DNA of 64,000 nucleotides from positions 223,153 through 287,152 of the forward strand of contig CAVRCJ010000001.1 of assembly GCA_963719515.1 (NCBI GenBank), read 5' to 3'. This DNA is from an uncultured cyanobacterium (GTDB lineage Bacteria > Cyanobacteriota > Cyanobacteriia > CAKZMO01). Below the pieces are notes generated by a model. The model worked only from the letters and a program-made list of their open reading frames with translations, searched no databases and had not been told where the DNA came from. Positions 1 to 64,000 of the stretch are shown here, in pieces (position 1 is the stretch's first letter; every line of letters begins with the position of its first letter). The position numbers and the translations under genes are program-made.

Positions 1-985
1 CGACGTCAGCGCTTCCCGCTGATTGATCAAATAAATGCTGACTAGCGTAATTAAAACCCCTGCCCACTGGATTCCGCTGAGGCGCTCCCTTAAAAACAGG
101 TTGCCGAACGCCAGGGCAAAGATAGGCGTGAGGAACGTCAGCGAAGTAAAGCTGGTGAGGTCGCGGCTAGAGGCAAAGTAGAAAAACAAACCGTAAGCTG
201 CAGCGCTACCCAAGATAGAGGCGTAGCTGAGGGCCAGCCAGTCAGAGCCAGTGAGCTGCTGCCAAGGGGCTGCCTCACTCCACAGAGAGAGCCCCGCAAT
301 CACCACGCCCCCCAAAACCATGTGCCAGCCCGTAGCCATCACCGGGTCGCAGTGGCGGCAAACGTAGCGTACCATCACCGTCCCTACCGCCATAGACAGC
401 GCCGCCATGAGCATCAGCCACTCGCCGCTGCCCAACAGTTTCTCAAACAGCGGCCCCGCCGCCTCGCTCAAATGGCTCAGGGATAAATGACTTGAGGGGA
501 AGGCCTGCAGTACAGCGCCGTCTAGATGGCGAAGGGCCTCTAATCCAGACTCAAACCAGGCGTCAGGAAGCCCCAGCAGGCTAATTCCCAACACGCCCAA
601 CACAAGCCCCGCAGCCCCTACAACCCCAATCAGCTCTCCAAATAAAAATCGGGCCATCAGCGCCACGGCGATGGGCTGGGAGTCAATCATCACCGAGCCC
701 AGTCCGGCTCCCGTACGCACCAGGCCCAGCGCCAAAAAGCCCTGAAACAAAGCCCCGTCCACCAGCGCAAACAGCATTACCCACAGCCAGGCTCGCCAAC
801 CCGTCACCGCCGGGCGGCCCATGAGCCAGGCGACCAGCAGCACGAGCAGCCCAGCCGGTAGAAGGCGCAGGGTGGCCACGAATAGGGGAGCGGTGTGGGG
901 CAGGGCTCCCTTCATGGCTACCATTGCCGTTCCCCAGAGAAAGAATGGCGCGATGAGCAGCAGAGATTTGGCCTGTGAAAGCATA
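1..985 (-). CDS. DMT/EamA-family membrane transporter (partial, 3' end beyond window start)
   Basis: Reverse-strand open frame from the ATG at 985 (MLSQAKSLLLIAPFFLWGTAMVAMKG...) runs off the window. It is strongly hydrophobic with Gly/Ala/Leu-rich helices typical of 10-TM EamA transporters. It is absent from the ORF track because it is truncated by the window edge. Confidence 0.6.
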
Positions 986-1248
986 GGGTAGAGGCTAAGC
1001 GTATTGGGCTGACGTAGATGCTGAGCAGATAATGGACATAGAGCAGCGGGCTTTTGCCCGTCTAAATTCGAGCCTGAATGAGGCGGCTAACGCAGAGCAT
1101 TCATTATCTCTCAACTGTAATGAATTGTTAAGTGCCGAGGAAATCCGAGACGTCACTCTACCTGAGGCCATCGCTAAAACTAGTCTATTGAGGCACACTA
1201 GAGTACTAAGCTGTTTTGTCCGCCGGGATACTCAATAGATAGTTCACT

Positions 1249-2067
1249 ATGATTTGGCCGTTTACGCCCCGATTCCGCAAGCAAGTTGCTCGAATTGAAG
1301 TTACTGGAGCGATCGCAGGATCAACGCGCAAGCGCGTCCTTGAAGCCTTAGAAGAAGTCAAAGACCGCAAATTTCCGGCGCTGCTGCTGCGCATTGACAG
1401 CCCCGGCGGCACCGTCGGAGACTCCCAGGAAATCTACTCCGCCCTAAAGCGCCTGCAGGAGAGCGTTAAGGTGGTCGCGAGCTTCGGCAATATCTCCGCC
1501 TCGGGCGGGGTCTACATCGGCATGGGCGCTCAGCACATCGTGGCCAACCCGGGCACCATCACCGGCAGCATTGGGGTCATTTTGCGGGGCAACAACCTCG
1601 AAGAGCTGCTGGATAAAGTAGGGGTGTCCTTTAAAGTTATCAAATCTGGTCCTTACAAAGATATTTTGGCCTTCGACCGCGAGCTAACGCCGCCGGAGCA
1701 GGATATCCTGCAAGAGCTGATCGACACGAGCTACCTGCAGTTCGTAGATACGGTTGCTGAGGCCCGAGGACTGAGCGTCGAGGCCGTCAAGGCGTTTGCG
1801 GATGGCCGAATCTTTACCGGACAGCAGGCTGTAGAGCTAGGCGTGGTTGACCGTTTGGGCACTGAAGAGGACGCACGGCGGTGGGCAGCGGAGCTAGCAG
1901 GGCTCGACCCAGAGAAGACGGAAGTTTATACTCTAGAAGAACCCAAATCTTTGGTCAGTCGGCTTCTGTCAAGAAATCAGCTGTATTCTGCCGCCTCGGT
2001 GGGTGTCAACTGGTTAGAGTTTGAGATTCAGACCAGCGGTCTACCGCTGTGGCTCTACCGTCCTTAG
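1249..2067 (+). CDS. sppA: signal peptide peptidase SppA (S49 family, 36K type)
   Basis: Motifs GGTVGDSQEIY and ASGGVYIGMGAQHIVANPGTITGSIGVI, and a 272 aa length, are typical of the short SppA form. Confidence 0.85.
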   Translation: MIWPFTPRFRKQVARIEVTGAIAGSTRKRVLEALEEVKDRKFPALLLRIDSPGGTVGDSQEIYSALKRLQESVKVVASFGNISASGGVYIGMGAQHIVANPGTITGSIGVILRGNNLEELLDKVGVSFKVIKSGPYKDILAFDRELTPPEQDILQELIDTSYLQFVDTVAEARGLSVEAVKAFADGRIFTGQQAVELGVVDRLGTEEDARRWAAELAGLDPEKTEVYTLEEPKSLVSRLLSRNQLYSAASVGVNWLEFEIQTSGLPLWLYRP

Positions 2068-2105
2068 GGGGACTGCCAGTAGTATTAAACTAACAGTCGT
2101 GGCGT

Positions 2106-2528
2106 ATGGAGAATAGGCGTGTGGAGTGGAAGGTCAAAGCAATTCGGGGGGCGACCACTGCCTCAGAGAACACGGTTGAGGCGATACGAGAGGCGGTTAC
2201 CGAACTCGTCACCTTGCTAGAGGCATACAATCAAATCGACGCTGACCAGATTATCAGCACCACCTTCTCGGTGACCCGAGACCTAGATGCGGCTTTTCCA
2301 GCAGCGATCGCCCGCGAGCGGTCCCACTGGCAAGACGTGCCTATGATCGACCTGCAGCAGATGCACGTCGAGGGTAGCCTAGAGCGCTGCATTCGAGTGC
2401 TGATCCACGTCAATAGACCCACCACCGCGCCTCCCGTTCACCACACCTATCTCCGGCAGGCCAGCGAGCTGCGCCCCGAGTGGAGTCTGGCCCAGCTGAC
2501 GATGGAGAGCAATCGCAGCTCTGTGTAG
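2106..2528 (+). CDS. aroH: chorismate mutase, AroH class
   Basis: The N-terminal KAIRGATTASENT motif (VRGIRGATT signature of monofunctional AroH chorismate mutases) and the small size support this. The C-terminal ~35 aa may be a readthrough extension. Confidence 0.7.
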   Translation: MENRRVEWKVKAIRGATTASENTVEAIREAVTELVTLLEAYNQIDADQIISTTFSVTRDLDAAFPAAIARERSHWQDVPMIDLQQMHVEGSLERCIRVLIHVNRPTTAPPVHHTYLRQASELRPEWSLAQLTMESNRSSV

Positions 2529-2774
2529 CGCTGTCGGGCCGGTCTGCTGTCACGAGGCGGCAGCGCATGGTCTAGCGTTCTGCCGCACGACGGCCTCATA
2601 AGAAAAACGACGATTAGACTGCTCCAATCGCCGAACTCACCTTAGACAACTACACTGGCCTGAACAATGCGTTAACCCGGTGGAGGGGGGTGCGGCCTGT
2701 CAGGCAAAGTTAGCAGACGCGCTCTGAACTCAATTCCCCGGAGCTTTACCTCAAAGGACGCGATCGCCGCCAAT

Positions 2775-3407
2775 TTGTTTCAGTCGGCGCTTCTTTTTCC
2801 TGCAGTTATTTTTCAGACTGCCAGAAACTGGTGGCAGAGCAGCCTGAGTGCAATCCCCGTGACTAAACAACTTCACATCCAGCCCGCCAACCTGTCCGCC
2901 GCCCAGCAGCTAGCACAGTTTGCCGAGCAGGCATTCCGTGACGCATTCGCCGACGACAGCTCGCCCGACGATATGGAGACGTACATCCGCGAGTCGTTCT
3001 CCCTTAGCCGCATCCAGTCCGAGCTGGCAGACGAGGCCAACCGATTTTTTGTGGCGGTTAGCCCTGACGACGCCCTGGTGGGCTACGCCAAGCTTCGAGC
3101 CGGAACGCTAGACCCGAGCGTGTCGGGCTCAAATCCAATCGAGCTTGAGCGGATCTACGTGGGCCAAAGCGCGATTGGCTGTGGGGTGGGTGCCGCGCTC
3201 ATGCAGGCGAGCCTCACTGCTGCTCGGCTAGACGGATACCGTACCCTGTGGCTGGGGGTATGGGAGCGAAACCACCGGGCGATCGCTTTCTATAAGCGGT
3301 GGGGATTTGAGGTCGTGGGGGACCATGTGTTTCGGCTCGGCTCAGAAGATCAAACGGACCTGGTCATGGAGCGGCCCGTGGCTCCTTCCGGCGACTGTAT
3401 TGTGTGA
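2775..3407 (+). CDS. GNAT family N-acetyltransferase (start codon uncertain)
   Basis: The C-terminal core RIYVGQSAIGCGVGAALM...YRTLWLGVWERNHRAIAFYKRWGFEVVG matches GNAT motifs A and B. The N-terminal 30-40 codons look like non-coding extension. Confidence 0.7.
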   Translation: MFQSALLFPAVIFQTARNWWQSSLSAIPVTKQLHIQPANLSAAQQLAQFAEQAFRDAFADDSSPDDMETYIRESFSLSRIQSELADEANRFFVAVSPDDALVGYAKLRAGTLDPSVSGSNPIELERIYVGQSAIGCGVGAALMQASLTAARLDGYRTLWLGVWERNHRAIAFYKRWGFEVVGDHVFRLGSEDQTDLVMERPVAPSGDCIV

Positions 3408-3486
3408 CACAACAGCGGAGCCGGTGCTCGCCCATACTGAAGGGCAACTTTTAAGGTCGTTGATCCTATCGCCCGAGTCAAGTCTA

Positions 3487-4161
3487 ATGCGGCTGCTGTT
3501 GGTTGAGGATGATGTTCAGCTTGCAGACTCGCTGACCGAAATTCTAGAGTCTCAGCACTATATTGTCGATACCGTCAAAGACGGTGAATCCGGCTGGTGC
3601 CAAATGCAGCTGATGGAGTATGACCTAACGCTGCTGGACGTCACCTTGCCCTGCCTAGACGGCATTCGGCTATGTCAGCGTATTCGGGGGCAGGGGTACG
3701 GGCTGCCGGTGCTGATGTTGACGGCCCGCGACACCAGCGAAGACAAGGTGCGGGGCCTGGACTCGGGGGCGGATGCCTACATGGTGAAGCCCTTTGACCT
3801 ATCCGAGCTGCTGGCGCAGATCAGGGCATTGCTGCGCCGGGGTGGCTCGCCCCTCGCGAAGCGGCTGACCTGGAAAGAGCTGACGCTGGATCCAAGCACC
3901 TACGACGTGAGCTACGGCAGGCGGCCACTGCGGTTGACGCCCAAGGAGTTCTCTATCCTAGAGCTGTTGATGCGCAACGGACGGCGCGTTCTGAGTCGGG
4001 CCTTTGTTTTACAGTCGTTGTGGTCGATGCAAAGCCCGCCGGATGAGGAAACGATCAAGGCCCACATTAAGAGTTTGCGCTACAAGCTCAAGTCAGTGGG
4101 GGCACCTAAGGCATTGATTGAAACGGTCCACGGGGTAGGCTACCGGCTGCAGCAGCCCTAA
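3487..4161 (+). CDS. OmpR-family two-component response regulator
   Basis: MRLLLVEDD receiver start, D in LTLLDVTLP, ...LTARD..., and C-terminal winged helix (LTPKEFSILELLMRNGRRVLSR...VHGVGYRL). The ORF-track start at 3307 is an upstream extension, so the internal ATG at 3487 was chosen. Confidence 0.85.
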   Translation: MRLLLVEDDVQLADSLTEILESQHYIVDTVKDGESGWCQMQLMEYDLTLLDVTLPCLDGIRLCQRIRGQGYGLPVLMLTARDTSEDKVRGLDSGADAYMVKPFDLSELLAQIRALLRRGGSPLAKRLTWKELTLDPSTYDVSYGRRPLRLTPKEFSILELLMRNGRRVLSRAFVLQSLWSMQSPPDEETIKAHIKSLRYKLKSVGAPKALIETVHGVGYRLQQP

Positions 4162-4914
4162 TCGATCTGCGGCAGCGTCACCTGGAAGGTGGTGCCCTGC
4201 CCCACGGCGCTGCGATACGTCAGCGTCCCGTGGTGGAGCCGCAGGCAGGCGTTGACCACCGACAGCCCCAACCCCGTTCCCCCAACCTCACCCACGTTTC
4301 TCCCTCGGTAAAAGGCCTGGTAAAGGCGATCGCGATCGCGCTTGGGGATGCCAATGCCCTGGTCCTGCACTTCAAAGATAATTTGGTGGGACTGACGGGT
4401 GAGGGTGAGGGTCACCTGGGGGACAGGGCCAGAATACTTCACGGCGTTGGAGAGCAGGTTGGTCAAAATCGCCCGCAGCAGCTAGGGGTCAAGGTAGGCT
4501 TTGGCGTCACCGCTCGGTGATTTGGGCGGTGGGGCTGGTTTGGGCGCGGAGGGCGGCTTCAAAGCTGGGGCGATCGCCGTTGGTGATGACGGGAGCCCAT
4601 TCGAGGGCCTGGATGCCGGGGTAGGTGGCCAAAGCGCGCTGCACAAAGGCGTTGAAGCGATCGCGGGGAATGGGCTCTGGCGAGACGCGGTAGAAGTCGC
4701 CGAGGGCCAGCAGTACGTCGGTGTAGCGGTTGAGGCTGCGCTGCAGGGCGGTGGTGAGGCTGTCGGTTTGGCGCTGGAACTGGAGGCGATCGTGGGCCTG
4801 CTCCCAGCGGGCGACGGCCAGGCTGGCGGCGATCGATAGGCTGGTGCCGAGGAGGAGGGAGAAGGCGATTGGGGGGGTGAGGCGATGGAGGTATCGCAAG
4901 GGCGATCGCGGCAT
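4158..4914 (-). pseudogene. sensor histidine kinase remnant (CHASE-like N-terminal fragment plus HATPase_c C-terminal fragment, joined over an internal stop)
   Basis: ORF 4507-4914 encodes a TM segment plus YPGIQALEWAPVI (CHASE-like). ORF 4158-4466 encodes only the ATP-binding N-box/G-boxes (LLSNAVKYSG...DQGIGIP...GGTGLGLSVV). HisKA/H-box and linker are missing, and a TAG lies between the fragments. It is convergent with, and overlaps by 4 bp, the response regulator gene. Confidence 0.55.
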
Positions 4915-5019
4915 GGCGAGTAGCGATGGAGATATCGCGGGGGCGTTGGGTGTTGGGCGATCGGGGCGGTTGGGGCGATCGAGGTGTTGGGGCGGGTTTG
5001 GCTGGGAGGTTTTGGGATG

Positions 5020-5080
5020 TTCAGATATGTTACTGCTAAACCCGCCTGTACGGTGGGGAGGGGCGGTTGGGGAATTGGGA
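5020..5080. repeat. REP-like sequence copy (gctaaacccgcc[t/c]gtacggtg...)
   Basis: Same ~35 bp motif as at 5862-5900 and 6130-6170. It lies immediately 3' of the RAYT gene. Confidence 0.5.
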
Positions 5081-5082
5081 AA

Positions 5083-5628
5083 TTAGGGGCGGCGGGATTT
5101 TTGTTGCCATGCGGTGGGGTTGGCCTGGATATAGCGTTGGATGTTTTGCATGGCGATCGTGTCGCGAATGATGCGTTCGTAGAAGTTGCGCTGCCAGACG
5201 GAGAGTCCTGGCGTTTGGCGGATTTGGTTGATGCGTCGGGTGGAGAATGTCTTGAAGCCGCGAATGATTTCGGAAATGCTGTGACGCTTTGGGCGATTCT
5301 CCTGCGGAGATGCTGCGCAAACGCCTTTTGAAGGGGGCAGATCCATGCTGGACGGGTCGTGGTCGAGAATCAAGATACCATGCATGTGGTCGGGCATGAT
5401 GATGAATTCGTCGAGGGTTAGATGCCGATGGTGTTTTGGTAGTTTCATCCAGTGGCCTCGGGCGGTTCGTCCGATCTGGTTGAGCTGCATTTCGCCGTTG
5501 ATGACTTTGCCAAAGAGGCGATCGCGCCGGTAGGCGCAGATGGTAATGAAGTAGGCTCCGGCGGAGGTGTAGTCGTAGCCTTTGAGGCGGATTGAGCGGC
5601 GGTGGTGTCTTTGGGGGTCGTATTTCAT
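5083..5628 (-). CDS. REP-associated tyrosine transposase (RAYT, IS200-like TnpA_REP)
   Basis: MKYDPQRHHRRSIRLKGYDYTSAGAYFITICAYRRDRLFG..., HUH motif PDHMHGILIL, and catalytic Y in QRNFYERIIRD. The ORF-track frame extends 107 codons further upstream into the repeat array, so it was trimmed to the ATG at 5628. Confidence 0.75.
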   Translation of the reverse strand: MKYDPQRHHRRSIRLKGYDYTSAGAYFITICAYRRDRLFGKVINGEMQLNQIGRTARGHWMKLPKHHRHLTLDEFIIMPDHMHGILILDHDPSSMDLPPSKGVCAASPQENRPKRHSISEIIRGFKTFSTRRINQIRQTPGLSVWQRNFYERIIRDTIAMQNIQRYIQANPTAWQQKSRRP

Positions 5629-5689
5629 GAGTTGGCGTTTGGATGCATCCGTTTGCAGGATGCCCAAATGGCGCGAATCGCGAGAGGGG

Positions 5690-6245
5690 AGGATGGGCGA
5701 TGAGAATTTCGGAGGGGCGAGATGGGCGATCGCGTGGTGCGTGGATGGGGGATGGGAATTTCGGAGGGGCGAAAGGGGCGATCGCGCGGTACGTGGATGG
5801 GCGATGAAAATTTCGGAGGGGCGGGTTTGGCAGTAACGTTTTGGGCTGTTCCGATAGTTGCGGCTAAACCCGCCCGTACGGTGTGTGGAGGGGCGTTTGG
5901 GGGGATGAATTCGTGGGGCGATCGCGCGCAGCGAATTTATCGTATTCATTGCAGAATGATGGAGGGGCGATAAAAGTTTCGTCGGGGTGGGATGGCGATC
6001 GCGTGGCGCATGGATGGGCGAGGGGAATTTTGGAAGGGCGAGAGGGGCGATCGCGCGGCGTATGGATGGGCGATGAGAATTTCGGAGGGGCGGGTTTTGC
6101 AGTAACGTTTTGGGCTGTTCCGATAGTTGCGGCTAAACCCGCCCGTACGGTGTGTGGAGGGGCGTTTGAGGGGATAAATTCATGGGGCGGTCGCGTCGAT
6201 GCATCATGGAATTTGGCGTTCGTGTAGCGAATGCGCAGCATTATC
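5690..6245. repeat. two tandem ~270-bp repeat units, each with ~60-bp sub-repeats (gggcgatcgcg..gtggatggg...tttcggaggggcg) and a terminal REP-like motif
   Basis: Direct comparison of 5693-5960 with 5985-6240 shows near-identical blocks, including ggtttggcagtaacgttttgggctgttccgatagttgcggctaaacccgcccgtacggtgtgtggaggggcgtttg. Confidence 0.7.
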
Positions 6246-6262
6246 GCGTAGCATTTATCGCA

Positions 6263-6631
6263 TCAGGGCATTTTTGATTTGGAAGATGGCATCGGATGAG
6301 GGGGCGAGGCTTCCGTTGATCCAGCGGTTGATGTTGTAGGCGGCGGCGCGAAGATGATGATGAAGGTGGCGTGGGGGATGAGGCGACGTAGGGTGCGGCA
6401 GTGGGCGTCGGCGTCGTTGCGTTTGCGGAAGCGGGCGACGGTGATGCGCTGGGCGTTTGGCAGCAGGCGGATGATGCACCAGGGGTGGAGCTGCTGGCGG
6501 TAGGATTCTGCGGCGAGGCGAGATGTTGGTACCATGGGGGAATATTCCCCGCTTTTGCGGGGTTTGAGAGATGGCAACTGCCCGAAACTTGCCGGTGGGA
6601 GACAGTTGCCTTTGTGTTGCATAAGTCTCAT
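6263..6631 (-). CDS. hypothetical protein (weak; frame ambiguity with overlapping 6255-6635 ORF)
   Basis: Two overlapping reverse ORFs with no recognisable motifs. It is divergent from the XRE gene. Confidence 0.2.
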   Translation of the reverse strand: MRLMQHKGNCLPPASFGQLPSLKPRKSGEYSPMVPTSRLAAESYRQQLHPWCIIRLLPNAQRITVARFRKRNDADAHCRTLRRLIPHATFIIIFAPPPTTSTAGSTEASPPHPMPSSKSKMP

Positions 6632-6633
6632 TC

Positions 6634-6653
6634 AAATACGAGTATTCGTATTT
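6634..6653. promoter_or_regulatory. 8-4-8 inverted repeat AAATACGAgtatTCGTATTT, candidate operator
   Basis: Perfect palindrome arms 12 bp upstream of the XRE-family gene start. This is a typical autoregulatory operator position. Confidence 0.35.
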
Positions 6654-6664
6654 GTCAAGGCGGT

Positions 6665-6877
6665 ATGGGTAAGATTCGCTTGCGGATTAAGGCGCTGGTT
6701 AAGGAGCGGGGATGGACGATGAAGGAGGTTGCGAGGCGGGCGGACATTCCTTACACGACGGTTGCGACCTACGCCAATTCTCCGGGTATGGCGACGGTGG
6801 ATTATACCGCGCTGCATAAGCTGGCTCGGGTGTTCGAGATTTCTGTTGAGGAGCTGGTGGAGATTGTGGAGGAGTAA
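6665..6877 (+). CDS. XRE-family helix-turn-helix transcriptional regulator (70 aa)
   Basis: MGKIRLRIKALVKERGWTMKEVARRADIPYTTVATYANSP...LHKLARVFEISVEELVEIV matches the HTH_XRE pattern. The internal ATG at 6665 is preferred over the 158-aa ORF-track frame. Confidence 0.7.
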   Translation: MGKIRLRIKALVKERGWTMKEVARRADIPYTTVATYANSPGMATVDYTALHKLARVFEISVEELVEIVEE

Positions 6878-6907
6878 GCGGCAGTTCTATCTGAGAATGG
6901 CTGTAAA

Positions 6908-8272
6908 TTGCTGATTTGCCGGATGAGTTGGGGCCTGTGGAGCCGTAGGGGTGAGGGAGGCGATTGCCTGAACGAACCTATCACGCGAGGTTGCCGAATA
7001 TCAGGAGATATAGTGAGTCGATCAATTCCTCAAATTGTGTCTGATTGGAAAAGAACTCTCCTCCTAGACATACAGCCCAGCTACAAGGTATGGCAGCAGC
7101 GCTTCATGCATCAACGTCTTGTCATAGCGATCACGTTAACGCTGGGAATTTATATCGTCCTCACTCTATTGCGCCTTATTACTGCTTCTACATCCCTTGC
7201 TCCTACTCCTGGTTGGCTTTCTATGGCACTTTTGGTGCAGCTCTCACTGTTGTTTTGCTTGTTATTACTACGCTTTCCTTTAGGCCGTCAACACCCCGAA
7301 CTAATATTTCTAGCCGCGTCTTTGACGGTCACGCTGTTGGAACAAATATGGGCTACACTTAACGGCTTTGCTTATGCTGGGCTACGCTCTTGGACGCTAG
7401 TTTTTCTTGTTCAGAGCACACTTATACCCATACGCTGGCCGCTTCATCTATTGTCTCAATCAATAGTGCTTATATACTTTTATGCCGTCAATATGGCACT
7501 CGATTTGCCCCTGGCCAACGACACTTTAGAGTGGAACTCTCGCCAAACTATTTATATATTCTGCTTTTGTGGAATATCTACTCTATCAGTATATTTTTAC
7601 GATCGTCTTCGGTGGAACGAGTTTAAGACCCAGCAAGTGCTAAAAGCGCAAAAAAATCGCTCTGAGCAGCTACTGTTCAATATCTTGCCTCAGGTGATAG
7701 CAGAAGAAAATATAAGCTCAGATAGCTTTGCGGAAGCTACAGTGCTATTTGCAGATATTGTGGGTTTTGCTCAGAAGGCACCGAGTATATTACCTCACAA
7801 AACTGTAGATCTACTCAATCAAATATTTTCTATCTTCGATCAGCTCGCAGTACAGTATAAGCTAGAGACAGTTAAGGCTATCGGTAATGCGTATATCGTC
7901 GTAGGAGGCATCACCGCCGACAATTCAAATCATGCCGAGATGATTGCAGATATGGCATTGGCCATGCGGAAGGCATTTGTAAAACTAAGTCGTGAGCAAG
8001 GATATACCTTGAAACTTCGTATTGGCATCAATACTGGCCCTGTCTTTGCCACTATTATAGGGCGTAGCCGTTTTGTCTATGACATTTCAGGAGACACTGT
8101 TGACATTGCTAACTACATGGAGTCTAAAGGAGAGCCAGGAGCTATTCAGGTAACTGAAGCGGTATTGCTCTGTCTAGGCAACAATCGCTACCGTGTAGAG
8201 GAACGTGGACTAGTATATGTTGAAGAAGTAAAAGAAAATGTGCTTACCTACTGGCTCACAGGTAAAGTTTAG
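6908..8272 (+). CDS. membrane-anchored class III adenylate/guanylate cyclase (N-terminal multi-TM domain plus CHD catalytic domain); start uncertain
   Basis: Catalytic domain motifs VLFADIVGFAQKAP, KAIGNAYIVVGGI and GINTGPVFATIIGRSRFVYDISGDTVDIANYMES. ~6 hydrophobic helices upstream. The region is visibly AT-richer than its flanks. Confidence 0.8.
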   Translation: MLICRMSWGLWSRRGEGGDCLNEPITRGCRISGDIVSRSIPQIVSDWKRTLLLDIQPSYKVWQQRFMHQRLVIAITLTLGIYIVLTLLRLITASTSLAPTPGWLSMALLVQLSLLFCLLLLRFPLGRQHPELIFLAASLTVTLLEQIWATLNGFAYAGLRSWTLVFLVQSTLIPIRWPLHLLSQSIVLIYFYAVNMALDLPLANDTLEWNSRQTIYIFCFCGISTLSVYFYDRLRWNEFKTQQVLKAQKNRSEQLLFNILPQVIAEENISSDSFAEATVLFADIVGFAQKAPSILPHKTVDLLNQIFSIFDQLAVQYKLETVKAIGNAYIVVGGITADNSNHAEMIADMALAMRKAFVKLSREQGYTLKLRIGINTGPVFATIIGRSRFVYDISGDTVDIANYMESKGEPGAIQVTEAVLLCLGNNRYRVEERGLVYVEEVKENVLTYWLTGKV

Positions 8273-8318
8273 AAATCAAAAACTTTTCTGAACACTATTA
8301 CCTTTCATCTCAGCAAGT

Positions 8319-9056
8319 CTAGCTTTTGTATCTGGCTTCCCAAAAAGCAGTGTATTCATACGCCCACCACCGTCTTGGTGGGGATACGTGAGAGTTGATT
8401 TCTTGATAAGCTTTACCATTGTTTCTAGCATAGGAGGCCATGTGCTGGGCATAATTCAGGAGTGCTGAATATTCCTTAAGTGGGCTAGCGAGGTTGAGAA
8501 TTAAAGTCGATATACGATTCAAGTCCGCCAAATCGTGCTTGTAGGTATAAGAAAGAGCTTGACCTAGTTCTTGAGCCGCTTGAGCCGGCTGACTGTACGC
8601 CAACGCTCCCCACCGCTGCACCTGAATATACTCTTGTGATGTCAGTTCACTGCTATGAAGCTGTTCCTCAACATAATCGAGAGTAAACTCTGCTAATTCT
8701 CGAATACGATCGCTACCAAATTGGGGATCGGCTTCTAAGATATGCAATAGTGCTTGTCGCAAGCGTGGCTTCATTTCATAGAGGTCGTATCCCACGGATT
8801 CACAAAGACCCGATGCCACCAACAGATCGGTTACCGACTCCCATGGAATTGGCTCTAGTTCTCCTTGAAACTCATCTCGGATATTACCCCAAATCCGATA
8901 GAGTAAGTCAGGCGTCAATGATATGGGAAATGCTGCATGGCAAGCCAGCCTTAAGCAAGCTTCACCGTAGCGTTCAGCAAAAGTCTGAATGTACGTCTGC
9001 GAATCTTCGGATGTTGAAATCTCATCATTTTTATACCGAACAGAGTTGCGTATCAC
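8319..9056 (-). CDS. hypothetical protein, third gene of the MoxR-vWA operon (4-bp ATGA overlap with vWA gene)
   Basis: No recognisable motif. It is translationally coupled to the vWA gene. It is AT-richer than the upstream operon genes. Confidence 0.45.
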   Translation of the reverse strand: MIRNSVRYKNDEISTSEDSQTYIQTFAERYGEACLRLACHAAFPISLTPDLLYRIWGNIRDEFQGELEPIPWESVTDLLVASGLCESVGYDLYEMKPRLRQALLHILEADPQFGSDRIRELAEFTLDYVEEQLHSSELTSQEYIQVQRWGALAYSQPAQAAQELGQALSYTYKHDLADLNRISTLILNLASPLKEYSALLNYAQHMASYARNNGKAYQEINSHVSPPRRWWAYEYTAFWEARYKS

Positions 9057-10486
9057 GGATCTAATTTTGTCTTGCTTTTGCGACCACGTAGAACATCAAT
9101 CGCTGAGCTTAACCCAGCACGATTGCATCCAAACATAGGAATCATCTGAGCAACTTCCGCTGCCGTTGTGCCGGTCCATCGCTGCTTTGGCATCGGGTTG
9201 AGCCAGGCAGCATAGCGCACTCGCTGAAACAAAATGTCAAGGAAGGTTTGGGTTTCTTCAATGCGATATGGGCTATAACCTCGGCGAGCTGCCCCTGCAT
9301 CGCTAATAATTAACGTACTCAACTGCCGCAAGGGTAGTTGGTCAAAGACATCATCTAAAGATTCCTCTTCTAAACAAATGGCGTCATGATAAAGGTATCC
9401 TACTGGACAATTGTGAAAGTAATAGACGTGAGTCATTCTAAAACGTCCACCGCGCTGAGCTGTAGTCACCAAGCGTTCTGTCAGTTTATGAGATGGTATC
9501 ATCGAGCCGCCCTGGTCTACCAACAACAGTAATGTGGCGCGATTAGTTCGGGGCGGCATCAACACCGGACTAAGAAAGATTCCCTGTTGGCCCACCTGCT
9601 GAATCGTTGCCGCCACATCAAGCTCAGTCGGTGTCCCCTCCCGCACAGGCCGGGAGAGATGGCGCCAAATCTGCTTCATTTGACGCTGAGTAATAGGAAA
9701 ATATTGCCTCATTGTCAGAAAGCGAGTTGGCCTATGCTGAATCAAGCGCTGGTTGATCTGAGCTGCTTCAATTTCATCATCAATCGCCTGTGTTCCTCGA
9801 GAGAACTTGCTTGGCCGGGGCCGATATGGCTTTGCAGACGGTCTCTTCAGTCGCTGCTTAATCAGCGATGCCGTTATAAGTGATCCTACTGAAACAGCAA
9901 TAAAGCTAATTAGGAGCGGCAATGCGGGAACATCGGAAACGGGCCGACCTACCGGTATACCTGGTGCAGGAGCCTCGACGGTCGTCGATTGCTCTCGGTT
10001 TGCCTGCCAAAGTATCATCCCGACTCCTGCCCCAACTGCGAGAGATGTTGCAAAAAAAATTGAAGTCGAGCGAATAGAAAAATCATTGGGTGGTAGAACC
10101 GGCATCTGCGAAACTGCAGCCTGCTCAACTTCAAGTGGCATTAGCTGCTCAATGTGATATATCAGCTGCCGCTTTTCCTCCTCTGTCTTCGCCCACAGCG
10201 TCTCACACAGCCGCAGCAAAGCATCGCGATCGCCCACCCCAAACCCCTTACTCATCGCCTTTAGCGCCAGCTGATACTCATCAATCCCCAGCGGCATCCC
10301 GCTATCCCGCAGTCGAGTAAATAGCTCCAGCAGTGGCAAAGCATCAACATTCTCTGACTCCCCTCTCCCAAGGTTGGGAGAGGGGCTGGGGGTGAGGGCC
10401 TCAAAAGGTTTTTGAATGCGGACCATTGCCAAGTCTCCAATTAGCGTCAGCGCGATCGCCTCAAATACTTCACATGCTGCTCCCAA
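9053..10486 (-). CDS. von Willebrand factor A (vWA) domain protein with N-terminal region and TM segment
   Basis: MIDAS-like LLLLVDQGGSM, then ...LIISDAGAARG, in the C-terminal half. A hydrophobic segment FFATSLAVGAGVGMIL is present. The start overlaps the MoxR gene by 40 bp. Confidence 0.75.
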   Translation of the reverse strand: MGAACEVFEAIALTLIGDLAMVRIQKPFEALTPSPSPNLGRGESENVDALPLLELFTRLRDSGMPLGIDEYQLALKAMSKGFGVGDRDALLRLCETLWAKTEEEKRQLIYHIEQLMPLEVEQAAVSQMPVLPPNDFSIRSTSIFFATSLAVGAGVGMILWQANREQSTTVEAPAPGIPVGRPVSDVPALPLLISFIAVSVGSLITASLIKQRLKRPSAKPYRPRPSKFSRGTQAIDDEIEAAQINQRLIQHRPTRFLTMRQYFPITQRQMKQIWRHLSRPVREGTPTELDVAATIQQVGQQGIFLSPVLMPPRTNRATLLLLVDQGGSMIPSHKLTERLVTTAQRGGRFRMTHVYYFHNCPVGYLYHDAICLEEESLDDVFDQLPLRQLSTLIISDAGAARRGYSPYRIEETQTFLDILFQRVRYAAWLNPMPKQRWTGTTAAEVAQMIPMFGCNRAGLSSAIDVLRGRKSKTKLDP

Positions 10487-11394
10487 TTCTTCAGCAGCAC
10501 CCCCGCAAACGGCACCTGCCCCTCCAGCTTCGCTAGCGCCTCATCCTGCGGATACCGCTCCAGCACCCGGAACCAATCCAGCAGCTCGCTCGTGCTCACC
10601 TTCTTCCCCGCCGTATTCCCCATCTCGCCCCGCAGCGCCTCAAACCGCTGCACCGCCTTGTCCGCCACCTCCGGCGCAGCATCAGGATATGTGGCCCGAA
10701 CAATCTGAGTCAGGCGATCGCTATTCGGAAATTCAATGTAGTGGAACAGACACCGCCGCAAAAACGCATCCGGCAAATCCTTCTCATCGTTGCTGGTGAT
10801 GAACACAATCGGGGCCTTATCCTCATCCGCCCTTATCTCCTCCCCCGTCTCATCAACCACAAACCGCCGCTCGTCCAGCTCCAGCAGCAGATCATTGGGG
10901 AAATCAATATCCGCCTTGTCAATCTCATCAATCAGCACAATCGTCCGCCGGTCATTCTGAAACGCCTTCCCCAGCGCCCCCATCCGCACATAGCGCGATG
11001 GATCCTTAGCCCGGTACACTGCCTCCGGGTCAATATTCTGATTCGCCAGTTGCGCATCCCGCAGCCGCCCCACCGCATCGTAGGTATACAGCCCGTCCCG
11101 CGCCCGACTAGTGGATTTGATGTACCACTCCTCCATTGGCAGCCCCAGCTCGTGCTTCACCGCCCAGGCCAGCTGGGTCTTGCCGCACCCCGGCTCCCCC
11201 TTCAGCAGCAGCGGACGCTCCAAGAAAATCGCCAGATTCACCGCCTCCACCAGCGCCTCATTCGCCAAATACGGCACCAGCCGCCGCCCCGTCTTAGGGT
11301 CGCGATCGCCTAGCTTCGGCTGCTTTTGCCCTGTAAACTGCAACTCTAAATCGAATACCAACTTGAAGACTCCATCCGCCAGTCGTAGCCGCAC
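10447..11394 (-). CDS. MoxR-like AAA+ ATPase
   Basis: Walker A LLLKGEPGCGKTQLA, Walker B IVLIDEIDKA, and sensor region ...FITSNDEKDLPDAFLRRC. The GTG start and ~315 aa length are typical of MoxR/CbbQ/NorQ-family ATPases that partner vWA proteins. Confidence 0.85.
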   Translation of the reverse strand: MRLRLADGVFKLVFDLELQFTGQKQPKLGDRDPKTGRRLVPYLANEALVEAVNLAIFLERPLLLKGEPGCGKTQLAWAVKHELGLPMEEWYIKSTSRARDGLYTYDAVGRLRDAQLANQNIDPEAVYRAKDPSRYVRMGALGKAFQNDRRTIVLIDEIDKADIDFPNDLLLELDERRFVVDETGEEIRADEDKAPIVFITSNDEKDLPDAFLRRCLFHYIEFPNSDRLTQIVRATYPDAAPEVADKAVQRFEALRGEMGNTAGKKVSTSELLDWFRVLERYPQDEALAKLEGQVPFAGVLLKNWEQHVKYLRRSR

Positions 11395-11650
11395 CGCTTA
11401 CAGATTTCAAAGAAGACCCACTCCGGAACCCCCTCGTCTGACAGCTCGTACATTTCCCCAATTGTCGCATCTGTGTCGCGGGTCATCTCCGCTGGCAGGT
11501 GGTGAAACTGGCCGCCTATCCATTGATCTAGCTCTTCTTCAGAGAATTCCTTATTTTGCGGAGATTTGTATGGGTAGTAATTCGTGGTATCGGCGTCGAG
11601 CTTCTCAGTAAAGGGAATATTGCGCTGAGCCGTGACGGCCTCGTTGTCGA

Positions 11651-12715
11651 TTAAGACATTAGCAGCTTGTGCTCGTTGCCCTGTTTGGTTCGCATCCCTT
11701 CTGCCTCATTGGCCAGCGGCAGCCAAAACTCCTGAATCAGCTTATTCAGCAGCTCCTCCGACAGGCAGTCTACGTCGTAGATTGCCAAAATCAAATCCTG
11801 CGTCTTCCACCACCGTAAGGCTCTCTTAGCGATCTCCTTCGGCTTCGTGTTGCGATCGCACTTCAGCTCCATCGCCAGCTCTGCCCACAGCCCCCTCACG
11901 TCACTGCGTCGCCCCACCCGGTCTAGGCTCACCCGCAGCTTCTTCCCAGACATACTAGTGGGCACATACTGCTGCAACAGCCGGTTCACCAGCCACTGCT
12001 GTCCGTACCGCTCCGTCGGCCCGTGAATTAGGTAGGCTCCAATGGGCTTTTTCTGCACCAGCTTGCGGAAGAGCTTCGCCTGGGGCCGATAGCCCAACTG
12101 CATTAGCGCCTCTTTGAGCTGGTTGCGGTCTACGGGTTGCCAAATGCGGTTTAGCTCTTCGATGGCGATCGCCGCCCCCACCCCGTCCCGCAGCGCGTGG
12201 CTCACCACCGCAAACACCTTGCCGGTTTGCGGGTTCACCACAGGAGCACCGCTAAACCCACCCCGAACGCTGTCATCCTCAAACTTCAGCTCCCATGCCT
12301 GGATGGGGTTATTGGGCGGATGCGCCGTGATTTGAAAGGGCTCCGCCAGCGTCCCGGGTAGCTTCTGCGTCCGGTGATTCTGCGCAGAGGAGACAAACGC
12401 CTGGTAGCCTTCTACAACAACCTTACTGCCTATAGGTCCCGGCTCGCCCATGGCAAACAGCGTCTCGTCATCCTCCACTAAACCCTCTACCTTGATCACC
12501 GCCAAGTCCAGACCCAAATCATCCCCCGTCACCACAACGGTACCCGGCAGTCCATTCACGCAAATCGTCTCCGCCCCCACGTCGCGAATCACATGGGCGC
12601 AGGTGACAATACAGGCAAACTCTCCAACTCGGCGCACAATAAAGCCACTGCCGTAGTCGCGGTTCCGGTCTGCACTACTAGCGATTAAAACAACGGGGTC
12701 AGCGATCGCCACCAT
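11651..12715 (-). CDS. trypsin-like serine peptidase fused to a C-terminal degenerate P-loop (inactive STAND-like) domain
   Basis: N-terminal catalytic triad context: TCAHV (His), DLAVIKV (Asp), GGFSGAPVV (Ser). The C-terminal half has IGAYLIHGPTERYGQQWLVNRL, which resembles a Walker A lacking the Lys. Confidence 0.7.
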   Translation of the reverse strand: MVAIADPVVLIASSADRNRDYGSGFIVRRVGEFACIVTCAHVIRDVGAETICVNGLPGTVVVTGDDLGLDLAVIKVEGLVEDDETLFAMGEPGPIGSKVVVEGYQAFVSSAQNHRTQKLPGTLAEPFQITAHPPNNPIQAWELKFEDDSVRGGFSGAPVVNPQTGKVFAVVSHALRDGVGAAIAIEELNRIWQPVDRNQLKEALMQLGYRPQAKLFRKLVQKKPIGAYLIHGPTERYGQQWLVNRLLQQYVPTSMSGKKLRVSLDRVGRRSDVRGLWAELAMELKCDRNTKPKEIAKRALRWWKTQDLILAIYDVDCLSEELLNKLIQEFWLPLANEAEGMRTKQGNEHKLLMS

Positions 12716-13049
12716 CGGCAGTATCTCTTGGCTTGGGCATCGGTTTAGGCTTCAGCACCAGTTTAACGGTCAAATTCGCTGTGGATTTGGCTTTTGTAAT
12801 GTAGATGTTACCTTCTCCCTCAAAGCTCAGCCCCAGCTCCACCTCCGCTTGGTCAATCTCCACGTCCCGGTTTAACTCTTGGCAGGCCGACACAATAGGC
12901 CGACAGGCTTTCACAATCAGGGGCCGCACTTCCTCAAACGTCGCCCCCACTTTCTGAGCAAACCGCCCAGACACCTCGCGCACCTGATCACCCTGCACAT
13001 CAACCTCAACTAAAAGGCCGTCCTGAAACTCAACCAGCTGCGTTGCCAT
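12699..13049 (-). CDS. small protein co-transcribed with the trypsin-like peptidase (trypsin-co-occurring-domain-like, family uncertain)
   Basis: MATQLVEFQDGLLVEVDV...EVELGLSFEGEGNIYITKAKSTANLTVKL. Overlaps the peptidase gene start by 17 bp. An AT-rich promoter-like stretch lies upstream (13050-13100). The ATG at 13049 was chosen over the ORF-track extension. Confidence 0.4.
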   Translation of the reverse strand: MATQLVEFQDGLLVEVDVQGDQVREVSGRFAQKVGATFEEVRPLIVKACRPIVSACQELNRDVEIDQAEVELGLSFEGEGNIYITKAKSTANLTVKLVLKPKPMPKPRDTADGGDR

Positions 13050-13159
13050 GCAATTAGTTCCTAGCAAAGTAATTAGTATACTTCTCTCAAAGAGAGTTTT
13101 TCGATGATAGCGCCGTCCTAAAATGAGCCGTCGATAAGGAAAATGAGGATGCCGTCGCT

Positions 13160-13410
13160 CTGAGGCGGCGGCCCGCGCCAACTATCACGACGGTGCGCTG
13201 CGATCGCATGCATGTGGGCGATCGCACGCTGCTCATCGGCAACGCGATCCATGCGGCTTCCCCCGCCATCGGCCAAGGCTGCAATGCCTCGCTGCAGGAC
13301 GTGATGGTCTTCGCCCAATGTTTAGGCGCTATGACAACGAATTGGAGCCAGCGATCACCCTTACTCTGAAGTTCTCAGGCAAACTCAGGACTGGATTGAG
13401 CGGGTTTAGG
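13160..13410 (+). pseudogene. C-terminal fragment of a paralogous FAD-dependent monooxygenase (copy of 46860-47316 region)
   Basis: The nucleotide stretch ...accatcacgacggtgcgctgcgatcgcatgcatgtgggcgatcgc...ggctgcaa.gcctcgct.caggacg..atggt.ttcgc... aligns with 46870-47040. It translates to TITTVRCDRMHVGDRTLLIGNAIHAASPAIGQGCNASLQDVMVFAQ. No 5' part is present. Confidence 0.6.
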
Positions 13411-13683
13411 TGACGGGATAGGCAACAAAGGCGGGTTTATGGCTTTGTCAATGGGAAAAACTATTCCGTCTGCCCCTCCGCCACAGGCGATCGCGGCGCT
13501 GACCAATACGACATCCGCGTGATGGACAATGGGGCTCACAGCGGCCCAAGGGCAGTCCGATTGCCAGGGCACTCACCAAGCCCAGGCGCTAGCGCAGCAG
13601 CTGGGCGGCCAGTTCCAGCGCCGCGATCGCTATCCCAAGGGCGTCTGCTGTGAACTTGTCTGGCCTGCTAGCCTCACCTAGGC

Positions 13684-14475
13684 TTGGCGGTACAACTGGC
13701 TTGGTTTTCCGTCAAGCAGGCCCGCGTCGTCCGCAAGGCGTCGGGCTACTTTGTCATGCTGTCGCTAGAGGCTGATGTAGACATCCCTGATGTTCCCTTT
13801 CACGGCCACCCGGTGGGAATCGATGTAGGTCTCGAATACTTCCTCTCGACTTCTGACGGCGAGCAGGTCAAGCGACCCCGCTTTTTCGACGAGCTGCACC
13901 GCAAGCTGAAATCGCTGCAGCGTAGACTCAAGACTAAGCGCAAGGGGAGCAACAACTGGCTGAAGCTGCAAAAGAAGATATCGAGAGTGCATCAGCGCAT
14001 CGCCGACACCCGCAAGGACTGGCACTACAAGCTAGCGCATCATCTGTGTGATGGCGCAGGTGCTGTTTTTGTCGAAGACCTCGACTTCCGCATCATGGCG
14101 AAAGGGATGCTGGGCAAACACATCCTTGACGCTGGCCTAGGGCAGTTCACCAATCAGGTGCTTCCTTGGGTGTGCTGGAAGCGTGATGTCTACTACGGCA
14201 AGGTGGACCCGAGGGGCACTTCTCAGGAGTGCCCAGACTGCGGCGCTGAGGTGCGCAAAGGTCTGAGCACTCGAATATCGCACTGCCGCTCTTGCGGTTC
14301 AGTCAAGCCGCGAGATGTGGCGGCAGCGCAAGTGATTAGTACCCGTGGGCAACGGGGAATAGAAACTGCCTGTGGAGTCGAGGCGGCGGGGGCTGGGGTA
14401 ACTCAGTCTAGCTGGCTGGCAGCGAAGCAGGAACTCTTTGGGGTAACCCAGGGAATCTCCCTGCATACCCGATAG
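13684..14475 (+). mobile_element. TnpB (IS200/IS605-family OrfB) C-terminal fragment, 5'-truncated
   Basis: RuvC-like segments GIDVGLEYFLSTSDGEQV and AVFVEDLDF, and zinc finger CPDCG...CRSCG. It lacks the ~130 aa N-terminal part expected for full TnpB, and no tnpA is adjacent. Confidence 0.65.
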
Positions 14476-14622
14476 GGTTGCTGGGAGAGGATGTCAAGCA
14501 CACCCATTCTGACACCGCCAAACCGATCTTTATTATTAGGAATTAAAACCTCAAAGCCGGACCAAATAGACTTCTGAAGGATCTATCCTGGACTCGGAGC
14601 GTTAACCCTGGCGAAATCTGAG

Positions 14623-17195
14623 TTGAACAACCCCAGACCCACTACTTCAGAACTCCCTCTTCTAGAGACCAAGCTTTACCTCCCGCAATGGTCTGCTGAC
14701 TTAGTATCGCGCCCAAGACTCATTGATCGCATTCACCCGCAGCGCAAATTAACCCTGGTCTGCGCCCCAGCAGGTTTTGGCAAAACGACACTGCTAGCAG
14801 AATGGGCAGCAGCCGTACCAACAGGGCCCGTTGCCTGGGTTTCCTTAGACCAGAGTGACAACGATCCGGCTGTTTGCTGGACCTATCTGATCACTGCTCT
14901 GCATAAAATTCGGCCCAGCCTAGGTGAGCGATCGCTCGCGTTACTGCAATCACCACAGTCCCCTCCAATTGAGCCGGTCTTGATGACGCTGCTCAATGAA
15001 CTTACTGCAGTTGAAGAGTCTGTTGTCTTGATCCTTGATGATTACCATGTGATCTCAACCCAGGCCATTCATGACGGGGTCGGTTTTTTTCTCAGTCATT
15101 TGCCGCCCCAAGTGCATCTAATTATTGCCAGCCGCGCTGACCCGCCTCTGTCTCTGGCGCGTTTAAGATCCCACAAAGAATTGACCGAGCTTAGGGTAAG
15201 CGATTCGCGGTTCACCCCGGCGAAGCTGCCGCTTTTTTGAACCAGGTGATGGGATTGGAGATTTCGGCAGCAGAAGTTTCCGCCTTGGAGCAGCGGACCG
15301 AAGGCTGGATTGTAGGACTACAGCTCGCGGCGCTGTCCCTACAAGGGCATGAGGACGCTGCTGGTTTTGTGGCGGCTTTTTCGGGAGACGATCGCTACAT
15401 TGTGGACTATCTGCTGGAAGAAGTTTTGCAGCGGCAGCCCGATCGCGTTCGTCACTTTTTGCTGCAAACAGCCATTTTGGAACGTTTGAGCGGTTCTCTA
15501 TGTGATGCCGTTACCGGCCAAGCCGGTGGACAGGAAATGCTGGAAGCGCTAGAGCGTGGCAACCTGTTTATCATTCCGCTGGATAACAAGCGCCAGTGGT
15601 ACCGATACCATCACTTGTTTGCCGATGTTCTTCAGGCCCATGCCCTGATGGAGTGGCCAGAACAGATACCCAGCCTGCACGGACGAGCAAGTGACTGGTG
15701 TGAGCAGAACGGCTTGTTCTTTGATGCAATTCGTCATGTCTTGGCCGCCCAGGACTTTGAGCGAGCAGCAGGTCTAATAGAGCAGGTGTGGCCTACCATG
15801 CGTCGGCGTCAGCGAGAAGCCACTGTACTGAGCTGGATCAGGTCACTCCCTGACTCCCTGATTCGCAACCGGCCCGTCCTCAGCGTTGCCTACGCCCTAG
15901 TGCTGCTGAACGATGGCCAGCTAGACGCGGTTGAATCCCATCTGCAGGACGCAGAACGATGCCTGGGAGCGGACACAGCCGTAGATTCACAGGAGCCGCT
16001 AGCGGTTGGGAGCGCTGTAATGGACGACGCACAGTTGCGGTCTTTACCCGCCTCCATTGCCAATGCCCGCGCCTATCGGGCTCAAGCGCTGAAGGATGTG
16101 CCCAGCACTGTGGCTTACGCTCAGCAGGCCCTCGAACTGTTGCCAGAAAATGAGGAATACGAGCGCGGCACAACCGCAGCCCTGCTTGGGCTCGCCTACT
16201 GGACCAGCGGCAGGCCAGAAGCCGGCTACCGTTCCTTTGCTAAGGGTCTGGCAATTTTCAAGCAGATGGGCCTCCCCCAGATGGCCATTGGCGGCACCTT
16301 GATCTTGGCACAGATGAGTATGGCCCAGGGGCGTCTCCACCGGGCAGCTAATATTAGTGAGCAGTCCTTACAGCTGGCGATAGAGCAGGGCGGCCCGGTG
16401 CTGCCGGGCACGCCAGAACTGTATTTGGCCTTGAGTGAAGTGCGCTACGAACAAGGCGATCTGGCGGCTGTCAGTCAGCTACTGCTGAGCGGTGAAACGC
16501 TACGTCAGCAGGCTTCGCTATCGGGGGCTGCCTATCTTTGGTGGGCGGTACAGGCACGATTAAAAGCCGCCGAGGGCGATCTGGAGACTGCCCTCGACCA
16601 GCTTCATGAGGCCGAGCGGCTCTACGCCCGAACGCCTATTCCAATCCCAGATGTGCGCCCGATTGAGGCTTTAAGGGTACGGTGGTGGCTGCGGCAGGGA
16701 AGATTGGCCGAAGCGCTGGGCTGGGTGCGGGAGTGCGGTTTGTTGGCGTCCGACCCGCCGAGCTATCTACACGAATATGAACACCTGACTCTGGCCAGCG
16801 TTGAGATCGCTCAGTACAGGCGTAATGGCACACAGGATGGACAGACGGCGAGGGAATGCATCAGGACTACGATGATTGATTGCTGTCCGCCGCTGAAGCC
16901 CAAGAGCGCACTGCCAGCATGATCGAAATTCTGGTGGTTCTGGCTCTCGGCGAGTAGCGGCTCAGGGTGATCTCCCGGCGGCATGGCCAAAGACCGGCCT
17001 TCGGCCATCGCATCGCTAGAACGGGCCTTGCTCCTGGCTGAACCGGAGGGACATGTTCGCATCTTTGTAGAACATGGAGCACTGATGGTGCTACTGCTGC
17101 GGGAGGGGAGTCGCACCACTCACGCATCGCTCCATGGATGTTTCAGCAGCTATTCGACGCCCTTAAACCGGGGCCGCTCCAAGAAGAGGTACTGA
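14623..17195 (+). pseudogene. MalT-like (LuxR-family, STAND ATPase) transcriptional regulator with multiple frameshifts and C-terminal decay
   Basis: Walker A VCAPAGFGKTTLLAEWAA, and Walker B VLILDDYHV. A single-base deletion near 15220 (expected ...TPAEAAAFLNQVMG reads TPAKLPLF*). A second cluster of frameshifts lies at 16930-16990 (LAEPEGHVRIFVEHG is in another frame). No LuxR HTH is found at the C-terminus. Confidence 0.65.
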
Positions 17196-19889
17196 TGGCT
17201 GCTGGAGACCTGCTTCGAGCAACCCTGAATCGTTCTCCCTCTCAGTCAAATGAGAAACTGTCTCTTCCTCCGACGTCACCAAACACTGAGAAGTTCCTGG
17301 CTCGAAAATAGCTGTGAGCTGGTCTGTGGGCTTTGAGCAACAGTGGTATGGACACCAAGTGGATTGCAGCAAACTTAATGTCACGAATCGTTGTTGAGCT
17401 GCTTGGCGAATCGAGTGAGCTAGATTTGATTCAGCGAGTACTCTCTCGGATCATTTTGACAAGACTTGCTCAAATTCTCACGTCTAATCCCACCATGGGG
17501 GTACAATGGTTTCCTGAGTACCGTTTGTATCTTTGAGCTGTTAATGCGAACCGCGGTCGAGAGCAGGTGAGAGCACTTTGATGAATCAACTATGCAATCA
17601 GCTCATAAATCTGTCACCCACTTGAACAGTACTAGATTTGTATCAAGGGACATTTTGATTGTCGTTGGAGCGTGGCTTGGGGACTTGTGGATCGCGCCAA
17701 GGAGTACGGTGAACGCTGTTGATCTGTCCAGTGGTTGATCAGGTAGTGCTTGATGGAATTGTCGATTAAGGTACGTAATTTGGGACTGCCGCTGGTCTCG
17801 AAAGTCACGCTGACCAAATCCTATGAACAGTAATATTTCCAGAACATCCAAAATGAAGAATGACGATGAATTCTACAGAAACAGATGCTCATAATGAAAA
17901 TGAAAAGCGAAGCTCTCGGCGCTGTGGATGTTTTATCTTCAATACGATATTTTTGCAGATCCATGAATTGATCCAGTGGATTTATGGAACAAATGATGAT
18001 GGGACACTTCAATGGAATTCAAATCACAGAACAACTGTCGCTGTTTGGTGGTCTGGTGGCAGAAGGTGCCATTGCTATGGGTGCTTCTCCTCCACTGTTC
18101 GCTGGATGGTGGTAAATCGTTGGGCTAACATCATCGACCGCTGTGATGACCCTTGTGTTTGAAATCAATAATGGTACTACTGATTTAGACGATACCTTTT
18201 GACTACTCCAGAGAAATCTGCTGCTTCGTCCTTCATTGTCTTGGTCGGCATGGTGGTGGCGAAGTCTGATACGAAGTGTGATGAATGAGTCAGGAAGCAT
18301 TAGCTTTCAAAATAAAATGCCGATATTTAGACACAATAGGAGAAATTAAATGTGATTAAAGGAAGAACTTGTTGTTGTGGGTAAAAGTTCAATTTGAGTT
18401 AATTAAGTGCCCACAATGATGGGTATGTGCCATTGCAGCCTATGTTGAAAAAGTTGGCGTGAGCACTCTCGTATTTGTCAAGGTCGTAAGATTTCAGATT
18501 TAATAAGGTAGGTGTGATCAAATATCTATCTATAAAGCTGAATCTCAGCATAAGATCGATTGCTGTTTTTGCTTGGCTGCGGTTCTGCATGGAGAGGTGT
18601 TGTCAGAAAATGATTCATTTCCTTTGGCGGTCAACTGCATAGACGGGGATATTGGACTTGAAAAGATAGTTTTCATGAAATTGTTTGGGAAATGCTGCCA
18701 AACTTGCACACTGTACAGCAATTCTGATTCAGCATCGATTCAAATCATAAGTGCAATGATCGACCGCCTCAATCTTCCCGTTCGCAATGTTCTGGCACAA
18801 GGTGACAACCAACGTCACGTCAACCCAGGAGTTGAACCATGACTCAAGCGGCCCAATTTTGGGACAAGGTTGCAAAAAGTATTCCAAACAGCTGATTGCT
18901 GATGAGCTGGAATTTATCAGAAAAGCTAGTGGTTACTGTGACTACTCTTCGGCCCCATATGGAAGTGTTGGAATCGGCTGCGGTACGGGTCAATGGCGAT
19001 CCTCCACGCCCCCTATTTGAAGTATATCGGCGCCGTTGATTTCTTCTGCCAATATGATTGTGATTGCCCAGGGCAAGGCCAAGCACATCGATAATGTGAC
19101 CTTTCTGAACAAGCCACCATTGAAAGATCTCGAATAGTCCTGGTTGGAGTCTAGATGCGGCGTCAGGTTTCAGCATTTTGCATCTTCTAAAAAACAAAAA
19201 GAAAGAACGTATCGCTCAGGTGATCAAGTTACTCAGGTGGTCTCTTCGTCACGAGTACTGTCCGCAATGGGGGACACCATGGAGCTGGCTCAAGCTCATC
19301 GTGCTAATTGGCTCAATTCCTCGGAATCTTCCGTTCGCTTCAGGTTATTACTGTGCAAGCACTGGCTGACAACTCTTATCAGGCTGCATTCTAAATGGGA
19401 TGACCAATGGAACCGAACAAGGGCAAGGGAGTGTTCATTGTGGCCAGAAACCTGAACAAACTATGAACGAAACTGAATCAACAAAGCGTCTAGTCTCTAC
19501 ACCAAGAGGGTTCAATTTAGCCATGCTGTTAAAGACAGCAATCTCAACATTAGAACGCTGGAAGCCGCTCCTGAGTGTCGACATGCTTCTACGCACTGAC
19601 GATGTATCTGCCCCTCAATGGAAGAACAAATTTAGCCGCTCTTGGTCAGCTCTGCAATGATCATCTGCTGTTGAGTCAGGCCGCGCGCCTCTCTTACTCT
19701 ATTCATCTTAGCTACTTGTTAAAATTCTCACCGGCCGGGGTAGGAATAGGAGCCTTCAGTCTTGCAACTTCTCAGAAAAGACTGCCTCAGTCAGCCCATG
19801 CTCCGGTGTCGATATTTCTGACGGCATGATCCAGCCTACTTAGGTTAAAATAATTCCTGAAAAATCGCTGACGATACTTTCTACTCTGA

Positions 19890-20030
19890 CAGATGCGGGG
19901 CAGATTAGGCGCTGACCCTTTGCCGATGAGTCCTTCGACGCGGTCATTTTTCCGCCCATGTTTTGGAGCAGATATGGCCGAACCCGTAGAAACGCTGCGT
20001 GAGATGATTGAATTCTGAAACCAGGGGCTC
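19890..20030 (+). pseudogene. class I SAM-dependent methyltransferase fragment (frameshifted)
   Basis: PFADESFDAVIFPP (Methyltransf_11-type motif) then a frameshift; AEPVETLREMIEF continues in another frame. No full-length gene is present. Confidence 0.35.
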
Positions 20031-21566
20031 TCAGCTGATTGGCTCTAGTAACCGAAAAGGCCTAGGTCAAGTTCTTACGTCCGCACTGGCACAATCGAGG
20101 CTACAACCTCAACGAGCTAGCCTCTCTTCGACAAGCGACAGGGCTCGAGCTGTCAACGCCTTCGACTATGGCACTGGCTGGTCGAGATGTATGCGCCTGC
20201 TGCGGTTGGGTCAAAAGAAAGAAATCGAGAGAGACCTTGGAGGTGAACTGCAGTATGTGGGCTAGATCATCAGTGACCGCATCTCCAATGTTTTGAAGGC
20301 AAGCCCTTGGAGGCCTGAGGGTCGACCTGCAGGTGGCGCTGTCCTTTTGCCGCAGCATGAAGCAGTGGCGCTCGATGCGCTGCTGGGCTATCAGTTGCGA
20401 TTGAGGCACTACGGGATCGTCGCGAGGTCTTCACTCAGGGAGGCTTACGTCGATGCCCACGTGCTGAAGTCGGCCCTCATGCCGCTGATCTACGAGGGGC
20501 GGCTGACCGGCATCTGTATCTGGAGAAAGATCTGGTGGAGGGGGCTTTACGGCGATGGCTCCATGGTAGAGCGTAATTCATTGAGCTTAGGGACGATGTC
20601 GTGTGGTATTGGGAACATCGCGACTTTCCCAGCCGAACGACGCCCTGTTCGGGTTGAGCTAGAGCAGCCGGCGTATAGCGCAACGCTGTATCGCTCTGCC
20701 AGCTGCGCTGACGGCGTTTCTCGGCTCAGGCAATTATTGTTCGCAATGAGGAGCGGCAGGTGATTGAGTGCATCAACTATGGCGATACTGGTCAGTTAGC
20801 GCAACCTCAGCCGGGCAGCAGCGCAGCAGCCGTCTTGGGCTTTGCCTGTGAGCAAGCTCAGTCAAGCTCTGATGCGTCCCAGTGATAGCTTTACAGCGCG
20901 GATAGAAAGTTTGGGTTTAGCCTCGAAAAAGACCTTTAAGTCCCTCTCTTACCATAATTTCAAGCTGCCCAACGCTATCCATTGCCTACCATAGATAGTT
21001 TTTCGCATCATATCAGCGCGAAAAATTCTGAAGCGATTATAGACCACGACCATCGCAGCCGCCACCATCAAAGCCACGGCCATCGTAGCCGCTACTCCCG
21101 TCGCAGCTACTTCCACCATCGATGCTACCTCCACCGTCAATGCTGCTTCCAGAATCAGAGCCGCCGTCCAAAAAGCCACCAACATACAGAGAAGGCGAGT
21201 ATCCCTCGTTCTAGCTGTTCGGCGCGTTGATAGATTACGGCTGGAAAGAACTTTGCGAGAAAGACAAAAAGTATTAAGACAGCGATGAGCAAAATAATCG
21301 GATGAGTTCCTCTTTTTAAGAAGAAGGTTTACTAAAATGCGAATAAGGCTTGAGATCTGAGTGACTGACAAAAGATGATGCGGCAGAGGCTGAAACGATG
21401 AGCCGGTGGGGATTGAGGGATAGCTAAGTGGAGTCGAGCGTTCGAAGATTTAGATTCCACTGAAAACCGTTAGAACCTGTGAAAAAACTCCGCCTCTACA
21501 ATGCCTTGAGCCAGTGGCTACGTCAAGCCTGCCCGTGGAGCACAAAACACATCTGGTAGGCTGCCT

Positions 21567-22670
21567 GTGGATGGTGGTGGCATTATTCAAAGCGGCGAGG
21601 CGAACTTGACCCGCTGGCTGTCCTACCTGCCGTGCCGAGGAAAGTATGCCCGAAGTAAGCAACGGCGGCTATCGAGATGGCTGAACAATAGGCGCATCAA
21701 AGTGCACAAGCTCTACATGCCACTGATTCGCGCTGCTCTAGCGGACTGGGAGGAAAGCTGTCTATATCTGAGCCTTGATACCGCGCTGTTCTGGGACGAA
21801 TACTGCTTGGTGCGTGTCGCTGTCGTCTACCGCGGGCGGGCACTGCCCTTAGCTTGGCGAGTGCTGCATCATAAGAGCGCATCGGTGTCGTTCGACGCCT
21901 ACCGAGGGATGCTACATCAGGCCGCTGCTGTCTGCCGAGCGGTAAAGGTGATTTTTCTTGCAGACCGAGGCTTTGTGCAAAGCGAGCTGATGCGCGCCTC
22001 GCTCGCGCCACTGGCGATGGCACTACCGCATTCGGCTCGAAGAAGGACACCTGGGTATGGCGAAATGGCAAGGGCTGGCGGCAGCTCAAGGACTTCCACT
22101 CGCTCGGGGTGAGGCTTTCTGCTTCCACAACGTCCGCTTACACAAACAGCAGCGCTATGGCCCAGTCCACATTGCCTTTGGCTGCAACAGCGTCAACGGT
22201 GAGTTTTGGGCTATCATCAGCGATGAACCTACCACCCTGCAAACCTTTCGTGAGTACGGTCTGCGCTTCGATATCGAGGAATCCTTCTTGGACGACGAAT
22301 CCAACGGCTGGAATGTCCAAAAGTCCCACATTCGCTCTGCCCAGGCCTTCGAGACCATGGTTCATCCTAGCGCTAGCAACGCTTTACGCGACTGCCCAAG
22401 GCACTGAAGTGGTCAGTGCAGGAAAGCGTCGCTGGATTGACCTCATCGGTCCCGAGGCAACAGCTACTTCGCATCGGCTGTGAGTGGGTCAAAGCAGCTC
22501 TCGAAGACGGTTGGCGACTGATTCGCTCTGTCATCTTCTCTTCCGGTTACGACCCTGACCCCGTCATGCCATCGCGAAAGCAGCACCGCATACGAGCCGA
22601 GCGCCTTGAGTTTAAGGTACAAACGTACCGCTATCCCCCGACTAACTTTTGTCAGTCACTCAGGGCTTGA
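21567..22670 (+). mobile_element. IS4-superfamily (DDE) transposase, broken into at least 3 frames
   Basis: ORFs 21567-22112, 22057-22407 and 22416-22670 are consecutive pieces (..VIFLADRGF.., ..FREYGLRFDIEESFLDDESNGW..). The N-terminal part is paralogous to 29037-29603. Confidence 0.55.
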
Positions 22671-22734
22671 GATATAGCATAACGGCTCAAATCAGCGGCG
22701 GCGATCTAACTTAAACCTAACACCAGAAGTGGTG

Positions 22735-22800
22735 AGCCACAAATAAACGGTGTGGAGGTTCGCCCCGCCGGGGGGCGAACCTCCTGTTAGCGTCGTTCAG
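22735..22800. repeat. small palindromic element (taaacggtgt.g.ggttcgcccc ... cgtcgtt.a.ttatgg) with a perfect 12-bp-stem hairpin gaggttcgccccGCCGGggggcgaacctc
   Basis: A second copy with the same ends lies at 61640-61700. Confidence 0.45.
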
Positions 22801-25800
22801 TTATGGCCTTCTACTTAATGAGCATGTTGGGTTAGAGCGCAAGCGGAATCGTACGAATTGAAGCCAATGAGCCTCTTCTAAATATCTATTGTATTGGTTT
22901 AGTTGCTTAAGACAGACCGGTTGGCTCAAAGCCTCACGTTGTGTAGGCAACTGAACGCGCAGATGGCTTTGGAGTTGATCTGTAGGACATAAACGTATAA
23001 CCATAGGTGTCGTTAAATTGTTCAACAGTGTAATTTTCTCCTCTGTTTCACGAATTATGGCTTCAGTGATTGGGGCGACTTCGTGCTGCTGTATCGCTTG
23101 TGGAGCGGTTCATAAGATTGATTGATGAGGGCGACTGGCAGCGGGTGGGAGAAAGCACGCTAAAGCGAGACCGATGGCCGGGTCTATTCTCCATCTCGCC
23201 GCCGATCGTTGAGTAGGCGTTTTGCCGACAGGCGATCACAGGCTCGGCGCATCATCAGAAACGAGCCGAGCTCTGAGATGACGGCAATGCCGCTGTTGGC
23301 AAGCAGCGATCGCCAGCATTCGAGCGCGGCTCAAAGCCCAGATTGTAGATGGCCTCTCCGACCAAAGCAGGTTGATTGACCCCGCCGGCCAATTGAGTTC
23401 GCCCATGTCTTCGGAGATGGGAAGAATCACGGCGCCAGGCTACGGGTTGGGCTGGGTTTTGAGTTCATCGATAAAAACCGGCGAGGTATCCGACCGCCCT
23501 ACGGGGGCTGATAACGCTGGGCCAGCAGCAGGGCACAGCGCCACTGCCTGACCCCAGGTCAGCGATCGTGGGCGGGCGGCAGCGTCGTAAGGCCATCTAA
23601 AATGCGGCGCGAGAAGGTGGAATTGCTGGGCCTTGGTAAGGGAGATCGTGGCGCAAGTCAACGGAAGTGGTAACGTATTGGGTCTGGTTGTCCGTGCTCA
23701 CGCCAATTGTTGCGATCGCCAATAGCAAGCGGCTTTGGTGTATAAACGCCCCCGACTCACCTCCAGATAGAACAGACCTCAACGTCGATCCTCCGCCGCA
23801 ACCAGCGGCTCGACCGAACCGTCACGAAACAGCGACGTGGGGGTCCGAAGACCCCCAGCGTTATTCGCCTCAGCAAATCCTCCGCCAAGCACAGTCCGCC
23901 CGCCCCAACATTTTCGCGGTAGACCGATAGCCCTGGTCGCGATCGCTGATGACCTTGACCTCAATCGTGTTCTGTTGGCTGTTACGCCCCAGAAGCGCAG
24001 GTCACCAACCCCTCGGCCTGGCGGTTTGGCGAGGCCCCTCCCTGACTTTGGGATCAGCGTATCGCCGAGGAACCAGCGGGCGGCGCGAAAGCGATGGCTG
24101 CCGCCAGGCACCAGCTCAACGGTGGAGGCCTGGGGGCCAGCCAGCCGCCGACGTTAGGCCGGGTCAAGATGCCTCTTCGTATTGGAAGCCTTCGCCGTAG
24201 GGGTATCGAGCAGGGCATTGGAGTGCAGCACGATGCGGGTACGATGGCGTGATCACAAATGGTGATATCGACGCCGAAAGTCCGGGTCATACTGCACAGG
24301 GACGAGGGCGGGGGGATGGGCCGAGTGGGCGGATTCGAAGATAGCTCTGGCCTGCTTCTGGGCATAAAGAAGAGGGACGATCCAGCTTGGCGAGGTCAAG
24401 AGCCCAGCGCTGCCCTCGAACGACATCTATGCTGCTGGCGACGGTGCCCTCGAGACGCTGCCCTGGGTCGATTCGCACCGTATTTTGACGCCATTGCAGG
24501 GTTCACCCAACTGCTGCTGCGCGCGCTGGAGGAGCGGGACCTCGAGATCAGACGGAAGGGTCAAACCGCAGCAGTGAACGATATCAGTCCGGAGCCCTGG
24601 GTGATGCTGCTATGATCGCACAATCATCTGGCGGACCCACGGGCTTCCCTGGGGAGATCGCAGCAGTCGGTGCTCGTTCGGGCGGAAGCTTCATCAGGGT
24701 CTCCCCGTAAGGGCGCAGGCCGAACGCGGAAAGAACGACCCGCGTTCGGCGTACAGCTTTCCCAAGCCCGCCTCATCGGCGGCATCGCCGTCAGACAGGG
24801 TACGTCTGCCGACCTGAGTTCGGTAGCGAGGGCCTTTAGCTTACCTCAGAATGTACCGGTGATGGCCTATTTAACCGAGCCGCTTGTCCCGATTGTTCGC
24901 CAAGGACCCGGCAGAGGATATGCCCAGAAATCCCGTTGCGCCAAAAATGATGAAGTCTCGCTCGGAGGTGATTGCCGATTAAATATCCTCTGTTCTCTGC
25001 GGTGATCTTTAATCTGTCGTAATCGAGAAAACTATTCCACTGGGAAGGGTGGGCAAAGATCTGTTCAGCACTTGGAAGCCCCCACTCCCAGCCTCTTCCC
25101 CGAATGCTGAGGGAAGGGAACGAGCTCCCCTCTCCCTTTCTGAGCGTGGCTGGAGGCCGTAGTGGGAGAGGGGGCCGGGGGAGAGGGCGAGGATTGCGCC
25201 AACCACATACGTGGGCAGTGCCCACCCCTACACCTTATTCTGCCAGCCTAGAATCTTCTCACAATCCCATCCCACCTTTTCTGGCCATGACTCGAACTCA
25301 AAGCCGCACAGTTCAACTGCAACGGAAGCTGCGGGCGGCTTTGGGCAGATTCTGACCCGGCAACTGTTGCGAAGGCAGTCAAAACGGGTTTCGCAGATCA
25401 TCCGTCTGCAATCTCGTCATCTGAGCTCAAAACCCTCCAGGTAGGGGGCCAGCGCGGGTAAGGTAATCGCTGTTCAGACATTGATTTGGCAGATGCTGAC
25501 GGATGCGAAGCCCCTGGATGCTGCTGTGCAGCAGCTCAAAATTGCGCTCGATGTTTCCATCAACAACGCTGGCATGGCCTCATAGGTCCGACGGACGAAC
25601 TGCCTGCTGACCGGTGGGAAATGATGCTGCAGGTCATGATGATCTCTATGCGCCTGAAGGAGCCGCTTTGCTGCCGACAGCATGTAGAGTTTAGGGCATA
25701 TCGTTGATCTTCTTGGCGGTATGGATTGCAGCGCCTGGGCTGAGCGCTTATGCTCAGAGCAATACGGCTGCGAGGCTTCAGCGAGGGCTGCGCCACTAGC

Positions 25801-26099
25801 TTGCCCCCTACAAGGTGCGGGTCACTCCACTGTCTATCCTTCTCCTTCAGCTGGACGCCGCCGCTGGACAGTCCTCGCGTTTGGGCAGACTTGCTAAATC
25901 CGACGTCACGCGGCCCCGGGGGCGCTGACGACGCACCCACTGGATTATGGCTGCTATGGTTCGAGCGGGTCGAGTGCAATCAGAATGAGGTGTTTCTAGA
26001 TAAATTTGCCTTAGTCGGCCATTGGGTGAAGTCGTCATTCTCCTGTTGTCTCTAGGCTTATCAGGGCGGGTCGTTCCTTTGAGCCAAGCCTGATCATGG

Positions 26100-26900
26100 T
26101 GTCAGACTGGTCCACCCACCGGTGTTGCCAGGCTTCCTCGACTATTCCCGAGACTCTTCAAGCGAAATATCATAGCGATCGCTCAGCAGCTTGGGAATGC
26201 GATCGCAGTCGCGATTGGGATTCAGGGGTGGCTGCTGGGCGTAGGCCGGTAGGGCAATGTGACACAGAAAAGGCGAGGGTTTGGCCTCGAGCTGAAAGGG
26301 TTCGAGGTTTAAGGCTGCTGTGAGTTGAGGAAAAACAGCAGGGCCTCGCTGAGATTGGCGTCGCTGAGGTTGGCGTTGGTGAGCAGGGCGCAGTTGAGGT
26401 CGGCGTCGCTGAGGTTGGCATGGCTAAAGTCAGTATCGCTGAGGTTGGCGTATCTGAGGTCGGCCCCGCTGAGGTTGGCGTATCTCAGCGTCGCCCCGCT
26501 AAATCAGCTCCGTTGAGGTTAGCGCCAATTAGGTTGACGCCGTTGAGGTCGGCCGCCTAGGTTAGCGCCGATCAGGGCAGTTCCATTGAGGGTGGCGCTG
26601 CTCAGGGCGGCCCGCTAAGGTCGGCATTGATCAAGGTGGCGCCGCTGAAGTTAGCCCCGTTGAGGTTGACCCCGCTGAAGTCGCTGCCGCCTGATCAGCG
26701 CCGCAGAAGTGGCGGTGAGGCTGAGGTCTGGGGTGTCTGCTTTGGCAGTGCGAAGCTTAAGCAACAGAAGGGCGACACCGGCAACCGCCGCAATCATCCC
26801 CAGATCACCGAGCAGGCTAGCACGGTGAAGTTGAACCAGAGCTTCGCGGGGAGACTGGTGACCATCCGGCTGCAGTCTGCGCTCAGGAGCCCCCCCCACA
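26100..26900 (-). pseudogene. pentapeptide-repeat protein, frameshifted
   Basis: The reverse strand of the 15-bp periodic repeats (gctgaggttggcgtc = DANLS) encodes A(D/N)LSx pentapeptides. The N-terminal hydrophobic segment is in ORF 26651-26908. No continuous frame exists. Confidence 0.45.
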
Positions 26901-27053
26901 TCATCCACAGCAGCGCTGGAGCGGCGATCGCGTTAATCACCCATCGCTTTCTGGGCCTGACGGGTTGCCGCTGCTTAGATTGCTCCTGCATTTTGAGCCT
27001 CCCTCGATGCTGAGCCCATTGTTACGCGCCTAGATCTGGGAAGGCTCCAATCT

Positions 27054-27771
27054 TTATGCGGGCTTAAGTACTTCGTCGCGATAGCGCTGCACGACTTCAA
27101 CAGCCTGCTTAACGCCATCCTCGGCCCGAACTGCCGCCCCGATCGCCTTGGCTTGCTGTTGCATTTTGGCATCCGAAACCGCCACTGCGATCGCTGTTGC
27201 CAATCGGTCTGCGGTGAGCTGAGACTTGGGAACGGGCGCCGGACTGGTGCCCAGTCGATGCACCCGGTCGCCCCAAAACGGCTGGTCTCCAAAGAATGGA
27301 ACGACGACCGACGGAACGCCCGCTTTGAGGGCTGCGGCGGTGGTTCCCGCACCGCCGTGGTGGACGATCGCCGCCATTTGGGGGAATAGCCAATCGTGGG
27401 GGGCGGAATCGAGCAAAAACACCTGGTCGGGCAAATCCGTCTGAGAGATCCCACCCCAGCCTGTGAGTAAAACGCCCCGCTGCCCTGTCAGCTTGAGCGC
27501 TTCTAAAACCACCTGGGTGAACTGGGCTGGGTTCTCGCCGCTCATGCTGCCAAAGCCGACGTAGACCGGCGGGGATGGCCTGGACATCGCCAGCGATCGC
27601 GGTAAACTCCAGGCCATAGCGCTGCACCATCGCCTGAAAGGTATCGTGGGTCGCGAGTTTGACCTGGTGTCCAGCCTGCTGCAGGCCCAGGCCTAGGGCG
27701 ATAAAAGGCTGAACATCTCCCCGCGATCCAGTGGTCAAGATGGTGATCTTCATAGGGCAAGCTGTCATCAC
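27054..27771 (-). pseudogene. GT1-family (UDP-glycosyltransferase/MGT-like) glycosyltransferase, frameshifted and internally shortened
   Basis: The N-terminal MKITILTTGSRGDVQPFIALGLGLQQAGHQV and the C-terminal PSPG-like region (HDWLFPQMAAIVHHGGAGTTAAALKAGVPSVVVPFFGDQPFW) sit in two overlapping frames. Total length (~240 aa) is far short of GT1. Confidence 0.55.
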
Positions 27772-28639
27772 GCTGAAACCTTAAAGCGGGTAGCGCTGCC
27801 CACTAACCCACCGCACGTCCTCTATAAGCGTTATTACTGCTCTCGCATTCGCCGAAGTGCAATAGTAATCGTCCTGATGGTATGTGAGGATACTCTTCTA
27901 TGGAAAGAGCAAGCAGCAGTTATGCCCATGGTACAACCAGATCATTTGGAGGCCATACTGTGGTGCAACTCATCAAGCGGGTGATTTCGGTTGGAGCAGC
28001 GGCAGTAATTGGCGCGTTGGGTATGGCCTGCTCGGGCGAGCGCAAGCTGGAGGCCTGCCGATTTATTGAAATTGAACCCGCCGAAAGGAATTCGATCCGC
28101 GAAACTATAACGGAGCGGGCAATTCGCGAGGGCTGGGAACTGGAGGCGCTTTGCGAGATTCGCTGATTGATTTTAAGGGAAGCTGGCTTTTGAATCAGCT
28201 AGGGGTAGATATCAAAAGCGCGTATGACGAAGCTGATCCCAAGTAGGGCGCTGCGACACTCGCCCGAAATGGGCTATCTATTAAATCGATGAGGCTTCGG
28301 GCAGGCGTAATCCGAAAATTCGGCGACCTCACGCACTGTAGACGATGAATTTCGGCTAAGAAGGGAAACACCTGGAATTTTGATGATTGGCGGTATCAGG
28401 GTGCAGACTGCAGCTGCCTTAGAGGTGCAGAAATCTCGAAGGAGGCTTAAGCGGCTCATCGTGAGAAGCCGACCACCCTGAGAACTCGATTGGCAGTCTA
28501 AAGCGGCTCGCTTGCGCCTCGAGGCACAGGCTTTAGGTGGACTTTGGGGCGGCGGGCGATCAGCGTTGGCAGTCACACTCGCCTGTAGCAGCACCGTCCT
28601 ATATTTCTCGACCAAGCTGCAGAAAACTCAGTCCCCTAT

Positions 28640-29603
28640 CGCCATGCCAGTCGAGCTTTGAGCGTTGACCGCTGTGAACAAGGATCATGCCAACGATCAG
28701 CGCGATCAGATAGGCCGTGTCCAACAGCATGAATAGACACGTCAGGGCTTGAGCATCCCTCAGACCGGAAGCGACAACATTGAAGGCCGCCGACTTGTAG
28801 TCTTTGAAGTACGGCTCTATGCCGCCAAAGCGCTTGCCGTAGAGCGCGAAGGTTTGCAGGGAGGGGGGCGTGCTGATAGACCGCCCGGGCTCGCTGGCGT
28901 TGGGAAGGTGGCCTGTGACGAGGTGCGCCTCAATGTCCTCTAAGACAGTGACATTGTGTAATAGATAAGCTTGCTGCTCTGGGGGGATCGATATTGCACC
29001 GAACGAGTCGCTCCGGTGGCGAGGCGGACCTGCATGTCACACTTGACCCCAACCGCCCACTGCCACTGGCGCTCCTCGGCCGGACCAGCAGTTCTCTGTG
29101 GGCAAAGCTCGGTCAGCCGACAGCGTCACCCCGCAACCGGAGGGCACCAGCGCTTTGGCTGCCTCGAGAACGGGTTTGTCGTCCTTGAAGGCGACACTAG
29201 CACTCTTGTGCTCTAGCACCACCTGAGCCAAGGCAAACGAGCGCCCACCCCACACCAGACAGACTTCCACCAAACAGAACTGCTCCCACAGCATGCTGGT
29301 GTCTAAAGTTAGGGTAATCTCGCTGCCGTCAAATGCTTGCAGAGCATGGCGTAGGAGCGGTACGTAGAAGCGCTCAGCGCTGATGTGCTGGTTGTGAACC
29401 AAGTAGCTTAGGCGCTCCATGTGTGCTCTAGCCTCGCAGTTTCGATGGCTCAGGTAGGTGACCCATTTCCCCAGACAGGCGCTTTGAGATTGCAGGATAG
29501 CAGCGACTGCTTCTGCAACGCCTTGCAGGTGACGCTCGTCTTTTGGGTTGACCCATTGACGTAGTTGGTCCATCAGCTGACGATAAAGCAGGGGTGTTTC
29601 CAT
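28640..29603 (-). mobile_element. IS4-superfamily transposase relic (N-terminal ORF 29037-29603 plus frameshifted C-terminal remnant 28640-28960)
   Basis: N-terminal LTLDTSMLWEQFCLVEVCLVWGGRSFALAQVVLEHKSASVAF parallels 21700-21900. The C-terminal remnant encodes ...YGKRFGGIEPYFKDYKS... Confidence 0.5.
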
Positions 29604-30004
29604 TGATTTAGCTTTGAGTTGGGGAACTTAAGCTTCTCATGGAACACCCCTACCGTTAACCCCTGTCCTAGGCTGAGACTTTATGTATACCAATACTTTC
29701 AGGACTTCCCTGCACCACTAAGCTGCAGCTGCGAAGGGCGTCGAACCTCGCCCGCGGATGGATCGCTGGCTAATGAAGGACACCCGCTCAAGCGGCGTTA
29801 AGATACTCCGGATAGGCGTTTCAAGAACCGGATGACGGCAGCGGGCAACCTCCATCACTCGATTTCCAGCCTTGCTCAAGGGGGAACCGGTAGCGGCATT
29901 AGACGGGAGGCTCCGCTGTGCCCACGGCGGCGGCACTGTGGGCGTGATTCCGGCGTTTCTCGACCATTGGACCAGCTGGAATCAGGACGCTGAGTTTTCG
30001 GTGA

Positions 30005-30554
30005 TTGCGGTTTGCCCTCTCGCTGCTGAGCCGGGCTACTCGGGCGCAGGGTGAAGTGGAGCTGGTTCCTCAGGTTTCGGTTGAGGATTTGGTCGTTGAG
30101 CAGCTGGCCTGGCGCTCGGGCGAAAATCCAGACGGGCTGTCTGTCTGGTCGGCTGTATGGCGAGCCGTTAGGGATAGCGATCGCGGCTCGTTTGGCGGGG
30201 AATTACGGGGGTCGTGGCCGAAGGTTAAGGCCAGTGGGTTATCGCGATCGCAGCTGGCGCGGGTCGTTGATTATATGCAGGCGAATTTGGCGCGGGATTT
30301 ATCGGTTTTCGATTTGGCGGCTTTGACAGGGATGAGTGAGTCTCCTTTGCTCGCTCTTTCAAGCGATTGGCGGGGGTGTCGCCCTATCGATATTTGTTGC
30401 GGCTGCGGGAGGACGGGCGAAGGTGCTGTTGGCGGGGCGATCGGTTTCGATTAGCGCTGTTGCTCTGGATTGTGGGTTTGCGAATCAGACGCGTTTGACA
30501 AAGGTTTTTCGGCGGGTGATGGGGGTGACGCCTGGAGTTTATCGAAGGCGGTGA
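30005..30554 (+). pseudogene. AraC-family regulator C-terminal HTH fragment (frameshifted)
   Basis: LSRSQLARVVDYMQANLARDLSVFDLAALTGMSESP (first HTH), and ...VALDCGFANQTRLTKVFRRVMGVTPGVYRR (second HTH) in another frame. A ~35-bp piece (cagacgggctgtctgtctgg) recurs at 37800. Confidence 0.5.
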
Positions 30555-30585
30555 TTTAGAGGATGTCAAATCTGCGCACTGTAGA

Positions 30586-30669
30586 GGTAACAGTCACGCT
30601 CACCGGGCGCAGACAACCTTTGCGGCACGACCGAAGTTTTGGGTCGTTCCGGTGACGCGGTTGTTAGAC
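30586..30669. repeat. attC-like imperfect palindrome (GGTAAC-agTCACGCTCACCG ... CGGTGACGCGG-ttGTTAGAC)
   Basis: Outer cores are reverse complements (..TAAC / GTTAGAC) with inner inverted repeats. It sits exactly at the high-GC to AT-rich transition. Confidence 0.45.
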
Positions 30670-31790
30670 TCTTGGTGGGTTGCAGGTAATTAGCTGGTAA
30701 TCAACGATTCATGGTTTTCCCAGTTTTACCTCTAGTTTCTGTGCGAGCTCTGCTGCATCTGTAGCTTTTAGCTTTCCAATATCGAAATATTGCTTACTGC
30801 CGAACATCCTCCTGAACTTGCTTGACAAGATTAGTGGGATGCATATCATCCAATATAAATACCCTTACTGGATACCAAGATTCTCCAATTTCTTGGCGAC
30901 ATTTTATCGCAATCTGAATCATATCTTTTTCTAATCGGCTGACATTCGCTCCACAACAGACTCGCTTCATCTTCGTCTTCAGATTCCGAATCTACGACTG
31001 CTCGATTCGCGATACTTGTTCGACACATTTGTTGCGATATGCCCCAAAGTACAACTACGACGATGATTATAGGCTCCAGTTTGTGCTGGACAAGTGTATA
31101 TCTTTGTGTTCAGTACATATCAAACTTCCCTGTGCAGTTTACGACATCCAAGCGATACCTCCAAGACGGCAGCAAGCTATTTTCATCAAATATTGCGCCC
31201 AAATCTGAACTGCATCAATCAGATTTTTCGGCAGATAAGGCAACTGAATTGCTTGAAGAAATTGTTCAAAACTAACAAATGTAAAAGCAATACCCCTTCT
31301 TTAGCCTTGATTTCAACGTCCCGTAAAACCGGGTAGTTTGCTCGATGTTGCTGCTCAAAGTTGCCTAAAGCTATAAGTATTCTCTCTCCTTGCCTTGCTT
31401 CCGATATCTGTCGATGGGCTGGAAGACGTTCTTCCCCGAATCGCTGCCAAGCTTTGTCTCGATCAAAGTGAGAACGATCTTGAAAATTTCACCATCTGGC
31501 ACGCTGTCTTTCCCACGGCGCTGTTGAATGAACTTTACACCTACCGTTCCTGAAAAGCTTTCACCGATAGTAATCCTCGTGCTCCGAGAGAAATTTCGGA
31601 TTCTCTTGGTTCAGCATCTTAGAATTAAAAGACAGTGATTTGTTGTTTGATTTTCTCTCTGCCAGTAAGTTCGGAACAGACGTATGCTTCGACCCCGTCG
31701 TTTGTCGTTGTTAAGTTGACTAGAATGTCGATTCTACTTTCAAGCTCCTAGCTGATTTCTTAAATTGTACGCAGTCGTTGATTTAAGAGG

Positions 31791-31872
31791 GCTAACGTTC
31801 GGGTCACGGTTATCAGGATCTTTACGTCTTATCAAGCGGGTATGGTAATCTACTGCACCCGAATTGTTATGC
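31791..31872. repeat. attC-like imperfect palindrome (GCTAACgttcGGGT ... ACCCgaattGTTATGC)
   Basis: Same architecture as the sites at 30586, 47675, 50549, 53042 and 54290. Confidence 0.45.
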
Positions 31873-31884
31873 GGCGTCGTTGAC

Positions 31885-31930
31885 AAAGTGCGGGGTAGGG
31901 GAATCGAACCCCTCAGCGTTGCTCTTGGAT
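31885..31930 (-). other. tRNA 3'-half-like sequence (T-arm AGGGG-TTCGATT-CCCCT plus acceptor 3' strand ACCCCGC-A), not a complete tRNA
   Basis: GGTTCGATTCC T-loop consensus on the reverse strand. No matching D-arm or anticodon arm could be folded upstream. Confidence 0.35.
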
Positions 31931-32039
31931 GAGGCACTCTTCCGAACCTACACCGCTCCCAGTACATCTGGGTAGTCATCACGACCTCCGCAGCACCGCT
32001 CCCCGCATGAACCGACCGACGTATAGACAACAGGTGCAA

Positions 32040-32628
32040 TCATAAGCCCCTCCTTAATGTTGGTGAACAACGGAACCATTCGTGCACTGTTGAGCAGCCC
32101 TTAAGTACTCCAGAAGTACCCGTATCACCAAGATTTTGGGAAGGCTTGAGTACCAACCACCCCCATGATGTTGTAATTCTAGCTTTCCAACTGGACTCGA
32201 CACAACTGTTGTAGATGTATTTAAATGCTTTATTTCTTCTTGCAATTCTCTCAAACCACCTCTCAGCGGTCAGTGCTCCCGCCCCACTGATGCGGTGCTG
32301 TCGACAAGGGTTCCCACATCCCGTTGTCCGGGTTTGCGTACCATTCGTTGAGAATGAGAATTGCTCCGAACGATAAACCCAACCCAACTCCAGCAGCAAG
32401 TCTCGAGCAAAGGAAAGCGACCCACTGTGGGATCTCGTTTTTGTCCTCAGAGACCTTCTCCAGAAATACTGCTGCTCTCGAGAAAGTTGCCCAAATTCCC
32501 CCGAAAATAGTTAAATGTTCACTCTGAGTAAGGATACCTCCAGACGGAAAGCGAAGCGTGATGATGATGAAGGGAATGAAGATGATGAGCCCCTCGACAG
32601 CATACAGAATTTCTTTGGGTTGTCTCAT
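32040..32628 (-). CDS. hypothetical small membrane protein (AT-rich putative cassette gene)
   Basis: 121 aa with 3 hydrophobic segments. It is the only long ORF in AT-rich block 30700-32750 and is transcribed away from the attI-like site. Confidence 0.4.
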
Positions 32629-32790
32629 CTTCCTCCTCGTGCCTCCTCCATAAATTTTCTATTCATTTTTGTAGGATCTCTTGATGAGAAACTCTGAAAT
32701 ATCAGCGTCCCAATGACCTGAGTTAACATAACGCTATATGCAAAAATAATAACCACTTAGCTATTATCTCAACTGGAAGAAAGCGGCATA

Positions 32791-33020
32791 ACTATATATT
32801 CAACGTCAGATCTGACGGATAACACCCTGCTTCCCAGATCTTATCAGGCATATCTGACGGATAACACCCTACTTTCCGTGATTATTCACCGCATCTGACG
32901 TCTAACTCCGGGAATCTAGGGTGTTATCCGTCGCTCTTGTCTGATAACCATGGGTTCTAGGGTATTATCCGTCACTTTTGTCAGATAACACCCCATTTAG
33001 CGGTGTTATCCCGTGATTAG
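32791..33020. repeat. attI-like array: six copies of (C)TGACGGATAACACCC(T) in direct and inverted orientation, directly upstream of the integrase-remnant start
   Basis: Homologous arrays occur at 54431-54660 (6 copies) and, degenerate, at 35450-35520. The conserved left border is caactatatattcaacgtcagatctgacgg. Confidence 0.6.
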
Positions 33021-33022
33021 CC

Positions 33023-33103
33023 ATGTCGTCATCCCAGCCTCCTCGCCTGCTCGACCAAGTAAAGCAGGTGCTTCGTACAAAGCAATTGCAGCCTCACAAC
33101 TGA
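33023..33103 (+). pseudogene. integron-integrase-like tyrosine recombinase, N-terminal 27-codon remnant
   Basis: MSSSQPPRLLDQVKQVLRTKQLQPHN* compares with the IntI/XerC N-terminal ..LLDQVRE.IR.KHYS.RTE. A stop follows, and no recombinase catalytic domain is downstream. Confidence 0.5.
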
Positions 33104-33159
33104 GGAGTCCTACATCCACTACATCCACGAATTCATCCTATTGCACGGCGATCGCCCCA

Positions 33160-33365
33160 CAGCAGAACTCCAGAACAAGCCAGCAGAACTGCCGAGTCGG
33201 TCTACAGAACTCCCAAGCAGCTCAACAGAACTCCCGAGCAGCATTTTAGAACTCCTGAGCAGGTCAGCAGAACTAGCGAGCAGCACTACTCAACTCATTA
33301 GCAGCTCAACAGAACTCCAAAGCAACAATTTAGAACTGCTAAGCAGGTCAACAGCACTCCTGAGC
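33160..33365. repeat. ~10 tandem 21-bp repeats (cagaactcc.gagcag.....)
   Basis: Visible periodicity. Homologous array at 54836-55045 is in a different reading frame, so it is not protein-coding. Confidence 0.6.
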
Positions 33366-33513
33366 CGCGATCGCCCCCCCAAAGCGATCGCCCTCCCAAA
33401 GCAGAAAACCATCCCCACCCTCTTGCCAAGCCGCGCACAAATGTCCTACCTTATGGAGCTATGAGCCACAACCCATGGTTCTAGTCTCCCAAAGATTCGG
33501 TCTGGGCGGAGCC

Positions 33514-33535
33514 GCATGTTGTATGCGCAACATGC
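33514..33535. other. conserved hairpin GCATGTTG-n6/7-CAACATGC in module leader
   Basis: The stem is identical and the loops differ (tatgcg / ttgatcc / tgacac) in the three module copies (33514, 35689, 55157). Confidence 0.5.
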
Positions 33536-33674
33536 AGCCCCTAAGCCCCCACGACAGACACTGGCTGTCGGGAACGGCCTGGAGTAATGATATTACCCGG
33601 CCATCCCAAAACCAAAAACGTCGCGGATGTCCGGTCGGCGGGGGGCTCCAATTAACTCAAAAACGGAGTCCCTC

Positions 33675-34022
33675 ATGACAACTCAATATCATTCGCTGCC
33701 TCCCAAGGCGGCACAGTTCGCAGCGCCCCAAAACCCCGCTGCGGAACCCGCAGCGCTGCGGTTAGACTCCCCCATGGAAGCCGAACCCGCTATCTCCACG
33801 CTGATTGAACCCTCCCCAGCGCCGGGCTGCGAGCATTTGCGCCACATCATCATCGGCTCCCCCGAAGGCGTGCGCCAAGCCATCAACCGGCTGCACGTGC
33901 TGCAGTACGTCGAGTGGCGGCTGTGGACCCCGCTGATTGCCATCGGCGAAAAAGGCGTCCACATCACCCCCACCCAAGGCCAAGTGCTCAGCTACCTCAT
34001 CCAGCAGCGGCCTATTCAATAG
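33675..34022 (+). CDS. conserved hypothetical protein, module copy 1 (115 aa)
   Basis: MTTQYHSLPP...CEHLRHIIIGSPEGVRQAINRLHVLQYVEWRLWTPLIAIGEKGVHITPTQGQVLSYLIQQRPIQ. A GGAG ribosome-binding site lies 7 bp upstream. Paralogues are at 35851-36198 and 55317-55691. Confidence 0.6.
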   Translation: MTTQYHSLPPKAAQFAAPQNPAAEPAALRLDSPMEAEPAISTLIEPSPAPGCEHLRHIIIGSPEGVRQAINRLHVLQYVEWRLWTPLIAIGEKGVHITPTQGQVLSYLIQQRPIQ

Positions 34023-34119
34023 CTAGCCCCAGTACTTCACAAAATACTCTGACTGCGATTTAGGGAGGGGAGGAAAGGGGGTAGAGTCAGGCTACCTAAA
34101 ATCGAACTTTAGCCATGTC

Positions 34120-34536
34120 TCAATCCCCTTCTTCAGTTAGAAATTCTTCAGGAGAAAGTGCGGAAACCAGGGACTTTGTAAAATCTGAACCATTTCGGGT
34201 GATGATCGCCGCTGCCCCGCTTGCTGTAGCGGCTGCGCTAGTGACCGCGTCCTCAAAGTCCACCATGGTACTTTTAAGGGCCGTATGAATTACCGATTCT
34301 GTGATGCTAGCCACTTCAAGAATTTGCGCGATCGCCGAGAGAAGCCGGATAGCCTCTTCCCTGCCGACTTTACGGCGCAGGATATAGAACATATTCGTGA
34401 CTGCATGGCCAGCAACCATTCCCTCGTTACCGGGTACAGTTGCCCAGGTCAAAGCCTTCGCAGATTCAACCACGAAAGGTTGACGTTCCATCAACACATC
34501 CAGCAGAACATCACTATCAAAAAGAACTCGCTTCAA
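34120..34536 (-). CDS. PIN-domain (VapC-like) toxin
   Basis: MKRVLFDSDVLLDVL..., ...D..TSAAATASGAAAIITRNGSDFTKS; acidic residues at PIN positions. Confidence 0.7.
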   Translation of the reverse strand: MKRVLFDSDVLLDVLMERQPFVVESAKALTWATVPGNEGMVAGHAVTNMFYILRRKVGREEAIRLLSAIAQILEVASITESVIHTALKSTMVDFEDAVTSAAATASGAAAIITRNGSDFTKSLVSALSPEEFLTEEGD

Positions 34537-34790
34537 CCGTATTTCTTCTCTAGATAATCAATGTATGATGCTTGAGAATCTTGATCATCAAGTGGAACAG
34601 CGCCAACTAGACTCTGTACTAAGGGATGTAGCTCAGCCTTCCACGATGAATCAGGCTCAGGAACTTCTCGCGAAATGGAGTGGGGTTTCCTGAGCGACTC
34701 AAGCAAGCGAATCGCTACCTGCAAGCGCTCTTCTTGAGATAGCTGGCTTGCCGCTGCTAAGACTTCCTGGGCCGTCATATTTTCCTCCAA
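34533..34790 (-). CDS. putative antitoxin / addiction-module component
   Basis: An 85 aa protein (MTAQEVLAAASQLSQEERLQVAIRLLESL) encoded immediately upstream of, and overlapping by 4 bp, the PIN gene. Confidence 0.5.
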   Translation of the reverse strand: MEENMTAQEVLAAASQLSQEERLQVAIRLLESLRKPHSISREVPEPDSSWKAELHPLVQSLVGAVPLDDQDSQASYIDYLEKKYG

Positions 34791-35443
34791 GAACGATTGG
34801 CGGCTAGCTCTCGTACGGTTATTGGCGAGTAGGTCTTAATCGGCGTGAAGAGTTCGTGTTTACCAAGCTGTGCAAAGAGCGGGCCATCTGCGCTGAAGGA
34901 TGATGACTTTGTAAGGGTATCGAGGCGGAAGTCGCGCCGCTGAAATTTGCCCTTACCCAAGTAGCCCCACTCGGCAAAGGTAATTGGCTGACCAGAATGC
35001 GTGCGCATTGTCAGCGCGTCACCATGTACGAGGTTTTGCGATAGCACATAGGACGTAGCCCAATAGAGATCGTCCTCGTCATTTAGACTCAGGTACTCGG
35101 CAAAGATCGATACCATATTGGCGCGGCACTCAGCGATATTGTCCGCCAGTAGCTCAATTCCATAGGTACACATCAGCGCGAGCAGCGCGTAGTGCCGTCG
35201 CTCAAAGTCAGACTTACCATACTTGAGCTCTACAGCGGCGAGCTTGCGCTGAACCACCTGCACCAGAAAGTTGCCGCTGCCGCACGCCGGCTCTAGAAAG
35301 CGAGAGTCAATGCGCTCTGTCTCGTCTTTTACTAGGTCCAGCATTGCTTCCACCATCCACGGTGGCGTAAACACCTCTCCGTGGTCGGCAACACGCTGCT
35401 TGGACTTGACGTAGTTCATAGGCTGACGCTCTGCTGTAGTCAT
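34775..35443 (-). CDS. N6-adenine DNA methyltransferase-like protein, apparently truncated (N-terminal half only)
   Basis: Motif X-like VFTPPWMVEAMLDLV and motif I LEPACGSGNFLV. No (N/D)PP(Y/F) motif was seen within the 222 aa. Confidence 0.45.
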   Translation of the reverse strand: MTTAERQPMNYVKSKQRVADHGEVFTPPWMVEAMLDLVKDETERIDSRFLEPACGSGNFLVQVVQRKLAAVELKYGKSDFERRHYALLALMCTYGIELLADNIAECRANMVSIFAEYLSLNDEDDLYWATSYVLSQNLVHGDALTMRTHSGQPITFAEWGYLGKGKFQRRDFRLDTLTKSSSFSADGPLFAQLGKHELFTPIKTYSPITVRELAANRSWRKI

Positions 35444-35850
35444 TGTGGGCTAACTATATAACCAACACCTATTCAATAACACTCTACTTTCCCAAATCTT
35501 ATCAAGCAATTCTGCTAAGTAGTACTATTATATCTTTTGCGATCGCCCCCCAAAAGCGATCGCCCCACACCACACCACAAAAAACCGCCCCACCCTCTTG
35601 CCAACCCGCGCACAAATGTCCTACCTTATGGAGCTATGAGCCACAACCCACGGTTCTAGTCTCCCAAAGATTCGGTCTGGGCGGAGCCGCATGTTGTTGA
35701 TCCCAACATGCAGCCCCTAAGCCCCCACGATAGGAGTTGGCTATCGGGAACGGCCTGGAGTAATGATATTACCCGGCCATCCCAAAACCAAAAACGTCGC
35801 GGATGTCCGGTCGGCGGGGGACTCCAATTAACTCAAAAACGGAGTCCCTC

Positions 35851-36198
35851 ATGACAACTCAATATCATTCGCTGCCCCCCGAGGCGGCACAGTTCGCAGC
35901 GCCCCAAAACCCCGCCGCGAACCCATCCACGCTGCGGCTAGACTCCCCCATGGAAGCCGAGCCCGCTATCCCCACCCTCATCGAGCCCTCCCCAGCGCCG
36001 GGGTGTGAGCACCTACGGCACATCATCATCGGCTCCCCCGAAGGCGTGCGCCAAGCCATCAACCGGCTGCACGTGCTGCAGTACGTCGAATGGCGGCTGT
36101 GGACCCCGCTAATTGCCATCGGCGAAAAAGGCGTCCACATCACCCCCACCCACGGCCAAGTGCTCAGCTACCTCATCCAGCAGCGGCCCATCCGATAG
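35851..36198 (+). CDS. conserved hypothetical protein, module copy 2
   Basis: About 85 percent identical to copy 1. It follows the same leader and hairpin (35689-35711) and a degenerate attI-like stretch (35450-35520). There is no integrase remnant and no 21-bp repeats. Confidence 0.6.
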   Translation: MTTQYHSLPPEAAQFAAPQNPAANPSTLRLDSPMEAEPAIPTLIEPSPAPGCEHLRHIIIGSPEGVRQAINRLHVLQYVEWRLWTPLIAIGEKGVHITPTHGQVLSYLIQQRPIR

Positions 36199-36282
36199 CC
36201 GTCGGAACGACCCGCGATCGCCCCCAGAGCCGCCCACCTGGCCTCTAGGCGGCGATCGCCACCCCATCTCCTGCTCTGATAT

Positions 36283-37650
36283 CTATAGGGTTGCCAATAT
36301 CTGCCGCGCCTGTTCAGGGCTAGGGAGCCTGTAGCTGCTCAAAGACTTCTCTTTTTCCCACAGCCACTTTTCTCCCGCCGTCAGCACGACCTTAGCTGCA
36401 ATCTGCCAATCGCTAGGTATCTCCAAGCGATTGCCCTGCTCCCAAAGCGCCCGAAACGTTGTCAACCCATTCATATCCATAATCAGCTTCAGCGCAGCGG
36501 CCCCTACCGCACCAAAGTTGTGTGTATCGAAGCCATAGAACAACCCATCATAGTGAAGAAAGACCGCATCTTTACCCGCCCCCTGAGGCCGTCTGGCATG
36601 AACGCCCCGTTGGACGGTCAGTGGATCAGTTCCCCACAGTTTTGGCTGAGACAGATCCCACTCTGAGCGATCGCTCATCGCCGAGTAATGAATGTAGGCC
36701 GGGCCATCGGGCCAGCCCCGCACCGCATTCCCGATTGTCAGCACGGTCAGGTGCTCGCGCAAAAAGCCCTCTACCTCTGCAAGGCTCTCCCCACGCTGAT
36801 TCACAGATATCTGAATATATTGCTTCAGGGCCTGGCAAAGTTCTGTAGACGACCGACTGTAGGCTAGCCAGACTAGCGGCTGACGGGCAGACTTGCTTGC
36901 CTCCAGCAGCTGAATCGCATGCTCTCCAAAGATTGTGCGGACACGGCCATACATCGATAAGATCGTTTCAATGCGATCGCGCTGCCGGCGATCAAACACC
37001 GCCGTGTCTTCCCGCAGCTCTGGCATGATGCCAGCCCCTTCTAGCTCCGGTCGTTTCACCTCTACAAACACCCGGGTCTCTGCCTGCAGCGGCACTACAG
37101 CTTCTCCCTGGTCCATGTCACTTCCCAAATGCATATGAGCCATCTGGATGCCTAAAATGGGCTGATACTGCTCTTCTAGTCTCTGCAGGGCCGTCTGTTC
37201 TCCTTCCCAACCCGCTTTAACGCTATGCAGCGTATTTAGCCCTGGCGTGAAAATGACCTGCTCCCCATTGTCCTGGGTTCCAAAATTCAAGTGGTTTCTA
37301 ATAAACTGCAGCGGCTGAGGCTGAGCCATCACCCGCTCAAAGAAGACTGCTGCCCCGTTCTGGTCAGGAATCGAAAAGTGCCCGCAGTACCCCTCGTCGT
37401 AGCTAGCCGTAAAAGCCATTTCCCGCAGCTCTGGCTTCTCCATATCAGCCTGCCTGACTTGAATATCCGCAGGCAGGTCCGCACCAAACAGCTTTTCTAG
37501 ATTACTGAGCGTTGGTTTAAGCGCAAACAGCTGGTCTTTGGAAAGGCCCAGGTTGAGCAGAGCCGTTATCTCCTCAACCTCTGTATTGCGATCTTCCGCT
37601 GGCCGAGGCGTTGCTTGATGACGAAATTCTTTATTCATGGGCGTTTGCAA
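36283..37650 (-). CDS. hypothetical protein (455 aa, no recognisable motifs)
   Basis: A long uninterrupted ORF with coding-like composition. Confidence 0.45.
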   Translation of the reverse strand: MQTPMNKEFRHQATPRPAEDRNTEVEEITALLNLGLSKDQLFALKPTLSNLEKLFGADLPADIQVRQADMEKPELREMAFTASYDEGYCGHFSIPDQNGAAVFFERVMAQPQPLQFIRNHLNFGTQDNGEQVIFTPGLNTLHSVKAGWEGEQTALQRLEEQYQPILGIQMAHMHLGSDMDQGEAVVPLQAETRVFVEVKRPELEGAGIMPELREDTAVFDRRQRDRIETILSMYGRVRTIFGEHAIQLLEASKSARQPLVWLAYSRSSTELCQALKQYIQISVNQRGESLAEVEGFLREHLTVLTIGNAVRGWPDGPAYIHYSAMSDRSEWDLSQPKLWGTDPLTVQRGVHARRPQGAGKDAVFLHYDGLFYGFDTHNFGAVGAAALKLIMDMNGLTTFRALWEQGNRLEIPSDWQIAAKVVLTAGEKWLWEKEKSLSSYRLPSPEQARQILATL

Positions 37651-38058
37651 GCACCGGACGTTGGGTGATATCTAGCGCTCACTACTATACTCCACAGTCC
37701 GGGTGAATTTTGCTTGTCAGGTGGCAGGGCTAGGCGATGGCAGCGGGCAGACTTCCATCGCCTGAACCACTCTCTGCTCAAGGGCAATTGGCTGGCTCTA
37801 GCGCTCAGGGCAGAAATTCAGACGGGCTGTCTGTCTGGCCGACTGCATGGCGGGACAAAAAATACGGAAGTAACCCTGTCGCTCACGCCCTTTCGAGCAG
37901 CCAGCTAGCCATTTTTTCCATCACTCTGCTAGTGACCTCTTCTCTGTCCTGCAACAGTTGATGGCCTGTCGTGTCCTCGACCCAGAAGCCTTCCGTTAGG
38001 GGGGGGAGCATGTCAGGTTTGCAAGCAGGACGGAGAGGATAGAGGCACTTAGCCCAAG

Positions 38059-38840
38059 GTGCCAGACGATGACTCCCGAGGCTGCTTGCGCTTGAGCGCC
38101 AACGTCTCCTACGCCCAAGCAGCAGATGACGTGGAATACCTCATAGGGGTTCGAGTTGCTGCTAAGACTCAGCAGCGCATCGTGCAACGCCAGGCGTTTT
38201 GCCCTCCTGCAAGGCAGCAGCTTAAAGAAGTTAGCGTCGACGGCGGGAAAGTGCGGCTGAGAATAGCGCTAGGAGAGCCTTGCAGATGGAAAGACTACAA
38301 AGCAGTTGACACTGATGAGGGTGTTGTCGTGGCCAGCTACCGGGACAACGCTACCCTGACGCAGTGGGTCAGCAACCGCTCTCAGCGCCTTTGACGGCTC
38401 TAGGCAACGGGCATGACGGGGTATGAAATATCGTCAGCCAGATGAGCACCTCAGACCAAAGGCGTGAGATTCTCGACTGGTATCACCTGGTGGAAAACCT
38501 GCACAAGGTGGGCGGCTCTGTCAGACGGCTCAACCGAGCCGAGGCCCTGCTATGGCAAGGAAAGGTAGATGAGGCTATAGCACTATTCGTTGGCCTTAAG
38601 CGCCGGGAGGCAAAGAACTTCTACAACTACTTGTGCAAGCATCGCCACCGCATCATCAACTATCACTACTACCAGCAAGAGCAGATTTGCTCTATTGGTT
38701 CTGGGGCTGTTGAGTCAGCTATCAAGCAGGTAGGCCGCAGAGTCAAGATCTCAGGAGCGCAATGGAACGAAGAGAACGTCCCTCAGGCGCTGGCGCATAG
38801 GCGCGCTTATCTCAACGGCCTGATTGGTTTACAAAGGTGA
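38059..38840 (+). mobile_element. ISKra4-like transposase fragments (two ORFs, internal and C-terminal pieces)
   Basis: ...VSVDGGKVRLRIALGEPCRWKDYKAV..., ...ILDWYHLVENLHKV...; 5' part is missing. Confidence 0.45.
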
Positions 38841-38854
38841 CATGCTCCCAACAA

Positions 38855-39259
38855 TCAACCTGTCACTAAGCCAAATACAAAGCTGCCAAGGGCCAAGAAA
38901 AATCCAATCCCCCAAGCAAAACTTCGAAAAGGCGTTATCCCAGCCGCATAGAGCAAAAGATGAAGCAGTCGGGTGATAAAGAAAACGACTGCAGCGGCCT
39001 GCGTCCATACGTTTGAAACACCTGCCACCGCGGCAATCAGAATCAGCGGAGCAAACAAAGACAGACCTTCAACATGATTCCGAACGGTTCGAGTCAGGCG
39101 ACCATGTAAAGGTGTCGCTCCCTTAAAGTTGTGATCCTGCTCCCGGTTAGATAAAGCATACTTGGCGCCCACTGCTTTATCGAGAGCAATCTGTTGAGCA
39201 AAAATGGTCAGCCATAAAGTTGCAGCAGCACCAAGCAGGGCCCAAAGTTCAATAGTCAT
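38855..39259 (-). CDS. MAPEG-family membrane protein
   Basis: 134 aa, 4 hydrophobic helices, ..HGRLTRTVRNHVEGLSLFAPLIL.. pattern. Confidence 0.55.
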   Translation of the reverse strand: MTIELWALLGAAATLWLTIFAQQIALDKAVGAKYALSNREQDHNFKGATPLHGRLTRTVRNHVEGLSLFAPLILIAAVAGVSNVWTQAAAVVFFITRLLHLLLYAAGITPFRSFAWGIGFFLALGSFVFGLVTG

Positions 39260-39398
39260 GATTTTTCCTTGAAAACGGCAGCTAGTTGTGTTGCGGAACT
39301 AGAGTTTTGATACCTTGAGACATTTCGCGGAGATACCAAAAGGATAGGGATACTTTGGAGAAGAAATACTATTCCTTTGGTTATTCAAATACGTGACT

Positions 39399-39596
39399 CT
39401 AGCCGAATATCTGACCACCCACGGCATAGCCCCCTTCAGCCGTTTCCTGAATATGAACATTGATAAACTGCTTGATATCTCCCTTACCAGACTCCTTCGC
39501 CACAGTATTCAATGCTTCAGTAAAAAGCTCAACAATTTTGGCTTTTTCTGCTTTGTTCCAAGCTTTTTGAGGAACAGTCAATCTGATCGTAGGCAT
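39399..39596 (-). CDS. 4-oxalocrotonate tautomerase-family protein
   Basis: MPTIRLTVPQ... start (catalytic Pro1); 65 aa. Confidence 0.65.
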   Translation of the reverse strand: MPTIRLTVPQKAWNKAEKAKIVELFTEALNTVAKESGKGDIKQFINVHIQETAEGGYAVGGQIFG

Positions 39597-39719
39597 GATT
39601 CGATTTCCTTAAGATGATTTGATGACATTGGGCAACAAGCTCTGTGATAGATGGCCATAGCCATTAATCAACAGTTGTTGCAACAGAAGCTGTACAAGCT
39701 TCAGATGTGATTCAGCAGT

Positions 39720-40199
39720 TTAGGAAGCGATCGCTTCGACTGGAAACTGAACTTCCACCACCATTTCTCCCTTATGGCCAGGCTCCGGTGGCACAATAAA
39801 GACCTCTCGACCTGGTCCAGTTAGTCTGTATTGATGGTTTTCTGCCCAGGTACCAATGGCGCTGTAAGAGAGATGGCCATTTTCAGGGCCCCCAAATCGC
39901 ATAGCCGTCACCGCCGTGGAAACGGCAGGTAATTCTCGGACCTTCATCACGGCATCTTGGGAGATGGTAACGGTGAGATCGAGACTTTGATTGAGCGAGA
40001 AACCAAACTCCAAGTCCTAGTTAGACTCTTCATACAGCTCTCCATGGATCACCGCCGCAAAACGCCCCAATGCTTTAGCTTCAACCTGCTCGGCCACCGC
40101 CTGTCTCATTTGGGAGATGGCAGCGAGGGCTTCAGTCAAGTCGCTGCAGGTGCGCCGCAGTGAGAGAAATGGTTGGGCAGGCAGGCTTTTCAAGACCAC
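39720..40199 (-). pseudogene. GyrI-like small-molecule-binding domain protein, split into two frames
   Basis: ORF 40017-40199 (N-terminal half) and 39720-40013 (GPGREVFIVPPEP...EMVVEVQFPV) are separated by a frameshift. Confidence 0.45.
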
Positions 40200-40411
40200 A
40201 TCGTCATCTTGAAATCGATATTACGGCTCGGACTCGGTTCAGCAATTACGAGCGGTTGGGGGTGCCGGAACTTTGGCGCTTTGACGGCACTGGCTTGGAA
40301 ATCTATGTGCTGCAGGAGGGGCGCTACACTCGCTCAGGCGAGAGCGCTCAGTTCCCTGGCTTTGCCCTGCCGCAGGTGATTCCAGAGTCTGTAGCGCAGA
40401 GTAAGACGTAG
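40160..40411 (+). pseudogene. Uma2-family endonuclease C-terminal fragment
   Basis: ...FSNYERLGVPELWRFDGTGLEIYVLQEGRY... matches the C-terminus of the intact Uma2 gene at 45126. Confidence 0.45.
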
Positions 40412-40625
40412 GGTAGGATGGCGACGATAAAGGCGTTTCGGCAGTGGGTAAATGCGAAGTGCTGACTGCCAGTTTAAAGGGGCACGGCGTGAGCGATGGT
40501 GTGCGGCTGGGGGCGAGGGACGAAGTCGTTCAGTAGTTATGGCCCTAACACAAAAAATCTGAAGAAATCTGGGAATGGACTGGATTGAGGGTGTAGCTTT
40601 AGAGATATCGTACCCTCGTCCTCTT

Positions 40626-41045
40626 ATGTCAACCAACGACACGCCTCAGTCGAATCGCTCTGTTCAGGTTGGCGGCAGCGTCACCGGCAGCGCCATCACG
40701 ACCGGAGACAACAACACAGTCTCAGTTCAGTTTCAGCCCGCCTCGCTGCCTCAACCAGAGACGGTTAATATTCAGGCAGAACTCAAGGCATTGCAGGCCA
40801 TTCTAGTCAGCCTAGATGACCCGATTGCCACTGGCGTGGCTCAGAAGCTGGAAGTGGAGGCGAGCAAGCCCAAGCCGGACAAAAGCGTTGTGGAGACGAC
40901 GCTAGAAACTGGGTTGACCTATGCCAAGAACCTATCGGGGTTTGCCGAGGCGATGTCTAAGCTGCAGCCCCACGTTGAGGCAACGGCGAGCTGGCTAGGA
41001 AAGCATGGCTATAAGCTGCTGCCTTTAGTTGGCCTGGCCCTTTAG
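40626..41045 (+). CDS. hypothetical protein sharing an N-terminal Gly/Ser-rich motif with the downstream NACHT-WD40 protein
   Basis: SVQVGGSVTGSAITTGDNNTVSV compares with the N-terminal SAVGSAIVSGSGNTVYV of the NACHT-WD40 protein. Ends 36 bp before that gene. Confidence 0.45.
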   Translation: MSTNDTPQSNRSVQVGGSVTGSAITTGDNNTVSVQFQPASLPQPETVNIQAELKALQAILVSLDDPIATGVAQKLEVEASKPKPDKSVVETTLETGLTYAKNLSGFAEAMSKLQPHVEATASWLGKHGYKLLPLVGLAL

Positions 41046-41080
41046 CAGCTTGAGGTGATCCGTATTAACCGAAAATTTCC

Positions 41081-44000
41081 ATGACTGACCCGTCTGACCA
41101 GAGTATCCGCATTAACGAAAGCGCTGTGGGTAGCGCCATTGTGTCTGGCAGCGGCAACACCGTCTATGTCATCCATCAAGCGCAGGCGCGGCAGCAAGAC
41201 CCGGTGCAGTCTGATGGTGGTGCTGGGCGAGCGTCTACGCAAATTGGCCCTAACCCCTACAAAGGGCTATCCGCCTTTCAAGAGCAAGACGCCGATCGCT
41301 ACTTTGGCCGGGAGGCGCAGGTGGCGCGGCTCTGGCAGCGGTTTCGTGAGCTGTATGAACAAGCCAATCGAGAGGATGCGCCGCCGCGATTTTTGCCTAT
41401 TTTGGGGCCTTCGGGCTGCGGGAAGTCGTCTTTGGCGCGGGCGGGGCTGATACCGGAGCTGGCCCGGCAGGCGGGGCAGATCGCTAAGGAAACCCTGCGG
41501 GTGGCGGTGCTGGTGCCGGGAGAGTCGCCGCTGAAAGCCTTGGCCGGGGTGCTGGCGAGGCTGACGCAAGATGACCAGACGCCAGAGGTGATCAAGAAGC
41601 GCAGCTACGAAAAAGACCTACGAGAGTCTGCTGCTGAGGGACGGTATGACTTTTTGCAGGACGTTGCCGAAACGCTATCCGATATCCACGTGACGCCGCT
41701 GGTGGTGCTGGTGGACCAGTTTGAGGAAATCTACTCGCTATGTAAAGACGCCAGCGATCGCCATACCTTTATCGAAACGCTGCTGCAGGCGGCGAGCAGC
41801 GCCACGGGCTACGTCACCGTTGTCATTACCCTGCGCAGCGATTTTTTGGCCGAAACCCAGCGCCACCCGCAGCTGAACCAAATCATTGGCTCTGACCGCA
41901 GCGTGATTGTGCCTGCGATGTCGGAGGCGGAGCTGCGGCGGGCGATCGCCCAACCGGCGATTCAGGCGGGGCATCCGCTGGATGATGCCGTGGTGGATTT
42001 GTTGGTGAAGGATACGGAGGGGCGGGAGGGGGCGCTGCCGCTGCTGCAGTTTGCCCTGACGCGGATTTGGGAGGGGCTGGGAGACGGGAAGACGGCTGCG
42101 GAGACCTACCGGGAGATGGATGGGGTGGGCGGTGCCCTGGCGGGGAAGGCGCAGGAGATTTATGACCGGCTGCCGGAGGCGGAGCAGGCGATCGCCCGAC
42201 GGGTGTTTGTGGGACTGGTGCAGCTGGGGGAGGGGACGCGGGATACGCGGCGGCGGGCAGAGGTGGAAACGCTGATGACCAGTCGCGATAAGCCGGAGGC
42301 AGTGAAGCAGGTGATTGGTCAGTTTTCGTCGCCGGGGGCGCGGCTGGTGACGCTGTCGGGGGAGGAGGGCCAGGGCGTTGCTGAGGTGACCCATGAGGCG
42401 CTGTTTGACCATTGGCAATTGCTGAATGACTGGCTGGATGCTAACCGCGACGATATCCGCTTTCAGCGGCGACTGGAGGCAGCAGCGGGGTATTGGGAGA
42501 AGCAGGGAAGGCCGGATGGGCTGCTGTGGCGGCCTCCAGATTTGGATTTGCTGCGGGGTTTTGCGCAGAAGGCGCAGCTAGACATGACCCCGCTGGCGAC
42601 TGACTTCTATGAGGCGGCAGATGCGGCTGAGCGGCAAGAAAAGCGGCGGCGACGGTTGAACCTCTATGGGTTGAGGGCTGGCTTAGTTGTTATGACAGTC
42701 CTCACCAGCTTTGCTGGATTCAAAGTCAACCAGGCTGGGCGCAGGCAAATGCAATATTACGCTGAGAGGGCAGAGAATCTCGGCAGTTCTGACCCACTCC
42801 GTAGCCTTGTCAATGGCTTAGCCGCCATCCAGCTCAGTCGTTCAACCCTTCTTAAAGCCCCGTTTGTCTGGCAGTCTTCGCGTTTCACCTCAGCCATTCT
42901 AGATATACCCAACCGAACAAAGCGCTTTGGTTATGGAATGGGCCATTCATCTCGGGTTCGTTCAGTTGCCATCAGCACCGACGGCCAGACCATCGTCAGC
43001 GGTAGCGATGATGATACGGTGCGGCTGTGGGACCGGCAGGGCAACCCCATCGGCCAGCCCTTCAGCCATTCATCTCGGGTTAATTCAGTTGCCATCAGCA
43101 CCGATGGCCAGACCATCGTCAGCGGTAGCGTTGATGGGACGGTGCGGCTGTGGGACCGGCAGGGCAACCCCATCGGCCAGCCCTTCGAGGGCCATTCATC
43201 TTGGGTTAATTCAGTTGCCATCAGCACCGATGGACAGACCATCGTCAGCGGTAGCTTTGATAATACGGTGCGGCTATGGGATCGGCAGGGCAACCCCATC
43301 GGCCAGCCATTCGAGGGCCATTCATCTGAGGTTAATTCAGTTGCCATCAGCGCCGATGGCCAGACTATCGTCAGCGGTAGCCGTGATAGAACAGTGCGGC
43401 TGTGGGACCGGCAGGGCAACCCCATCGGCCAGCCCTTCGAGGGCCATTCATCTTCGGTTAATTCAGTTGCCATCAGCACCGATGGCCAGACCATCGTCAG
43501 CGGTAGCTCTGATAATACGGTGCGGCTGTGGGACCGGCAGGGCAACCCCATCGGCCAGCCTTTCAGGCATTTAGATTCGGTTTATTCAGTTGCCATCAGC
43601 AACGACGGCCAGACCATTGTCAGCGGTGGCCTTGATAGAACAGTGCGGTTGTGGGACCGGCAGGGTAACCCCATCGGCCAGCCTTTCGAGGGACATTCAT
43701 CTTTGGTTAATTCAGTTGCCATCAGCAATGACGGTCAGACCATTGTCAGTGGTAGCAGTGATGATACTGTGCGGCTGTGGAACCGGCAGGGTAACCCCAT
43801 CGACCGGCCTTTTGAAGGTCATTTAGATTCGGTTTTGTCAGTTGCCATCAGCAACGACGGTCAGACCGTCGTCAGCGGCAGCAGTGATAGAACGGTGCGG
43901 CTGTGGGACCGGCAGGGCAGCCCCATCGGTCAGCTGCTTGAGGGACATTCAGATTCAGTTAGTTCAGTTGCCATCAGCAACGACGGCCAGACCGTCGTCA

Positions 44001-44791
44001 GTGGTAGTGTGAATGGAACGGTACGGCTGTGGGACCGGCAGGGCAGCCCCATCGGCCAGCCTTTCAGCCATTCGGATTATGTTCATTCAGTTGCCATCAG
44101 CAACGACGGTCAGACTATCGTCAGCGGTAGCACTGACAGAACGGTACGGCTATGGGACCGGCAGGGCAATCCCATTAGCCAGCCTTTTGAAGGCCATTCA
44201 TCTTCGGTTTTGTCAGTCGCCATCAGCAACGACGGTCAGACTATCGTCAGCGGTAGCATTGATAATACGGTGCGGCTATGGGATCGGCAGGGTAGCCCCA
44301 TCGGCCAGCCTTTCAGTCATTCAGATTCGGTTTATTCAGTTGCCATCAGCAACGACGGTCGGACCATTGTCAGCGGTAGCTTTGATAGAACGGTACGGCT
44401 GTGGGACCGGCAGGGTAACCCCATCGGCCAGCCTTTTGAAGGCCATTTATCTCGGATTAGGTCAGTTGCCATCAGCACCGACGGCCAGACCATCGTCAGC
44501 GGTAGCATTGATAATACGGTGCGGCTGTGGGACCGGCAGGGTAACCCCATAGGCCAGCCGCTCAAGGGTCATTCATCTTCGGTTATGTCAGTCGCCATCA
44601 GCACCGACGGCCAGACCATTGTCAGCGGTAGCTTTGACAAGACGGTGCGGCTGTGGCCTATATGGCTATCAAGTGGCTGGATTCCCTACACCTGCGATCG
44701 CCTCAAAGGATACCTGTTAGTCGTTGGCCAAACCGACGATGACGCCGCCCGCGAAGCCCTCCGAGCCTGCCGCCGCTACGCCTGGAAATAG
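41081..44791 (+). CDS. NACHT-family STAND NTPase with 14 C-terminal WD40 repeats
   Basis: Walker A ILGPSGCGKSSLARAG, and Walker B LVVLVDQFEEIY. A long helical region is followed by 14 WD40 units of the GHSS.V.SVAIS.DGQTIVSGS.D.TVRLWDRQGNPIGQPF type. Confidence 0.85.
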   Translation: MTDPSDQSIRINESAVGSAIVSGSGNTVYVIHQAQARQQDPVQSDGGAGRASTQIGPNPYKGLSAFQEQDADRYFGREAQVARLWQRFRELYEQANREDAPPRFLPILGPSGCGKSSLARAGLIPELARQAGQIAKETLRVAVLVPGESPLKALAGVLARLTQDDQTPEVIKKRSYEKDLRESAAEGRYDFLQDVAETLSDIHVTPLVVLVDQFEEIYSLCKDASDRHTFIETLLQAASSATGYVTVVITLRSDFLAETQRHPQLNQIIGSDRSVIVPAMSEAELRRAIAQPAIQAGHPLDDAVVDLLVKDTEGREGALPLLQFALTRIWEGLGDGKTAAETYREMDGVGGALAGKAQEIYDRLPEAEQAIARRVFVGLVQLGEGTRDTRRRAEVETLMTSRDKPEAVKQVIGQFSSPGARLVTLSGEEGQGVAEVTHEALFDHWQLLNDWLDANRDDIRFQRRLEAAAGYWEKQGRPDGLLWRPPDLDLLRGFAQKAQLDMTPLATDFYEAADAAERQEKRRRRLNLYGLRAGLVVMTVLTSFAGFKVNQAGRRQMQYYAERAENLGSSDPLRSLVNGLAAIQLSRSTLLKAPFVWQSSRFTSAILDIPNRTKRFGYGMGHSSRVRSVAISTDGQTIVSGSDDDTVRLWDRQGNPIGQPFSHSSRVNSVAISTDGQTIVSGSVDGTVRLWDRQGNPIGQPFEGHSSWVNSVAISTDGQTIVSGSFDNTVRLWDRQGNPIGQPFEGHSSEVNSVAISADGQTIVSGSRDRTVRLWDRQGNPIGQPFEGHSSSVNSVAISTDGQTIVSGSSDNTVRLWDRQGNPIGQPFRHLDSVYSVAISNDGQTIVSGGLDRTVRLWDRQGNPIGQPFEGHSSLVNSVAISNDGQTIVSGSSDDTVRLWNRQGNPIDRPFEGHLDSVLSVAISNDGQTVVSGSSDRTVRLWDRQGSPIGQLLEGHSDSVSSVAISNDGQTVVSGSVNGTVRLWDRQGSPIGQPFSHSDYVHSVAISNDGQTIVSGSTDRTVRLWDRQGNPISQPFEGHSSSVLSVAISNDGQTIVSGSIDNTVRLWDRQGSPIGQPFSHSDSVYSVAISNDGRTIVSGSFDRTVRLWDRQGNPIGQPFEGHLSRIRSVAISTDGQTIVSGSIDNTVRLWDRQGNPIGQPLKGHSSSVMSVAISTDGQTIVSGSFDKTVRLWPIWLSSGWIPYTCDRLKGYLLVVGQTDDDAAREALRACRRYAWK
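42927..44650. repeat. 14 tandem 120-bp repeats (WD40-coding) with very high nucleotide identity
   Basis: Each repeat recurs almost base for base, and differences cluster at 4-5 codon positions per unit. Confidence 0.8.
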
Positions 44792-45125
44792 CGATGCGCC
44801 GATATGGGCAAACTGGCGATCGCGGCAACTACTTAATAAGAACACAGGACAGAATCAATCTCGCCTAACCCAAACGGTAAGCGCCTTGCGCCAAGGGCGA
44901 TCGCGATCGCTAAAATCTAAAGAAAGGTAAGGCCAAGCTTGCAGGCAAAATCAGTGCATTCCAGGGTCTAGACCCCATCGCTTGGCAGCAGCAAATTAGA
45001 GGTGAATGGGATGACACCAGACTATCTGATTGATACCAACATCCTAATTTTGCTGTTCAACAACCAGCTCACCGAACCAATCCCCGCCGGAGAGCTAGCC
45101 TACTCAATCATTTCTCCCCGCTCCT

Positions 45126-45701
45126 ATGGTTGCCACCCAAAACTCTCCCCAGCTCACCCCCAACGAATACCTCGCCTGGGAACCCCAACAGTCTCAAAAC
45201 TACGAATACATCGACGGCCAAGTCTACGCCATGGGCGGCGGTAGCGTTAACCACAGCCGCATCGCCGTCCGCCTCACCGCCCTCCTCGACAACCATCTAG
45301 CAACCACCGACTGCATCACCGGCAACTCAGACCTGAAAGTCAACATCGCCGAAACAGACAACTACACCTACCCCGACCTCAGCGTCACCTGCGACAAGCG
45401 AGACCAGGCCACTACGCAATACATCACCTATCCCTGCCTAATCATCGAAGTGCTCTCAGAGAGCACCGAAGCCTATGACCGAGGTGGAAAGTTCCGCCTC
45501 TACCGCAAAAATCCGGTTCTGCAAGATTATCTCTTGGTTAGCTCCACCCGCATCGAAATCGACCTTTATCATCAAAACGAAGCAGGCCAGTGGATTATCC
45601 TCAACTACCAGCCTGGCGACACTGTCGAACTCAAAAGTATCCAGCTCAGCTTCCCTATTGAGCAAATTTATCGTGATCTCGCCCTTGCCACAGATAAATG
45701 A
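45126..45701 (+). CDS. Uma2-family (DUF820) restriction-endonuclease-like protein
   Basis: ..NYEYIDGQVYAMGGGSVNHSRI.., ...YPDLSV.., ...LIIEVLSESTEAYDRGGKFRLY... matches the PD-(D/E)xK-like Uma2 pattern. Confidence 0.75.
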   Translation: MVATQNSPQLTPNEYLAWEPQQSQNYEYIDGQVYAMGGGSVNHSRIAVRLTALLDNHLATTDCITGNSDLKVNIAETDNYTYPDLSVTCDKRDQATTQYITYPCLIIEVLSESTEAYDRGGKFRLYRKNPVLQDYLLVSSTRIEIDLYHQNEAGQWIILNYQPGDTVELKSIQLSFPIEQIYRDLALATDK

Positions 45702-46040
45702 TACCGCTGGCGAAATATTTTGTAATCGAGTTGCACGCTTTCGAGGCCCCCTAACCCCCAATTCTGGGGGAACCGGAGCAGTGGCCATACTATTCGCGGC
45801 TATTGCCTTTAAGGAGTTCTAACCTCTCTGAAGTCCTCTCAATTGGGGGATTGAGGGGGCCTTCTCCGGGGCAGGAAATAGCCGAGATGTAACAAGACAT
45901 GAAATTCGCCAGCGGTATCAATAAATGATAGAAGAGGCTGCTTTACAAGTCTCCCTGTAGAATAGTGAAGCTTTTCAAACGCCCTCTAAGCGAATCTTGC
46001 CGAACTGAAGCGATTTTCGCCATCTTACTGGCTGAAGCAA

Positions 46041-47315
46041 ATGCAAAAGATCGTCATTGTCGGCGCTGGCCCAGCGGGACTCTTGCTCGCCCACTATCTT
46101 CTAGCGCGGGGCCGCTACCACATCGAGCTCTACGATCGCCGCCCCGATCCCAGGCAGGTCGACTTATCCAGCCAGCGCACCTACCCAATCTCGCTGCAGC
46201 TACGCGGCATGACGGCGATTCGCGCCATCCCTGGGCTAGAAGACCGGCTTACCGAGCGCGGCGTTTGGTCCCAGGGCTCACTGATGCACCGCAAATCCGG
46301 CGCGCCGCGAAAGATAAACCGCAAGACGCCGCTGCTGCTGATCGACCGCAACCAGCTGGTCTTGGCCTTGCTGCGATCGCTACTAGAAACTTACGACGAC
46401 GGCAGCGTAGCCATTCGGTTCGACTGTCCCTGCACCGCCGTCGACCTCAAGGCCCAGAGCGTCACCTTCCAGCCAGCAGGCCCTCCCGTCACGACCCGTT
46501 TCGATCGCCTCGTCGGGGCAGATGGGGTGCGATCGCAGGTGCGCGACGCGCTGGTAGCGGCGGGCAAACTGCAGTGCGAGCAGGCGCTAATCCCCGACGC
46601 CTACCGCTCCCTGTTTGTCCGTAGGACCAGTTCTGATAAAGCTTTGGCGGAAGACCGGGTTCACGCCTGGTTCATGGGGCAGGACACCCGGACGGTGATG
46701 GCCCCTCAGCTCGACGGCTGGCTGCACGGAACCTTTGTCTTTCCCCGCGATCGCGATCCTTTGGCATCTTTCGAGACCGCAGAGGCGGTCCTTGCCTACT
46801 TTCAAGCGGCCTGCCCCAGCCTAGGACAGCTGATGACCCTTGAGGAGGCCGACGCTCTTCGGCAGCGGCCCGCGTCAACCATCACGACGGTGCGCTGCGA
46901 TCGCATGCATGTGGGCGATCGCGCGCTGCTCATTGGCGACGCGGTCCACGCCGTTTCTCCTGCCATTGGACAGGGCTGCAACGCCTCGCTACAGGACGCC
47001 ATGGTGTTCGCACAGATGCTAGAGCGCTACGACGACGATTGGCGTCAGGCGCTACCGGCGTTTACCGCCCAGCGACTGCCTGATGTTCATGCGCTGCGGG
47101 AGCTGTCGGACTACAGCTTCCCTCGCTCGGCTCGCCTCAGGGTGGAGTTCATTTTGCGCCTCACGTTGGGAAAGCTGCTGCGCCGACGGCTCCCGCAGTT
47201 TGCTAAGCCGTGGCTGAAGCCGTTGCCCATGGAGCTAGTCATGGACAGCGACCTTTCTTACGCTACGGTTCTTGGGCGAACCCAGGGCTGGATTGAGCGG
47301 GTGAAGCGGGCTTAG
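46041..47315 (+). CDS. FAD-dependent monooxygenase (UbiH/KMO-like)
   Basis: N-terminal MQKIVIVGAGPAGLLLAHYL (GxGxxG) and C-terminal DRALLIGDAVHAVSPAIGQGCNASLQDA. Confidence 0.8.
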   Translation: MQKIVIVGAGPAGLLLAHYLLARGRYHIELYDRRPDPRQVDLSSQRTYPISLQLRGMTAIRAIPGLEDRLTERGVWSQGSLMHRKSGAPRKINRKTPLLLIDRNQLVLALLRSLLETYDDGSVAIRFDCPCTAVDLKAQSVTFQPAGPPVTTRFDRLVGADGVRSQVRDALVAAGKLQCEQALIPDAYRSLFVRRTSSDKALAEDRVHAWFMGQDTRTVMAPQLDGWLHGTFVFPRDRDPLASFETAEAVLAYFQAACPSLGQLMTLEEADALRQRPASTITTVRCDRMHVGDRALLIGDAVHAVSPAIGQGCNASLQDAMVFAQMLERYDDDWRQALPAFTAQRLPDVHALRELSDYSFPRSARLRVEFILRLTLGKLLRRRLPQFAKPWLKPLPMELVMDSDLSYATVLGRTQGWIERVKRA

Positions 47316-47422
47316 GCGAGGGGGGATGTGACCGACCATGGGTTGGCTACAGCTCGGGTCGCGTGAGCGTTACCGGGCCGCATGAAGTGATTGTGGTTTG
47401 CAGTGGCGGTCAGGTGGATTCT

Positions 47423-47680
47423 CTAGGCACGATGGATTTGGGATTTCCGCTGGGTTTGGATTCGGAACGCTCTGAATCTCGATGATGAATCGGTATCAAC
47501 TCGTAGAATGTATTCCGCTAGGGGTGGCTTGAGGTGAGATGCCTCGGTAGCGAGCTCCTGTTCTAGCTGTGGGGGCAAATCCAAAGTGATGTTCACGGCC
47601 ATGCTCTCCTGCGACAGCTCTATTCTATTACTGCGCAAATTTCTGCGGGCTGACCTATGCAGAAGGAGGCTACCGCACAA
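47423..47680 (-). CDS. small hypothetical protein (possible ribbon-helix-helix-like, weak)
   Basis: A likely internal start gives MAVNITLDLPPQLEQELATEASHL. It overlaps the attC-like site at 47675. Confidence 0.25.
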   Translation of the reverse strand: MCGSLLLHRSARRNLRSNRIELSQESMAVNITLDLPPQLEQELATEASHLKPPLAEYILRVDTDSSSRFRAFRIQTQRKSQIHRA

Positions 47681-47760
47681 CGGTGAAGTGCAGCGGCGGC
47701 AGGCAAGCTTGAACGCTCACCGATAACCTCTGTACCGTCCGCACCAACGAAGTGTTAGGT
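47675..47760. repeat. attC-like imperfect palindrome (GCACAACggtgaagtgcaGCGGCGG ... CCGTCCGCaccaacgaagtGTTAGGT)
   Basis: Clear sequence similarity to site at 50549 (CTAACgttgaagctgaGCGGCGG ... CCGTCCGCTC..GTTAGGC). Confidence 0.5.
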
Positions 47761-47765
47761 GGCTG

Positions 47766-48119
47766 CTATTGATCTCGGTAACTTTTCGCATAATACAGAC
47801 AACCAATAAGACTACTTGCTCCTTCTGCAGCTGCTAAACACTCATAGCCTGTTTCATCCTGCGTAAAGTGTAGTTCAACTTTATTGACAAAGGTTCGCAA
47901 ACCAAGCAGAGCTTCTTCAATCTTTTCTTTAGTAATACTCAATAATGGTTCTGGATGATCTTGAAAACAAGTTTTTAGATCTGTATGAGCAACCCGACGG
48001 TTCCTATGCTTTCTTGCAAAGTCGCAGCTATTCTTTATGATCTCTAGCGTTTCTACCAACTCTGCTTTCAGTTGAACCAATGATATAGCAATCCTGTTTG
48101 ATTTATGGAAAGGAGCCAT
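47766..48119 (-). CDS. hypothetical protein (117 aa), 5' end abuts/overlaps the IS630 element
   Basis: The ORF-track frame 47766-48293 runs into the IS630 transposase gene in another frame. An internal ATG at 48119 gives MAPFHKSNRIAISLVQLKAE... Confidence 0.3.
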   Translation of the reverse strand: MAPFHKSNRIAISLVQLKAELVETLEIIKNSCDFARKHRNRRVAHTDLKTCFQDHPEPLLSITKEKIEEALLGLRTFVNKVELHFTQDETGYECLAAAEGASSLIGCLYYAKSYRDQ

Positions 48120-49160
48120 ACCTGTGCAGTTTGGGGAAATCGAAAGTATCCAACCTGAAGAACTGCTCAAACAGGGCTTTGAGTGCCGGAAACGATGGAC
48201 ACAACCCAGACATCCGCCTAAGCCAGGTCTTGCCTTGAAGCCAAGCATCTTCAATCGGGTTCTGAGTCGGGTCATTGGGGGCAAAACGAACACAGTGAAT
48301 CTTCCATTCTTCTTGCGTAAGCCCCTCGTTCACCTGGGCTAGATACTCCTTAAGCTCGCCAGAGCGATGATAGCTGGCCCCATCCCAAAGAATGAGTAAC
48401 CGCTGGTGGGGAAACTGAGCTTGTAAAGACTTCAGGTAAGCAATGGTACAAGCGGTGTTGCCCTTCTCATGCGCTTCGATAAATAACCGCTTGCTCACTA
48501 GGTCCACTGCCCCGTAGTAGGTTTGGCGCTCTCGCTCATTGACAACCGGCACTACCACCCGCTCATCAGTTCGCCCCCAAACATATCCTTGTAGGTCACC
48601 GCTCAGAAGGTGACACTCATCAAAGAACAGCACCCTCAGCTGCCCTTTGGCAATCGCCTCGCGGTAGAGCGCCAGCAGAGCGCAGATTTCGGCTTTTTTG
48701 CTGCCACCGCCTTAGCGTCCGCCTTGGGGTTGACCTTGCCGCTCTTCTTCCAGCTGATGCCAGCAGCCTCAAACAGGTCGTAGTAGCTTTGCTTCGACTC
48801 GTAGGCCACATCGTACACCTCAGCCAAGTGGTGCTCCAATTCGCTCAACTCCCAAATCGCCTTTTGCTGTAACCAGCTCAGCACCGCTGCCTTCTGCTGG
48901 GTCTCTAGATAGCTTTTTCGGCCCTTGTGCTGGGGCTTAAAGCCAGCTACGCCCCAGCTTTCGTAAGCTTGTTTCCAGTTGCTCACGGCTCCCATCGATA
49001 CATCGAGTATCCCGACGATCGCCTCATACCTATAGCCTTGGTAGAACAGCTTCACCGCTAGTGCCTTTTTCACTTGCCTGCCATCTCGTTGTTGACGGAT
49101 GAAGGCTTTGAGCTCCTCCACTGCAGCAGTTTTATTAGGTTTAGCGGGTGTCGTTAGCAT
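48103..49160 (-). mobile_element. IS630-family transposase (two ORFs joined by a putative -1 frameshift at A_AAA_AAG)
   Basis: N-terminal HTH ORF 48636-49160, and C-terminal DDE ORF 48103-48633 (FFDECHLL, LILWDGASYH, NDPTQNPIEDAW). The slippery heptamer aaaaaag at ~48690 puts ..AAKK/AEICALLALYREAIAKGQLRVLFFDECH in frame. Confidence 0.7.
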
Positions 49161-49310
49161 TGCTCAGGGCCTCTCAGTATCAGCGCTTTAGTCTCCTCCG
49201 TAATTATACTGGCCCTACTTCACGAATCACCTCGGATTGCTATAGGTCAACACTATCTAGTATTCTCGCTAAGGTTAAATTTTCTTTGTTGCCAGCTTTT
49301 GAAGAATCAG

Positions 49311-49541
49311 TTAAACGGCTAATTGACAAATTGACAAGATGATGTCATTCAAGAATACAGACTGACAAATACCAAAAAAAGTGGGGGCAGACTCATTTAG
49401 CAAATCAACTATTTCTTCATCTTCATATAATTGAGAAAACAAGAGCCATTTTAGATGTAGTTCTCCAAGCTCTTCCGAAATAGCTTGAAGCAATTCGTCT
49501 ATTTTCTGTGTCATTTTCTCAGCCTTTCGTCTTAAGATCAT
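49311..49541 (-). CDS. small hypothetical protein coupled (ATGA overlap) to the T5orf172-domain gene
   Basis: 76 aa, AT-rich, no motif. Confidence 0.35.
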   Translation of the reverse strand: MILRRKAEKMTQKIDELLQAISEELGELHLKWLLFSQLYEDEEIVDLLNESAPTFFGICQSVFLNDIILSICQLAV

Positions 49542-50395
49542 AGACCCATTTGTCGAATGTAATTTTGATCAGGATAAACATCTGGCTGTCCCATCCTTAC
49601 AACTCTATAAAATGCTTCATGAACTATTGCTGGAGGTTTATCATCAAAGCAATCACCAAAAGGAATTGGAAATCCATCAGGGTGTATTTCAATATCTTCC
49701 ATGAAGCCAATCATTTTGCCATACTGCCAACAATCAATGATACTAATTATTGAGAGTTCAGGCTCAAAGAGAGATAGTTGTTCGGAGCTAGATGTAAGCT
49801 TTGGTGAACCAATGATAACAACTCTATCGCCAGGATATGTGATTGTGACTTCACTGAGAGAGCCTGGAATGCAAGAATCATTTGCTAACTTAATTAAGCT
49901 TGAAGGATCATCTTCAGATCTAGTCGTAAGTAGTATATGATCTCGAGCCTTGCAACCCCAAAAATTAATAGGTTTAGGTTTATCAGCCAACCAATTTTCA
50001 TATCTAAACAGGAGAATAATTCCTTTTGAATAGCAAGTCCATCGGAATGTAGTGTTTACATCCAACCTATGAATTCCTGCATGAATTGAGGTTGCGCTTT
50101 TGTCAAATTCTTCATAGACAACTTCTTCGACAGCCGATATTGCTTCTTGCAGAGGTATCACAAAAAATTCTCGATTAGCCTTATATCGATACTTCTTTAA
50201 TTTTTGATGAATTAATTTTTCAGCTAAAACACAATCAGGGACATCTCTTTCGTAACAAATGCTAAATTGTTCAGGCAATCCTGTTGTAAACAACTCTTTT
50301 ACCCTTTCCCGCACATTCCGCTCTGTTCTCCCGATCTTAAGCATGTTCTCAGGTAGTACAGAATTTTGCAGAATGTAAACAGAACCCGCAGACAT
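49538..50395 (-). CDS. T5orf172 / GIY-YIG-like nuclease domain protein with unknown ~180 aa C-terminal domain
   Basis: N-terminal GSVYILQNSVLPENMLKIGRTERNVRERVKEL matches the T5orf172 pattern (YIL.N...KIG.T.R....R..EL). Confidence 0.55.
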   Translation of the reverse strand: MSAGSVYILQNSVLPENMLKIGRTERNVRERVKELFTTGLPEQFSICYERDVPDCVLAEKLIHQKLKKYRYKANREFFVIPLQEAISAVEEVVYEEFDKSATSIHAGIHRLDVNTTFRWTCYSKGIILLFRYENWLADKPKPINFWGCKARDHILLTTRSEDDPSSLIKLANDSCIPGSLSEVTITYPGDRVVIIGSPKLTSSSEQLSLFEPELSIISIIDCWQYGKMIGFMEDIEIHPDGFPIPFGDCFDDKPPAIVHEAFYRVVRMGQPDVYPDQNYIRQMGL

Positions 50396-50548
50396 TGAAT
50401 GCAGCCTCTTTTATGAACTGTGCTGGAGAACTCAGAGATACATCAATATATTTCCCAATTGAACGGATTCAGGAACAAGTCTTCAAATTATTCAACGTTT
50501 AAAGCTTACAGACAAGTTTCAAGGATGCCCTTGCCGAGGATTGAAGCC

Positions 50549-50633
50549 ACCTAACGTTGAAGCTGAGCGGCGGCCAATATTTTTGCACCGAGCCTGGATT
50601 GTAGATTCCGTCCGCTCCTGCATGAGGTTAGGC
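50549..50633. repeat. attC-like imperfect palindrome (ACCTAACgttgaagctGAGCGGCGG ... CCGTCCGCTCctgcatgagGTTAGGC)
   Basis: Outer cores are reverse complements fitting RYYYAAC / GTTRRRY. It lies downstream of the dynamin-like GTPase gene. Confidence 0.5.
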
Positions 50634-50790
50634 TGCCGAATTGGATATGTTGTCGGTGTCCGCATCAGGGACTATGTTAGGCTAAAAACACTTGCTTCAA
50701 GAACTCATAAGCATGTTGCGTTCTCAAAAATCTATCGATGCGGTAGTAAGAGCTACTGTAGGGAACGCAACCTACAAGATTGGCAGGCGC

Positions 50791-52680
50791 TTATGATCTA
50801 AGATCATTTGCACGACAACGAAGCCCTTCTACTGCATCAATAATTGTCTTTTGCACCTCACTGCTACCAACACGGATTGCTAGAGCAACAAGGTTTTGGT
50901 ATTTGTCAAGCCAGCCTTCCCATTCTTTGACATATCCCTCATAAGCATCCTCGTAGTCATGTAGAAGTTTACCTGCATGGCTTTGTTTGGCAAAATTAAT
51001 ATGTTGGTTGGATATATCTACAGCTGCTTTGCTACACCTATCGAGAGCCTCTAGCTTTTGCTGCGCTGCATCTTTGAGTATGGTATTACTTTGTGTAAGA
51101 TTAGTTGCATTACCAGAATCAAAGTCTAATTCGACTTCTCCGAGAGGCATTTGAATCGTAGCCTTCTCAAACATCGGTAATCCGATACTGCGATGCAGCC
51201 ACTCAAAGGGGAGTACTTTCTCAAGAAAAACACGGTGCTTTTGGGGCCTGAGATAAGAAATTAAGTTGTCGTCAAACTCGTAGTCAGTCCTATTACTTGG
51301 AATTTCAGGAATTGAAACCTCATCACGAATACCGAACCGCTCTTCAATCTCTTCAACCCTCACTTTCACTCGAGCAGCAACTGCGTCTGTCCTCTTTTCG
51401 AACACGATTCTCACACCTTCTTCGAGATTGGCCAAGTAGTTCTCTACTTTCTTATTAACAACTTGAGTCCCATACTCCTGAATATGCTGGAATAGCCGAT
51501 TCATGTAGCTCGCAGGTAGTTCCGATGGATTTGGGAAGGGTAAAGCAAGGTCACGAGGTTGAATTTTGGGGTACTGAAGGGCTTTGACAACCCCTTCATA
51601 TAGATGCAATTCCTTTATTTCTTTTGCATGTGCAGGGAGTTCCACTTGTGACAACTGAATGAGTCGTTCACACAACTTGAGAAGTACTTCTCGATCCTTT
51701 CTACATAGGACACCCAATGCGGAAAGAGAGTCAGCGACGCGCTCAAATGAGCCAGCCGCAGCAAAAACTCTGCTGTTGCCTGAGATGACTACAAAATCAC
51801 GAAGAATCTGAGTGAACTCGTACTTATCCTGCCACTTATTTAGAACTGAGCGGGCGGAGACTGCATATATACGAGCATCATTTGCATTTGCCCCACGATT
51901 TTGAAGCTTTTGAACAAATTTACGTTTCAGCTTCTCAAAATACTCAAGTGATGGATCTTCATCAGCCTTATTCACTATAAATATCGTAGACTTTAGGCGA
52001 TTTTGAAAGCAATCCGCCAATCCATCGAGACCTCCACTGCCTCTGATTTCAACCGAGTCAGAGTTGTTAAGGAGCACCAATGCGAGATCAGCTTTCTGTG
52101 TCGAGTATCTTTCAGCGAGTAACTGCTGGCGTTTGTTGCCCAAAGTGAATCCTGGAACATCTGCAAGATCGATACGCCGTAGGATATCTGTGGGAACACC
52201 CACAGTCACACCTTTGAGACGCTTAATATTATCACGGTTATACTCCTCATCAAGAAGGCTACGGAGATGCCTTTTTAGTTCAGAAGGATCAAGCCCTTCC
52301 AAGTGTATGGCGTGCTGTGGAATTTCTGAGGTTACTTTGAGCTCGTGCTCTCTAGAGAAACTAACTACTGCGGGAAAAGTTGTGCATGCCTCAACAGGTC
52401 CTTCGGGAAGCAAATTGTAGCCAAGTATTGCATTGATGAAGCTAGACTTACCGCCACCTCTGCCTCCAACAATTGCGACTAAAATCCGGCCATCAGCAAC
52501 ACGCTGAGCAGCTTCCTTTAAATCAGAAACGATTATGTCAGCTGCTGCTAATGTTGCCTTTGGCAAGCCCTCTGGAAGAATACTGCGGAAGAGTTCCTCG
52601 ATTTCGTGGGTTGCTGATTCAATTGTGCCAATAGCGCGCTCTTCTCTTTCTCTTTCTGTAAACTTTTGTGGTTGAGACAT
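50791..52680 (-). CDS. dynamin-like large GTPase
   Basis: G1 VGGRGGGKSSFINAILG, G3 LADVPGF, G4 IVNKADE, and a ~400 aa helical C-terminal region; AT-rich. Confidence 0.7.
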   Translation of the reverse strand: MSQPQKFTEREREERAIGTIESATHEIEELFRSILPEGLPKATLAAADIIVSDLKEAAQRVADGRILVAIVGGRGGGKSSFINAILGYNLLPEGPVEACTTFPAVVSFSREHELKVTSEIPQHAIHLEGLDPSELKRHLRSLLDEEYNRDNIKRLKGVTVGVPTDILRRIDLADVPGFTLGNKRQQLLAERYSTQKADLALVLLNNSDSVEIRGSGGLDGLADCFQNRLKSTIFIVNKADEDPSLEYFEKLKRKFVQKLQNRGANANDARIYAVSARSVLNKWQDKYEFTQILRDFVVISGNSRVFAAAGSFERVADSLSALGVLCRKDREVLLKLCERLIQLSQVELPAHAKEIKELHLYEGVVKALQYPKIQPRDLALPFPNPSELPASYMNRLFQHIQEYGTQVVNKKVENYLANLEEGVRIVFEKRTDAVAARVKVRVEEIEERFGIRDEVSIPEIPSNRTDYEFDDNLISYLRPQKHRVFLEKVLPFEWLHRSIGLPMFEKATIQMPLGEVELDFDSGNATNLTQSNTILKDAAQQKLEALDRCSKAAVDISNQHINFAKQSHAGKLLHDYEDAYEGYVKEWEGWLDKYQNLVALAIRVGSSEVQKTIIDAVEGLRCRANDLRS

Positions 52681-53041
52681 AATGAATGGATTTACTACAT
52701 TCTGTAGCTAGACAGCTAATTTCTAATATGATCTAAATTTTAGGCTCACAAAGTAACACACTGTTACCCTAAGATCGGTCTCTATTAGGTTCTCGTTGGC
52801 GAAAAAACGCTAGATCTAGATGCATCCAGTGATTTAACATAAGCAGCCTGGGGTAAATAAACCAAGGTAGAAATGGCTGGAACCCCTGTTCTGACGTCAT
52901 CCCTACCTCGAATTAATTATCCGTACCTACTTACTGGAATCTTAACATTATCGGATAGTGGTATAAACGTTCTATAAAGAACCCACGCGCAGCTTTGTTT
53001 ACTCAGTCTCTGCAAATACAAAGTGGAAGGACTTTCATTCT

Positions 53042-53128
53042 GCATAACGTTCCGGTTGAGCGGCACAGAGCGACCTAAACGATAGACGAAAAAACTCTCA
53101 ACTGTCCGCTCCAACCGGGTTGTTATGC
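53042..53128. repeat. attC-like imperfect palindrome (GCATAACgttccggttGAGCGG ... CCGCTCcaaccgggttGTTATGC) overlapping the stop codon of the upstream gene
   Basis: The 7-bp outer cores are exact reverse complements. The stop codon of ORF 53123-54256 lies inside the GTTATGC core. Confidence 0.5.
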
Positions 53129-54256
53129 ATGGTTTCTACGTCTAATTTCGTCTATCAAACTCATTTTCGCTAGTTCTTCATAACTGTCTATTGAATGCAA
53201 AAATGCAATGTTCTTGTTATTAGATTTATCTATCAAATCCATAAGAGCATTAGCATTGTTCAACTGCCTTTCAGATAATGATTCAAAATCACCGACTATA
53301 TTTTCTCTTGTATTAGTATTTATATAGCTGAAAAGCTTGCCCATTAAACCAACAAAAACATCTGAAGCCTGAACAAACAAATTGCTTTGCGAATCAATAA
53401 AAGAATAATTTTTTATCTCTTGGTTATTATCGATGATCGTATATTTTGAAATAATTTCCGAAATACTCACCTCATTATCAAAAATGTGCCCTGAATTCTT
53501 AAATAAATATATAGGCCTTAGATAAAATTGCGAAAAATTCTCTATTAAGATATGGTCTTCTTCATCCATTATGAATGGAAGCGAGTTATTTTTCTTTGCT
53601 TCTTTAAGTATCTGACTAAGGGATTCTAATCCAAAATGAAATTCTTGCGTGTCAATGTATTCGTCAAATATTGAAGTTAGTTCTTTAATAAATTCTAAAA
53701 CTGATTCCTTTTTAAGGTTAGGATAACCAGAATTGTAAAACAGTTCAGTCACCAAGCCGATTTCAAGTCTCGCAAGTTTGTACAGATCATTCTTTAGATG
53801 ATTTGAGAAACCTATCCCTAACTGCATTGCTGTTTCTGAGTTTGCAATTGCAGAATCAACTATGTCAGCAATAGACCAGTAAAGAATATTTAGGCTCGAA
53901 TAGTGAATGTATAAATCATGCTCTAAGAGGCATCTCAAAAAGATATTCAGCTTTTCAGATTTTAAGCAATCGAGAAATTCACCCTTAGCAATGTGCTTGA
54001 GCTTTACTTCTACAATATTCTTTTGTAGGTTAAGCTTATCAAACAAAGGTTTAATGTCAGGTTGGTTTCCTTCATAAACCAAACCGCCTAAAACAAAATT
54101 TAAATTAAAAGAAGAATTGAAGTTTTCCCCCCTCACATAGAACTTTCTAATATTATTCGTTTCGTCATAATAAAAAATGAAAGAACCGTCAAAGTTTGCT
54201 GTCGGTGCAAGCATTTTAGCCATACTTCTAACATCGCTGACATCAAAATCGATCAT
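53123..54256 (-). CDS. hypothetical protein, DUF3800-like N-terminus (Abi-like, family uncertain)
   Basis: N-terminal FIFYYDETNNIRKFY resembles the DUF3800 IFYiDESG start. Very AT-rich and Asn/Ile/Lys-rich. Confidence 0.4.
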   Translation of the reverse strand: MIDFDVSDVRSMAKMLAPTANFDGSFIFYYDETNNIRKFYVRGENFNSSFNLNFVLGGLVYEGNQPDIKPLFDKLNLQKNIVEVKLKHIAKGEFLDCLKSEKLNIFLRCLLEHDLYIHYSSLNILYWSIADIVDSAIANSETAMQLGIGFSNHLKNDLYKLARLEIGLVTELFYNSGYPNLKKESVLEFIKELTSIFDEYIDTQEFHFGLESLSQILKEAKKNNSLPFIMDEEDHILIENFSQFYLRPIYLFKNSGHIFDNEVSISEIISKYTIIDNNQEIKNYSFIDSQSNLFVQASDVFVGLMGKLFSYINTNTRENIVGDFESLSERQLNNANALMDLIDKSNNKNIAFLHSIDSYEELAKMSLIDEIRRRNHA

Positions 54257-54289
54257 TTTCTATCTCTTTCCAATACCTTTCCATACGAC

Positions 54290-54345
54290 GCATAACGTCG
54301 AAGCTGAACCGGACCGCCGACTTGGCCGTCGCCGGACGGTTAAGA
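54290..54345. repeat. short attC-like palindrome (GCATAACgtcgaagctgaaCCGGaCCGCC ... GGCGGtCCGGacgGTTAAGA)
   Basis: The left half is alignable with the left half of the 50549 site. It lies between the first cassette ORF and the attI-like array. Confidence 0.35.
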
Positions 54346-54430
54346 GGCGGTGTCTGTTCCAGCGAAGTGTTGTGTTGGCGCTCTCGCTAACAGGGTTCCC
54401 GAGCGGCAACATATAGCCTGCGTCGACACA

Positions 54431-54660
54431 ACTATATATTCAACGTCAGATCTGACGGATAACACCCCACTTCCCAGATTTTATCAGGCATATCTGCTGG
54501 ATAACACCCTACTTCCCGTGATTATCCGCCGCATTTGACATCTAACCTCGGAAATTCAGGGTGTTATCCGTTACTTTTGCTAGATAACCCTGGTATCTAG
54601 AGTGTTATCCATCGCTTTTGCTGGATAACACCACCATATCGGGCGTTATCCAGGAGTTAA
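54431..54660. repeat. attI-like array: six GGATAACACCC-type repeats (direct and inverted), homologous to 32791-33020
   Basis: Shared left border caactatatattcaacgtcagatctgacggataacaccc. Confidence 0.6.
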
Positions 54661-54662
54661 TT

Positions 54663-54746
54663 ATGCCACCATCACAATCGCCCCGTCTGCTTGACCAGGT
54701 AAGACAAGTCCTTCGTACAAAGCGTTACAGCCTCAAAAAAGCCTGA
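54663..54746 (+). pseudogene. integron-integrase-like tyrosine recombinase N-terminal remnant (27 codons)
   Basis: MPPSQSPRLLDQVRQVLRTKRYSLKKA* is the best-preserved copy of the IntI-type N-terminal ..LRLKHYSLRTE. Confidence 0.5.
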
Positions 54747-54835
54747 GTCTTCGTAATTGCTGGCCAAAGGCCAATTCCTATTCATCTGCACAAGTTTGCT
54801 TCATTACGTGCAGCGATCGCCCCACAGCAGAACTC

Positions 54836-55045
54836 TCAAGCAATTCAGCAGAACTGCCGAGTCGGTTTACAGAACTGCTGAGCAGCATTTTAGAACTGCC
54901 GAGCAAGATCCCAGAACTGCTGAGCAAATTAGCAGCACTAGCCAGCAGCCCTGTTCAACTCAGCAGCAGCTCAACAGAACTCCAAAGCAGCAATTTAGAA
55001 CTGTTGAGCAAGTTAGCAGCACTCCCGAGCCGCGATCGCCCCCCT
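54836..55045. repeat. ~10 tandem 21-bp repeats (cagaactgc.gagca......), homologous to 33160-33365
   Basis: Periodicity visible. The reading frame differs from copy 1. Confidence 0.6.
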
Positions 55046-55316
55046 GGGCAAAAACCACCCCTACCCTCTTGCCAACCTGCGCACAAATGTCCTACCTTAT
55101 GGAGCTAAGAGCCGTCCACGGTTCTAGTCTCCCAAAGATTCGGTCTGGGCGGAGCCGCATGTTGTGACACCAACATGCAGCCCCTAAGCCCCCACGACAG
55201 GCATGGGCTGTCGGGACGCCTGGAGTACATGTTACCCGGTCATCCCACCTCCCAAAAACGTCGCGGATGTCCGGTCGGCGGGGGACTCCAACACAATTCA
55301 CAAAATGGAGTCCCTC

Positions 55317-55691
55317 ATGACAACTCAATATCTTTCGCTGCCCTGCGGGTCGGCACAGTTTGCAGCGGCCCAAAACCCCGCTGCGGACCAGTCAGCGCTG
55401 CGGCTAGACTCGCCCCTAGAAGCTGAACCTGCTATCCCCACGCTAGTCGAGCCTTCCCCAGCTCCGGGGTGCGTTGGCCCTTCAGGGCCAGTCGAAGACT
55501 CACACCTAAGGCACATCATCGTTGGCTCCCCCGAAGGCGTTCGCCACGCCATCAACCGGCTGCATGTGCTGCAGTACGTTGAGTGGCGTCTGTGGACACC
55601 CCTAATCGCCATCGGTGAGCAGGGCCTCCATATCACCCCCGCCCAAGGGCAAGTGCTCAGCTACCTCGTGCAGCAGCGCCCCATCCGATAG
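55317..55691 (+). CDS. conserved hypothetical protein, module copy 3 (124 aa, most divergent copy)
   Basis: ...SHLRHIIVGSPEGVRHAINRLHVLQYVEWRLWTPLIAIGEQGLHITPAQGQVLSYLVQQRPIR; same leader and hairpin (55157-55178). Confidence 0.6.
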   Translation: MTTQYLSLPCGSAQFAAAQNPAADQSALRLDSPLEAEPAIPTLVEPSPAPGCVGPSGPVEDSHLRHIIVGSPEGVRHAINRLHVLQYVEWRLWTPLIAIGEQGLHITPAQGQVLSYLVQQRPIR

Positions 55692-55818
55692 TCGCCCCTA
55701 AAGCGATCGCCCCCCAGGTGCTGACCATGAGGGGCGATCGCCTATTTCAACAAGCTGTGCCGCGAGCTAGTCTGGCACGCCAAACGTAGCTTTTGCCATC
55801 GCGACAGAGAAGAGTGGG

Positions 55819-58800
55819 TTACTCCACCCCCTCAATCCGGTTCTCCACCTCCTCATACAGCTCCTGCAGCCGCGCCAGGTTCTCATCACTGGTCTCCCAG
55901 TAGCCCCGGCCATTGGCCTCCAGCAGCGTCGTCACCATGCGGCGGAACGAGTTGGGGTTGAGGTCCATCAGCCGCTTCTGCATCGCCTCATCCTTAATAA
56001 AGGTGTCGTTGGCGTCCTCATAGACGAAGTTGTCCACCGCGTCCGCCGTCGCCGACCAGCCCATGGTGTTCACCATCCGCTTCGACAGCTCCCGCACGCC
56101 TTCGTAGCCGTGGTTGAGCATGCCCTCATACCACTTGGGGTTGAGCAGCTTGGTGCGGGCGTCTAGGCGCACCGTCTCCGACAGGGTGCGCACCTGGGCG
56201 TTGGCGGTGGTGGTGTCGGCAATGTAGGCGGCGGGCTTTTTGCCGTCTGCCCGCAGGCTAGCCACCACCTTGGTGGGGTCGGAGTCAAAGTAGTGGGAGA
56301 CGTCGGTGAGGGAGATTTCCGAGGAGTCCAGGTTTTGGAAGGTGGCGTCCACGGTTTTGAGGGCCGTCTCCAGCACGCCGCGAGACTCGTCCATCACGCC
56401 GGGGTTGTCGGAGTTGAAGGCGAAGGATTTGCGCTTTAGGTACATTTCCTGCAGCTCCTGCTCCTCTTCCCAGGTGCTGTTTTCCACCGCCAGGCTGATG
56501 TTAGCGGAGTAAGAGCCCGAGGCATTGGAGAAAACGCGGGTCGCGGCCTGACGCAGGTTGACCCCCATATCTTCCGCCTGCTTCAGTGCATGCTTGCGGA
56601 CAAAGTTCATCTCTAGGGGCTCCACGGCTTCTGCCGCCATCTTCACGCCCTTGTCCAGCAGCGCCATTTGGTTAATGAACAGGTCTCGGAACACCCCGGA
56701 GCAGTTGACCACCACGTCCACGCGGGGGCGACCCAGCTCCTCTAGGGGAATCAGCTCTAGCTTGTTCACCCGGCCCAGGGAGTCGGGCACGGGGCGCACG
56801 CCCACCAGCATCATCACCTGGGCCAAAGATTCGCCGTAGGTCTTGATGTTGTCGGTGCCCCAAAGGACGAAGGCAATGGTCTCGGGGTATTTGCCGTCGT
56901 TCTCTTGCTTTTGTCGCTCCAGCAGCCGCTCTACTACGACTTTGGCCGACTGTACCGCCGCCGTGGTGGGAATGGACTGCGGGTCTAGGGCGTGGATATT
57001 TTTGCCCGTAGGCAGCACCGCCGGGTTGCGGATGGGGTCGCCGCCGGGGCCGGGGAGCACGTAGCGCCCCTCTAAACCTTGCAGCAGAGCGCCCAGCTCG
57101 TTGTCGGCCACCACCTGCTTCAGGCAGAACTCCAGGAACTCCAGCAGCGGCTTCAGGTCGTCGGCGCTGACGTTGGGGTAGCCCGACTGGTGCAGAGACT
57201 CCATCCAAGGCGCTTTACGGCCCATATTAAGGAAGTTGAGCTTCGTCACCTTGGAGACCCGGCCCTCGGCGTCGGTCTGCTCTTTCACCATGGCGGCGAT
57301 CGCCTTGCGCACCGCTTCGCTGACGTCGTTGAGCAGCTGCACGTCGTCCAGCGCGCCGCGATCGCTGTTGAGGTAGATCTCTTCGATATCTCGGCCTAGA
57401 CTCTCGGCGATGATGCGGGGCATGCTCTTCATGCCTTCCTCCTGGCGGTCCAGCCCGGCGATGTTTACCAGGGTGGCGATCGCCTCTGTGGCGGTGGGGG
57501 GCTCGCCGATCACATGTAGGCCGCAGGGCAGCAGCCGCGACTCGATTTCCATCAGCTTGATGTACACCTTGCCCACCAGGGTGTCACGGTCTTCGCTAGA
57601 GAGCGTCTTGACGTCCTCCGGCAGCGTGATGTCCTTATCCAGGTTCACCAACCGGCTCTTTTCGACGATGGCGGCGGCGATCGCCTCTCCCCGTCCGGTG
57701 TCCTTGAGGGTTTGGTAGGAGCCGATGAGGTCGCTCAGCTCTTTGAGCCCCTTGTACAGGCCCGCGTTCTCCGCCGGGGGGGTCAGGTAGCTGATGGTCT
57801 CCGCATAGGAGCGCCGCTTGGCGATGGTGGCCTCGGAAGGGTTGTTGGCCGCGTAGTAGTAGAGGTTAGGGGTGCTGCCGATCAGGCTGTCGGGGTAGCA
57901 GTCCCCAGACATGCCCATCTGCTTACCGGGCATGAACTCCAGGGAGCCGTGGGTGCCAAAGTGCAGTACCGCGTCCGCCTTCCAGATTTTTTCTAGATAG
58001 GTGTAGTAGGCGGCGAAGCCGTGGTGAGGGCTGGCGGAGCGGGAGAACAGCAGCCGCATGGGGTCACCCTCGTAGCCGAAGGTGGGCTGCACGCCGATGA
58101 ACAGGTTGCCGAAATGCTTGCCGTAGACAAGCAGGTTTTGGCCATCGCTATTCAGGTTGCCGGGGGCCGGTCCCCAGTTCTCCTCTAGCTTTTTGGAGTA
58201 GGGCGTCAGCCGCTCATACTCGGGCACCGACATCCGGTAGGCCACGTTGAGCTCGGGGCTGTTGTACTGAGCCTGGGCGTCGTGAATGACCTCCAGCATC
58301 AGCGCTTCGGCAGACTCGGGCAGTTCGGGAACGTCGTAGCCGTTGTTCTTCAGGGCTTCCATCACCCGGTAGATGGAGCCGAATACGTCTAGGTAGGCGG
58401 CGGTGCCTACGTTGCCTTTGTCCGGCGGGAAGCTAAAGACCGTAATGGCTACCTTCTTTTGCAGCTTGGACAACCGCCGCAGGTTGGCCCACTTTAGGGC
58501 CCGCTGCGAAATCGCCTCCACGCGGTCCTGGAGGGCGATCGCCTTGCCGGTGCTGCCGTCGCGGCCCGACAGGATAATCGGCTCAATAGCGCCGTCTAGC
58601 TCGGGGATGGCGATCTGCAGCGCCACCTGAATAGGGTGCAGGCCGAGTTCGCTGCCCTCCCACTCTTCGGTAGTTTGAAACACCAGGGGCAGGGCCACCA
58701 TGTAGGGGCAGTCCAGCCGCTTCAGGGTGTCGATGGCTTTGGGGTGGTCCTGGCGGGCGGGGCCGCCCACGAGGGCGAAGCCGGTCAGGGAGACTACCGT

Positions 58801-59799
58801 GTCGACGATGGCCCGGTCTTTGAGGAGGGGATCGAAGAAGAAGGCCTCTACCGGCTTAGAGAAATCTAGGCCACCCGAGAACACGGGAATTACCTTGGCT
58901 CCCATGCACTCCAGCTCCTGCACCATGGCCACGTAGTGGGCATCGTCGCCGGTGACCAGGTGGGTGCGCTGCAGCACCAGGCCCACGCAGGGCGCTAGCG
59001 GGTCCTTGAGGTCATCGCCAATGTCGGGGCGAGACTGATGCCAGTTGAGGTACTCCTTGACGTCCTCAAACATGGTGGGGGCCAGGGGGTGCCAGATGCC
59101 GATGTCGGGGTAGGTGACGGGGTCTTGGTAGCCGATGGCGGAGCCGTCGGGGGCCTGGACATTGCCGTAGCGGTCCACCAGCATCAGCAAAAAGTTTTCT
59201 AGGTTCTCCGAGGAGCCCCCCAGCCAGTACTGGAAGCTGAGCATGAAGTTGCGGGCGTCCTGGGCCTTCTCCACAGGCAGGTACTTGAGCACCTTGGGCA
59301 GGGTGCGCAGCAGTTTGAGCATCGCGTCCTGGAAGCTGCTGCCCGAATTCTCCTTGCGCTTCTTCATAAAGGAGGCGATCGCGCTCTTAGACTGGCCCAG
59401 CTGCGCCATGGAGAAGCTGCCCAGCTTGTTGAGGCGCATCACCTGGGGCATGGAGGGAAAGACGATGGCGGCGTCGAGGCGATCGCGGTGGGGCTGCACG
59501 GCTTCGACCACCTTTTCGGCCAGATCTTCAATGAAAATCAGCGAGGCGATGAAGATATTGGCCTTGGCGACATCGTTCTGAAAGGCCTCGTAGTTCTCGG
59601 GGCTGCGCAGCTCTTCGAGGAGGTAGCCGCTGATCTCGATGGCGACGTTGGGATTGTTGAGGTTAATGGAGCGGACGGCTGCCGACAGGGCACTTTGGTA
59701 CTGCGGTTCCAGCACGACATAGACCACATTGATCAGAGCACGTCCCTTGAGATCATCTGGTGCGATATGTCTGACAGTGGGCTTGACGTGGGTAAACAT
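55819..59799 (-). CDS. chlH: magnesium chelatase H subunit (CobN/ChlH family)
   Basis: 1326 aa. The N-terminal [41 protein letters not shown] is typical of ChlH. Long CobN/Mg-chelatase-like body. Confidence 0.85.
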
Positions 59800-60247
59800 T
59801 CAGAAAGTCTCCTCATTACAGGTGCGTAGAATGCGATCGGCGTGAGCCGCTGACGGTTCGCTGAGAGGATGTCGATCACTCTGCTGCTGCTGCGCTAGCC
59901 GAAGCGTCAGCTCGGGCATTCACTTGTTGTTTGTATCAAAAATTCGATGTCAGAATCTCACACCTCGGTTCATCTGACACAATTTGATATAAAAAACGAG
60001 ACACTTTTTCAGAAAAATTAGCCTAATGCAATACAGGCGCTCACGAAATGTATCGTTCTGTGAAGCCCCTTGACGCCGTACCATAGCAAATATCCTGATG
60101 CATTAGGACATTTATGCGTTTTGCCTACACAACGTCTGTTTACACAACGTCAGGCCTTCAGCCGATTCTGGTGCCCTGAGCAACTGAACCAATGCAATAC
60201 ATCAGCAAGCAACCTCTTTCCACTGGTCCCCAACGCCTAAGCCCGCC

Positions 60248-61588
60248 ATGACTGCCGAAAACACCGCCCCTAGCCGCGATGCTTTTATTCCCTGCCGTCG
60301 CCAGGACCTGATTGACCTATGCCTAAAATCCGGCGAGCTAGACGATAGCGCATCTCAGCAGTTTCGAGAATTCTGCGCTCTGCTGTCGGCCCTCTACCAC
60401 TTTCGGTTCCACCGAGTCAGCGAAGAGATCAAGCGGGTCTACGCGCCCTTTGACCCCAATGTTGACGTTGACCCGTCGGTATTGGCCCAAGGCGCGGTCA
60501 AAGACTTCGCAGCGATGAGCGCGACCCTGATTGAGCAGGTGCGCCACTTATTGGAGAAGGCTAACTACAACGAGCTGTCTCAGGGTAGCCTGAGGCGATC
60601 GCTCCAGGCCAAGTCTCTCATAGACCTGCGCACCGAAGTCAACTTTGACGACTTTGCCCAACTGCTCTGCTACTACCGAGGCGACTCATCTACAACGGTG
60701 ACGACGGGGCGCTGGTTTTGGAAGCGGGAGCAGGTTGTTGAGCTGTTTGAGCGGGTTGTGCTTTTAATTCACTTCAAGGATGCAGCCTATTTTGAAGCGG
60801 GCGAGTCCGATAAAGATGCGGCCCTAAGGCGCTTTACCCCTGGCAAAGCCTACGTCTATTTCTACAAACGCATCCCCAAGCACGATATCGAGCTGCTGTT
60901 TCCCAACGTTCAGACCAAGATGACCTGGAAAGATATCGCCATGCTGAGCGTTCCGGCGCTGGGAGCGGCGGTTTCTATTCTCATTAAAGTGCTGCCGCAG
61001 CTTTTGATCGTCGTCAGCGCCATCATGCTGGCGGTGGGGCTCCCGGAAGCGCTGAACTACCTCAACACCAACGAGCGCGAGGTCTACAACCTCATGCCGG
61101 TTCTGATTGCCGTCGGGTCTCTGTGCGCTGCCCTCGGTGGGTTTGCCTACAAGCAGTACAGCTCTTATAAAACCAAAAAGCTCACGTTTCAAAAGACTGT
61201 GACCGACACCCTTTTCTTCCGCAATCTGGCCAATAACGCAGCGGTATTTCAATTGCTAATTGACCTGGCGGAAGAGGAAGAGTGCAAAGAAGTCATTTTG
61301 GTCTACTACCATTTGCTGACCAGCAGCTCGGCGCTGACAGCCGCTGAATTGGACCAGCGAATTGAGGCCTGGATGGCGGAAAACTTGAACGCTGACGTCA
61401 ATTTTGACGTGGCGGATGCGACTCAAAAGTTGACAGACCTGCGGCCTATTCCCGGCGAAGACCTGGAGAGCAGCGAGGTAGCGCTACTGCGATATGACGA
61501 ACAGAGCCGGTGTCATCTACTGCCGCTAGACCAAGCGCTGAGGGTGCTTGACAAACTTTGGGACGACGCCTTTCGCTATGCAATCTAA
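60248..61588 (+). CDS. conserved hypothetical membrane protein (DUF3754-like, uncertain)
   Basis: 446 aa with a central pair of TM helices (ILIKVLPQLLIVVSAIMLAVGL, LMPVLIAVGSLCAALGGFAY). Divergent from chlH. Confidence 0.5.
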   Translation: MTAENTAPSRDAFIPCRRQDLIDLCLKSGELDDSASQQFREFCALLSALYHFRFHRVSEEIKRVYAPFDPNVDVDPSVLAQGAVKDFAAMSATLIEQVRHLLEKANYNELSQGSLRRSLQAKSLIDLRTEVNFDDFAQLLCYYRGDSSTTVTTGRWFWKREQVVELFERVVLLIHFKDAAYFEAGESDKDAALRRFTPGKAYVYFYKRIPKHDIELLFPNVQTKMTWKDIAMLSVPALGAAVSILIKVLPQLLIVVSAIMLAVGLPEALNYLNTNEREVYNLMPVLIAVGSLCAALGGFAYKQYSSYKTKKLTFQKTVTDTLFFRNLANNAAVFQLLIDLAEEEECKEVILVYYHLLTSSSALTAAELDQRIEAWMAENLNADVNFDVADATQKLTDLRPIPGEDLESSEVALLRYDEQSRCHLLPLDQALRVLDKLWDDAFRYAI

Positions 61589-61639
61589 ACGATAAAGCTT
61601 AGATCTAGAGCCATGCCGCGAGCCGCCGCTGTCTTATGA

Positions 61640-61700
61640 GGTCGTAAGTGGCTAGCCATAAGTAAACGGTGTTGGGGTTCGCCCCCCACTGACCGTCGTT
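61640..61700. repeat. second copy of small palindromic element (ccataagtaaacggtgttggggttcgcccccc...cgtcgtttacttatgg)
   Basis: 14-bp terminal inverted repeats. Homologous to 22735-22800. Confidence 0.45.
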
Positions 61701-61846
61701 TACTTATGGACTCCTACTTGCAGCATTTTTCATGCTGGTGGAGTACGGGTGGTAGTGGCGCACCGCGCCACTACCACCCAAATCCGTACCTCACGCGACT
61801 GGAAATCGCTTTATTCGTATGAGGTCGTATAAAGCTGTCTGAATAA

Positions 61847-61894
61847 ACACAGCGCCGCAGAAAATGTTTAGTCTTCTGCGGCGCTGTGTTTTAG
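61847..61894. terminator. bidirectional rho-independent terminator (acacagcgccgcagaa-loop-ttctgcggcgctgtgt followed by T-run)
   Basis: Perfect 16-bp stem with TTTT on the plus strand and TTTATT on the minus strand. It lies between convergent genes 60248-61588 and 61922-62254. Confidence 0.55.
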
Positions 61895-61921
61895 AGGTGT
61901 GAAGAAGCTGCAGTGAGCTAA

Positions 61922-62254
61922 CTACGGAAGGACGTTCTCAAGAACTTCCTTAACGGATTTCTCGACCGACTGCGCTCCCCGTGAATTCTCAGGCGTATTG
62001 GTTTCGCCCTTAGCACCCTGCTGAGCAACGTTTAGGTCGCTAGCGCCAACGCTCTTCTGATCGCTACCATCGGGCAGTGGCTCGCTCTTCAGCGCATCTT
62101 TTGCCTTGTTGTAAACGCCGTCTAGCTGCGCCTCGCCTTCAGTAGGGCTGCTTCCGGAGCTAGCGGTAAGCGCAGCTGCGGGAGCAGCGCTGGAAAACAG
62201 CAGAACTCCGCAGGTAAAGACAGCAATAACAAAACGAATAAATTTCATCGCCAT
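61922..62254 (-). CDS. small secreted hypothetical protein (signal peptide)
   Basis: MAMKFIRFVIAVFTCGVLLFSSAAPAAA is a signal peptide. A low-complexity Ser/Gly/Glu-rich mature part follows. Confidence 0.4.
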   Translation of the reverse strand: MAMKFIRFVIAVFTCGVLLFSSAAPAAALTASSGSSPTEGEAQLDGVYNKAKDALKSEPLPDGSDQKSVGASDLNVAQQGAKGETNTPENSRGAQSVEKSVKEVLENVLP

Positions 62255-62549
62255 TTCCTCTATTTATGCTCAAAAAACTTTGTAGAGTTGTTGTCAAAAA
62301 TGATTGATGGTCTAGATAGACTACCGACGTTTAAAGCACGATAAAAATTTTCTAAAACAACCAATTCAATTTGAGGACAGTAGAAGTCTACAAAGGAATG
62401 CCCATCAGCGAATTAGATTTCGCTAACATCCAAATTTATATCGCATTTTAGTCACCTAGTATCGGTCTTACGAATGAATTTCAGAATATTAATTGATGTA
62501 AATTCTGAGCGTTTTAGCACCGATCTCGTCTATGTGTTGGGCTTAAGCG

Positions 62550-63971
62550 CTAACTCTCGACAGTCCGTTGCTCTAACCGCTTCCGAAGGCCGTCGACGAT
62601 GATTTCTAGGCCCACGGCGCGGGATGCCTTAAACAAAATGCGATCGCCCGGCTGCACTATTGCCCCCAAGCGGTTGGTCAAATCGGCGTGGTTATCGAAC
62701 GCCTCCGATGGAACAGCGCCAGCCCCAGCCGCTAAGGCCTGCTGCTCCGGCTCATCTGCCAAGATCAAGAGCCGGTCGATACCCAAGGCCCTAACCGTCT
62801 CCCCCACCCGCTTGTGCAGCGCCACGGAATAGTCGCCTAGCTCTTTCATGGTCCCCAAGACGGCGATGCGCCGGGCACCGGGGGTTTCTGAGAGTACGGT
62901 CAGAGCGGCGATCATCGATTCCGCCCCAGCGTTGTAGGTTTCGTCCAGCAGCAGCACGTCGTTGGGCAACTCGTAGCGCTGGGCGCGACCGGCGGGCAGC
63001 GCCACCGACAGCCCTGATTCTAAAGGTGCCCAGCTTAGGCCCAGAACCTGAGTCACCGCCAGCGCCGCTAGATAGTTGAGGGCGTTGTGGCGACCGGGCA
63101 GCGGCAGGGGCAGCCGTTTGTCCCCAACCTGAATGTGCTCACCGTTGAGAAACCCTCGCATATCTCCCTGCTCTAATCCGTAGGTCACCGTCTTCCCGGA
63201 CCAAACCGCTGTCGCCGTTTTCATCAGCCGCTCGTTGTCTGCGTTGAGCACCGCTACGCTATTGGGCGGCATCTCTGCCAACAGCTCACACTTTGCCTGG
63301 GCGATCGCCTCTTCAGAGCCCAGCCGCTCGATGTGCGCCGTCCCCACGTTGGTGATCACCGCCACGTCGGGCTGGGCCACTTGGCTGAGCAGCGCAATTT
63401 CCCCCCGGCCGCGCATCCCCATCTCCACTACGGCGTAGTCATGCTCGGGGGTCAATTCGAGCAAGGTCTTGGGGACGCCAATTTCGTTGTTGTAGTTGGC
63501 CCGGGTTTTGAGCACCTTACCCTGGGCTGCAAGCGCCGCCGCAATGATCTCCTTGGTGGTGGTTTTGCCCACCGACCCCGTCACCGCAATGATTTTCGCA
63601 GGACACTGCTGTCGCCACCAGCGGGCGATCGCTTGATACGCGGTCAGGGTATTGGGCACGACGATTTGGGGCAGGTCGCTATCCACCCTTCGGGACACGA
63701 TGGCGGCGATCGCTCCCTTTTCCCGAGCGGTTTCAATGAAGCGGTGCCCGTCGAAGGTCTCTCCCGTCAGGGCAATAAAGACCTCTCCTGGCGCGCCGGT
63801 GCGGCTGTCGGTGGAGAGGCCGATCGCCTGGGACTGTCCTATGGCGCTGGGATGTGCGATGCCGGGGTCTGTGGTGCTGAGATCTGTGGCGCTGGAAGCT
63901 AAAAAGCGATCGCCGTCGGGGAATGCAGCAGCAAGCACGTCGAGAAGTTGGGAGAGGCTAGCGGTGACCAT
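62550..63971 (-). CDS. murF: UDP-N-acetylmuramoyl-tripeptide--D-alanyl-D-alanine ligase
   Basis: ..IIAVTGSVGKTTTKE.. P-loop and ...GTAHIERLGSEEAIAQAKCEL... Mur ligase middle domain; 473 aa. Confidence 0.85.
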   Translation of the reverse strand: MVTASLSQLLDVLAAAFPDGDRFLASSATDLSTTDPGIAHPSAIGQSQAIGLSTDSRTGAPGEVFIALTGETFDGHRFIETAREKGAIAAIVSRRVDSDLPQIVVPNTLTAYQAIARWWRQQCPAKIIAVTGSVGKTTTKEIIAAALAAQGKVLKTRANYNNEIGVPKTLLELTPEHDYAVVEMGMRGRGEIALLSQVAQPDVAVITNVGTAHIERLGSEEAIAQAKCELLAEMPPNSVAVLNADNERLMKTATAVWSGKTVTYGLEQGDMRGFLNGEHIQVGDKRLPLPLPGRHNALNYLAALAVTQVLGLSWAPLESGLSVALPAGRAQRYELPNDVLLLDETYNAGAESMIAALTVLSETPGARRIAVLGTMKELGDYSVALHKRVGETVRALGIDRLLILADEPEQQALAAGAGAVPSEAFDNHADLTNRLGAIVQPGDRILFKASRAVGLEIIVDGLRKRLEQRTVES

Positions 63972-64000
63972 AGACCTGAACCAATACGGGCAGAGGCGAG

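Follow-up and report, generated by a model that had tools for sequence, protein, structure and literature searches.

A short N-terminal motif common to a cyanobacterial nSTAND1-WD40 receptor and its small upstream partner: a candidate amyloid-type signalling pair with inverted topology

Introduction

Why should a small protein and the large NLR-type receptor encoded immediately downstream of it begin with the same short stretch of sequence? This question is raised by a locus of an uncultured cyanobacterium (GCA_963719515.1, CAVRCJ010000001.1:223153-287152), from which a continuous stretch of 64,000 nucleotides, hereafter the window, was analysed. Amyloid-type signalling from a receptor to an executioner is among the few principles of immune signalling that are common to animals, fungi and bacteria. 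To our knowledge, the bacterial catalogues of such signalling contain only C-terminal motifs of Bell-type effectors whose partners are NB-ARC or NACHT proteins. The C-terminal location of the effector-side motif has been stated as a rule (PMC12261475; Dyrka et al., 2020, bioRxiv 10.1101/2020.01.06.895854), and the screen of Dyrka et al. (2020) was confined to NB-ARC and NACHT proteins on one side and to Bell C-termini on the other, so that the nSTAND1 pair described here was undetectable in it. The motifs of these BASS systems are biased in composition, with Q, N, G, V and I enriched and K, P and L depleted, and show beta propensity. Could the pair in the window be another incarnation of the same principle?

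Two collinear genes

The small partner gene occupies positions 40626..41045 on the plus strand, an open reading frame of 139 amino acids (aa) followed by the stop codon. The ATG at 40626 is backed by about 100 homologues of 139 aa; the alternative upstream ATG at 40575 would yield a protein of 156 aa, the additional N-terminal stretch of which is not conserved. A spacer of 35 nt (41046..41080, plus strand) separates this gene from the collinear receptor gene (41081..44791, plus strand, 1236 aa). Thus, the first-pass annotation of this DNA correctly placed the small gene just upstream of the receptor gene, with a gap that has to be corrected from 36 nt to 35 nt (the stop codon ends at 41045 and the receptor gene starts at 41081). 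The two genes are probably co-transcribed. No recognisable defence island surrounds the locus in the window.

The small protein consists of the shared motif, a helical bundle and a conserved C-terminal tail, in that order. Its N-terminus is polar (MSTNDTPQSN...) and includes no hydrophobic helix. The motif, delineated by profile matches, spans aa 10-37 (40653..40736, plus strand; NRSVQVGGSVTGSAITTGDNNTVSVQFQ) and is predicted by AF2 to be disordered in the monomer (pLDDT<50). A bundle of four or five helices follows at aa 43-139 (40752..41042, plus strand) and ends in the tail, W123-L139 (40992..41042, plus strand; WLGKHGYKLLPLVGLAL). Among 49 diverse family members, W123, L124 and G125 show no or almost no variation, and the WLG...LLPLVGL tail is always located at, or a few residues from, the C-terminus of the protein. 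The mean Kyte-Doolittle hydropathy of the tail is +1.35, compared with -0.3 for the body of the helical domain; in both length and hydrophobicity the tail falls below a classical transmembrane helix. Scanning with 19-residue hydropathy windows detected no transmembrane segment in the helical domain, the maximum for the entire small protein being 1.06, and fold comparison of this domain yielded generic matches only, so that any effector activity attributed to it is a guess. The small protein has no match in Pfam, NCBIfam or PADLOC.

The receptor comprises the motif, a linker, an nSTAND1 NTPase, a hydrophobic segment and 14 WD40 repeats. The receptor-side motif, identified by BLASTP and profile matches, spans aa 6-33 (41096..41179, plus strand; DQSIRINESAVGSAIVSGSGNTVYVIHQ) and is modelled by AF2 as three beta strands (9-13, 19-23 and 26-32; pLDDT 68-78), after which a disordered linker is predicted at aa 37-51. 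The NTPase module (41255..42517, plus strand; aa 59-479; AF2 pLDDT about 90) matches the nSTAND1 family of Pfam, PF20703, with E=3.4e-113 and 379.5 bits against a gathering cut-off of 27.1, and NACHT (PF05729) is absent from the 25 best Pfam families listed for this protein. The earlier designation of the receptor as a STAND NTPase with WD40 repeats is accordingly upheld, but the label 'NACHT' suits it only if taken loosely, as meaning a STAND or NLR-like protein. Some sources refer to close relatives of the receptor as 'NACHT and WD repeat domain-containing protein'. The WD40 sensor array (42940..44656, plus strand) is encoded by a 126-bp tandem repeat present in 13.7 copies with 85% matches (Tandem Repeats Finder), and Pfam recognises WD40 in 14 stretches; the only strong PADLOC match to the receptor falls on this repeat region. 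A Pfam scan revealed no effector domain of the receptor's own.

A significant and specific motif

Both peptides originally singled out as alike are present in the two proteins, and their likeness is significant in a profile search. In a pairwise BLASTP comparison, the motifs align without gaps, with 12 identities in 26 positions (E=2e-5). A one-sided hidden Markov model (HMM) of 32 positions, derived exclusively from 91 distinct small-protein motifs without any receptor sequence, retrieved the N-terminus of the window receptor from 5,087 six-frame ORFs with E=3.1e-6 (24.8 bits), and receptors of other loci in the same database with E-values between 5e-11 and 3e-5, the first unrelated match appearing at E~1. 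An iterated motif HMM produced 190 matches with i-E<1e-3 on 115 sources, and every tenth match of the sorted results passes from 2.5e-6 through 1.2e-3 to 4.3, so that the matches are well clear of noise. A database search with a 44-column profile of the receptor motif returned only 9 short fragments and was uninformative on architectures.

Within the small-protein family, G18 of the motif is conserved in 100%, N21 in 98% and R2 in 91% of the sequences; on both sides of the pair, G18 is conserved at 100% and N21 at 97-98%, the invariant residues being G27 and N30 in the small protein and G23 and N26 in the receptor. Conservation of the motif is higher inside each class than between partners. 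The nucleotide identity of the two coding stretches is only 54%, and different codons are used at 7 of the 12 identical residues, so we reject a DNA repeat as the source of the likeness.

The motif of about 28 aa is all that the two proteins have in common: the helical domain is missing from the receptor, and among 120 nSTAND1 homologues there is no fusion with it, the motif part alone producing matches. The shared stretch had been characterised as Gly/Ser-rich, a description that we would replace with N/G/V/I/S/T-rich. In the motif, N is enriched 2.5-2.7x, G 1.7-2.2x, V 1.8-1.9x and I 1.4-2.4x, K, P and L are present at <=0.3x, and Q is enriched (1.3x) on the partner side only. The motif is neither hydrophobic nor signal-peptide-like, and across 114 related loci and the 64-kb window it was found only in the motif-bundle module and at the N-termini of partner STAND proteins.

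Conservation of the pair and spread of the module

The motif opens the next downstream gene (same strand, <=400 nt) in 70 of 108 informative loci, and a motif-bearing partner is found anywhere in the locus in 77; for 38 of the 108 module genes there is no adjacent motif partner. Among the non-redundant partners, 29 of 34 are nSTAND1 proteins, and the other five possess motif-DUF4062-NACHT-FGE or motif-CHAT-AAA_16-TPR architectures. Seen from the receptor side, the motif is present in 96 of the 120 closest nSTAND1 homologues, in 91 of these within the first 40 aa. The motifs of cognate pairs are more similar to each other (identity 0.45) than those of non-cognate proteins (0.386; permutation p about 5e-5), as exemplified by the L034 pair, RSVSIGRDAVGSSIVTGDHN and RSVTIGRDAQGNIIATGDHN.

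The small protein has 146 homologues at E<=0.01, most of them of 139 aa, and the family amounts to 419 clusters at 50% identity (E<=1e-3, 1.84 billion representatives searched); a metagenome scan was run with a 14-sequence subgroup of the family alignment. The range of the family extends to Pseudomonadota, including Salinarimonas. A search of viral contigs found no relative, and an origin from phages was rejected on these grounds. The module consisting of motif and bundle is also fused behind TIR (TIR_2), CHAT, EAD1-Trypsin_2 and pentapeptide membrane proteins; one family member, P0227, joins it with EAD1 and trypsin. In such fusions, the motif sits inside the protein, at a distance of 150-600 residues from the N-terminus, but still N-terminal to the bundle, which accompanies it in every family member examined. 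Hence the notion of an N-terminal module holds for both window proteins but not for the fusions. The literature searched yielded no account of the module, nor of an effector-side motif located at the N-terminus, an absence that is not a proof of novelty. Taken together, the pairing in 70 of the 108 loci, the STAND partners, the closer cognate motifs and the fusions to TIR, CHAT and EAD1-trypsin support the initial conjecture that the shared segments may be adaptor or effector pairing domains.

A pertinent comparison is afforded by two sister nSTAND1 receptors that were examined, which share 55% and 58% identity with the window receptor and have a different N-terminal motif. Each is preceded, about 15 bp upstream, by a gene the small product of which (144-150 aa) has a hydrophobic helix at the N-terminus (MDPATLTAFLAPFLP...) and, at the C-terminus, a motif matching that of the receptor. 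Judged by architecture, these sister pairs represent the Bell/BASS arrangement. Comparison of the window small protein with a sister partner, typed as Bell by architecture only, gave an hhalign probability of 1.8%, so that no homology of the helical domain to this Bell-type partner was found.

Comparison with known signalling systems

The nearest precedent for this pairing is BASS signalling of the amyloid type, not adaptors of the globular kind such as the effector-associated domains (EADs). The Bell/BASS/NLR pairs that Dyrka et al. (2020) described in filamentous bacteria and archaea likewise consist of a helical protein of about 120-150 aa encoded directly upstream of, and collinear with, a WD40 or TPR STAND protein, and a motif of about 25-30 aa, in which G, N, V and I are abundant and K, P and L scarce, recurs in the small protein and at the very N-terminus of the NLR; such pairs occur in cyanobacteria, and the sister receptors described above use exactly this arrangement. 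A motif of about 20-40 aa shared by the N-terminus of an NLR and a protein of the adjacent gene, as expected of a BASS/ASM pair, is indeed present here (about 28 aa, 35-nt gap, same strand, 70/108 loci), the composition is of the expected kind, and beta strands are predicted by AF2 in the receptor copy. However, the effector-side motif is not at the C-terminus but at aa 10-37 of 139, before the helical domain. Furthermore, the small protein is no Bell domain in the sense of a helical protein of about 120-140 aa that has a hydrophobic helix at the N-terminus, an acidic residue at position 2-3 and homology to Bell sequences. Bell proteins carry the hydrophobic helix at the N-terminus and the motif at the C-terminus, whereas the window partner has the motif at the N-terminus and a hydrophobic element at the C-terminus; its helical domain shows no detectable homology to Bell-type partners, and the NTPase is nSTAND1.

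A similar mixture of likeness and inversion emerges from two further systems. In HET-S/NWD2 of Podospora anserina, an NLR whose WD40 repeats are highly identical to one another has a short N-terminal motif homologous to the prion-forming region of the adjacent small helical executioner, and a flexible motif abuts a helical bundle; there, however, HET-S carries a duplicated motif at its C-terminus and the membrane-inserting helix at its N-terminus, and the system is eukaryotic, employs a NACHT NTPase and is experimentally validated, whereas the window pair is known from sequence analysis. The Bab/Agp antiphage system of E. coli (BASS11; bioRxiv 10.1101/2024.11.07.622273) also consists of two adjacent genes with a common amyloid motif, the small helical protein is the executor of cell death, and the motif is additionally found with TIR, CHAT and NACHT proteins. 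Unlike the case at hand, the Bab motif is C-terminal, the sensor Agp has a TPR-GreA/B-PIN architecture rather than a STAND NTPase, and the system resides in a prophage defence hotspot, whereas the window locus lies outside a defence island and has no detected relative on viral contigs.

The membrane-associated EACC1 system of two genes (Kaur et al., 2020), in which a large multidomain gene lies 3' of a small one, was considered because it is reported to include nSTAND1 at times. What defines this system is one conserved transmembrane helix in the 5' protein, with small residues forming a patch at its centre, and motif sharing between its two proteins has not been described. Membership was rejected given that the small protein has no transmembrane helix by hydropathy and no Pfam match.

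An inverted amyloid-type signalling pair

The hypothesis that seems to accommodate these observations best is that the two genes form an NLR signalling unit of the BASS/HET-S type in which the motif family and the partner domain are new and the topology is inverted; we assign it a probability of roughly 0.55. The motif would be new relative to the described families BASS1-11, the comparison with BASS motifs being one of size, composition and beta propensity. By analogy with known STAND NTPases, the nSTAND1-WD40 protein would act as the sensor: binding of a ligand to the WD40 array would cause the NTPase to oligomerise and gather the N-terminal beta motifs, which might then adopt a stacked beta-arch fold and template the homologous motif of the small protein encoded upstream. 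Polymerisation of the small protein on the receptor would switch on its C-terminal four-helix bundle, the sole candidate output domain of the locus. If one is to guess, membrane-directed toxicity via the freed hydrophobic C-terminal tail is the likeliest output, with the tail conceivably mirroring the N-terminal helix of Bell/HeLo domains. In other genomes, the TIR, CHAT, trypsin or pentapeptide-membrane domains located ahead of the module would be activated by the same induced polymerisation. Physical pairing of the two proteins, amyloid-like templating and an output in cell death or defence are what we infer.

This hypothesis is favoured by the significant, in-register likeness of the motifs, the conserved pairing and the NLR-like nature of the partner STAND NTPases; by a motif size and an N/G/V/I-rich, K/P/L-poor composition resembling those of known amyloid signalling motifs; by the predicted state of the motif, disordered in the partner monomer and a beta meander on a disordered tether in the receptor; and by the absence of the helical domain from the receptor, the closer cognate motifs, the Bell-type proteins in the corresponding slot of the sister systems and the fusions to immune effectors. 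Against it stand the higher conservation of the motif within each class than between partners, the modules devoid of an adjacent partner, and the lack of a defence island, of relatives on viral contigs and of a PADLOC model for the small protein. In addition, BASS motifs recombine with varied effectors whereas the present motif always comes with the bundle, so that motif and bundle could be one functional domain, the N-terminal strands of which may merely resemble those of the receptor; and the receptor motif, for which AF2 proposes a small beta meander with moderate confidence, could be a mini-domain with a fold of its own and not a segment prone to amyloid formation.

A bolder extension, which we put forward tentatively and consider somewhat more likely to fail than to hold, is that the bundle with its WLG...LLPLVGL tail is a hitherto unrecognised cell-death execution and receiver domain, functionally analogous to Bell/HeLo in mirror image. 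This domain would be switched on by prion-like templating from the N-termini of nSTAND1, NACHT or CHAT-STAND proteins and, in cyanobacteria and some Pseudomonadota, would also serve as a portable receiver coupling TIR, CHAT, trypsin and pentapeptide-membrane effectors to these receptors in trans.

Alternative explanations

Among the alternatives, the one that survives best, although we regard it as rather unlikely, is that the motif acts as an adaptor without amyloid character. It would form a small beta structure of defined shape, through which receptor and partner pair stoichiometrically by beta-sheet augmentation, and would recruit the partner in the manner of the EADs or Death-fold adaptors of bacterial conflict systems, without open-ended templated polymerisation. 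The architectural regularity of EAD1-11 (Kaur et al., 2020, PMC7159879; 2021, PMC8195603), for which nSTAND1 is named as a core NTPase (PMC8195603), is reproduced here: one copy resides on the core NTPase and others on effector-type proteins (TIR, caspase/CHAT and trypsin in the EAD systems), usually in adjacent genes, with adjacent copies closer to each other. The predicted three-strand meander of the receptor motif fits such an adaptor as well, and P0227, carrying EAD1 and trypsin along with the module, places the latter in the EAD ecosystem. However, EADs are small globular, mostly alpha-helical domains, whereas the shared piece here is a beta motif of only about 28 aa, for which AF2 predicts disorder in the partner; neither protein matches an EAD model of Pfam at E<=1, and the helical bundle is not common with the NTPase. 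The composition, moreover, agrees with amyloid signalling motifs, and in the sister receptors the same slot is filled by the Bell/BASS arrangement.

Alternatively, the small protein could be a regulator that caps or sequesters the receptor motif, similarly to an antitoxin or a guard, and thereby silences the receptor or tunes its threshold. Such a role would be in line with the upstream location and probable co-transcription of the gene, with a helical domain devoid of recognisable catalytic or membrane features and with those partner receptors that bring their own effector (CHAT or DUF4062). Yet neither the window receptor nor most of the nSTAND1 partners bring an effector domain themselves, so that this interpretation leaves the system without an output; the fusion of the module downstream of TIR, CHAT and trypsin effectors fits a receiver better than an inhibitor, and the sister systems hold a Bell-type executioner architecture in the analogous slot. 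We consider a regulator improbable.

More improbable still is a shared targeting, processing or degradation signal (for the membrane or thylakoid, a protease or an N-degron) that entails no interaction between the proteins. Although the motif is N-terminal in both window proteins and the hydrophobic segment behind the NTPase might bring the receptor to a membrane, the internal position of the motif in the fusions, its non-hydrophobic character, its confinement to the module and the partner STAND N-termini, and the covariation of cognate pairs all speak against such a signal. Finally, chance or compositional likeness of two low-complexity N-termini, or a by-product of a DNA repeat, is effectively refuted: the richness of both segments in G, S, N and V does inflate naive similarity, but the profile E-values of 3e-6 to 5e-11 against noise at about 1, the gapless register with its conserved G18 and N21, the pairing kept in 70 loci and the divergent codons leave no room for it.

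Implications

The amyloid-type reading of the pair, should it prove correct, has several consequences. A sizeable family would have been invisible to the earlier screens, having the motif on the other end of the partner, a different partner domain and mostly an nSTAND1 receptor. The direction of coupling between a templated motif and its output domain would not be fixed. The bundle would become a new candidate executioner or receiver domain, with attachments to TIR, CHAT and trypsin effectors as well. Being small and self-contained, the pair lends itself to direct testing. In practical terms, the combination of the motif HMM with the WLG tail would provide a rule by which many cyanobacterial gene pairs that are currently annotated as 'hypothetical protein / AAA ATPase' could be recognised as NLR signalling units.

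Anatomy and neighbourhood of the gene pair

The pair consists of two collinear ORFs on the + strand, one encoding a small protein of 139 aa (40626..41045) and the other, 35 nt 3' of it, a receptor of 1236 aa (41081..44791). The small-protein start is placed at ATG 40626, because about 100 cyanobacterial homologues of 139 aa each align from residue 1; the alternative ATG at 40575 was rejected, the N-terminal extension it adds not being conserved. In the receptor, an N-terminal segment of ~58 aa precedes an nSTAND1 STAND-NTPase module (aa 59-479; Pfam E=3.4e-113), which is followed by a spacer, a hydrophobic segment (aa 528-547, window 42662-42721; LYGLRAGLVVMTVLTSFAGF, with RRRR directly before it) and fourteen WD40 repeats. 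The name "NACHT-WD40" used in the first-pass annotation thus holds only loosely, for an NLR-like STAND protein with WD40 repeats, because the NTPase module itself matches nSTAND1. The hydrophobic segment, with a 19-residue hydropathy of 1.47, is borderline for a transmembrane helix; as a membrane-spanning segment, it would put the NTPase on one side and the WD40 sensor on the other. The WD40 region coincides with a tandem DNA repeat (window 42940-44656; 126-bp unit, 13.7 copies, 85% nucleotide identity), with differences concentrated at a few positions per blade; NLR sensor arrays that diversify rapidly typically have such highly conserved internal repeats.

The neighbours of the pair are genes for MAPEG, a GyrI-like fragment, Uma2 and a FAD monooxygenase, with ChlH further away. 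Uma2-family putative endonuclease genes adjoin receptor pairs both here (window 45126-45701) and at L115 (1976-3154, 6368-6826), an unrelated sister locus with three Uma2 copies, and an ORF just upstream of the small gene (window 40160-40411) resembles a Uma2 tail by eye, with no Pfam match; the association may be recurrent or coincidental. Rearrangement upstream of the pair is suggested by two neighbouring + strand ORFs (window 38059-38840; 111 and 132 aa), which resemble, by eye, fragments of a broken transposase-like gene and have no Pfam match at E<=1e-3, together with the truncated GyrI-like ORF (window 39720-40013).

A motif shared between partners

Is the resemblance between the two N-termini, on which the first-pass annotation was built, real? 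The two peptides quoted there do share a motif, which aligns without gaps between aa 10-37 of the small protein (NRSVQVGGSVTGSAITTGDNNTVSVQFQ) and aa 6-33 of the receptor (DQSIRINESAVGSAIVSGSGNTVYVIHQ), with 12/26 identities (BLASTP E=2e-5). The profile search, named beforehand as the observation that could overturn the claim, upheld it: an HMM built from 91 distinct small-protein motifs alone, without receptor sequences, and run against 5,087 six-frame ORFs from the window and 33 related genomic loci, matches the receptor both in the window, at its N-terminus (E=3.1e-6), and at other loci (E 5e-11 to 3e-5), with unrelated ORFs appearing from E~1. After iteration and the addition of 80 metagenomic loci, the motif HMM yields 190 instances at i-E<1e-3, with a clear gap to noise. 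The coding stretches are 54% identical at the DNA level and use different codons at 7 of the 12 identical residues; the similarity exists at the protein level.

Positions common to both sides include R2 (91-92%), G18 (100%) and N21 (97-98%), and each class has its own flavour, module copies (a module being motif, helical bundle and C-terminal tail) tending to "IGGxVTGS" and cyanobacterial receptor copies to "IxESAVGS". Motif identity to the own partner averages 0.45 vs 0.386 for non-cognate combinations; because none of 20,000 pairing permutations reached the observed identity, p is about 5e-5, a statistic that rests on 37 non-redundant but phylogenetically related pairs. A clear cognate case is provided by locus L034 (NRSVSIGRDAVGSSIVTGDHN and ERSVTIGRDAQGNIIATGDHN).

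The small protein and its family

AlphaFold2 assigns pLDDT <50 to residues 1-34 of the small protein, motif included (25-sequence alignment), and confidently predicts a four/five-helix bundle for residues 36-139 (pLDDT 82-90). In the family consensus, a conserved "LPxPExVDI" junction leads from the motif into helix 1, and an invariant W-L-G is followed by a hydrophobic tail, KLLPLVGLxL, at or a few residues from the C-terminus; the tail (mean hydropathy +1.35 vs -0.3 for the protein body) does not reach the length of a classical transmembrane helix. Neither Pfam nor NCBIfam nor PADLOC has a match for the small protein. An exhaustive HMMER search of 1.84 billion representative proteins delineates a family of 419 clusters at E<=1e-3 (252 at E<=1e-10) that reaches beyond cyanobacteria, to a Pseudomonadota MAG and Salinarimonas; no relatives were found in the viral contigs searched.

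Most members are stand-alone proteins of 130-145 aa, and many others are larger proteins that end in the module, behind N-terminal parts that include TIR_2, CHAT, CHAT + TIR, EAD1 + Trypsin_2, and a multi-transmembrane pentapeptide-repeat region in proteins of ~740 aa. The latter (L012 4168-6393; also L008, L013, L017, L022, L024, L025 and L026) consist of pentapeptide repeats, a Gly/Ala-rich multi-transmembrane block, further pentapeptide repeats, a conserved 'CDYVYLLRNQQERRP...IENKGDGVVVVKL', a coiled coil and the C-terminal module, and no motif-bearing receptor is found within 6 kb of them; at L021, L027 and L028 the module is a separate gene directly after a pentapeptide-type protein. Several proteins carry more than one motif copy, namely a small protein with a partial internal duplication (L023 5998-6444; …TGDGNSIVIGDGNQSRVEFQ), P0343 with two overlapping N-terminal copies and P0377 with a second copy near residue 611-639, reminiscent of pseudo-repeats in HET-s and in some BASS motifs.

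Conservation of the pairing

Our survey covered 113 module-encoding ORFs in 115 sources, 108 of them with enough downstream sequence. A motif partner is present anywhere in the locus in 77 of these 108, and the unpaired cases are mainly pentapeptide and CHAT fusions, with some orphans. Several genomes with a fusion, including some with the ~740-aa type, or with an orphan module also hold a full pair elsewhere: Leptolyngbya CCNP1308 (pair L009, fusion L017), Nodosilinea AN01ver1 (pair L014, fusion L022) and Nodosilinea P-1105 (pair L016, orphan L010).

Non-redundant partners number 34: 29 nSTAND1 NTPases, 12-14 of these with WD40 arrays, and five motif-DUF4062-NACHT-FGE or motif-CHAT-AAA_16-TPR proteins. 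A recent report describes DUF4062 as a TIR-like NADase, and diversity-generating retroelements often target FGE domains. Motif-DUF4062-NACHT partners occur at L050 (1409-4507), with an added C-terminal FGE-sulfatase/C-type-lectin-like domain, and at L054 (8853-10403), seen only up to the locus boundary, before its C-terminus. Some clusters hold more than one receptor: at L054 one module gene is followed by two different motif-bearing receptors; at L014 (11186-12556) and L016 (11295-12554) another nSTAND1 gene carries the N-terminal motif as well and lies behind the first receptor, giving one small partner and two receptors; and at L020 a CHAT-module fusion lies between two motif-bearing receptors, one divergent. 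Of the 120 nSTAND1 homologues closest to the window receptor, 96 carry the motif, 91 of them within the first 40 residues, and in this set of 120 the module HMM matches through its motif part only, never through the helical domain.

Sister systems and a possible mechanism

The most telling evidence for amyloid signalling comes from nSTAND1 receptors that lack this motif. Most such homologues carry another ~30-aa N-terminal element rich in G, N, Q and V, which reads "QQDVxGDRNQTIGQVLGGMVVYVSGGQAI". Genomic context was fetched for two of them (receptors at 4001-6220 and 4001-6370), and in both a small protein of 144-150 aa is encoded ~15 bp upstream (L115/L116 3533-3985; L117 3553-3987), with a hydrophobic N-terminal helix (MDP...), a helical middle and the receptor's motif at the C-terminus ("TQIVQHVTGNQNQVIGQVTGGKVIGNITGNV"). 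The same architecture has been described for Bell-domain/BASS/NLR pairs (Dyrka et al., 2020); it is a canonical amyloid-signalling arrangement, here with an nSTAND1 receptor, which the published NB-ARC/NACHT screen would have missed. The window protein shares with these partners slot, size and motif sharing with the same receptor family, but its order is opposite, with the motif first, then the bundle and the conserved hydrophobic element last, and homology between the two is not detectable (hhalign probability 1.8%).

From the observed shared motif, conserved adjacency, partner identity, architecture and sister systems, we proceed by analogy to a model of templated, amyloid-type assembly, to which we give a probability of roughly 0.55. 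STAND NTPases are known to oligomerise when their repeat array binds a ligand, which clusters the N-termini; a ligand on the WD40 array would, in keeping with this established behaviour, cluster the receptor motifs. By analogy with HET-S/NWD2, Bell/NLR and Bab/Agp, these might fold as a stacked beta structure that templates the partner motif, so that the partner polymerises and its output domain is switched on. More speculatively, the bundle could damage membranes by releasing the C-terminal tail, and polymerisation could activate the TIR, CHAT and trypsin fusions by bringing them into proximity.

Several findings count against templating. Motif conservation is higher within each class than within pairs, about one third of module genes lack an adjacent partner, and the window pair lies amid ordinary genes, outside a defence island. 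Furthermore, motif and bundle occur together in every family member examined, so that they may form one domain. The main rival is a non-amyloid, stoichiometric adaptor resembling the effector-associated domains (EADs). It is favoured by the possibility that the receptor copy, for which AlphaFold2 predicts three short strands (pLDDT 68-78), is a small folded beta unit; we consider this rival somewhat unlikely. Amyloid signalling is preferred because of the sister Bell-type pairs, the location of the receptor motif at the extreme N-terminus, with a disordered linker (aa 37-51) between motif and NTPase, and the composition of the ~28-aa motif (N, G, V and I up; K, P and L down), the same bias that is reported for bacterial amyloid signalling sequences and beta-solenoids.

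The earlier suggestion of adaptor or effector pairing itself gains support from the STAND NTPase partners, the fusions to effector domains and the adjacency: in 70/108 loci, a large ORF on the same strand has a second motif at its N-terminus, starting <=400 nt downstream. A small protein acting as regulator or inhibitor of the receptor appears improbable, and a motif that is a shared targeting signal still more so; given the one-sided profile matches, chance similarity is negligible.

The principle that N-terminal motifs of NLRs are matched in adjacent small helical proteins is known. Effector-side motifs are currently stated to lie at C-termini (PMC12261475), and the original bacterial screen was confined to C-termini of Bell proteins with an NB-ARC or NACHT neighbour (bioRxiv 10.1101/2020.01.06.895854). 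The coupling logic is set out in the EAD papers, which name nSTAND1 but describe neither this motif nor this bundle (PMC7159879, PMC8195603). Because our literature search found no description of the family and Pfam, NCBIfam and PADLOC hold no model of it, we rate as new the motif family, the partner domain, the inverted topology and the mostly nSTAND1 receptors. The finding extends a known paradigm without overturning it, is large in scope, concerns an unannotated family and is directly testable.

Follow-up and report, generated by a model that had tools for sequence, protein, structure and literature searches.

The window, i.e., the whole stretch of 64,000 nucleotides analysed here, comes from an uncultured cyanobacterium (GCA_963719515.1 CAVRCJ010000001.1:223153-287152). 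Two adjacent genes are located in it on the plus strand, as are all the features described below. The larger gene (41081..44791) is an intact ORF encoding an nSTAND1-WD40 receptor of 1236 aa; an earlier sequence-only reading, which had placed a STAND protein with 14 WD40 repeats here, was right in both coordinates and repeat number. The gene upstream (40626..41045) encodes a small partner protein of 139 aa, GYKLLPLVGLAL, consisting of an N-terminal beta-motif, a four-helix bundle and a hydrophobic C-terminal tail (an alternative longer reading with a start at 40575 gives 156 aa). A 35-nt spacer (41046..41080, read from the sequence) separates the two genes and contains no promoter-like or convincing terminator-like site. 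Their co-transcription is probable.

The receptor starts with a 58-aa motif region preceding the NTPase. This region includes a beta-motif (aa 4-35, PSDQSIRINESAVGSAIVSGSGNTVYVIHQAQ, 41090..41185), which is kept in the N-termini of most homologues; in the N-terminal 85 aa, Pfam matched the start of nSTAND1 only. The P-loop NTPase module (aa 59-479, 41255..42517) is an nSTAND1 domain (Pfam PF20703, E 6.5e-114, 381.9 bits against a cut-off of 27.1, model positions 1-378 of 379) with Walker A (GPSGCGKSS, aa 109-117, 41405-41431) and Walker B (VVLVDQFEE, aa 208-216, 41702-41728) motifs. The NACHT domain (Pfam PF05729) proposed in the sequence-only reading scored 14.3 bits, below its cut-off of 26.7 (E 0.038), and gives way to nSTAND1. 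The protein ends with a helical cap (44657..44791, helices at AlphaFold model residues 621-662), which carries cysteines at aa 1205 and 1230 and is followed by the stop codon; in a 39-sequence alignment, C632 is found in every sequence and C657 is conserved to at least 90%. At E <= 1e-10, 2834 receptor homologues were found, and the named matches among the best 120 of them are all cyanobacterial (40-63% identity).

The WD40 part was detected by TRF as a single array (42940-44656, 13.7 copies), and dissection in codon register resolves it into 14 units, from unit 1 (42944-43066) to unit 14 (44570-44656). The unit is 123 or 126 bp long (41 or 42 codons), not 120 bp as first read. Nor do the units agree almost base for base: in DNA, they are on average 84.3% identical in pairwise comparison (range 76-93.5%), with at least 37 synonymous changes, a pS of 0.27 and a dS of 0.34. 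At the amino-acid level, the mean pairwise identity of 81.5% (range 68-93%) places the array among the highly repetitive propellers, for which a median internal blade identity above 60% serves as the cut-off (PMC9218822). Identity is higher within the group of blades 1-5 and 13-14 (83-93%) than among blades 6-12 (78-91%).

PF00400 gives 14 matches in the receptor (E 1.1e-153), and the DHSW tetrad is kept (H1, S19 and W29 in all 14 units, D23 in 13 of them). Units 1-7 (42944..43819) make up the first seven-bladed propeller according to the codon alignment, PF00400, AlphaFold and the alignment to PDB 2YMU, and units 8-14 (43820..44656) make up the second according to the codon alignment and AlphaFold. 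In the AlphaFold model (pLDDT 87.3), the two propellers are divided by a confidence dip at model residues 331-335 (aa 904-908). Each unit contributes three full strands (A, columns 5-10; B, columns 16-21; C, columns 25-30, where H is column 1 of the 41/42-residue unit) and short bridge residues at the position of strand D.

Short reads can struggle with tandem 126-bp repeats at 84% identity, and the protein collection holds no record of the exact 1236-aa receptor. The number or order of the repeats could thus be wrong through collapse or mis-joining of near-identical units, and collapse was a concern of the sequence-only reading. However, an independent ENA assembly (ERZ25039505 contig_11211), colinear over 20.5 kb, contains an array of the same length with the same 14 units in the same order, which makes collapse unlikely. 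In addition, the ORF is intact, the 14 units form two seven-bladed propellers in one-to-one correspondence with the 14 blades of 2YMU, and the units are diverged enough (76-93.5% identity) for unique placement. An assembly artefact is therefore very improbable.

Differences between the units are concentrated, as had been noticed earlier, at a few residues of each repeat, and in the codon-level alignment they centre on columns 4, 6, 22 and 24. These four columns hold 6, 7, 8 and 5 residue types, respectively, with entropies of 2.1-2.8 bits; their codons lie at +9..11, +15..17, +63..65 and +69..71 from the start of every unit. They carry 36 of the 72 non-consensus residues, a count reached in none of 100,000 multinomial simulations (maximum 27), and the four-residue signature is unique in each of the 14 blades. 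Columns 2 (S/L), 3 (S/D), 12 (T/N/A) and 41 are moderately variable, and 23 of 42 columns are invariant in amino acids. The dN/dS ratio is 4.3 at the four hypervariable columns (tree-free lower bound 1.9), 1.85 at columns 2, 3, 12 and 41 and 0.08 at the other 34, these being approximate values obtained across paralogous repeats with probable recombination and, for the hypervariable columns, from four codons only. Purifying selection acts on the scaffold, and diversifying selection on the contact positions, which change faster than synonymous sites. The pattern is shared by 54 homologues, a set that was fetched by shared words and is consequently biased to similar repeats; columns 4, 6 and 22 rank among their four most variable columns in 96%, 89% and 89% of cases, respectively.

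By the strand limits of the AlphaFold model, columns 4 and 6 lie at the start of strand A, and the Asp of the B-C turn sits between columns 22 and 24. Top-face sites of WD40 propellers can be located by a published sequence rule, namely V/L/I-R1-R2-V/L/I together with the residue before the tetrad Asp (PMC3419727). By this rule, columns 4, 6, 22 and 24 are the R1-2, R1, D-1 and D+1 positions, the residues most used in top-face binding (PMC3419727). The earlier assignment of the variable positions to top-surface contacts is thus borne out by the modelled strands and the published rule. Hotspot diversity of this kind is already known for highly repetitive WD40 proteins (PMC5587647).

Targeted mutagenesis by a diversity-generating retroelement (DGR) could be considered as the source of the variable codons. 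Of the four consensus codons at the hypervariable columns, three are rich in A (AAT, ATT, AAT), and nSTAND1 receptors of other bacteria are diversified in this way, but on C-lectin domains (PMC10907252). However, change per site is not adenine-specific (A 1.77, C 1.68, T 1.58), T (23) and C (7) also change inside the hypervariable codons, self-comparison of the window showed no template repeat, and the same pattern is seen in 54 genomes as well as in fungi. Because of these non-adenine changes, the unseen template and the wide recurrence, the involvement of a DGR is extremely improbable.

Between the two assemblies, the STAND gene differs by 63 synonymous and 31 non-synonymous changes, the flanks being otherwise identical. 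Although the second allele is diverged, its variable residues are identical in blades 1-12, and neither repeat shuffling nor a change in repeat number is seen between the two alleles. Within the array, 90 of 153 informative site pairs (59%) are incompatible in the four-gamete test, and a PHI-like permutation test gives p=0.046. The proposal of rapid specificity switching by repeat recombination is only weakly supported: the permutation test is borderline, and comparison with the one second assembly revealed a diverged gene in which the repeats and their order had stayed the same. Point substitution at the contact codons would be the main source of new specificities, and inter-repeat exchange may contribute.

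Another explanation is drift, in which one blade was amplified according to the WRAP model and the array is simply differentiating. The variable columns would then be the least constrained surface positions, with neither adaptive diversification nor a specificity code. Cyanobacterial STAND-linked WD40 propellers are known to have been amplified from single blades (PMC9218822), and the nearest neighbour of each of the 14 units is another unit of the same protein. At 24 of 29 compared columns (columns 3, 4, 6, 22 and 24 being left aside), identity is 92.5% within the protein against 82% to the best other protein; L003, a close NTPase relative, has old, dissimilar blades; and contact residues are unchanged in 12 of 14 blades of the diverged second allele. 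On the other hand, relaxed constraint would raise dN/dS to about 1 at most, which is exceeded even by the lower bound of the ratio calculated here. The same columns are hypervariable in the 54 independent homologues and also in the HNWD genes of fungi, for which a formal test of selection was made. Finally, a dS of 0.34 indicates that the array is not very young, yet its scaffold is still 92.5% identical. Drift as the sole cause is quite unlikely.

The small partner protein shares its N-terminal motif (aa 8-39, QSNRSVQVGGSVTGSAITTGDNNTVSVQFQPA, 40647..40742) with the receptor. In BLASTP, this motif matches the STAND N-terminus at 40% identity over 35 aa (E 3e-5), and profile-profile comparison of the two motif alignments by hhalign gives a probability of 98.2% (E 3.9e-14). 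The motif profile recovered just 72 representatives from 1.84 billion proteins, and all 18 inspected are N-termini or fragments of nSTAND1 proteins or members of the small-protein family. In the monomer model of the small protein, the motif is disordered and is followed by the four-helix bundle. The fold search returned generic helix bundles only, without Bell, HeLo or MLKL-like matches; Pfam at E <= 10 yielded nothing but a sub-threshold chance match, and no central hydrophobic helix is present.

Conserved homologues of the small gene share 59-83% identity and occur in synteny with nSTAND1 genes. The receptor need not have such a partner, since the fetched flanks of three close nSTAND1 relatives (L001, L003 and L007) contain no small-gene homologue. 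Other arrangements of the motif occur as well: at L036, a small helical protein with the motif at its C-terminus adjoins an nSTAND1 gene, and at two further loci (L009 and L010) a third gene (DUF4062-NACHT-FGE) begins with the motif. Co-variation of the motifs was not detected (0.429 in cognate pairs vs 0.448 in non-cognate pairs, p=0.98). Gene order and the shared motif suggest that the small protein could serve as the effector.

Defence-type neighbours in the window are Uma2, an AbiU2-HEPN fragment, an MmeI-type methylase fragment and T5orf172, and at related loci type I R-M, PIN/PhD and HEPN/MNT genes adjoin the module. Pseudogenised or split copies occur in relatives (L085 and L086). PADLOC (PADLOC-DB v2) assigned neither protein to a known defence system, and no Avs or bNACHT model was matched. 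The receptor matched a HEAT-ARM candidate model through its WD repeats and, weakly, mad3 and mad8 through its P-loop (E 0.003-0.009); the small protein gave no match.

We favour, with somewhat more confidence than doubt, a two-gene NLR-like surveillance module in a filamentous-type cyanobacterium, residing within a variable, defence-gene-rich chromosome stretch. The two WD40 propellers would be the ligand sensor, in which each blade presents its own residues at four contact positions on one shared scaffold, so that 56 contact positions could form two individualised binding surfaces. Binding of a ligand to the propellers would release autoinhibition. The NTPase would then oligomerise and bring the N-terminal motifs together, and the clustered motifs could recruit their counterpart on the small upstream protein or act as a template for it. 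Its four-helix bundle and hydrophobic tail would provide the output, most plausibly on a membrane. Amyloid templating between the two motifs is a candidate mechanism, for which the disorder of the motif in the monomer model is indirect evidence.

A conserved hydrophobic segment (aa 526-547, LNLYGLRAGLVVMTVLTSFAGF, 42656..42721), preceded by KRRRR, is located between the NTPase and the propellers. Its Kyte-Doolittle maximum (19-residue window) is 1.47, and it contains an Arg. The median maximum in 113 homologues is 1.79 (>= 1.6 in 70%), and K+R residues flanking the segment average 5.1 on the N side against 2.5 on the C side. Relatives with different C-terminal modules have the segment too: FGE-sulfatase, pentapeptide or M4 peptidase modules are found in them on the same NTPase and hydrophobic segment; judging from these architectures, sensor swapping is modular on this shared base. 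Hydropathy alone predicts that the segment is probably a single transmembrane helix with the N-terminus inside. Were the segment to cross the membrane, the propellers would lie on the periplasmic side, a poor fit for a sensor of phage proteins.

The module could then be a non-immune transmembrane signalling receptor with a cytoplasmic NTPase, whose periplasmic propellers sense envelope, neighbour-cell or environmental ligands (for example, in kin or filament recognition) and whose small protein is a regulator or adaptor, not a killer. This is in line with the positive-inside charge bias of the conserved segment, its retention with often extracytoplasmic modules (FGE-sulfatase/C-lectin, M4 peptidase C-domain), the conserved cysteine pair of the cap and the lack of matches to known defence-system models. 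However, the topology comes from hydropathy, with just 1.47 and an Arg in the query segment, and it is conflict genes that usually show contact-residue diversification, broken copies and defence-island neighbours. We hold this explanation to be unlikely. It differs from the surveillance module in the origin of the ligand alone.

A further version is a transmembrane NLR-like receptor, in which a cytoplasmic nSTAND1 domain, one membrane helix and periplasmic diversified WD40 propellers would signal inwards to the small protein by templated pairing (amyloid-like or beta-augmentation) of the shared N-terminal motif. If true, this arrangement would amount to the Bell/BASS and Bab/Agp cell-death switches in mirror image, and it is not described for the nSTAND1 clade in the literature searched. 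We give this version a low probability.

The surveillance module can be compared with several known systems. The closest solved structure is WRAP (PDB 2YMU, E 1.8e-160 over all 14 blades; Npun_R6612 of Nostoc punctiforme), which is likewise a cyanobacterial STAND ATPase with 14 look-alike C-terminal blades in two seven-bladed propellers. The main variable site of WRAP (Trp/Arg) is the same column 6. WRAP blades are practically identical and free of synonymous changes, which indicates their very recent amplification, whereas the blades described here have a unique signature each, and their pS and dS do not indicate amplification that recent. The operon partner of Npun_R6612 is described as a TIR-STAND protein, in contrast to the small motif-bearing protein found here.

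HNWD proteins of Podospora anserina (HET-D/HET-E) also combine a STAND domain with conserved WD40 repeats and selected codon pairs. Their codons 7, 9, 25 and 27, which flank conserved codons 8 and 26, are positively selected (PMC1805685) and map to the interaction surface of the propeller (PMC1805685). The 2-16-2 spacing is the same as that of columns 4, 6, 22 and 24, so the parallel with fungal incompatibility genes drawn earlier holds in exact register. Unlike HNWD, the NTPase here is nSTAND1 instead of NACHT, a HET effector domain is lacking and the host is bacterial; the repeat-number polymorphism and inter-locus exchange of Podospora are unseen between the two available alleles.

The receptor belongs to the same clade as the nSTAND1 conflict-system NTPases, for which a role as sensors of invaders in multicellular bacteria is predicted, with adaptor-recruited effectors and a diversifying C-terminal sensor (Kaur et al. 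2021). Their examples employ EAD or bacterial Death-like adaptors and fused or EAD-linked enzymatic effectors, whereas a short beta-motif would act as the adaptor here. In DGR-diversified nSTAND1-C-lectin proteins, the retroelement acts on the lectin fold; here, WD40 contact codons vary without adenine-specific change. The order of N-terminal output, STAND NTPase and C-terminal repeat sensor for a protein ligand is common with Avs/AVAST, bNACHT and Apaf-1, the last of which likewise has a pair of WD40 propellers, with structures that match at E values of about 1e-46 to 1e-48. Unlike these proteins, the receptor has no fused effector domain and has a predicted membrane-spanning segment before the sensor. 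EACC1 systems (Kaur 2020) pair a 5' small protein bearing a conserved central TM helix with a 3' caspase-containing protein; membership was rejected, as caspase and central hydrophobic helix are both absent.

Bell/BASS and Bab/Agp resemble the module in the adjacent, collinear arrangement of a small helical protein and a large sensor, and in the common G/N/S/V-rich beta-prone motif of about 30 residues at the sensor N-terminus. Unlike in Bell and Bab, the motif of the small protein is N-terminal, not at the C-terminus of a Bell/HeLo-like domain, and the hydrophobic element is C-terminal, i.e., the mirror image, with no match to Bell or Bab folds; the L036 relative has the canonical Bell-like layout with a C-terminal motif. 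The published BASS screen covered NB-ARC and NACHT partners only. The hypervariable-blade pattern itself is already known from cyanobacteria and fungi, and the less expected element of the module is its small partner gene.

The receptor gene is an intact open reading frame at exactly the coordinates that the sequence-only reading had proposed (41081–44791, forward strand), and it encodes 1236 amino acids. Tandem Repeats Finder reports a single array within it (42940–44656; period 126 bp, 13.7 copies, 85% matches). With the unit register anchored on the VRLW motif, the expected 14 WD40 units are recovered, from unit 1 (42944–43066, forward strand) to unit 14 (44570–44656, forward strand). The underlying observation is real; three of its descriptors need correction. 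The units consist of 41 or 42 codons, and therefore the length of 120 bp ascribed to them is wrong. Their description as almost base-for-base identical was overstated: pairwise identity averages 84.3% (76–93.5%) for DNA and 81.5% for protein, and silent divergence among units is substantial (pS 0.27, dS 0.34). Blades 1–5 and 13–14 are mutually closer (83–93%) than blades 6–12 (78–91%). Promoter and terminator scans were uninformative, the ‘terminators’ all falling within the reading frame and five of six in repeat units.

The NACHT assignment is ruled out by Pfam scores: the NACHT model reaches 14.3 bits, under its threshold of 26.7 bits, and residues 59–479 match nSTAND1 instead (PF20703, 381.9 bits, E = 6.5e-114). 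The receptor is a STAND NTPase, yet it is no NACHT protein in the Pfam sense; ‘NACHT and WD repeat’ is a name given to some database homologues. The Walker A (GPSGCGKSS) and Walker B (VVLVDQFEE) motifs are located at residues 109–117 and 208–216. Kaur et al. (2021, PMC8195603) defined nSTAND1, a STAND clade whose members are predicted to act in multicellular prokaryotes as counter-invader systems. The WD region matches PDB 2YMU (E = 1.8e-160), the propeller pair known as WRAP from Nostoc punctiforme Npun_R6612, with the 14 blades paired one-to-one. The AlphaFold model of residues 574–1236 (39 sequences) has a mean pLDDT of 87.3, and a dip in its confidence at residues 904–908 is consistent with two seven-bladed propellers.

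When residue positions in the unit are counted from its His (column 1), 23 of 42 columns are invariant in amino acid. The pattern earlier described for the variable sites (H-S/L-S/D-x-V-x-S and GS-x-D-x-T) matches columns 4, 6, 22 and 24, which hold 6, 7, 8 and 5 residue types, respectively; columns 2, 3, 12 and 41 are moderately variable. These four columns carry 36 of the 72 non-consensus residues, a number that never exceeded 27 in 100,000 multinomial simulations, and the four-residue signature is unique in each of the 14 blades. The Nei–Gojobori dN/dS ratio is 4.3 at the four contact codons, 1.85 at the four secondary codons and 0.08 at the other 34, values that are approximate since paralogous repeats are compared over few codons. 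A tree-free lower bound favours replacement as well, with a replacement:silent ratio of 1.9 (22 or more replacements over 9.5 non-synonymous sites, 37 or more silent changes over 30.4 synonymous sites). DGR-type mutagenesis was rejected as the source of the variation, since the changes are not adenine-specific.

Strands A, B and C of the model occupy columns 5–10, 16–21 and 25–30. Columns 4 and 6 lie at the entry of strand A, and columns 22 and 24 lie on either side of the tetrad Asp (column 23) in the B–C turn. The sequence rule of Wu et al. (2012, PMC3419727) uses the V/L/I-R1-R2-V/L/I bulge and the residue preceding the tetrad Asp; R1, R1-2 and D-1 are described there as ‘generally required’ for top-face binding across 29 WD40 complexes. 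Applied to the units, the rule identifies columns 6, 4 and 22 as R1, R1-2 and D-1, respectively. The proposal that the variable sites are top-face contact positions on a homogeneous scaffold is well supported; the mapping itself is based on strand positions and a published rule rather than on measured solvent exposure. Columns 4, 6 and 22 are among the top four for variability in 96%, 89% and 89%, respectively, of 54 homologues with an internal identity of at least 0.70, a set picked by word sharing and biased to similar repeats.

The nearest neighbour of every unit (14 of 14) is found inside the receptor itself. Over 24 of the 29 compared columns (columns 3, 4, 6, 22 and 24 being excluded), identity within the receptor is 92.5% vs. 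82% to the closest other protein. In a related locus of another genome (L003), the NTPase is 67% identical and the blades are dissimilar; therefore, the repetitive state is lineage-specific. Recent amplification and gene conversion are inseparable on the present data. Rapid switching by repeat recombination, also put forward in the sequence-only reading, is weakly suggested by the failure of 59% of informative site pairs in the four-gamete test and by a marginal PHI-like permutation test (p = 0.046); against it, a second allele is unshuffled.

This allele comes from an assembly of an almost identical genome; it is carried by contig_11211 of ENA assembly ERZ25039505, which is colinear with positions 30612–51073 and virtually identical across most of the 20.5 kb. 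Divergence of 2–5% is confined to two blocks, 30.5–33 kb and 41.0–46 kb (the STAND gene and 1 kb downstream); the substitutions are mostly synonymous, and the blocks look like recombined or imported alleles, not error. The STAND gene differs by 94 substitutions, 61 of them at third codon positions (63 synonymous, 31 non-synonymous). This divergence is truly allelic rather than sequencing noise; upstream, the small gene shows 100% identity. Assembly collapse of the repeats, considered earlier as a risk, is made unlikely by the same 14 units in this independent assembly. Their order is also the same, and the contact residues are unchanged in blades 1–12; there are two contact changes, N to H at column 24 of blade 13 and F to L at column 22 of blade 14. 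Between these two alleles, on their timescale, no sign of rapid reshuffling was observed. The second allele contains several frameshifts, in keeping with reports of pseudogenisation and turnover among genes of this kind. A split copy is also present in Halomicronema.

Between the NTPase and the propellers, hydropathy marks a hydrophobic segment (residues 526–547) following KRRRR, with a maximum of 1.47 in the receptor and a median of 1.79 in 113 homologues. Its flanks contain more K+R on the N side (5.1) than on the C side (2.5). The segment is kept in relatives with an FGE-sulfatase, pentapeptide-repeat or M4 peptidase domain as the C-terminal module, and the C-terminal cap has a conserved cysteine pair. 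Taken together, the segment, charge bias, retention and cysteine pair suggest an N-in/C-out receptor with periplasmic propellers. The segment may thus place the sensor outside the cytoplasm, which, if confirmed, would raise the question of the ligand's origin.

Directly upstream of the receptor gene, a small gene (40626–41045, forward strand) encodes 139 amino acids; a 156-aa reading from 40575 is called in one assembly. Its family comprises 146 detected proteins with 59–83% identity, nearly all of 133–143 aa, none with a Pfam domain or informative name. In Nodosilinea sp. E11 and Halomicronema, whose receptors carry WD40 propellers, the small gene is followed directly by an nSTAND1 gene. According to tblastn, it also lies directly 5' of one in five further related loci (L004, L009, L010, L014 and L016), and the receptors of L009, L010 and L014 have C-terminal modules other than WD40. 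In Gloeothece it is one gene away; some close relatives (L001, L003, L007) showed no homologue in the flanks that were retrieved. An EACC1 identity was ruled out, both the model match and the central TM helix being absent. In Nodosilinea sp. E11 (L082) and two other loci (L005, L058), two to three tandem nSTAND1-WD40 genes follow a single small-protein gene; they have 10 to 15 units with an internal identity of 0.64–0.81 and look like a locally expanding paralogue family.

The window is placed as cyanobacterial because it has 77 HIP1 sites (about 2 expected), a ChlH/CobN Mg-chelatase gene and cyanobacterial homologues: all named matches among the best 120 are cyanobacterial, the best being Nodosilinea- and Leptolyngbya-like. 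The module is surrounded by decayed and defence-type genes (Uma2, an AbiU2-HEPN fragment, an MmeI-type methylase fragment, T5orf172, a dynamin-family GTPase and DUF3800), and in other genomes it adjoins type I R-M, PIN/PhD and HEPN/MNT genes. PADLOC recognised no known defence system, and no tRNA gene was found as an island border. Short ORFs resembling gene remnants (38059–38840 and 39720–40411) suggest gene decay immediately upstream of the module. One is a C-terminal fragment of 97 aa that is GyrI-like; two that adjoin each other have no Pfam match, and neither has an 83-aa ORF (40160–40411), which by eye is similar to a Uma2 C-terminal fragment. The stretch at about 47000–54800 contains the genes for T5orf172, DUF3800 and the dynamin-family GTPase. 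It has the look of recently acquired DNA: HIP1 sites are absent and G+C is low (0.39–0.46 at 48–54 kb vs. about 0.55–0.60 elsewhere).

Several other repeats were observed. An element of about 0.9 kb is present in three copies (32784–34030, 35539–36199 and 54424–55698; 81–92% identical), each with 41-nt and 21-nt tandem repeats (Tandem Repeats Finder: 32914–33011, 33163–33365, 54543–54629, 54849–54949) and followed by an ORF of about 115 aa ending ...RHIIIGSPEGVRQAINRLHVLQYVEWRLW... A direct repeat of about 235 bp (5691–6195, 89% identical) is built of tandem 52-nt units in which the HIP1 palindrome GCGATCGC is frequent. A 200-bp segment is shared, with 84% identity, by 13144–13345 and 46841–47042, that is, by a second locus and the FAD-dependent monooxygenase gene that lies 3' of the STAND gene; a paralogue, complete or fragmentary, is likely. 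There may be a second cluster of STAND-type or regulatory genes at 13684–16922, where an ORF with a MalT-like TPR region (15237–16922) is preceded by two adjacent ORFs.

The small protein and the receptor share an N-terminal motif. Residues 8–39 of the former align with residues 4–35 of the latter (BLASTP, 40% identity, E = 3e-5), and hhalign comparison of the two motif alignments gives 98.2% probability. The receptor consensus, RSIxIEESAVGSAIVSGDGNTVYVIxQ, is kept at the N-terminus of homologues. The motif profile retrieved just 72 representatives among 1.84 billion proteins. In this search for the motif on other effector architectures, all 18 inspected matches were nSTAND1 N-termini or fragments or members of the small family, apart from two nSTAND1 proteins that are extended at the N-terminus. 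In these, P0275 (911 aa) and P0262 (647 aa), the motif is preceded by an additional domain of about 325 and 135 aa, respectively; that of P0275 looks by eye like an effector-associated-type helical domain. No cognate-pair co-variation of the motif was detected in seven gene pairs (p = 0.98), and a literature search with the motif strings found no paper. A third gene that begins with the motif (DUF4062-NACHT-FGE-sulfatase) is present in L009 and L010. What raises the interest of the locus somewhat is the conservation of the partner gene, together with the motif shared by the two proteins and a probable membrane topology. The 139-aa partner and the hydrophobic segment make up a concrete, testable module, a more useful outcome than the repeat pattern; if confirmed, the partner would be a candidate output protein for the large uncharacterised cyanobacterial nSTAND1-WD40 family.

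The sharing of a motif recalls the adaptor principle in Kaur et al. The putative pair is also similar to the gene pairs for amyloid signalling described by Dyrka et al. and Ibarlosa et al., in a mirrored orientation. A related locus (L036), where a small helical protein with the motif at its C-terminus adjoins an nSTAND1 gene, matches the Bell/BASS layout. The repeat pattern is a documented phenomenon, to which the receptor adds one more example. Hu et al. (2017, PMC5587647) observed that WD40 proteins of the highly repetitive kind, of which half are bacterial, are conserved except at predicted hotspot sites. Dunin-Horkawicz (2014) and Pereira and Lupas (2022, PMC9218822) reported WD40 propellers of recent amplification on the STAND ATPases of cyanobacteria and proposed a role in innate immunity. 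In Podospora HNWD genes, codons 7, 9, 25 and 27, paired around conserved codons 8 and 26, are strongly positively selected and belong to an interaction surface (PMC1805685). Their spacing is identical to that of columns 4, 6, 22 and 24. Top-face diversification on a homogeneous scaffold, with the suggested fungal parallel, is well supported. The numbers show that four codons diversify in a bacterial STAND-WD40 receptor with the same signature as in the allorecognition receptors of fungi, supporting the view that a conserved scaffold with hypervariable contact residues is a design common to prokaryotic and fungal NLR-like proteins.

Follow-up and report, generated by a model that had tools for sequence, protein, structure and literature searches.

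The segment between 47.4 and 54.75 kb of the window, by which we mean the whole 64,000-nucleotide stretch of DNA that was analysed, is, very probably, a sedentary integron in the chromosome of a filamentous cyanobacterium, its integrase now lost. In IntegronFinder terminology we are just as confident that it is a CALIN, here one that retains attI plus a stub of intI. The divergent integron layout with a degenerate cassette array that a sequence-only reading had proposed was borne out by an attC covariance model, by folding, and by relatives in which the same attI adjoins an integron integrase. As that reading also had it, an AT-rich gene block is transcribed away from attI: every gene in it lies on the minus strand, and its GC content is 33-48%, versus about 60% in the flanking DNA. 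The element is clearly a fresh example of an already known kind of element rather than a new kind. Cyanobacterial integrons and CALINs (PMC4889954; Cury et al. 2016), defence cassettes and a cyanobacterial attC model (PMC8352920; Ghaly et al. 2021) have all been published, and none of our findings overturns the current understanding of integrons. The core features are:

47.4-54.75 kb: integron region; cassette genes all on the minus strand, attI and intI remnant on the plus strand
54663-54746, plus strand: intI remnant, 27 codons plus TGA; N-terminal SAM-like region of integron integrase
54430-54662, plus strand: attI (copy 2), crossover within AAC|TATATATTC; six GGATAACACCC-type boxes plus degenerate copies
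54457-67 (+), 54499-509 (+), 54559-69 (-), 54600-10 (-), 54623-33 (+), 54641-51 (-): the attI GGATAACACCC boxes

The attI site and the integrase remnant

The 27-codon integrase-like remnant noticed earlier is indeed one: it runs from an ATG at 54663 to a TGA at 54746, translates as MPPSQSPRLLDQVRQVLRTKRYSLKKA, and in tblastn (E 4.5e-4) matches an intact integron integrase over residues 1-25. A 45-aa reconstruction matches integron-integrase models at positions 1-34 only, and the longer remnant found in a second copy of the platform (copy 1, below) matches TIGR02249 and NF011946 at positions 1-34 and 15-51. When the full IntI was used as a tblastn query over the 64 kb, nothing was found beyond two N-terminal fragments (54663-54746 and 33023-33170). 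Because the window holds no further intI fragment, calling the region a CALIN and not an active integron is correct for the window. A complete integron is defined by an intI gene for a tyrosine recombinase with the IntI-specific extra domain; in its place there are only N-terminal remnants. A CALIN is defined by two or more attC sites separated by 4 kb or less, with RYYYAAC/GTTRRRY boxes, an imperfect hairpin, an unpaired spacer and extrahelical bases on the R''-L'' arm, and four such sites are present here. In one relative (L024), an intact 322-aa IntI lies directly downstream of the same attI and scores 489.8 bits against TIGR02249 (cut-off 265). In most related loci intI is decayed (L030, L060, L008, L002, L038, L046, L034, L040 and L020). 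Boxes also lie upstream of intI in the proteobacterial IntI locus of Nevskia (L061).

The attI-like array of six repeats was confirmed as six GGATAACACCC boxes at 54457-54651 with a period of 41-42 bp, and it forms part of a conserved attI of ~235 bp. Within the window, matches to GGATAACACCC with zero or one mismatch are confined to this array and to another one, absent from the earlier reading, at 32817-33011. The crossover motif and the six boxes can be aligned across 16 attI regions, among them the region that precedes the intact L024 IntI. On the minus strand the crossover reads G(54432)|TT(54431-30), and the first cassette appears to be joined there, as expected of an attI next to intI. 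The GGATAACACC boxes extend from the crossover up to the intI start codon. Scanning 54200-54800 for the sigma-70 consensus gave no match to a Pc promoter, although cyanobacterial promoters may escape such a scan; expression of the cassettes is therefore unsupported.

In the class 1 site attI1, a simple site is accompanied by two direct repeats that bind IntI1, DR1 GTTACGC and DR2 GTTATGG (PMC3146285). The window attI resembles it in that core-site-like 7-mers (GTTATCC) separate the crossover from intI and stand to the intI side of the simple site. It differs in the number of these putative IntI-binding boxes, six to eight instead of two, and in their occurrence in both orientations; with their 41-42 bp period they cover ~200 bp, as far as the intI start codon. 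This unusually elaborate and conserved attI with six core-like boxes is one lead from the locus, IntI direct repeats being reportedly missing from most non-class-1 attI sites (PMC3146285).

Four attC sites

We regard the four palindromes of the array as real attC sites. They were scored with a covariance model, R1, trained on these four window sites alone:

54290-54375, minus strand: attC a; R1 70.8 bits, E 1.4e-16; closes the ORF-less cassette 1
53042-53128, minus strand: attC b; R1 81.1 bits on the minus versus 23.2 on the plus strand; DNA fold z = -5.0
50549-50633, minus strand: attC c; R1 81.8 bits
47675-47760, minus strand: attC d; R1 85.4 bits

The palindromes have the ends (RYYYAAC...GTTRRRY) and the conserved inner stem (GAGCGG/CCGCTC) that had been ascribed to them, but their length is 85-87 bp, not 55-90 bp; the distances between them are 1.2, 2.4 and 2.8 kb. 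One does overlap a stop codon, the R'' box of attC b (GCATAAC) including the TAA of the DUF3800 gene at 53123-53125. Only two, rather than the proposed three, sit 3' of ORFs (at 158 nt and 6 nt); the fourth, attC a, is the nearest to attI and ends a 136-nt cassette without an ORF.

R1 gave the four sites 70.8-85.4 bits, with these scores on the minus strand only, and detected 18 additional sites in 11 other cyanobacterial loci (E 2e-5 to 4e-12), which had been retrieved solely through the attI box pattern. Since R1 and a further model, R2, derive from this attC family, their scores speak for membership of the family and not for agreement with IntegronFinder's curated model. Within those terms the proposed covariance-model check came out positive, with strand-specific scores and independent relatives beside the same attI: each of the 19 outside sites (the 18 plus one weaker match) is found to the cassette side of the attI core, in the strand opposite to that of intI. 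When 22 sites were aligned, 88.5% of cells were paired and 12 of 19 pairs had changed on both sides, a level of covariation attained by 0 of 500 shuffles; slid registers dropped to 23-43% paired.

Folding likewise gave attC-like hairpins, made up of R-box, unpaired spacer and L-stem, with two bulged bases conserved on the R''-L'' arm across the 22 aligned sites. This arm is the canonical side for extrahelical bases. The bulged bases read C and T on the bottom strand, not the usually conserved G; for a G>C change the reported effect is only 1.3-fold (Bouvier et al., PMC2727003). The sites are also chimeric. The outer 4 nt of R'' agree with the R' tail of the preceding site in 68/76 comparisons and with their own R' in 49/76, the preceding site being the better match in 10 cases, the worse in one and tied in eight; among the six window sites, four can tell the two apart, and each of these points to the preceding site. 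At cassette 1, the first 6 nt (TTGTGT) are the exact complement of the attC a R'' (ACACAA), as in a chimeric attC. An Rfam search returned no family matching the palindromes, and Rfam contains no attC family.

Cassette contents

The array comprises five units, all on the minus strand:

54431 down to 54296: cassette 1, 136 nt, ORF-less
54295 down to 53048: cassette 2; gene at 53123-54256, 377-aa DUF3800 protein (Pfam DUF3800)
53047 down to 50555: cassette 3; gene at 50791-52680, 629-aa bacterial dynamin-like GTPase (Dynamin_N 7.5e-16)
50554 down to 47681: cassette 4, two genes
49538-50395: cassette 4 gene 1, 285-aa T5orf172/GIY-YIG-like protein (T5orf172 9.8e-18; PDC-S57 6.7e-27)
47766-49541: cassette 4 gene 2, HEPN_AbiU2 pseudogene; both halves match PF18734
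48086-49242: IS630-family IS, 1157 bp, termini TAGCAATCC...GGATTGCTA; DDE_3 and HTH domains
47420-47680: cassette 5, terminal and partial, starting TTGTGC at 47680; 62-aa ORF at 47423-47611

Pfam and PADLOC matches show that the three cargo genes had been named correctly. The intact genes (DUF3800, dynamin-like and T5orf172) are AT-rich foreign cargo of candidate anti-phage type, the putative defence role being drawn from PADLOC candidate families and domain homology. The cassette 2 protein matches PADLOC PDC-S51 over its full length (452.9 bits, 1.8e-136, profile positions 2-371 of 376) and is a candidate member of that defence family. Its homologs are 62-92% identical; the one in Thermocoleostomius sinensis lies within an array of at least eight attC sites beside a split intI, and its stop codon is overlapped by its attC, just as in the window. 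The dynamin-like GTPase has PDB matches to 5owv, 2j68 and 6j72. Assignment to the Eleos/LeoA-LeoBC system was rejected: the LeoA match is weak and partial (29.8 bits, residues 168-283), and the cassette has a single gene and no LeoBC.

In cassette 4 there is a 4-nt overlap between the end of the T5orf172 gene, at its stop, and the start of HEPN_AbiU2. The small coupled ORF reported there exists, but it is the N-terminal piece of an AbiU2 gene split by the IS. The two halves of that gene score 27.3 and 31.7 bits (Pfam cut-off 26.8), and it carries two lesions, the IS630 insertion and an 8-bp duplication (49322-49337), so that the gene is split and frameshifted and an intact HEPN_AbiU2 protein is not encoded. 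Removing both in silico gives a 202-aa ORF with 128 residues identical to an intact 205-aa AbiU2 that adjoins a T5orf172 homolog in another locus (L080). The pair with an intact AbiU2 recurs in two other contexts, more distant T5orf172 homologs stand alone, and attC sites of this family flank none of the T5orf172(-AbiU2) homologs examined elsewhere. The IS630 element was confirmed to lie inside the array. It shows the features of its family, namely a DDE_3 transposase that has an HTH at the N-terminus, inverted repeats at both ends and TA target duplications (48084-85 and 49243-44), and its excision in silico re-creates the host ORF. For cassette 5, the 62-aa ORF matched no protein family and R1 and R2 detected no closing attC; a degenerate R''/L''-like half seen by eye at ~47370-47395 is the sole candidate for one.

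Defence systems are known as cassettes of mobile integrons (bioRxiv 10.1101/2024.07.02.601719) and of chromosomal integrons acting as biobanks (PMC12614218). Like these, the window holds compact one- or two-gene anti-phage-type modules with an attC after each. Unlike these, the host is a cyanobacterium, the PDC-S51/DUF3800, lone dynamin-like GTPase and T5orf172 plus AbiU2 modules are candidates only, and one is a pseudogene. Domain matches above Pfam cut-offs link cassette 4 to lactococcal AbiU/HEPN_AbiU2 and to T5orf172 candidates (PADLOC PDC-S57, PD-Lambda-1), but the T5orf172-AbiU2 pair is not a described system and its AbiU2 is disrupted here. The locus is thus a cleanly dissected cyanobacterial case of integrons storing anti-phage-type genes, documented so far mainly in Vibrio and mobile integrons, and its three compact candidate modules, now with exact cassette boundaries, are directly clonable.

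Further platform copies in the window

Two further copies of the platform lie at 32.8 kb and 35.5 kb:

32790-33170, plus strand: platform copy 1; attI with six boxes; longer, frameshifted intI remnant at 33023-33170
31790-31872, minus strand: attC e of array 1; R2 18 bits, E 0.022; outside the training set
30585-30669, minus strand: attC f of array 1; R1 E 0.019; R2 44.7 bits, E 3e-10
35454-35540, plus strand: platform 3; degenerate attI stub, ...TATATAG|TTAGCC on the minus strand

Copies 1 and 2 have the same intI deletion junction and wholly different cassettes, and their homology begins exactly at the AAC|TAT crossover. Between them 60/66 positions are identical within boxes, versus 127/167 in the inter-box DNA (Fisher p = 0.01). 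In array 1, the cassette start TTATGC complements the R'' of attC e. In platform 3 the attI stub leads into a deletion extending to a HIP1 site, and the 'cassette' attached to it, from 35453 down to ~34100, encodes an antitoxin and a PIN toxin besides a fragment of a methyltransferase; the attC covariance models detected no closing attC for it.

Like sedentary chromosomal integrons and CALINs, the locus has intI divergent from a co-oriented array, a G|TT attI crossover, chimeric attC hairpins with R''/L''/L'/R' boxes, unpaired spacer and extrahelical bases, and AT-rich foreign cargo with toxin-antitoxin-like units and an ORF-less cassette; as in CALINs, two or more attC sites lie within 4 kb of each other and an integrase is missing. 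It departs from the usual CALIN in that an integrase stub of 27-49 codons adjoins its arrays, only 15 of 279 CALINs lying near a recognisable intI pseudogene (Cury et al., PMC4889954), and from known CALINs in that the truncated platform occurs two to three times within 25 kb.

Alternative explanations

Could the palindromes be generic REP/MITE-like repeats or terminators in an acquired defence island, arranged like an integron by chance? Rfam has no matching family, a palindrome scan yields many foldable AAC...GTT pairs in GC-rich DNA, and two of the four sites have no folding advantage over shuffled sequences (z = +0.65 and -0.9). This reading is nonetheless already contradicted, and we consider it extremely improbable: the model scores are strand-specific, 19/19 sites in other genomes lie on the right side and strand beside attI, the stems have changed in a compensatory way, the bulges are conserved, the outer boxes are chimeric, and the same attI adjoins an intact IntI.

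Granted an integron, an intact IntI elsewhere in the genome might work in trans, so that the integrase-less attI platforms would be live satellite integration sites; the platform copies, with one integrase deletion and different cassettes, bear on whether CALINs are fossils or trans-serviced. Their common deletion junction together with their different cassettes suggests attI x attC events postdating the deletion, the higher identity of the boxes hints at ongoing constraint, and half of CALINs occur in genomes encoding IntI (Cury et al., PMC4889954). However, the 64 kb contain no intact intI, intI has decayed in most related loci as well, gene conversion between two old platforms would equally yield a homology break at the crossover, and the AbiU2 lesions and degenerate terminal site suggest a long spell without turnover; we think servicing in trans unlikely. 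The GGATAAC boxes could instead be operators of a host- or integron-encoded transcription factor for PintI/Pc, with the 41-42 bp phasing reflecting repressor looping, and not accessory IntI sites. Boxes 5 and 6 are inverted relative to each other and stop ~12 nt short of the intI start codon, a promoter/operator location, the boxes are kept in genomes where intI has already decayed, and most non-class-1 attI sites lack IntI repeats. On the other hand, GTTATCC/GGATAAC is core-site-like, resembling both the cassette R boxes GTTATGC/GCATAAC and the attI1 repeats, the attC model scores the box 5/6 pair as a mini R''/R' hairpin (E 0.057), and the Nevskia locus has boxes upstream of a proteobacterial intI; we consider the operator reading quite improbable. 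It is a speculative idea, and one we would not bet on, that the ~235-bp six-box attI is a clade-specific nucleoprotein platform on which selection continues after intI loss. A single genome would then keep up several integrase-less satellite attI platforms, where cassettes are still taken up or released by a trans-acting IntI; otherwise, the boxes might have been co-opted by a host regulator.

Proposed history

For the sedentary integron that we favour, the established workings of integrons suggest how the array was built up. An IntI tyrosine recombinase would have bound double-stranded attI at the G|TT of ...ATATAG|TT, and probably also the GTTATCC-type boxes, and recombined attI with the folded bottom strand (here the plus strand) of circular cassettes, each incoming cassette being placed beside attI with its gene facing away from intI. 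Successive rounds would have produced the five units, namely the ORF-less mini-cassette, DUF3800 (PDC-S51), the dynamin-like GTPase, T5orf172 with HEPN-AbiU2, and the truncated terminal unit. A deletion would then have removed intI beyond about codon 50, the stop codon included, and the truncated platform now exists in at least two copies, plus a third with a further deletion. The IS630 element and the 8-bp duplication would afterwards have knocked out AbiU2, in an array that today is unable to rearrange on its own.

Integron attI sites beside truncated integrase genes

The window looks cyanobacterial in character, since it carries HIP1 motifs (GCGATCGC) and a 1326-aa ORF (55819-59799) that, by eye, we take to encode the magnesium chelatase H subunit. 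Its GC content is ca. 60%, falling to 33-48% across 47.4-54.7 kb, where all sizeable ORFs lie on the minus strand. Three integron platforms were recognized, as follows.

Features of the three platforms and their cassettes
30585-33170, platform copy 1 (array 1): attI, 32790-33022, with the same six boxes as copy 2; frameshifted intI remnant, 33023-33170; two cassettes, with attC sites e (31790-31872) and f (30585-30669)
34100-35540, third platform (array 3): degenerate attI stub from 35454 to ca. 35540, further deleted than copies 1 and 2
54430-54662, plus strand, platform copy 2 (array 2): attI
54663-54746, copy 2: intI remnant
Cassette 1 of array 2, minus strand: 136 nt, without an ORF; attC a, 54290-54375
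Cassette 2, minus strand: 377-aa DUF3800 protein, end-to-end match to PADLOC candidate PDC-S51 (1.8e-136); attC b, 53042-53128
Cassette 3, minus strand: 629-aa bacterial dynamin-like GTPase (Dynamin_N; PDB 5owv, 2j68, 6j72); attC c, 50549-50633
Cassette 4, minus strand: T5orf172 protein (PDC-S57) translationally coupled to HEPN_AbiU2; attC d, 47675-47760
48086-49242: IS630 element, 1157 bp, interrupting AbiU2, with a TA duplication and termini TAGCAATCC
47420-47680, minus strand: terminal unit, a 62-aa ORF without family match; closing attC not detected
33163-33365 and 54849-54949: 21-bp tandem repeat with HIP1 sites at its borders, position conserved in L030 (1086-1339), a locus from an Elainellaceae MAG

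In copy 2, the sequence GGATAACACCC occurs six times at no more than one mismatch (54457-54651), as two direct and two inverted boxes followed by a direct/inverted pair, with a period of 41-42 bp. Directly after these boxes, an ORF running from ATG 54663 to TGA 54746 encodes MPPSQSPRLLDQVRQVLRTKRYSLKKA. A second six-box array (32817-33011), absent from the sequence-only reading, precedes a longer, frameshifted intI remnant (MSSSQPPRLLDQVKQVLRTK..TEESYIHYIHEFILLHGDRP), whose 45-aa reconstruction aligns with the N-terminal part of two integron-integrase models, TIGR02249 and NF011946; as a query in a word-indexed protein search, this N-terminus had a single other match, a 46-aa remnant. When copies 1 and 2 are aligned, homology starts exactly at AAC/TATATATTC (slash, crossover), and the sequence to its left is unrelated; on the minus strand the crossover reads ...ATATAG/TT, which is of the integron type. 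The attI homology and the IntI matches thus agree with the sequence-only reading, which had described an attI-like array of six repeats next to a 27-codon integrase-like remnant. That reading had also called the locus a CALIN, an attC array without integrase, rather than an active integron, and tblastn with a full-length integron integrase bears this out, the two N-terminal fragments being the sole matches in the entire window. The final box pair (GGATAACACC N9 GGYGTTATCC; 54623-54651 and 32983-33011) stops ca. 12 nt short of the intI ATG and scores as a minimal R''/R' hairpin under the attC model (E 0.057), so that it may mark an IntI site or an operator over PintI.

We scanned one genome per species with a pattern of two boxes 29-35 nt apart, which yielded ca. 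30 cyanobacterial loci, including members of the Elainellaceae, Leptolyngbyaceae, Nodosilinea, Coleofasciculaceae, Microcoleus, and Phormidium. An IntI N-terminus begins ca. 10-15 nt past the last box in 14 of these, and 16 attI regions could be aligned over ca. 235 bp, with the crossover motif and six boxes common to all. A relative with the same repeats beside an intact recombinase was sought and found: in locus L024 the gene adjoining attI encodes 322 aa and scores 489.8 bits against TIGR02249 (cut-off 265). Boxes also lie upstream of a 327-aa IntI in Nevskia, a gammaproteobacterium, and the remaining loci mostly have independently decayed intI genes, with frameshifts or internal deletions. 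Box-pattern matches outside the cyanobacteria, among them those in Thiomargarita, Rubritalea, and Ekhidna, lack a neighboring IntI in every case but Nevskia and, with this exception, were treated as unrelated repeats. Because the boxes lie upstream of integron integrases, the idea that the repeat array consists of Tn7/CAST-like transposon ends was dropped.

Comparative evidence for attC sites

Read on the minus strand, the four palindromes of array 2 share RYYYAAC, a 5-6 nt spacer, a stem with GGAGCGG-A-CGG, a loop, CCGCCGCTC, a second spacer, and GTTRRRY. The expectation that each would fold as an attC hairpin held in part: single-sequence folding favored site b (z = -5) and site a (z = -2.6), and sites c and d did no better than shuffles. 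Because folding was only partly convincing, we put the weight on comparative evidence, in which both base pairing and conserved bulges were positive. Rfam gave no relevant match at gathering or permissive thresholds. Two in-house palindrome/attC scanners, which were too permissive in GC-rich DNA or else too strict, were replaced by covariance models; what the strict versions returned was limited to site b, the attI boxes, and hairpins of no relation, and matches were about as frequent in shuffles.

A covariance model trained on the four sites alone (R1) scored them at 71-85 bits on the minus strand versus at most 23 bits on the plus strand, and found 18 extra sites (31-56 bits, E 2e-5 to 4e-12) in 11 loci that had been retrieved through the attI pattern only. 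One weaker match brings the number to 19, and every one of them is located on the cassette side of the attI core, on the opposite strand to intI. In the 22-site alignment, 88.5% of cells are paired and both partners vary in 12 of 19 pairs. The covariation seen here was equalled by none of 500 shuffles, and slid registers are 23-43% paired. The 5' (R''-L'') arm has two conserved unpaired bases, 8 nt apart. Extrahelical bases on this arm direct bottom-strand choice (PMC2727003), so the plus strand would be the recombined bottom strand, which fits both the direction of the genes and the side on which attI lies. Neither array-1 site was in the training set of a broader model (R2), which detects both f (E 3e-10) and e (E 0.022). 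Judged by the strand-specific scores, the matches in other loci, and the covariation, the palindromes that the sequence-only reading had called attC-like are attC sites.

Integration creates chimeric sites, and a circular cassette rebuilds R' from its last G and its first six bases, so the outer bases of each R'' are expected to correspond to the end of R' in the site before it. Consistent with this, 68 of 76 positions agree when the outer four bases of R'' are compared with the preceding R' tail (or the attI junction), versus 49 of 76 for the site's own R'. The preceding site is the better match in ten sites, the worse in one, and tied in eight; the discriminating cassettes in the window (1 and 4 of array 2, both of array 1) all point in the expected direction.

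Cassette cargo

Domain and profile matches confirm the T5orf172, dynamin-like GTPase, and DUF3800 genes proposed as cargo, and the IS630 element lies inside the array as claimed. Homologs of the DUF3800 protein (62-92% identity) occur in many cyanobacteria and in Bacteroidota. In Thermocoleostomius sinensis, a homolog sits inside an array of at least eight attCs beside a split intI, and its attC runs over the stop codon, just as in cassette 2. On a contig of Leptolyngbya sp. CCNP1308, another homolog lies between two attCs of the window's family; this contig also encodes a relaxase and the reverse transcriptase of a group II intron, which suggests that cassettes also move on plasmid-like DNA. 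On a JGI metagenome contig (L076, 8001-9221), a 79% identical homolog with an attC-like site (E 0.002) directly after its stop codon stands alone in a housekeeping-gene setting, between a mutY-like gene and obg, with no array or integrase nearby. This solitary cassette possibly reflects off-site insertion, which it recalls (bioRxiv 10.1101/2022.09.11.507474).

For cassette 3, the match to LeoA is weak and the partner gene is absent. In cassette 4, AbiU2 has a second lesion, an 8-bp tandem duplication, and removing both lesions in silico restores a 202-aa ORF colinear with an intact 205-aa AbiU2 which, in two other contexts, comes after a T5orf172 of 74% identity. Around T5orf172(-AbiU2) homologs in other genomes, a search with the attC model gave no sites, so mobility of that module as a cassette is unsupported; megablast of the IS630 element against plasmids gave no match. 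The 56 nt of cassette 1 ahead of attC a (54376-54431) contain TGCCGCTCGGGAACCCTGTTAGCG, which resembles the L'-R' half of another attC, so what is left in this mini-cassette may derive from two units.

The product of the first cassette of array 1 is a 121-aa membrane-like protein (32263-32628) that matches no family. The third platform keeps just ca. 75 nt of degenerate attI and the first cassette junction, ...TATATAG/TTAGCC; its unit carries genes for the N-terminal part of a methyltransferase, for an antitoxin-like protein, and for a PIN toxin. The search for an attC at the end of this unit was negative; GGCTAAA at ca. 34110 may be an R'' remnant.

Probable history of the platforms

Each platform is followed by a paralog of orf131 (33627-34022, 35803-36198, and 55203-55691; 131-162 aa), which has no Pfam or NCBIfam match. 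Between the intI remnant and orf131 lies the 21-bp tandem repeat (CAGAACTCCCGAGCAGCTCAA), which is probably non-coding; it is present in 5-10 copies and has super-periods of 42 and 84 bp. The order in L030 is attI, an intI with codons 54-281 deleted, the tandem repeat, and an orf131 homolog (63% identity) in the same position; thus, the repeat and orf131 appear to be native downstream neighbors of intI.

Copies 1 and 2 have a single deletion junction in common, from ca. codon 50 to the tandem repeat, so intI would have been deleted before the platform was duplicated, or the deletion would have passed between the copies by gene conversion. Between these copies, the boxes are better conserved than inter-box DNA (60/66 versus 127/167 identical, p = 0.01), and as far as the crossover itself the cassettes are different, despite the common deletion. 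This pattern is compatible with an IntI encoded elsewhere in the genome that still services the arrays in trans, but gene conversion would also account for it.

Relation to known integrons

Integrons and CALINs in Cyanobacteria (PMC4889954), a cyanobacterial attC model (PMC8352920), and defence genes as integron cassettes (bioRxiv 10.1101/2024.07.02.601719; PMC12614218) have already been published. The element is not a complete integron because the integrase is missing; it is a cassette array, or CALIN, that retains attI. That the integron array is real, and was correctly read at the outset, is well supported. Its attI has six boxes, whereas attI1 has two direct repeats, and most environmental attI sites are reported without such repeats (PMC3146285). 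A non-exhaustive literature search found no description of the six-box architecture, which, together with the in-trans question, is worth following up.

Surrounding DNA

Between the integron copies lies a 1236-aa ORF (41081-44791) whose C-terminal half is made up of ca. 14 almost identical units of 126 bp (TRF, 85% matches). To the eye it resembles a STAND-type P-loop NTPase bearing an array of WD40-type repeats; STAND proteins are often tied to defence or signalling. Two neighboring ORFs at 38059-38840 resemble transposase fragments by eye, suggesting more insertion-sequence decay between the arrays. Palindrome scans also returned a near-perfect 53-nt hairpin at 61842-61894 (AAACACAGCGCCGCAGAAGAC...GTCTTCTGCGGCGCTGTGTTT), which is probably a bidirectional terminator.
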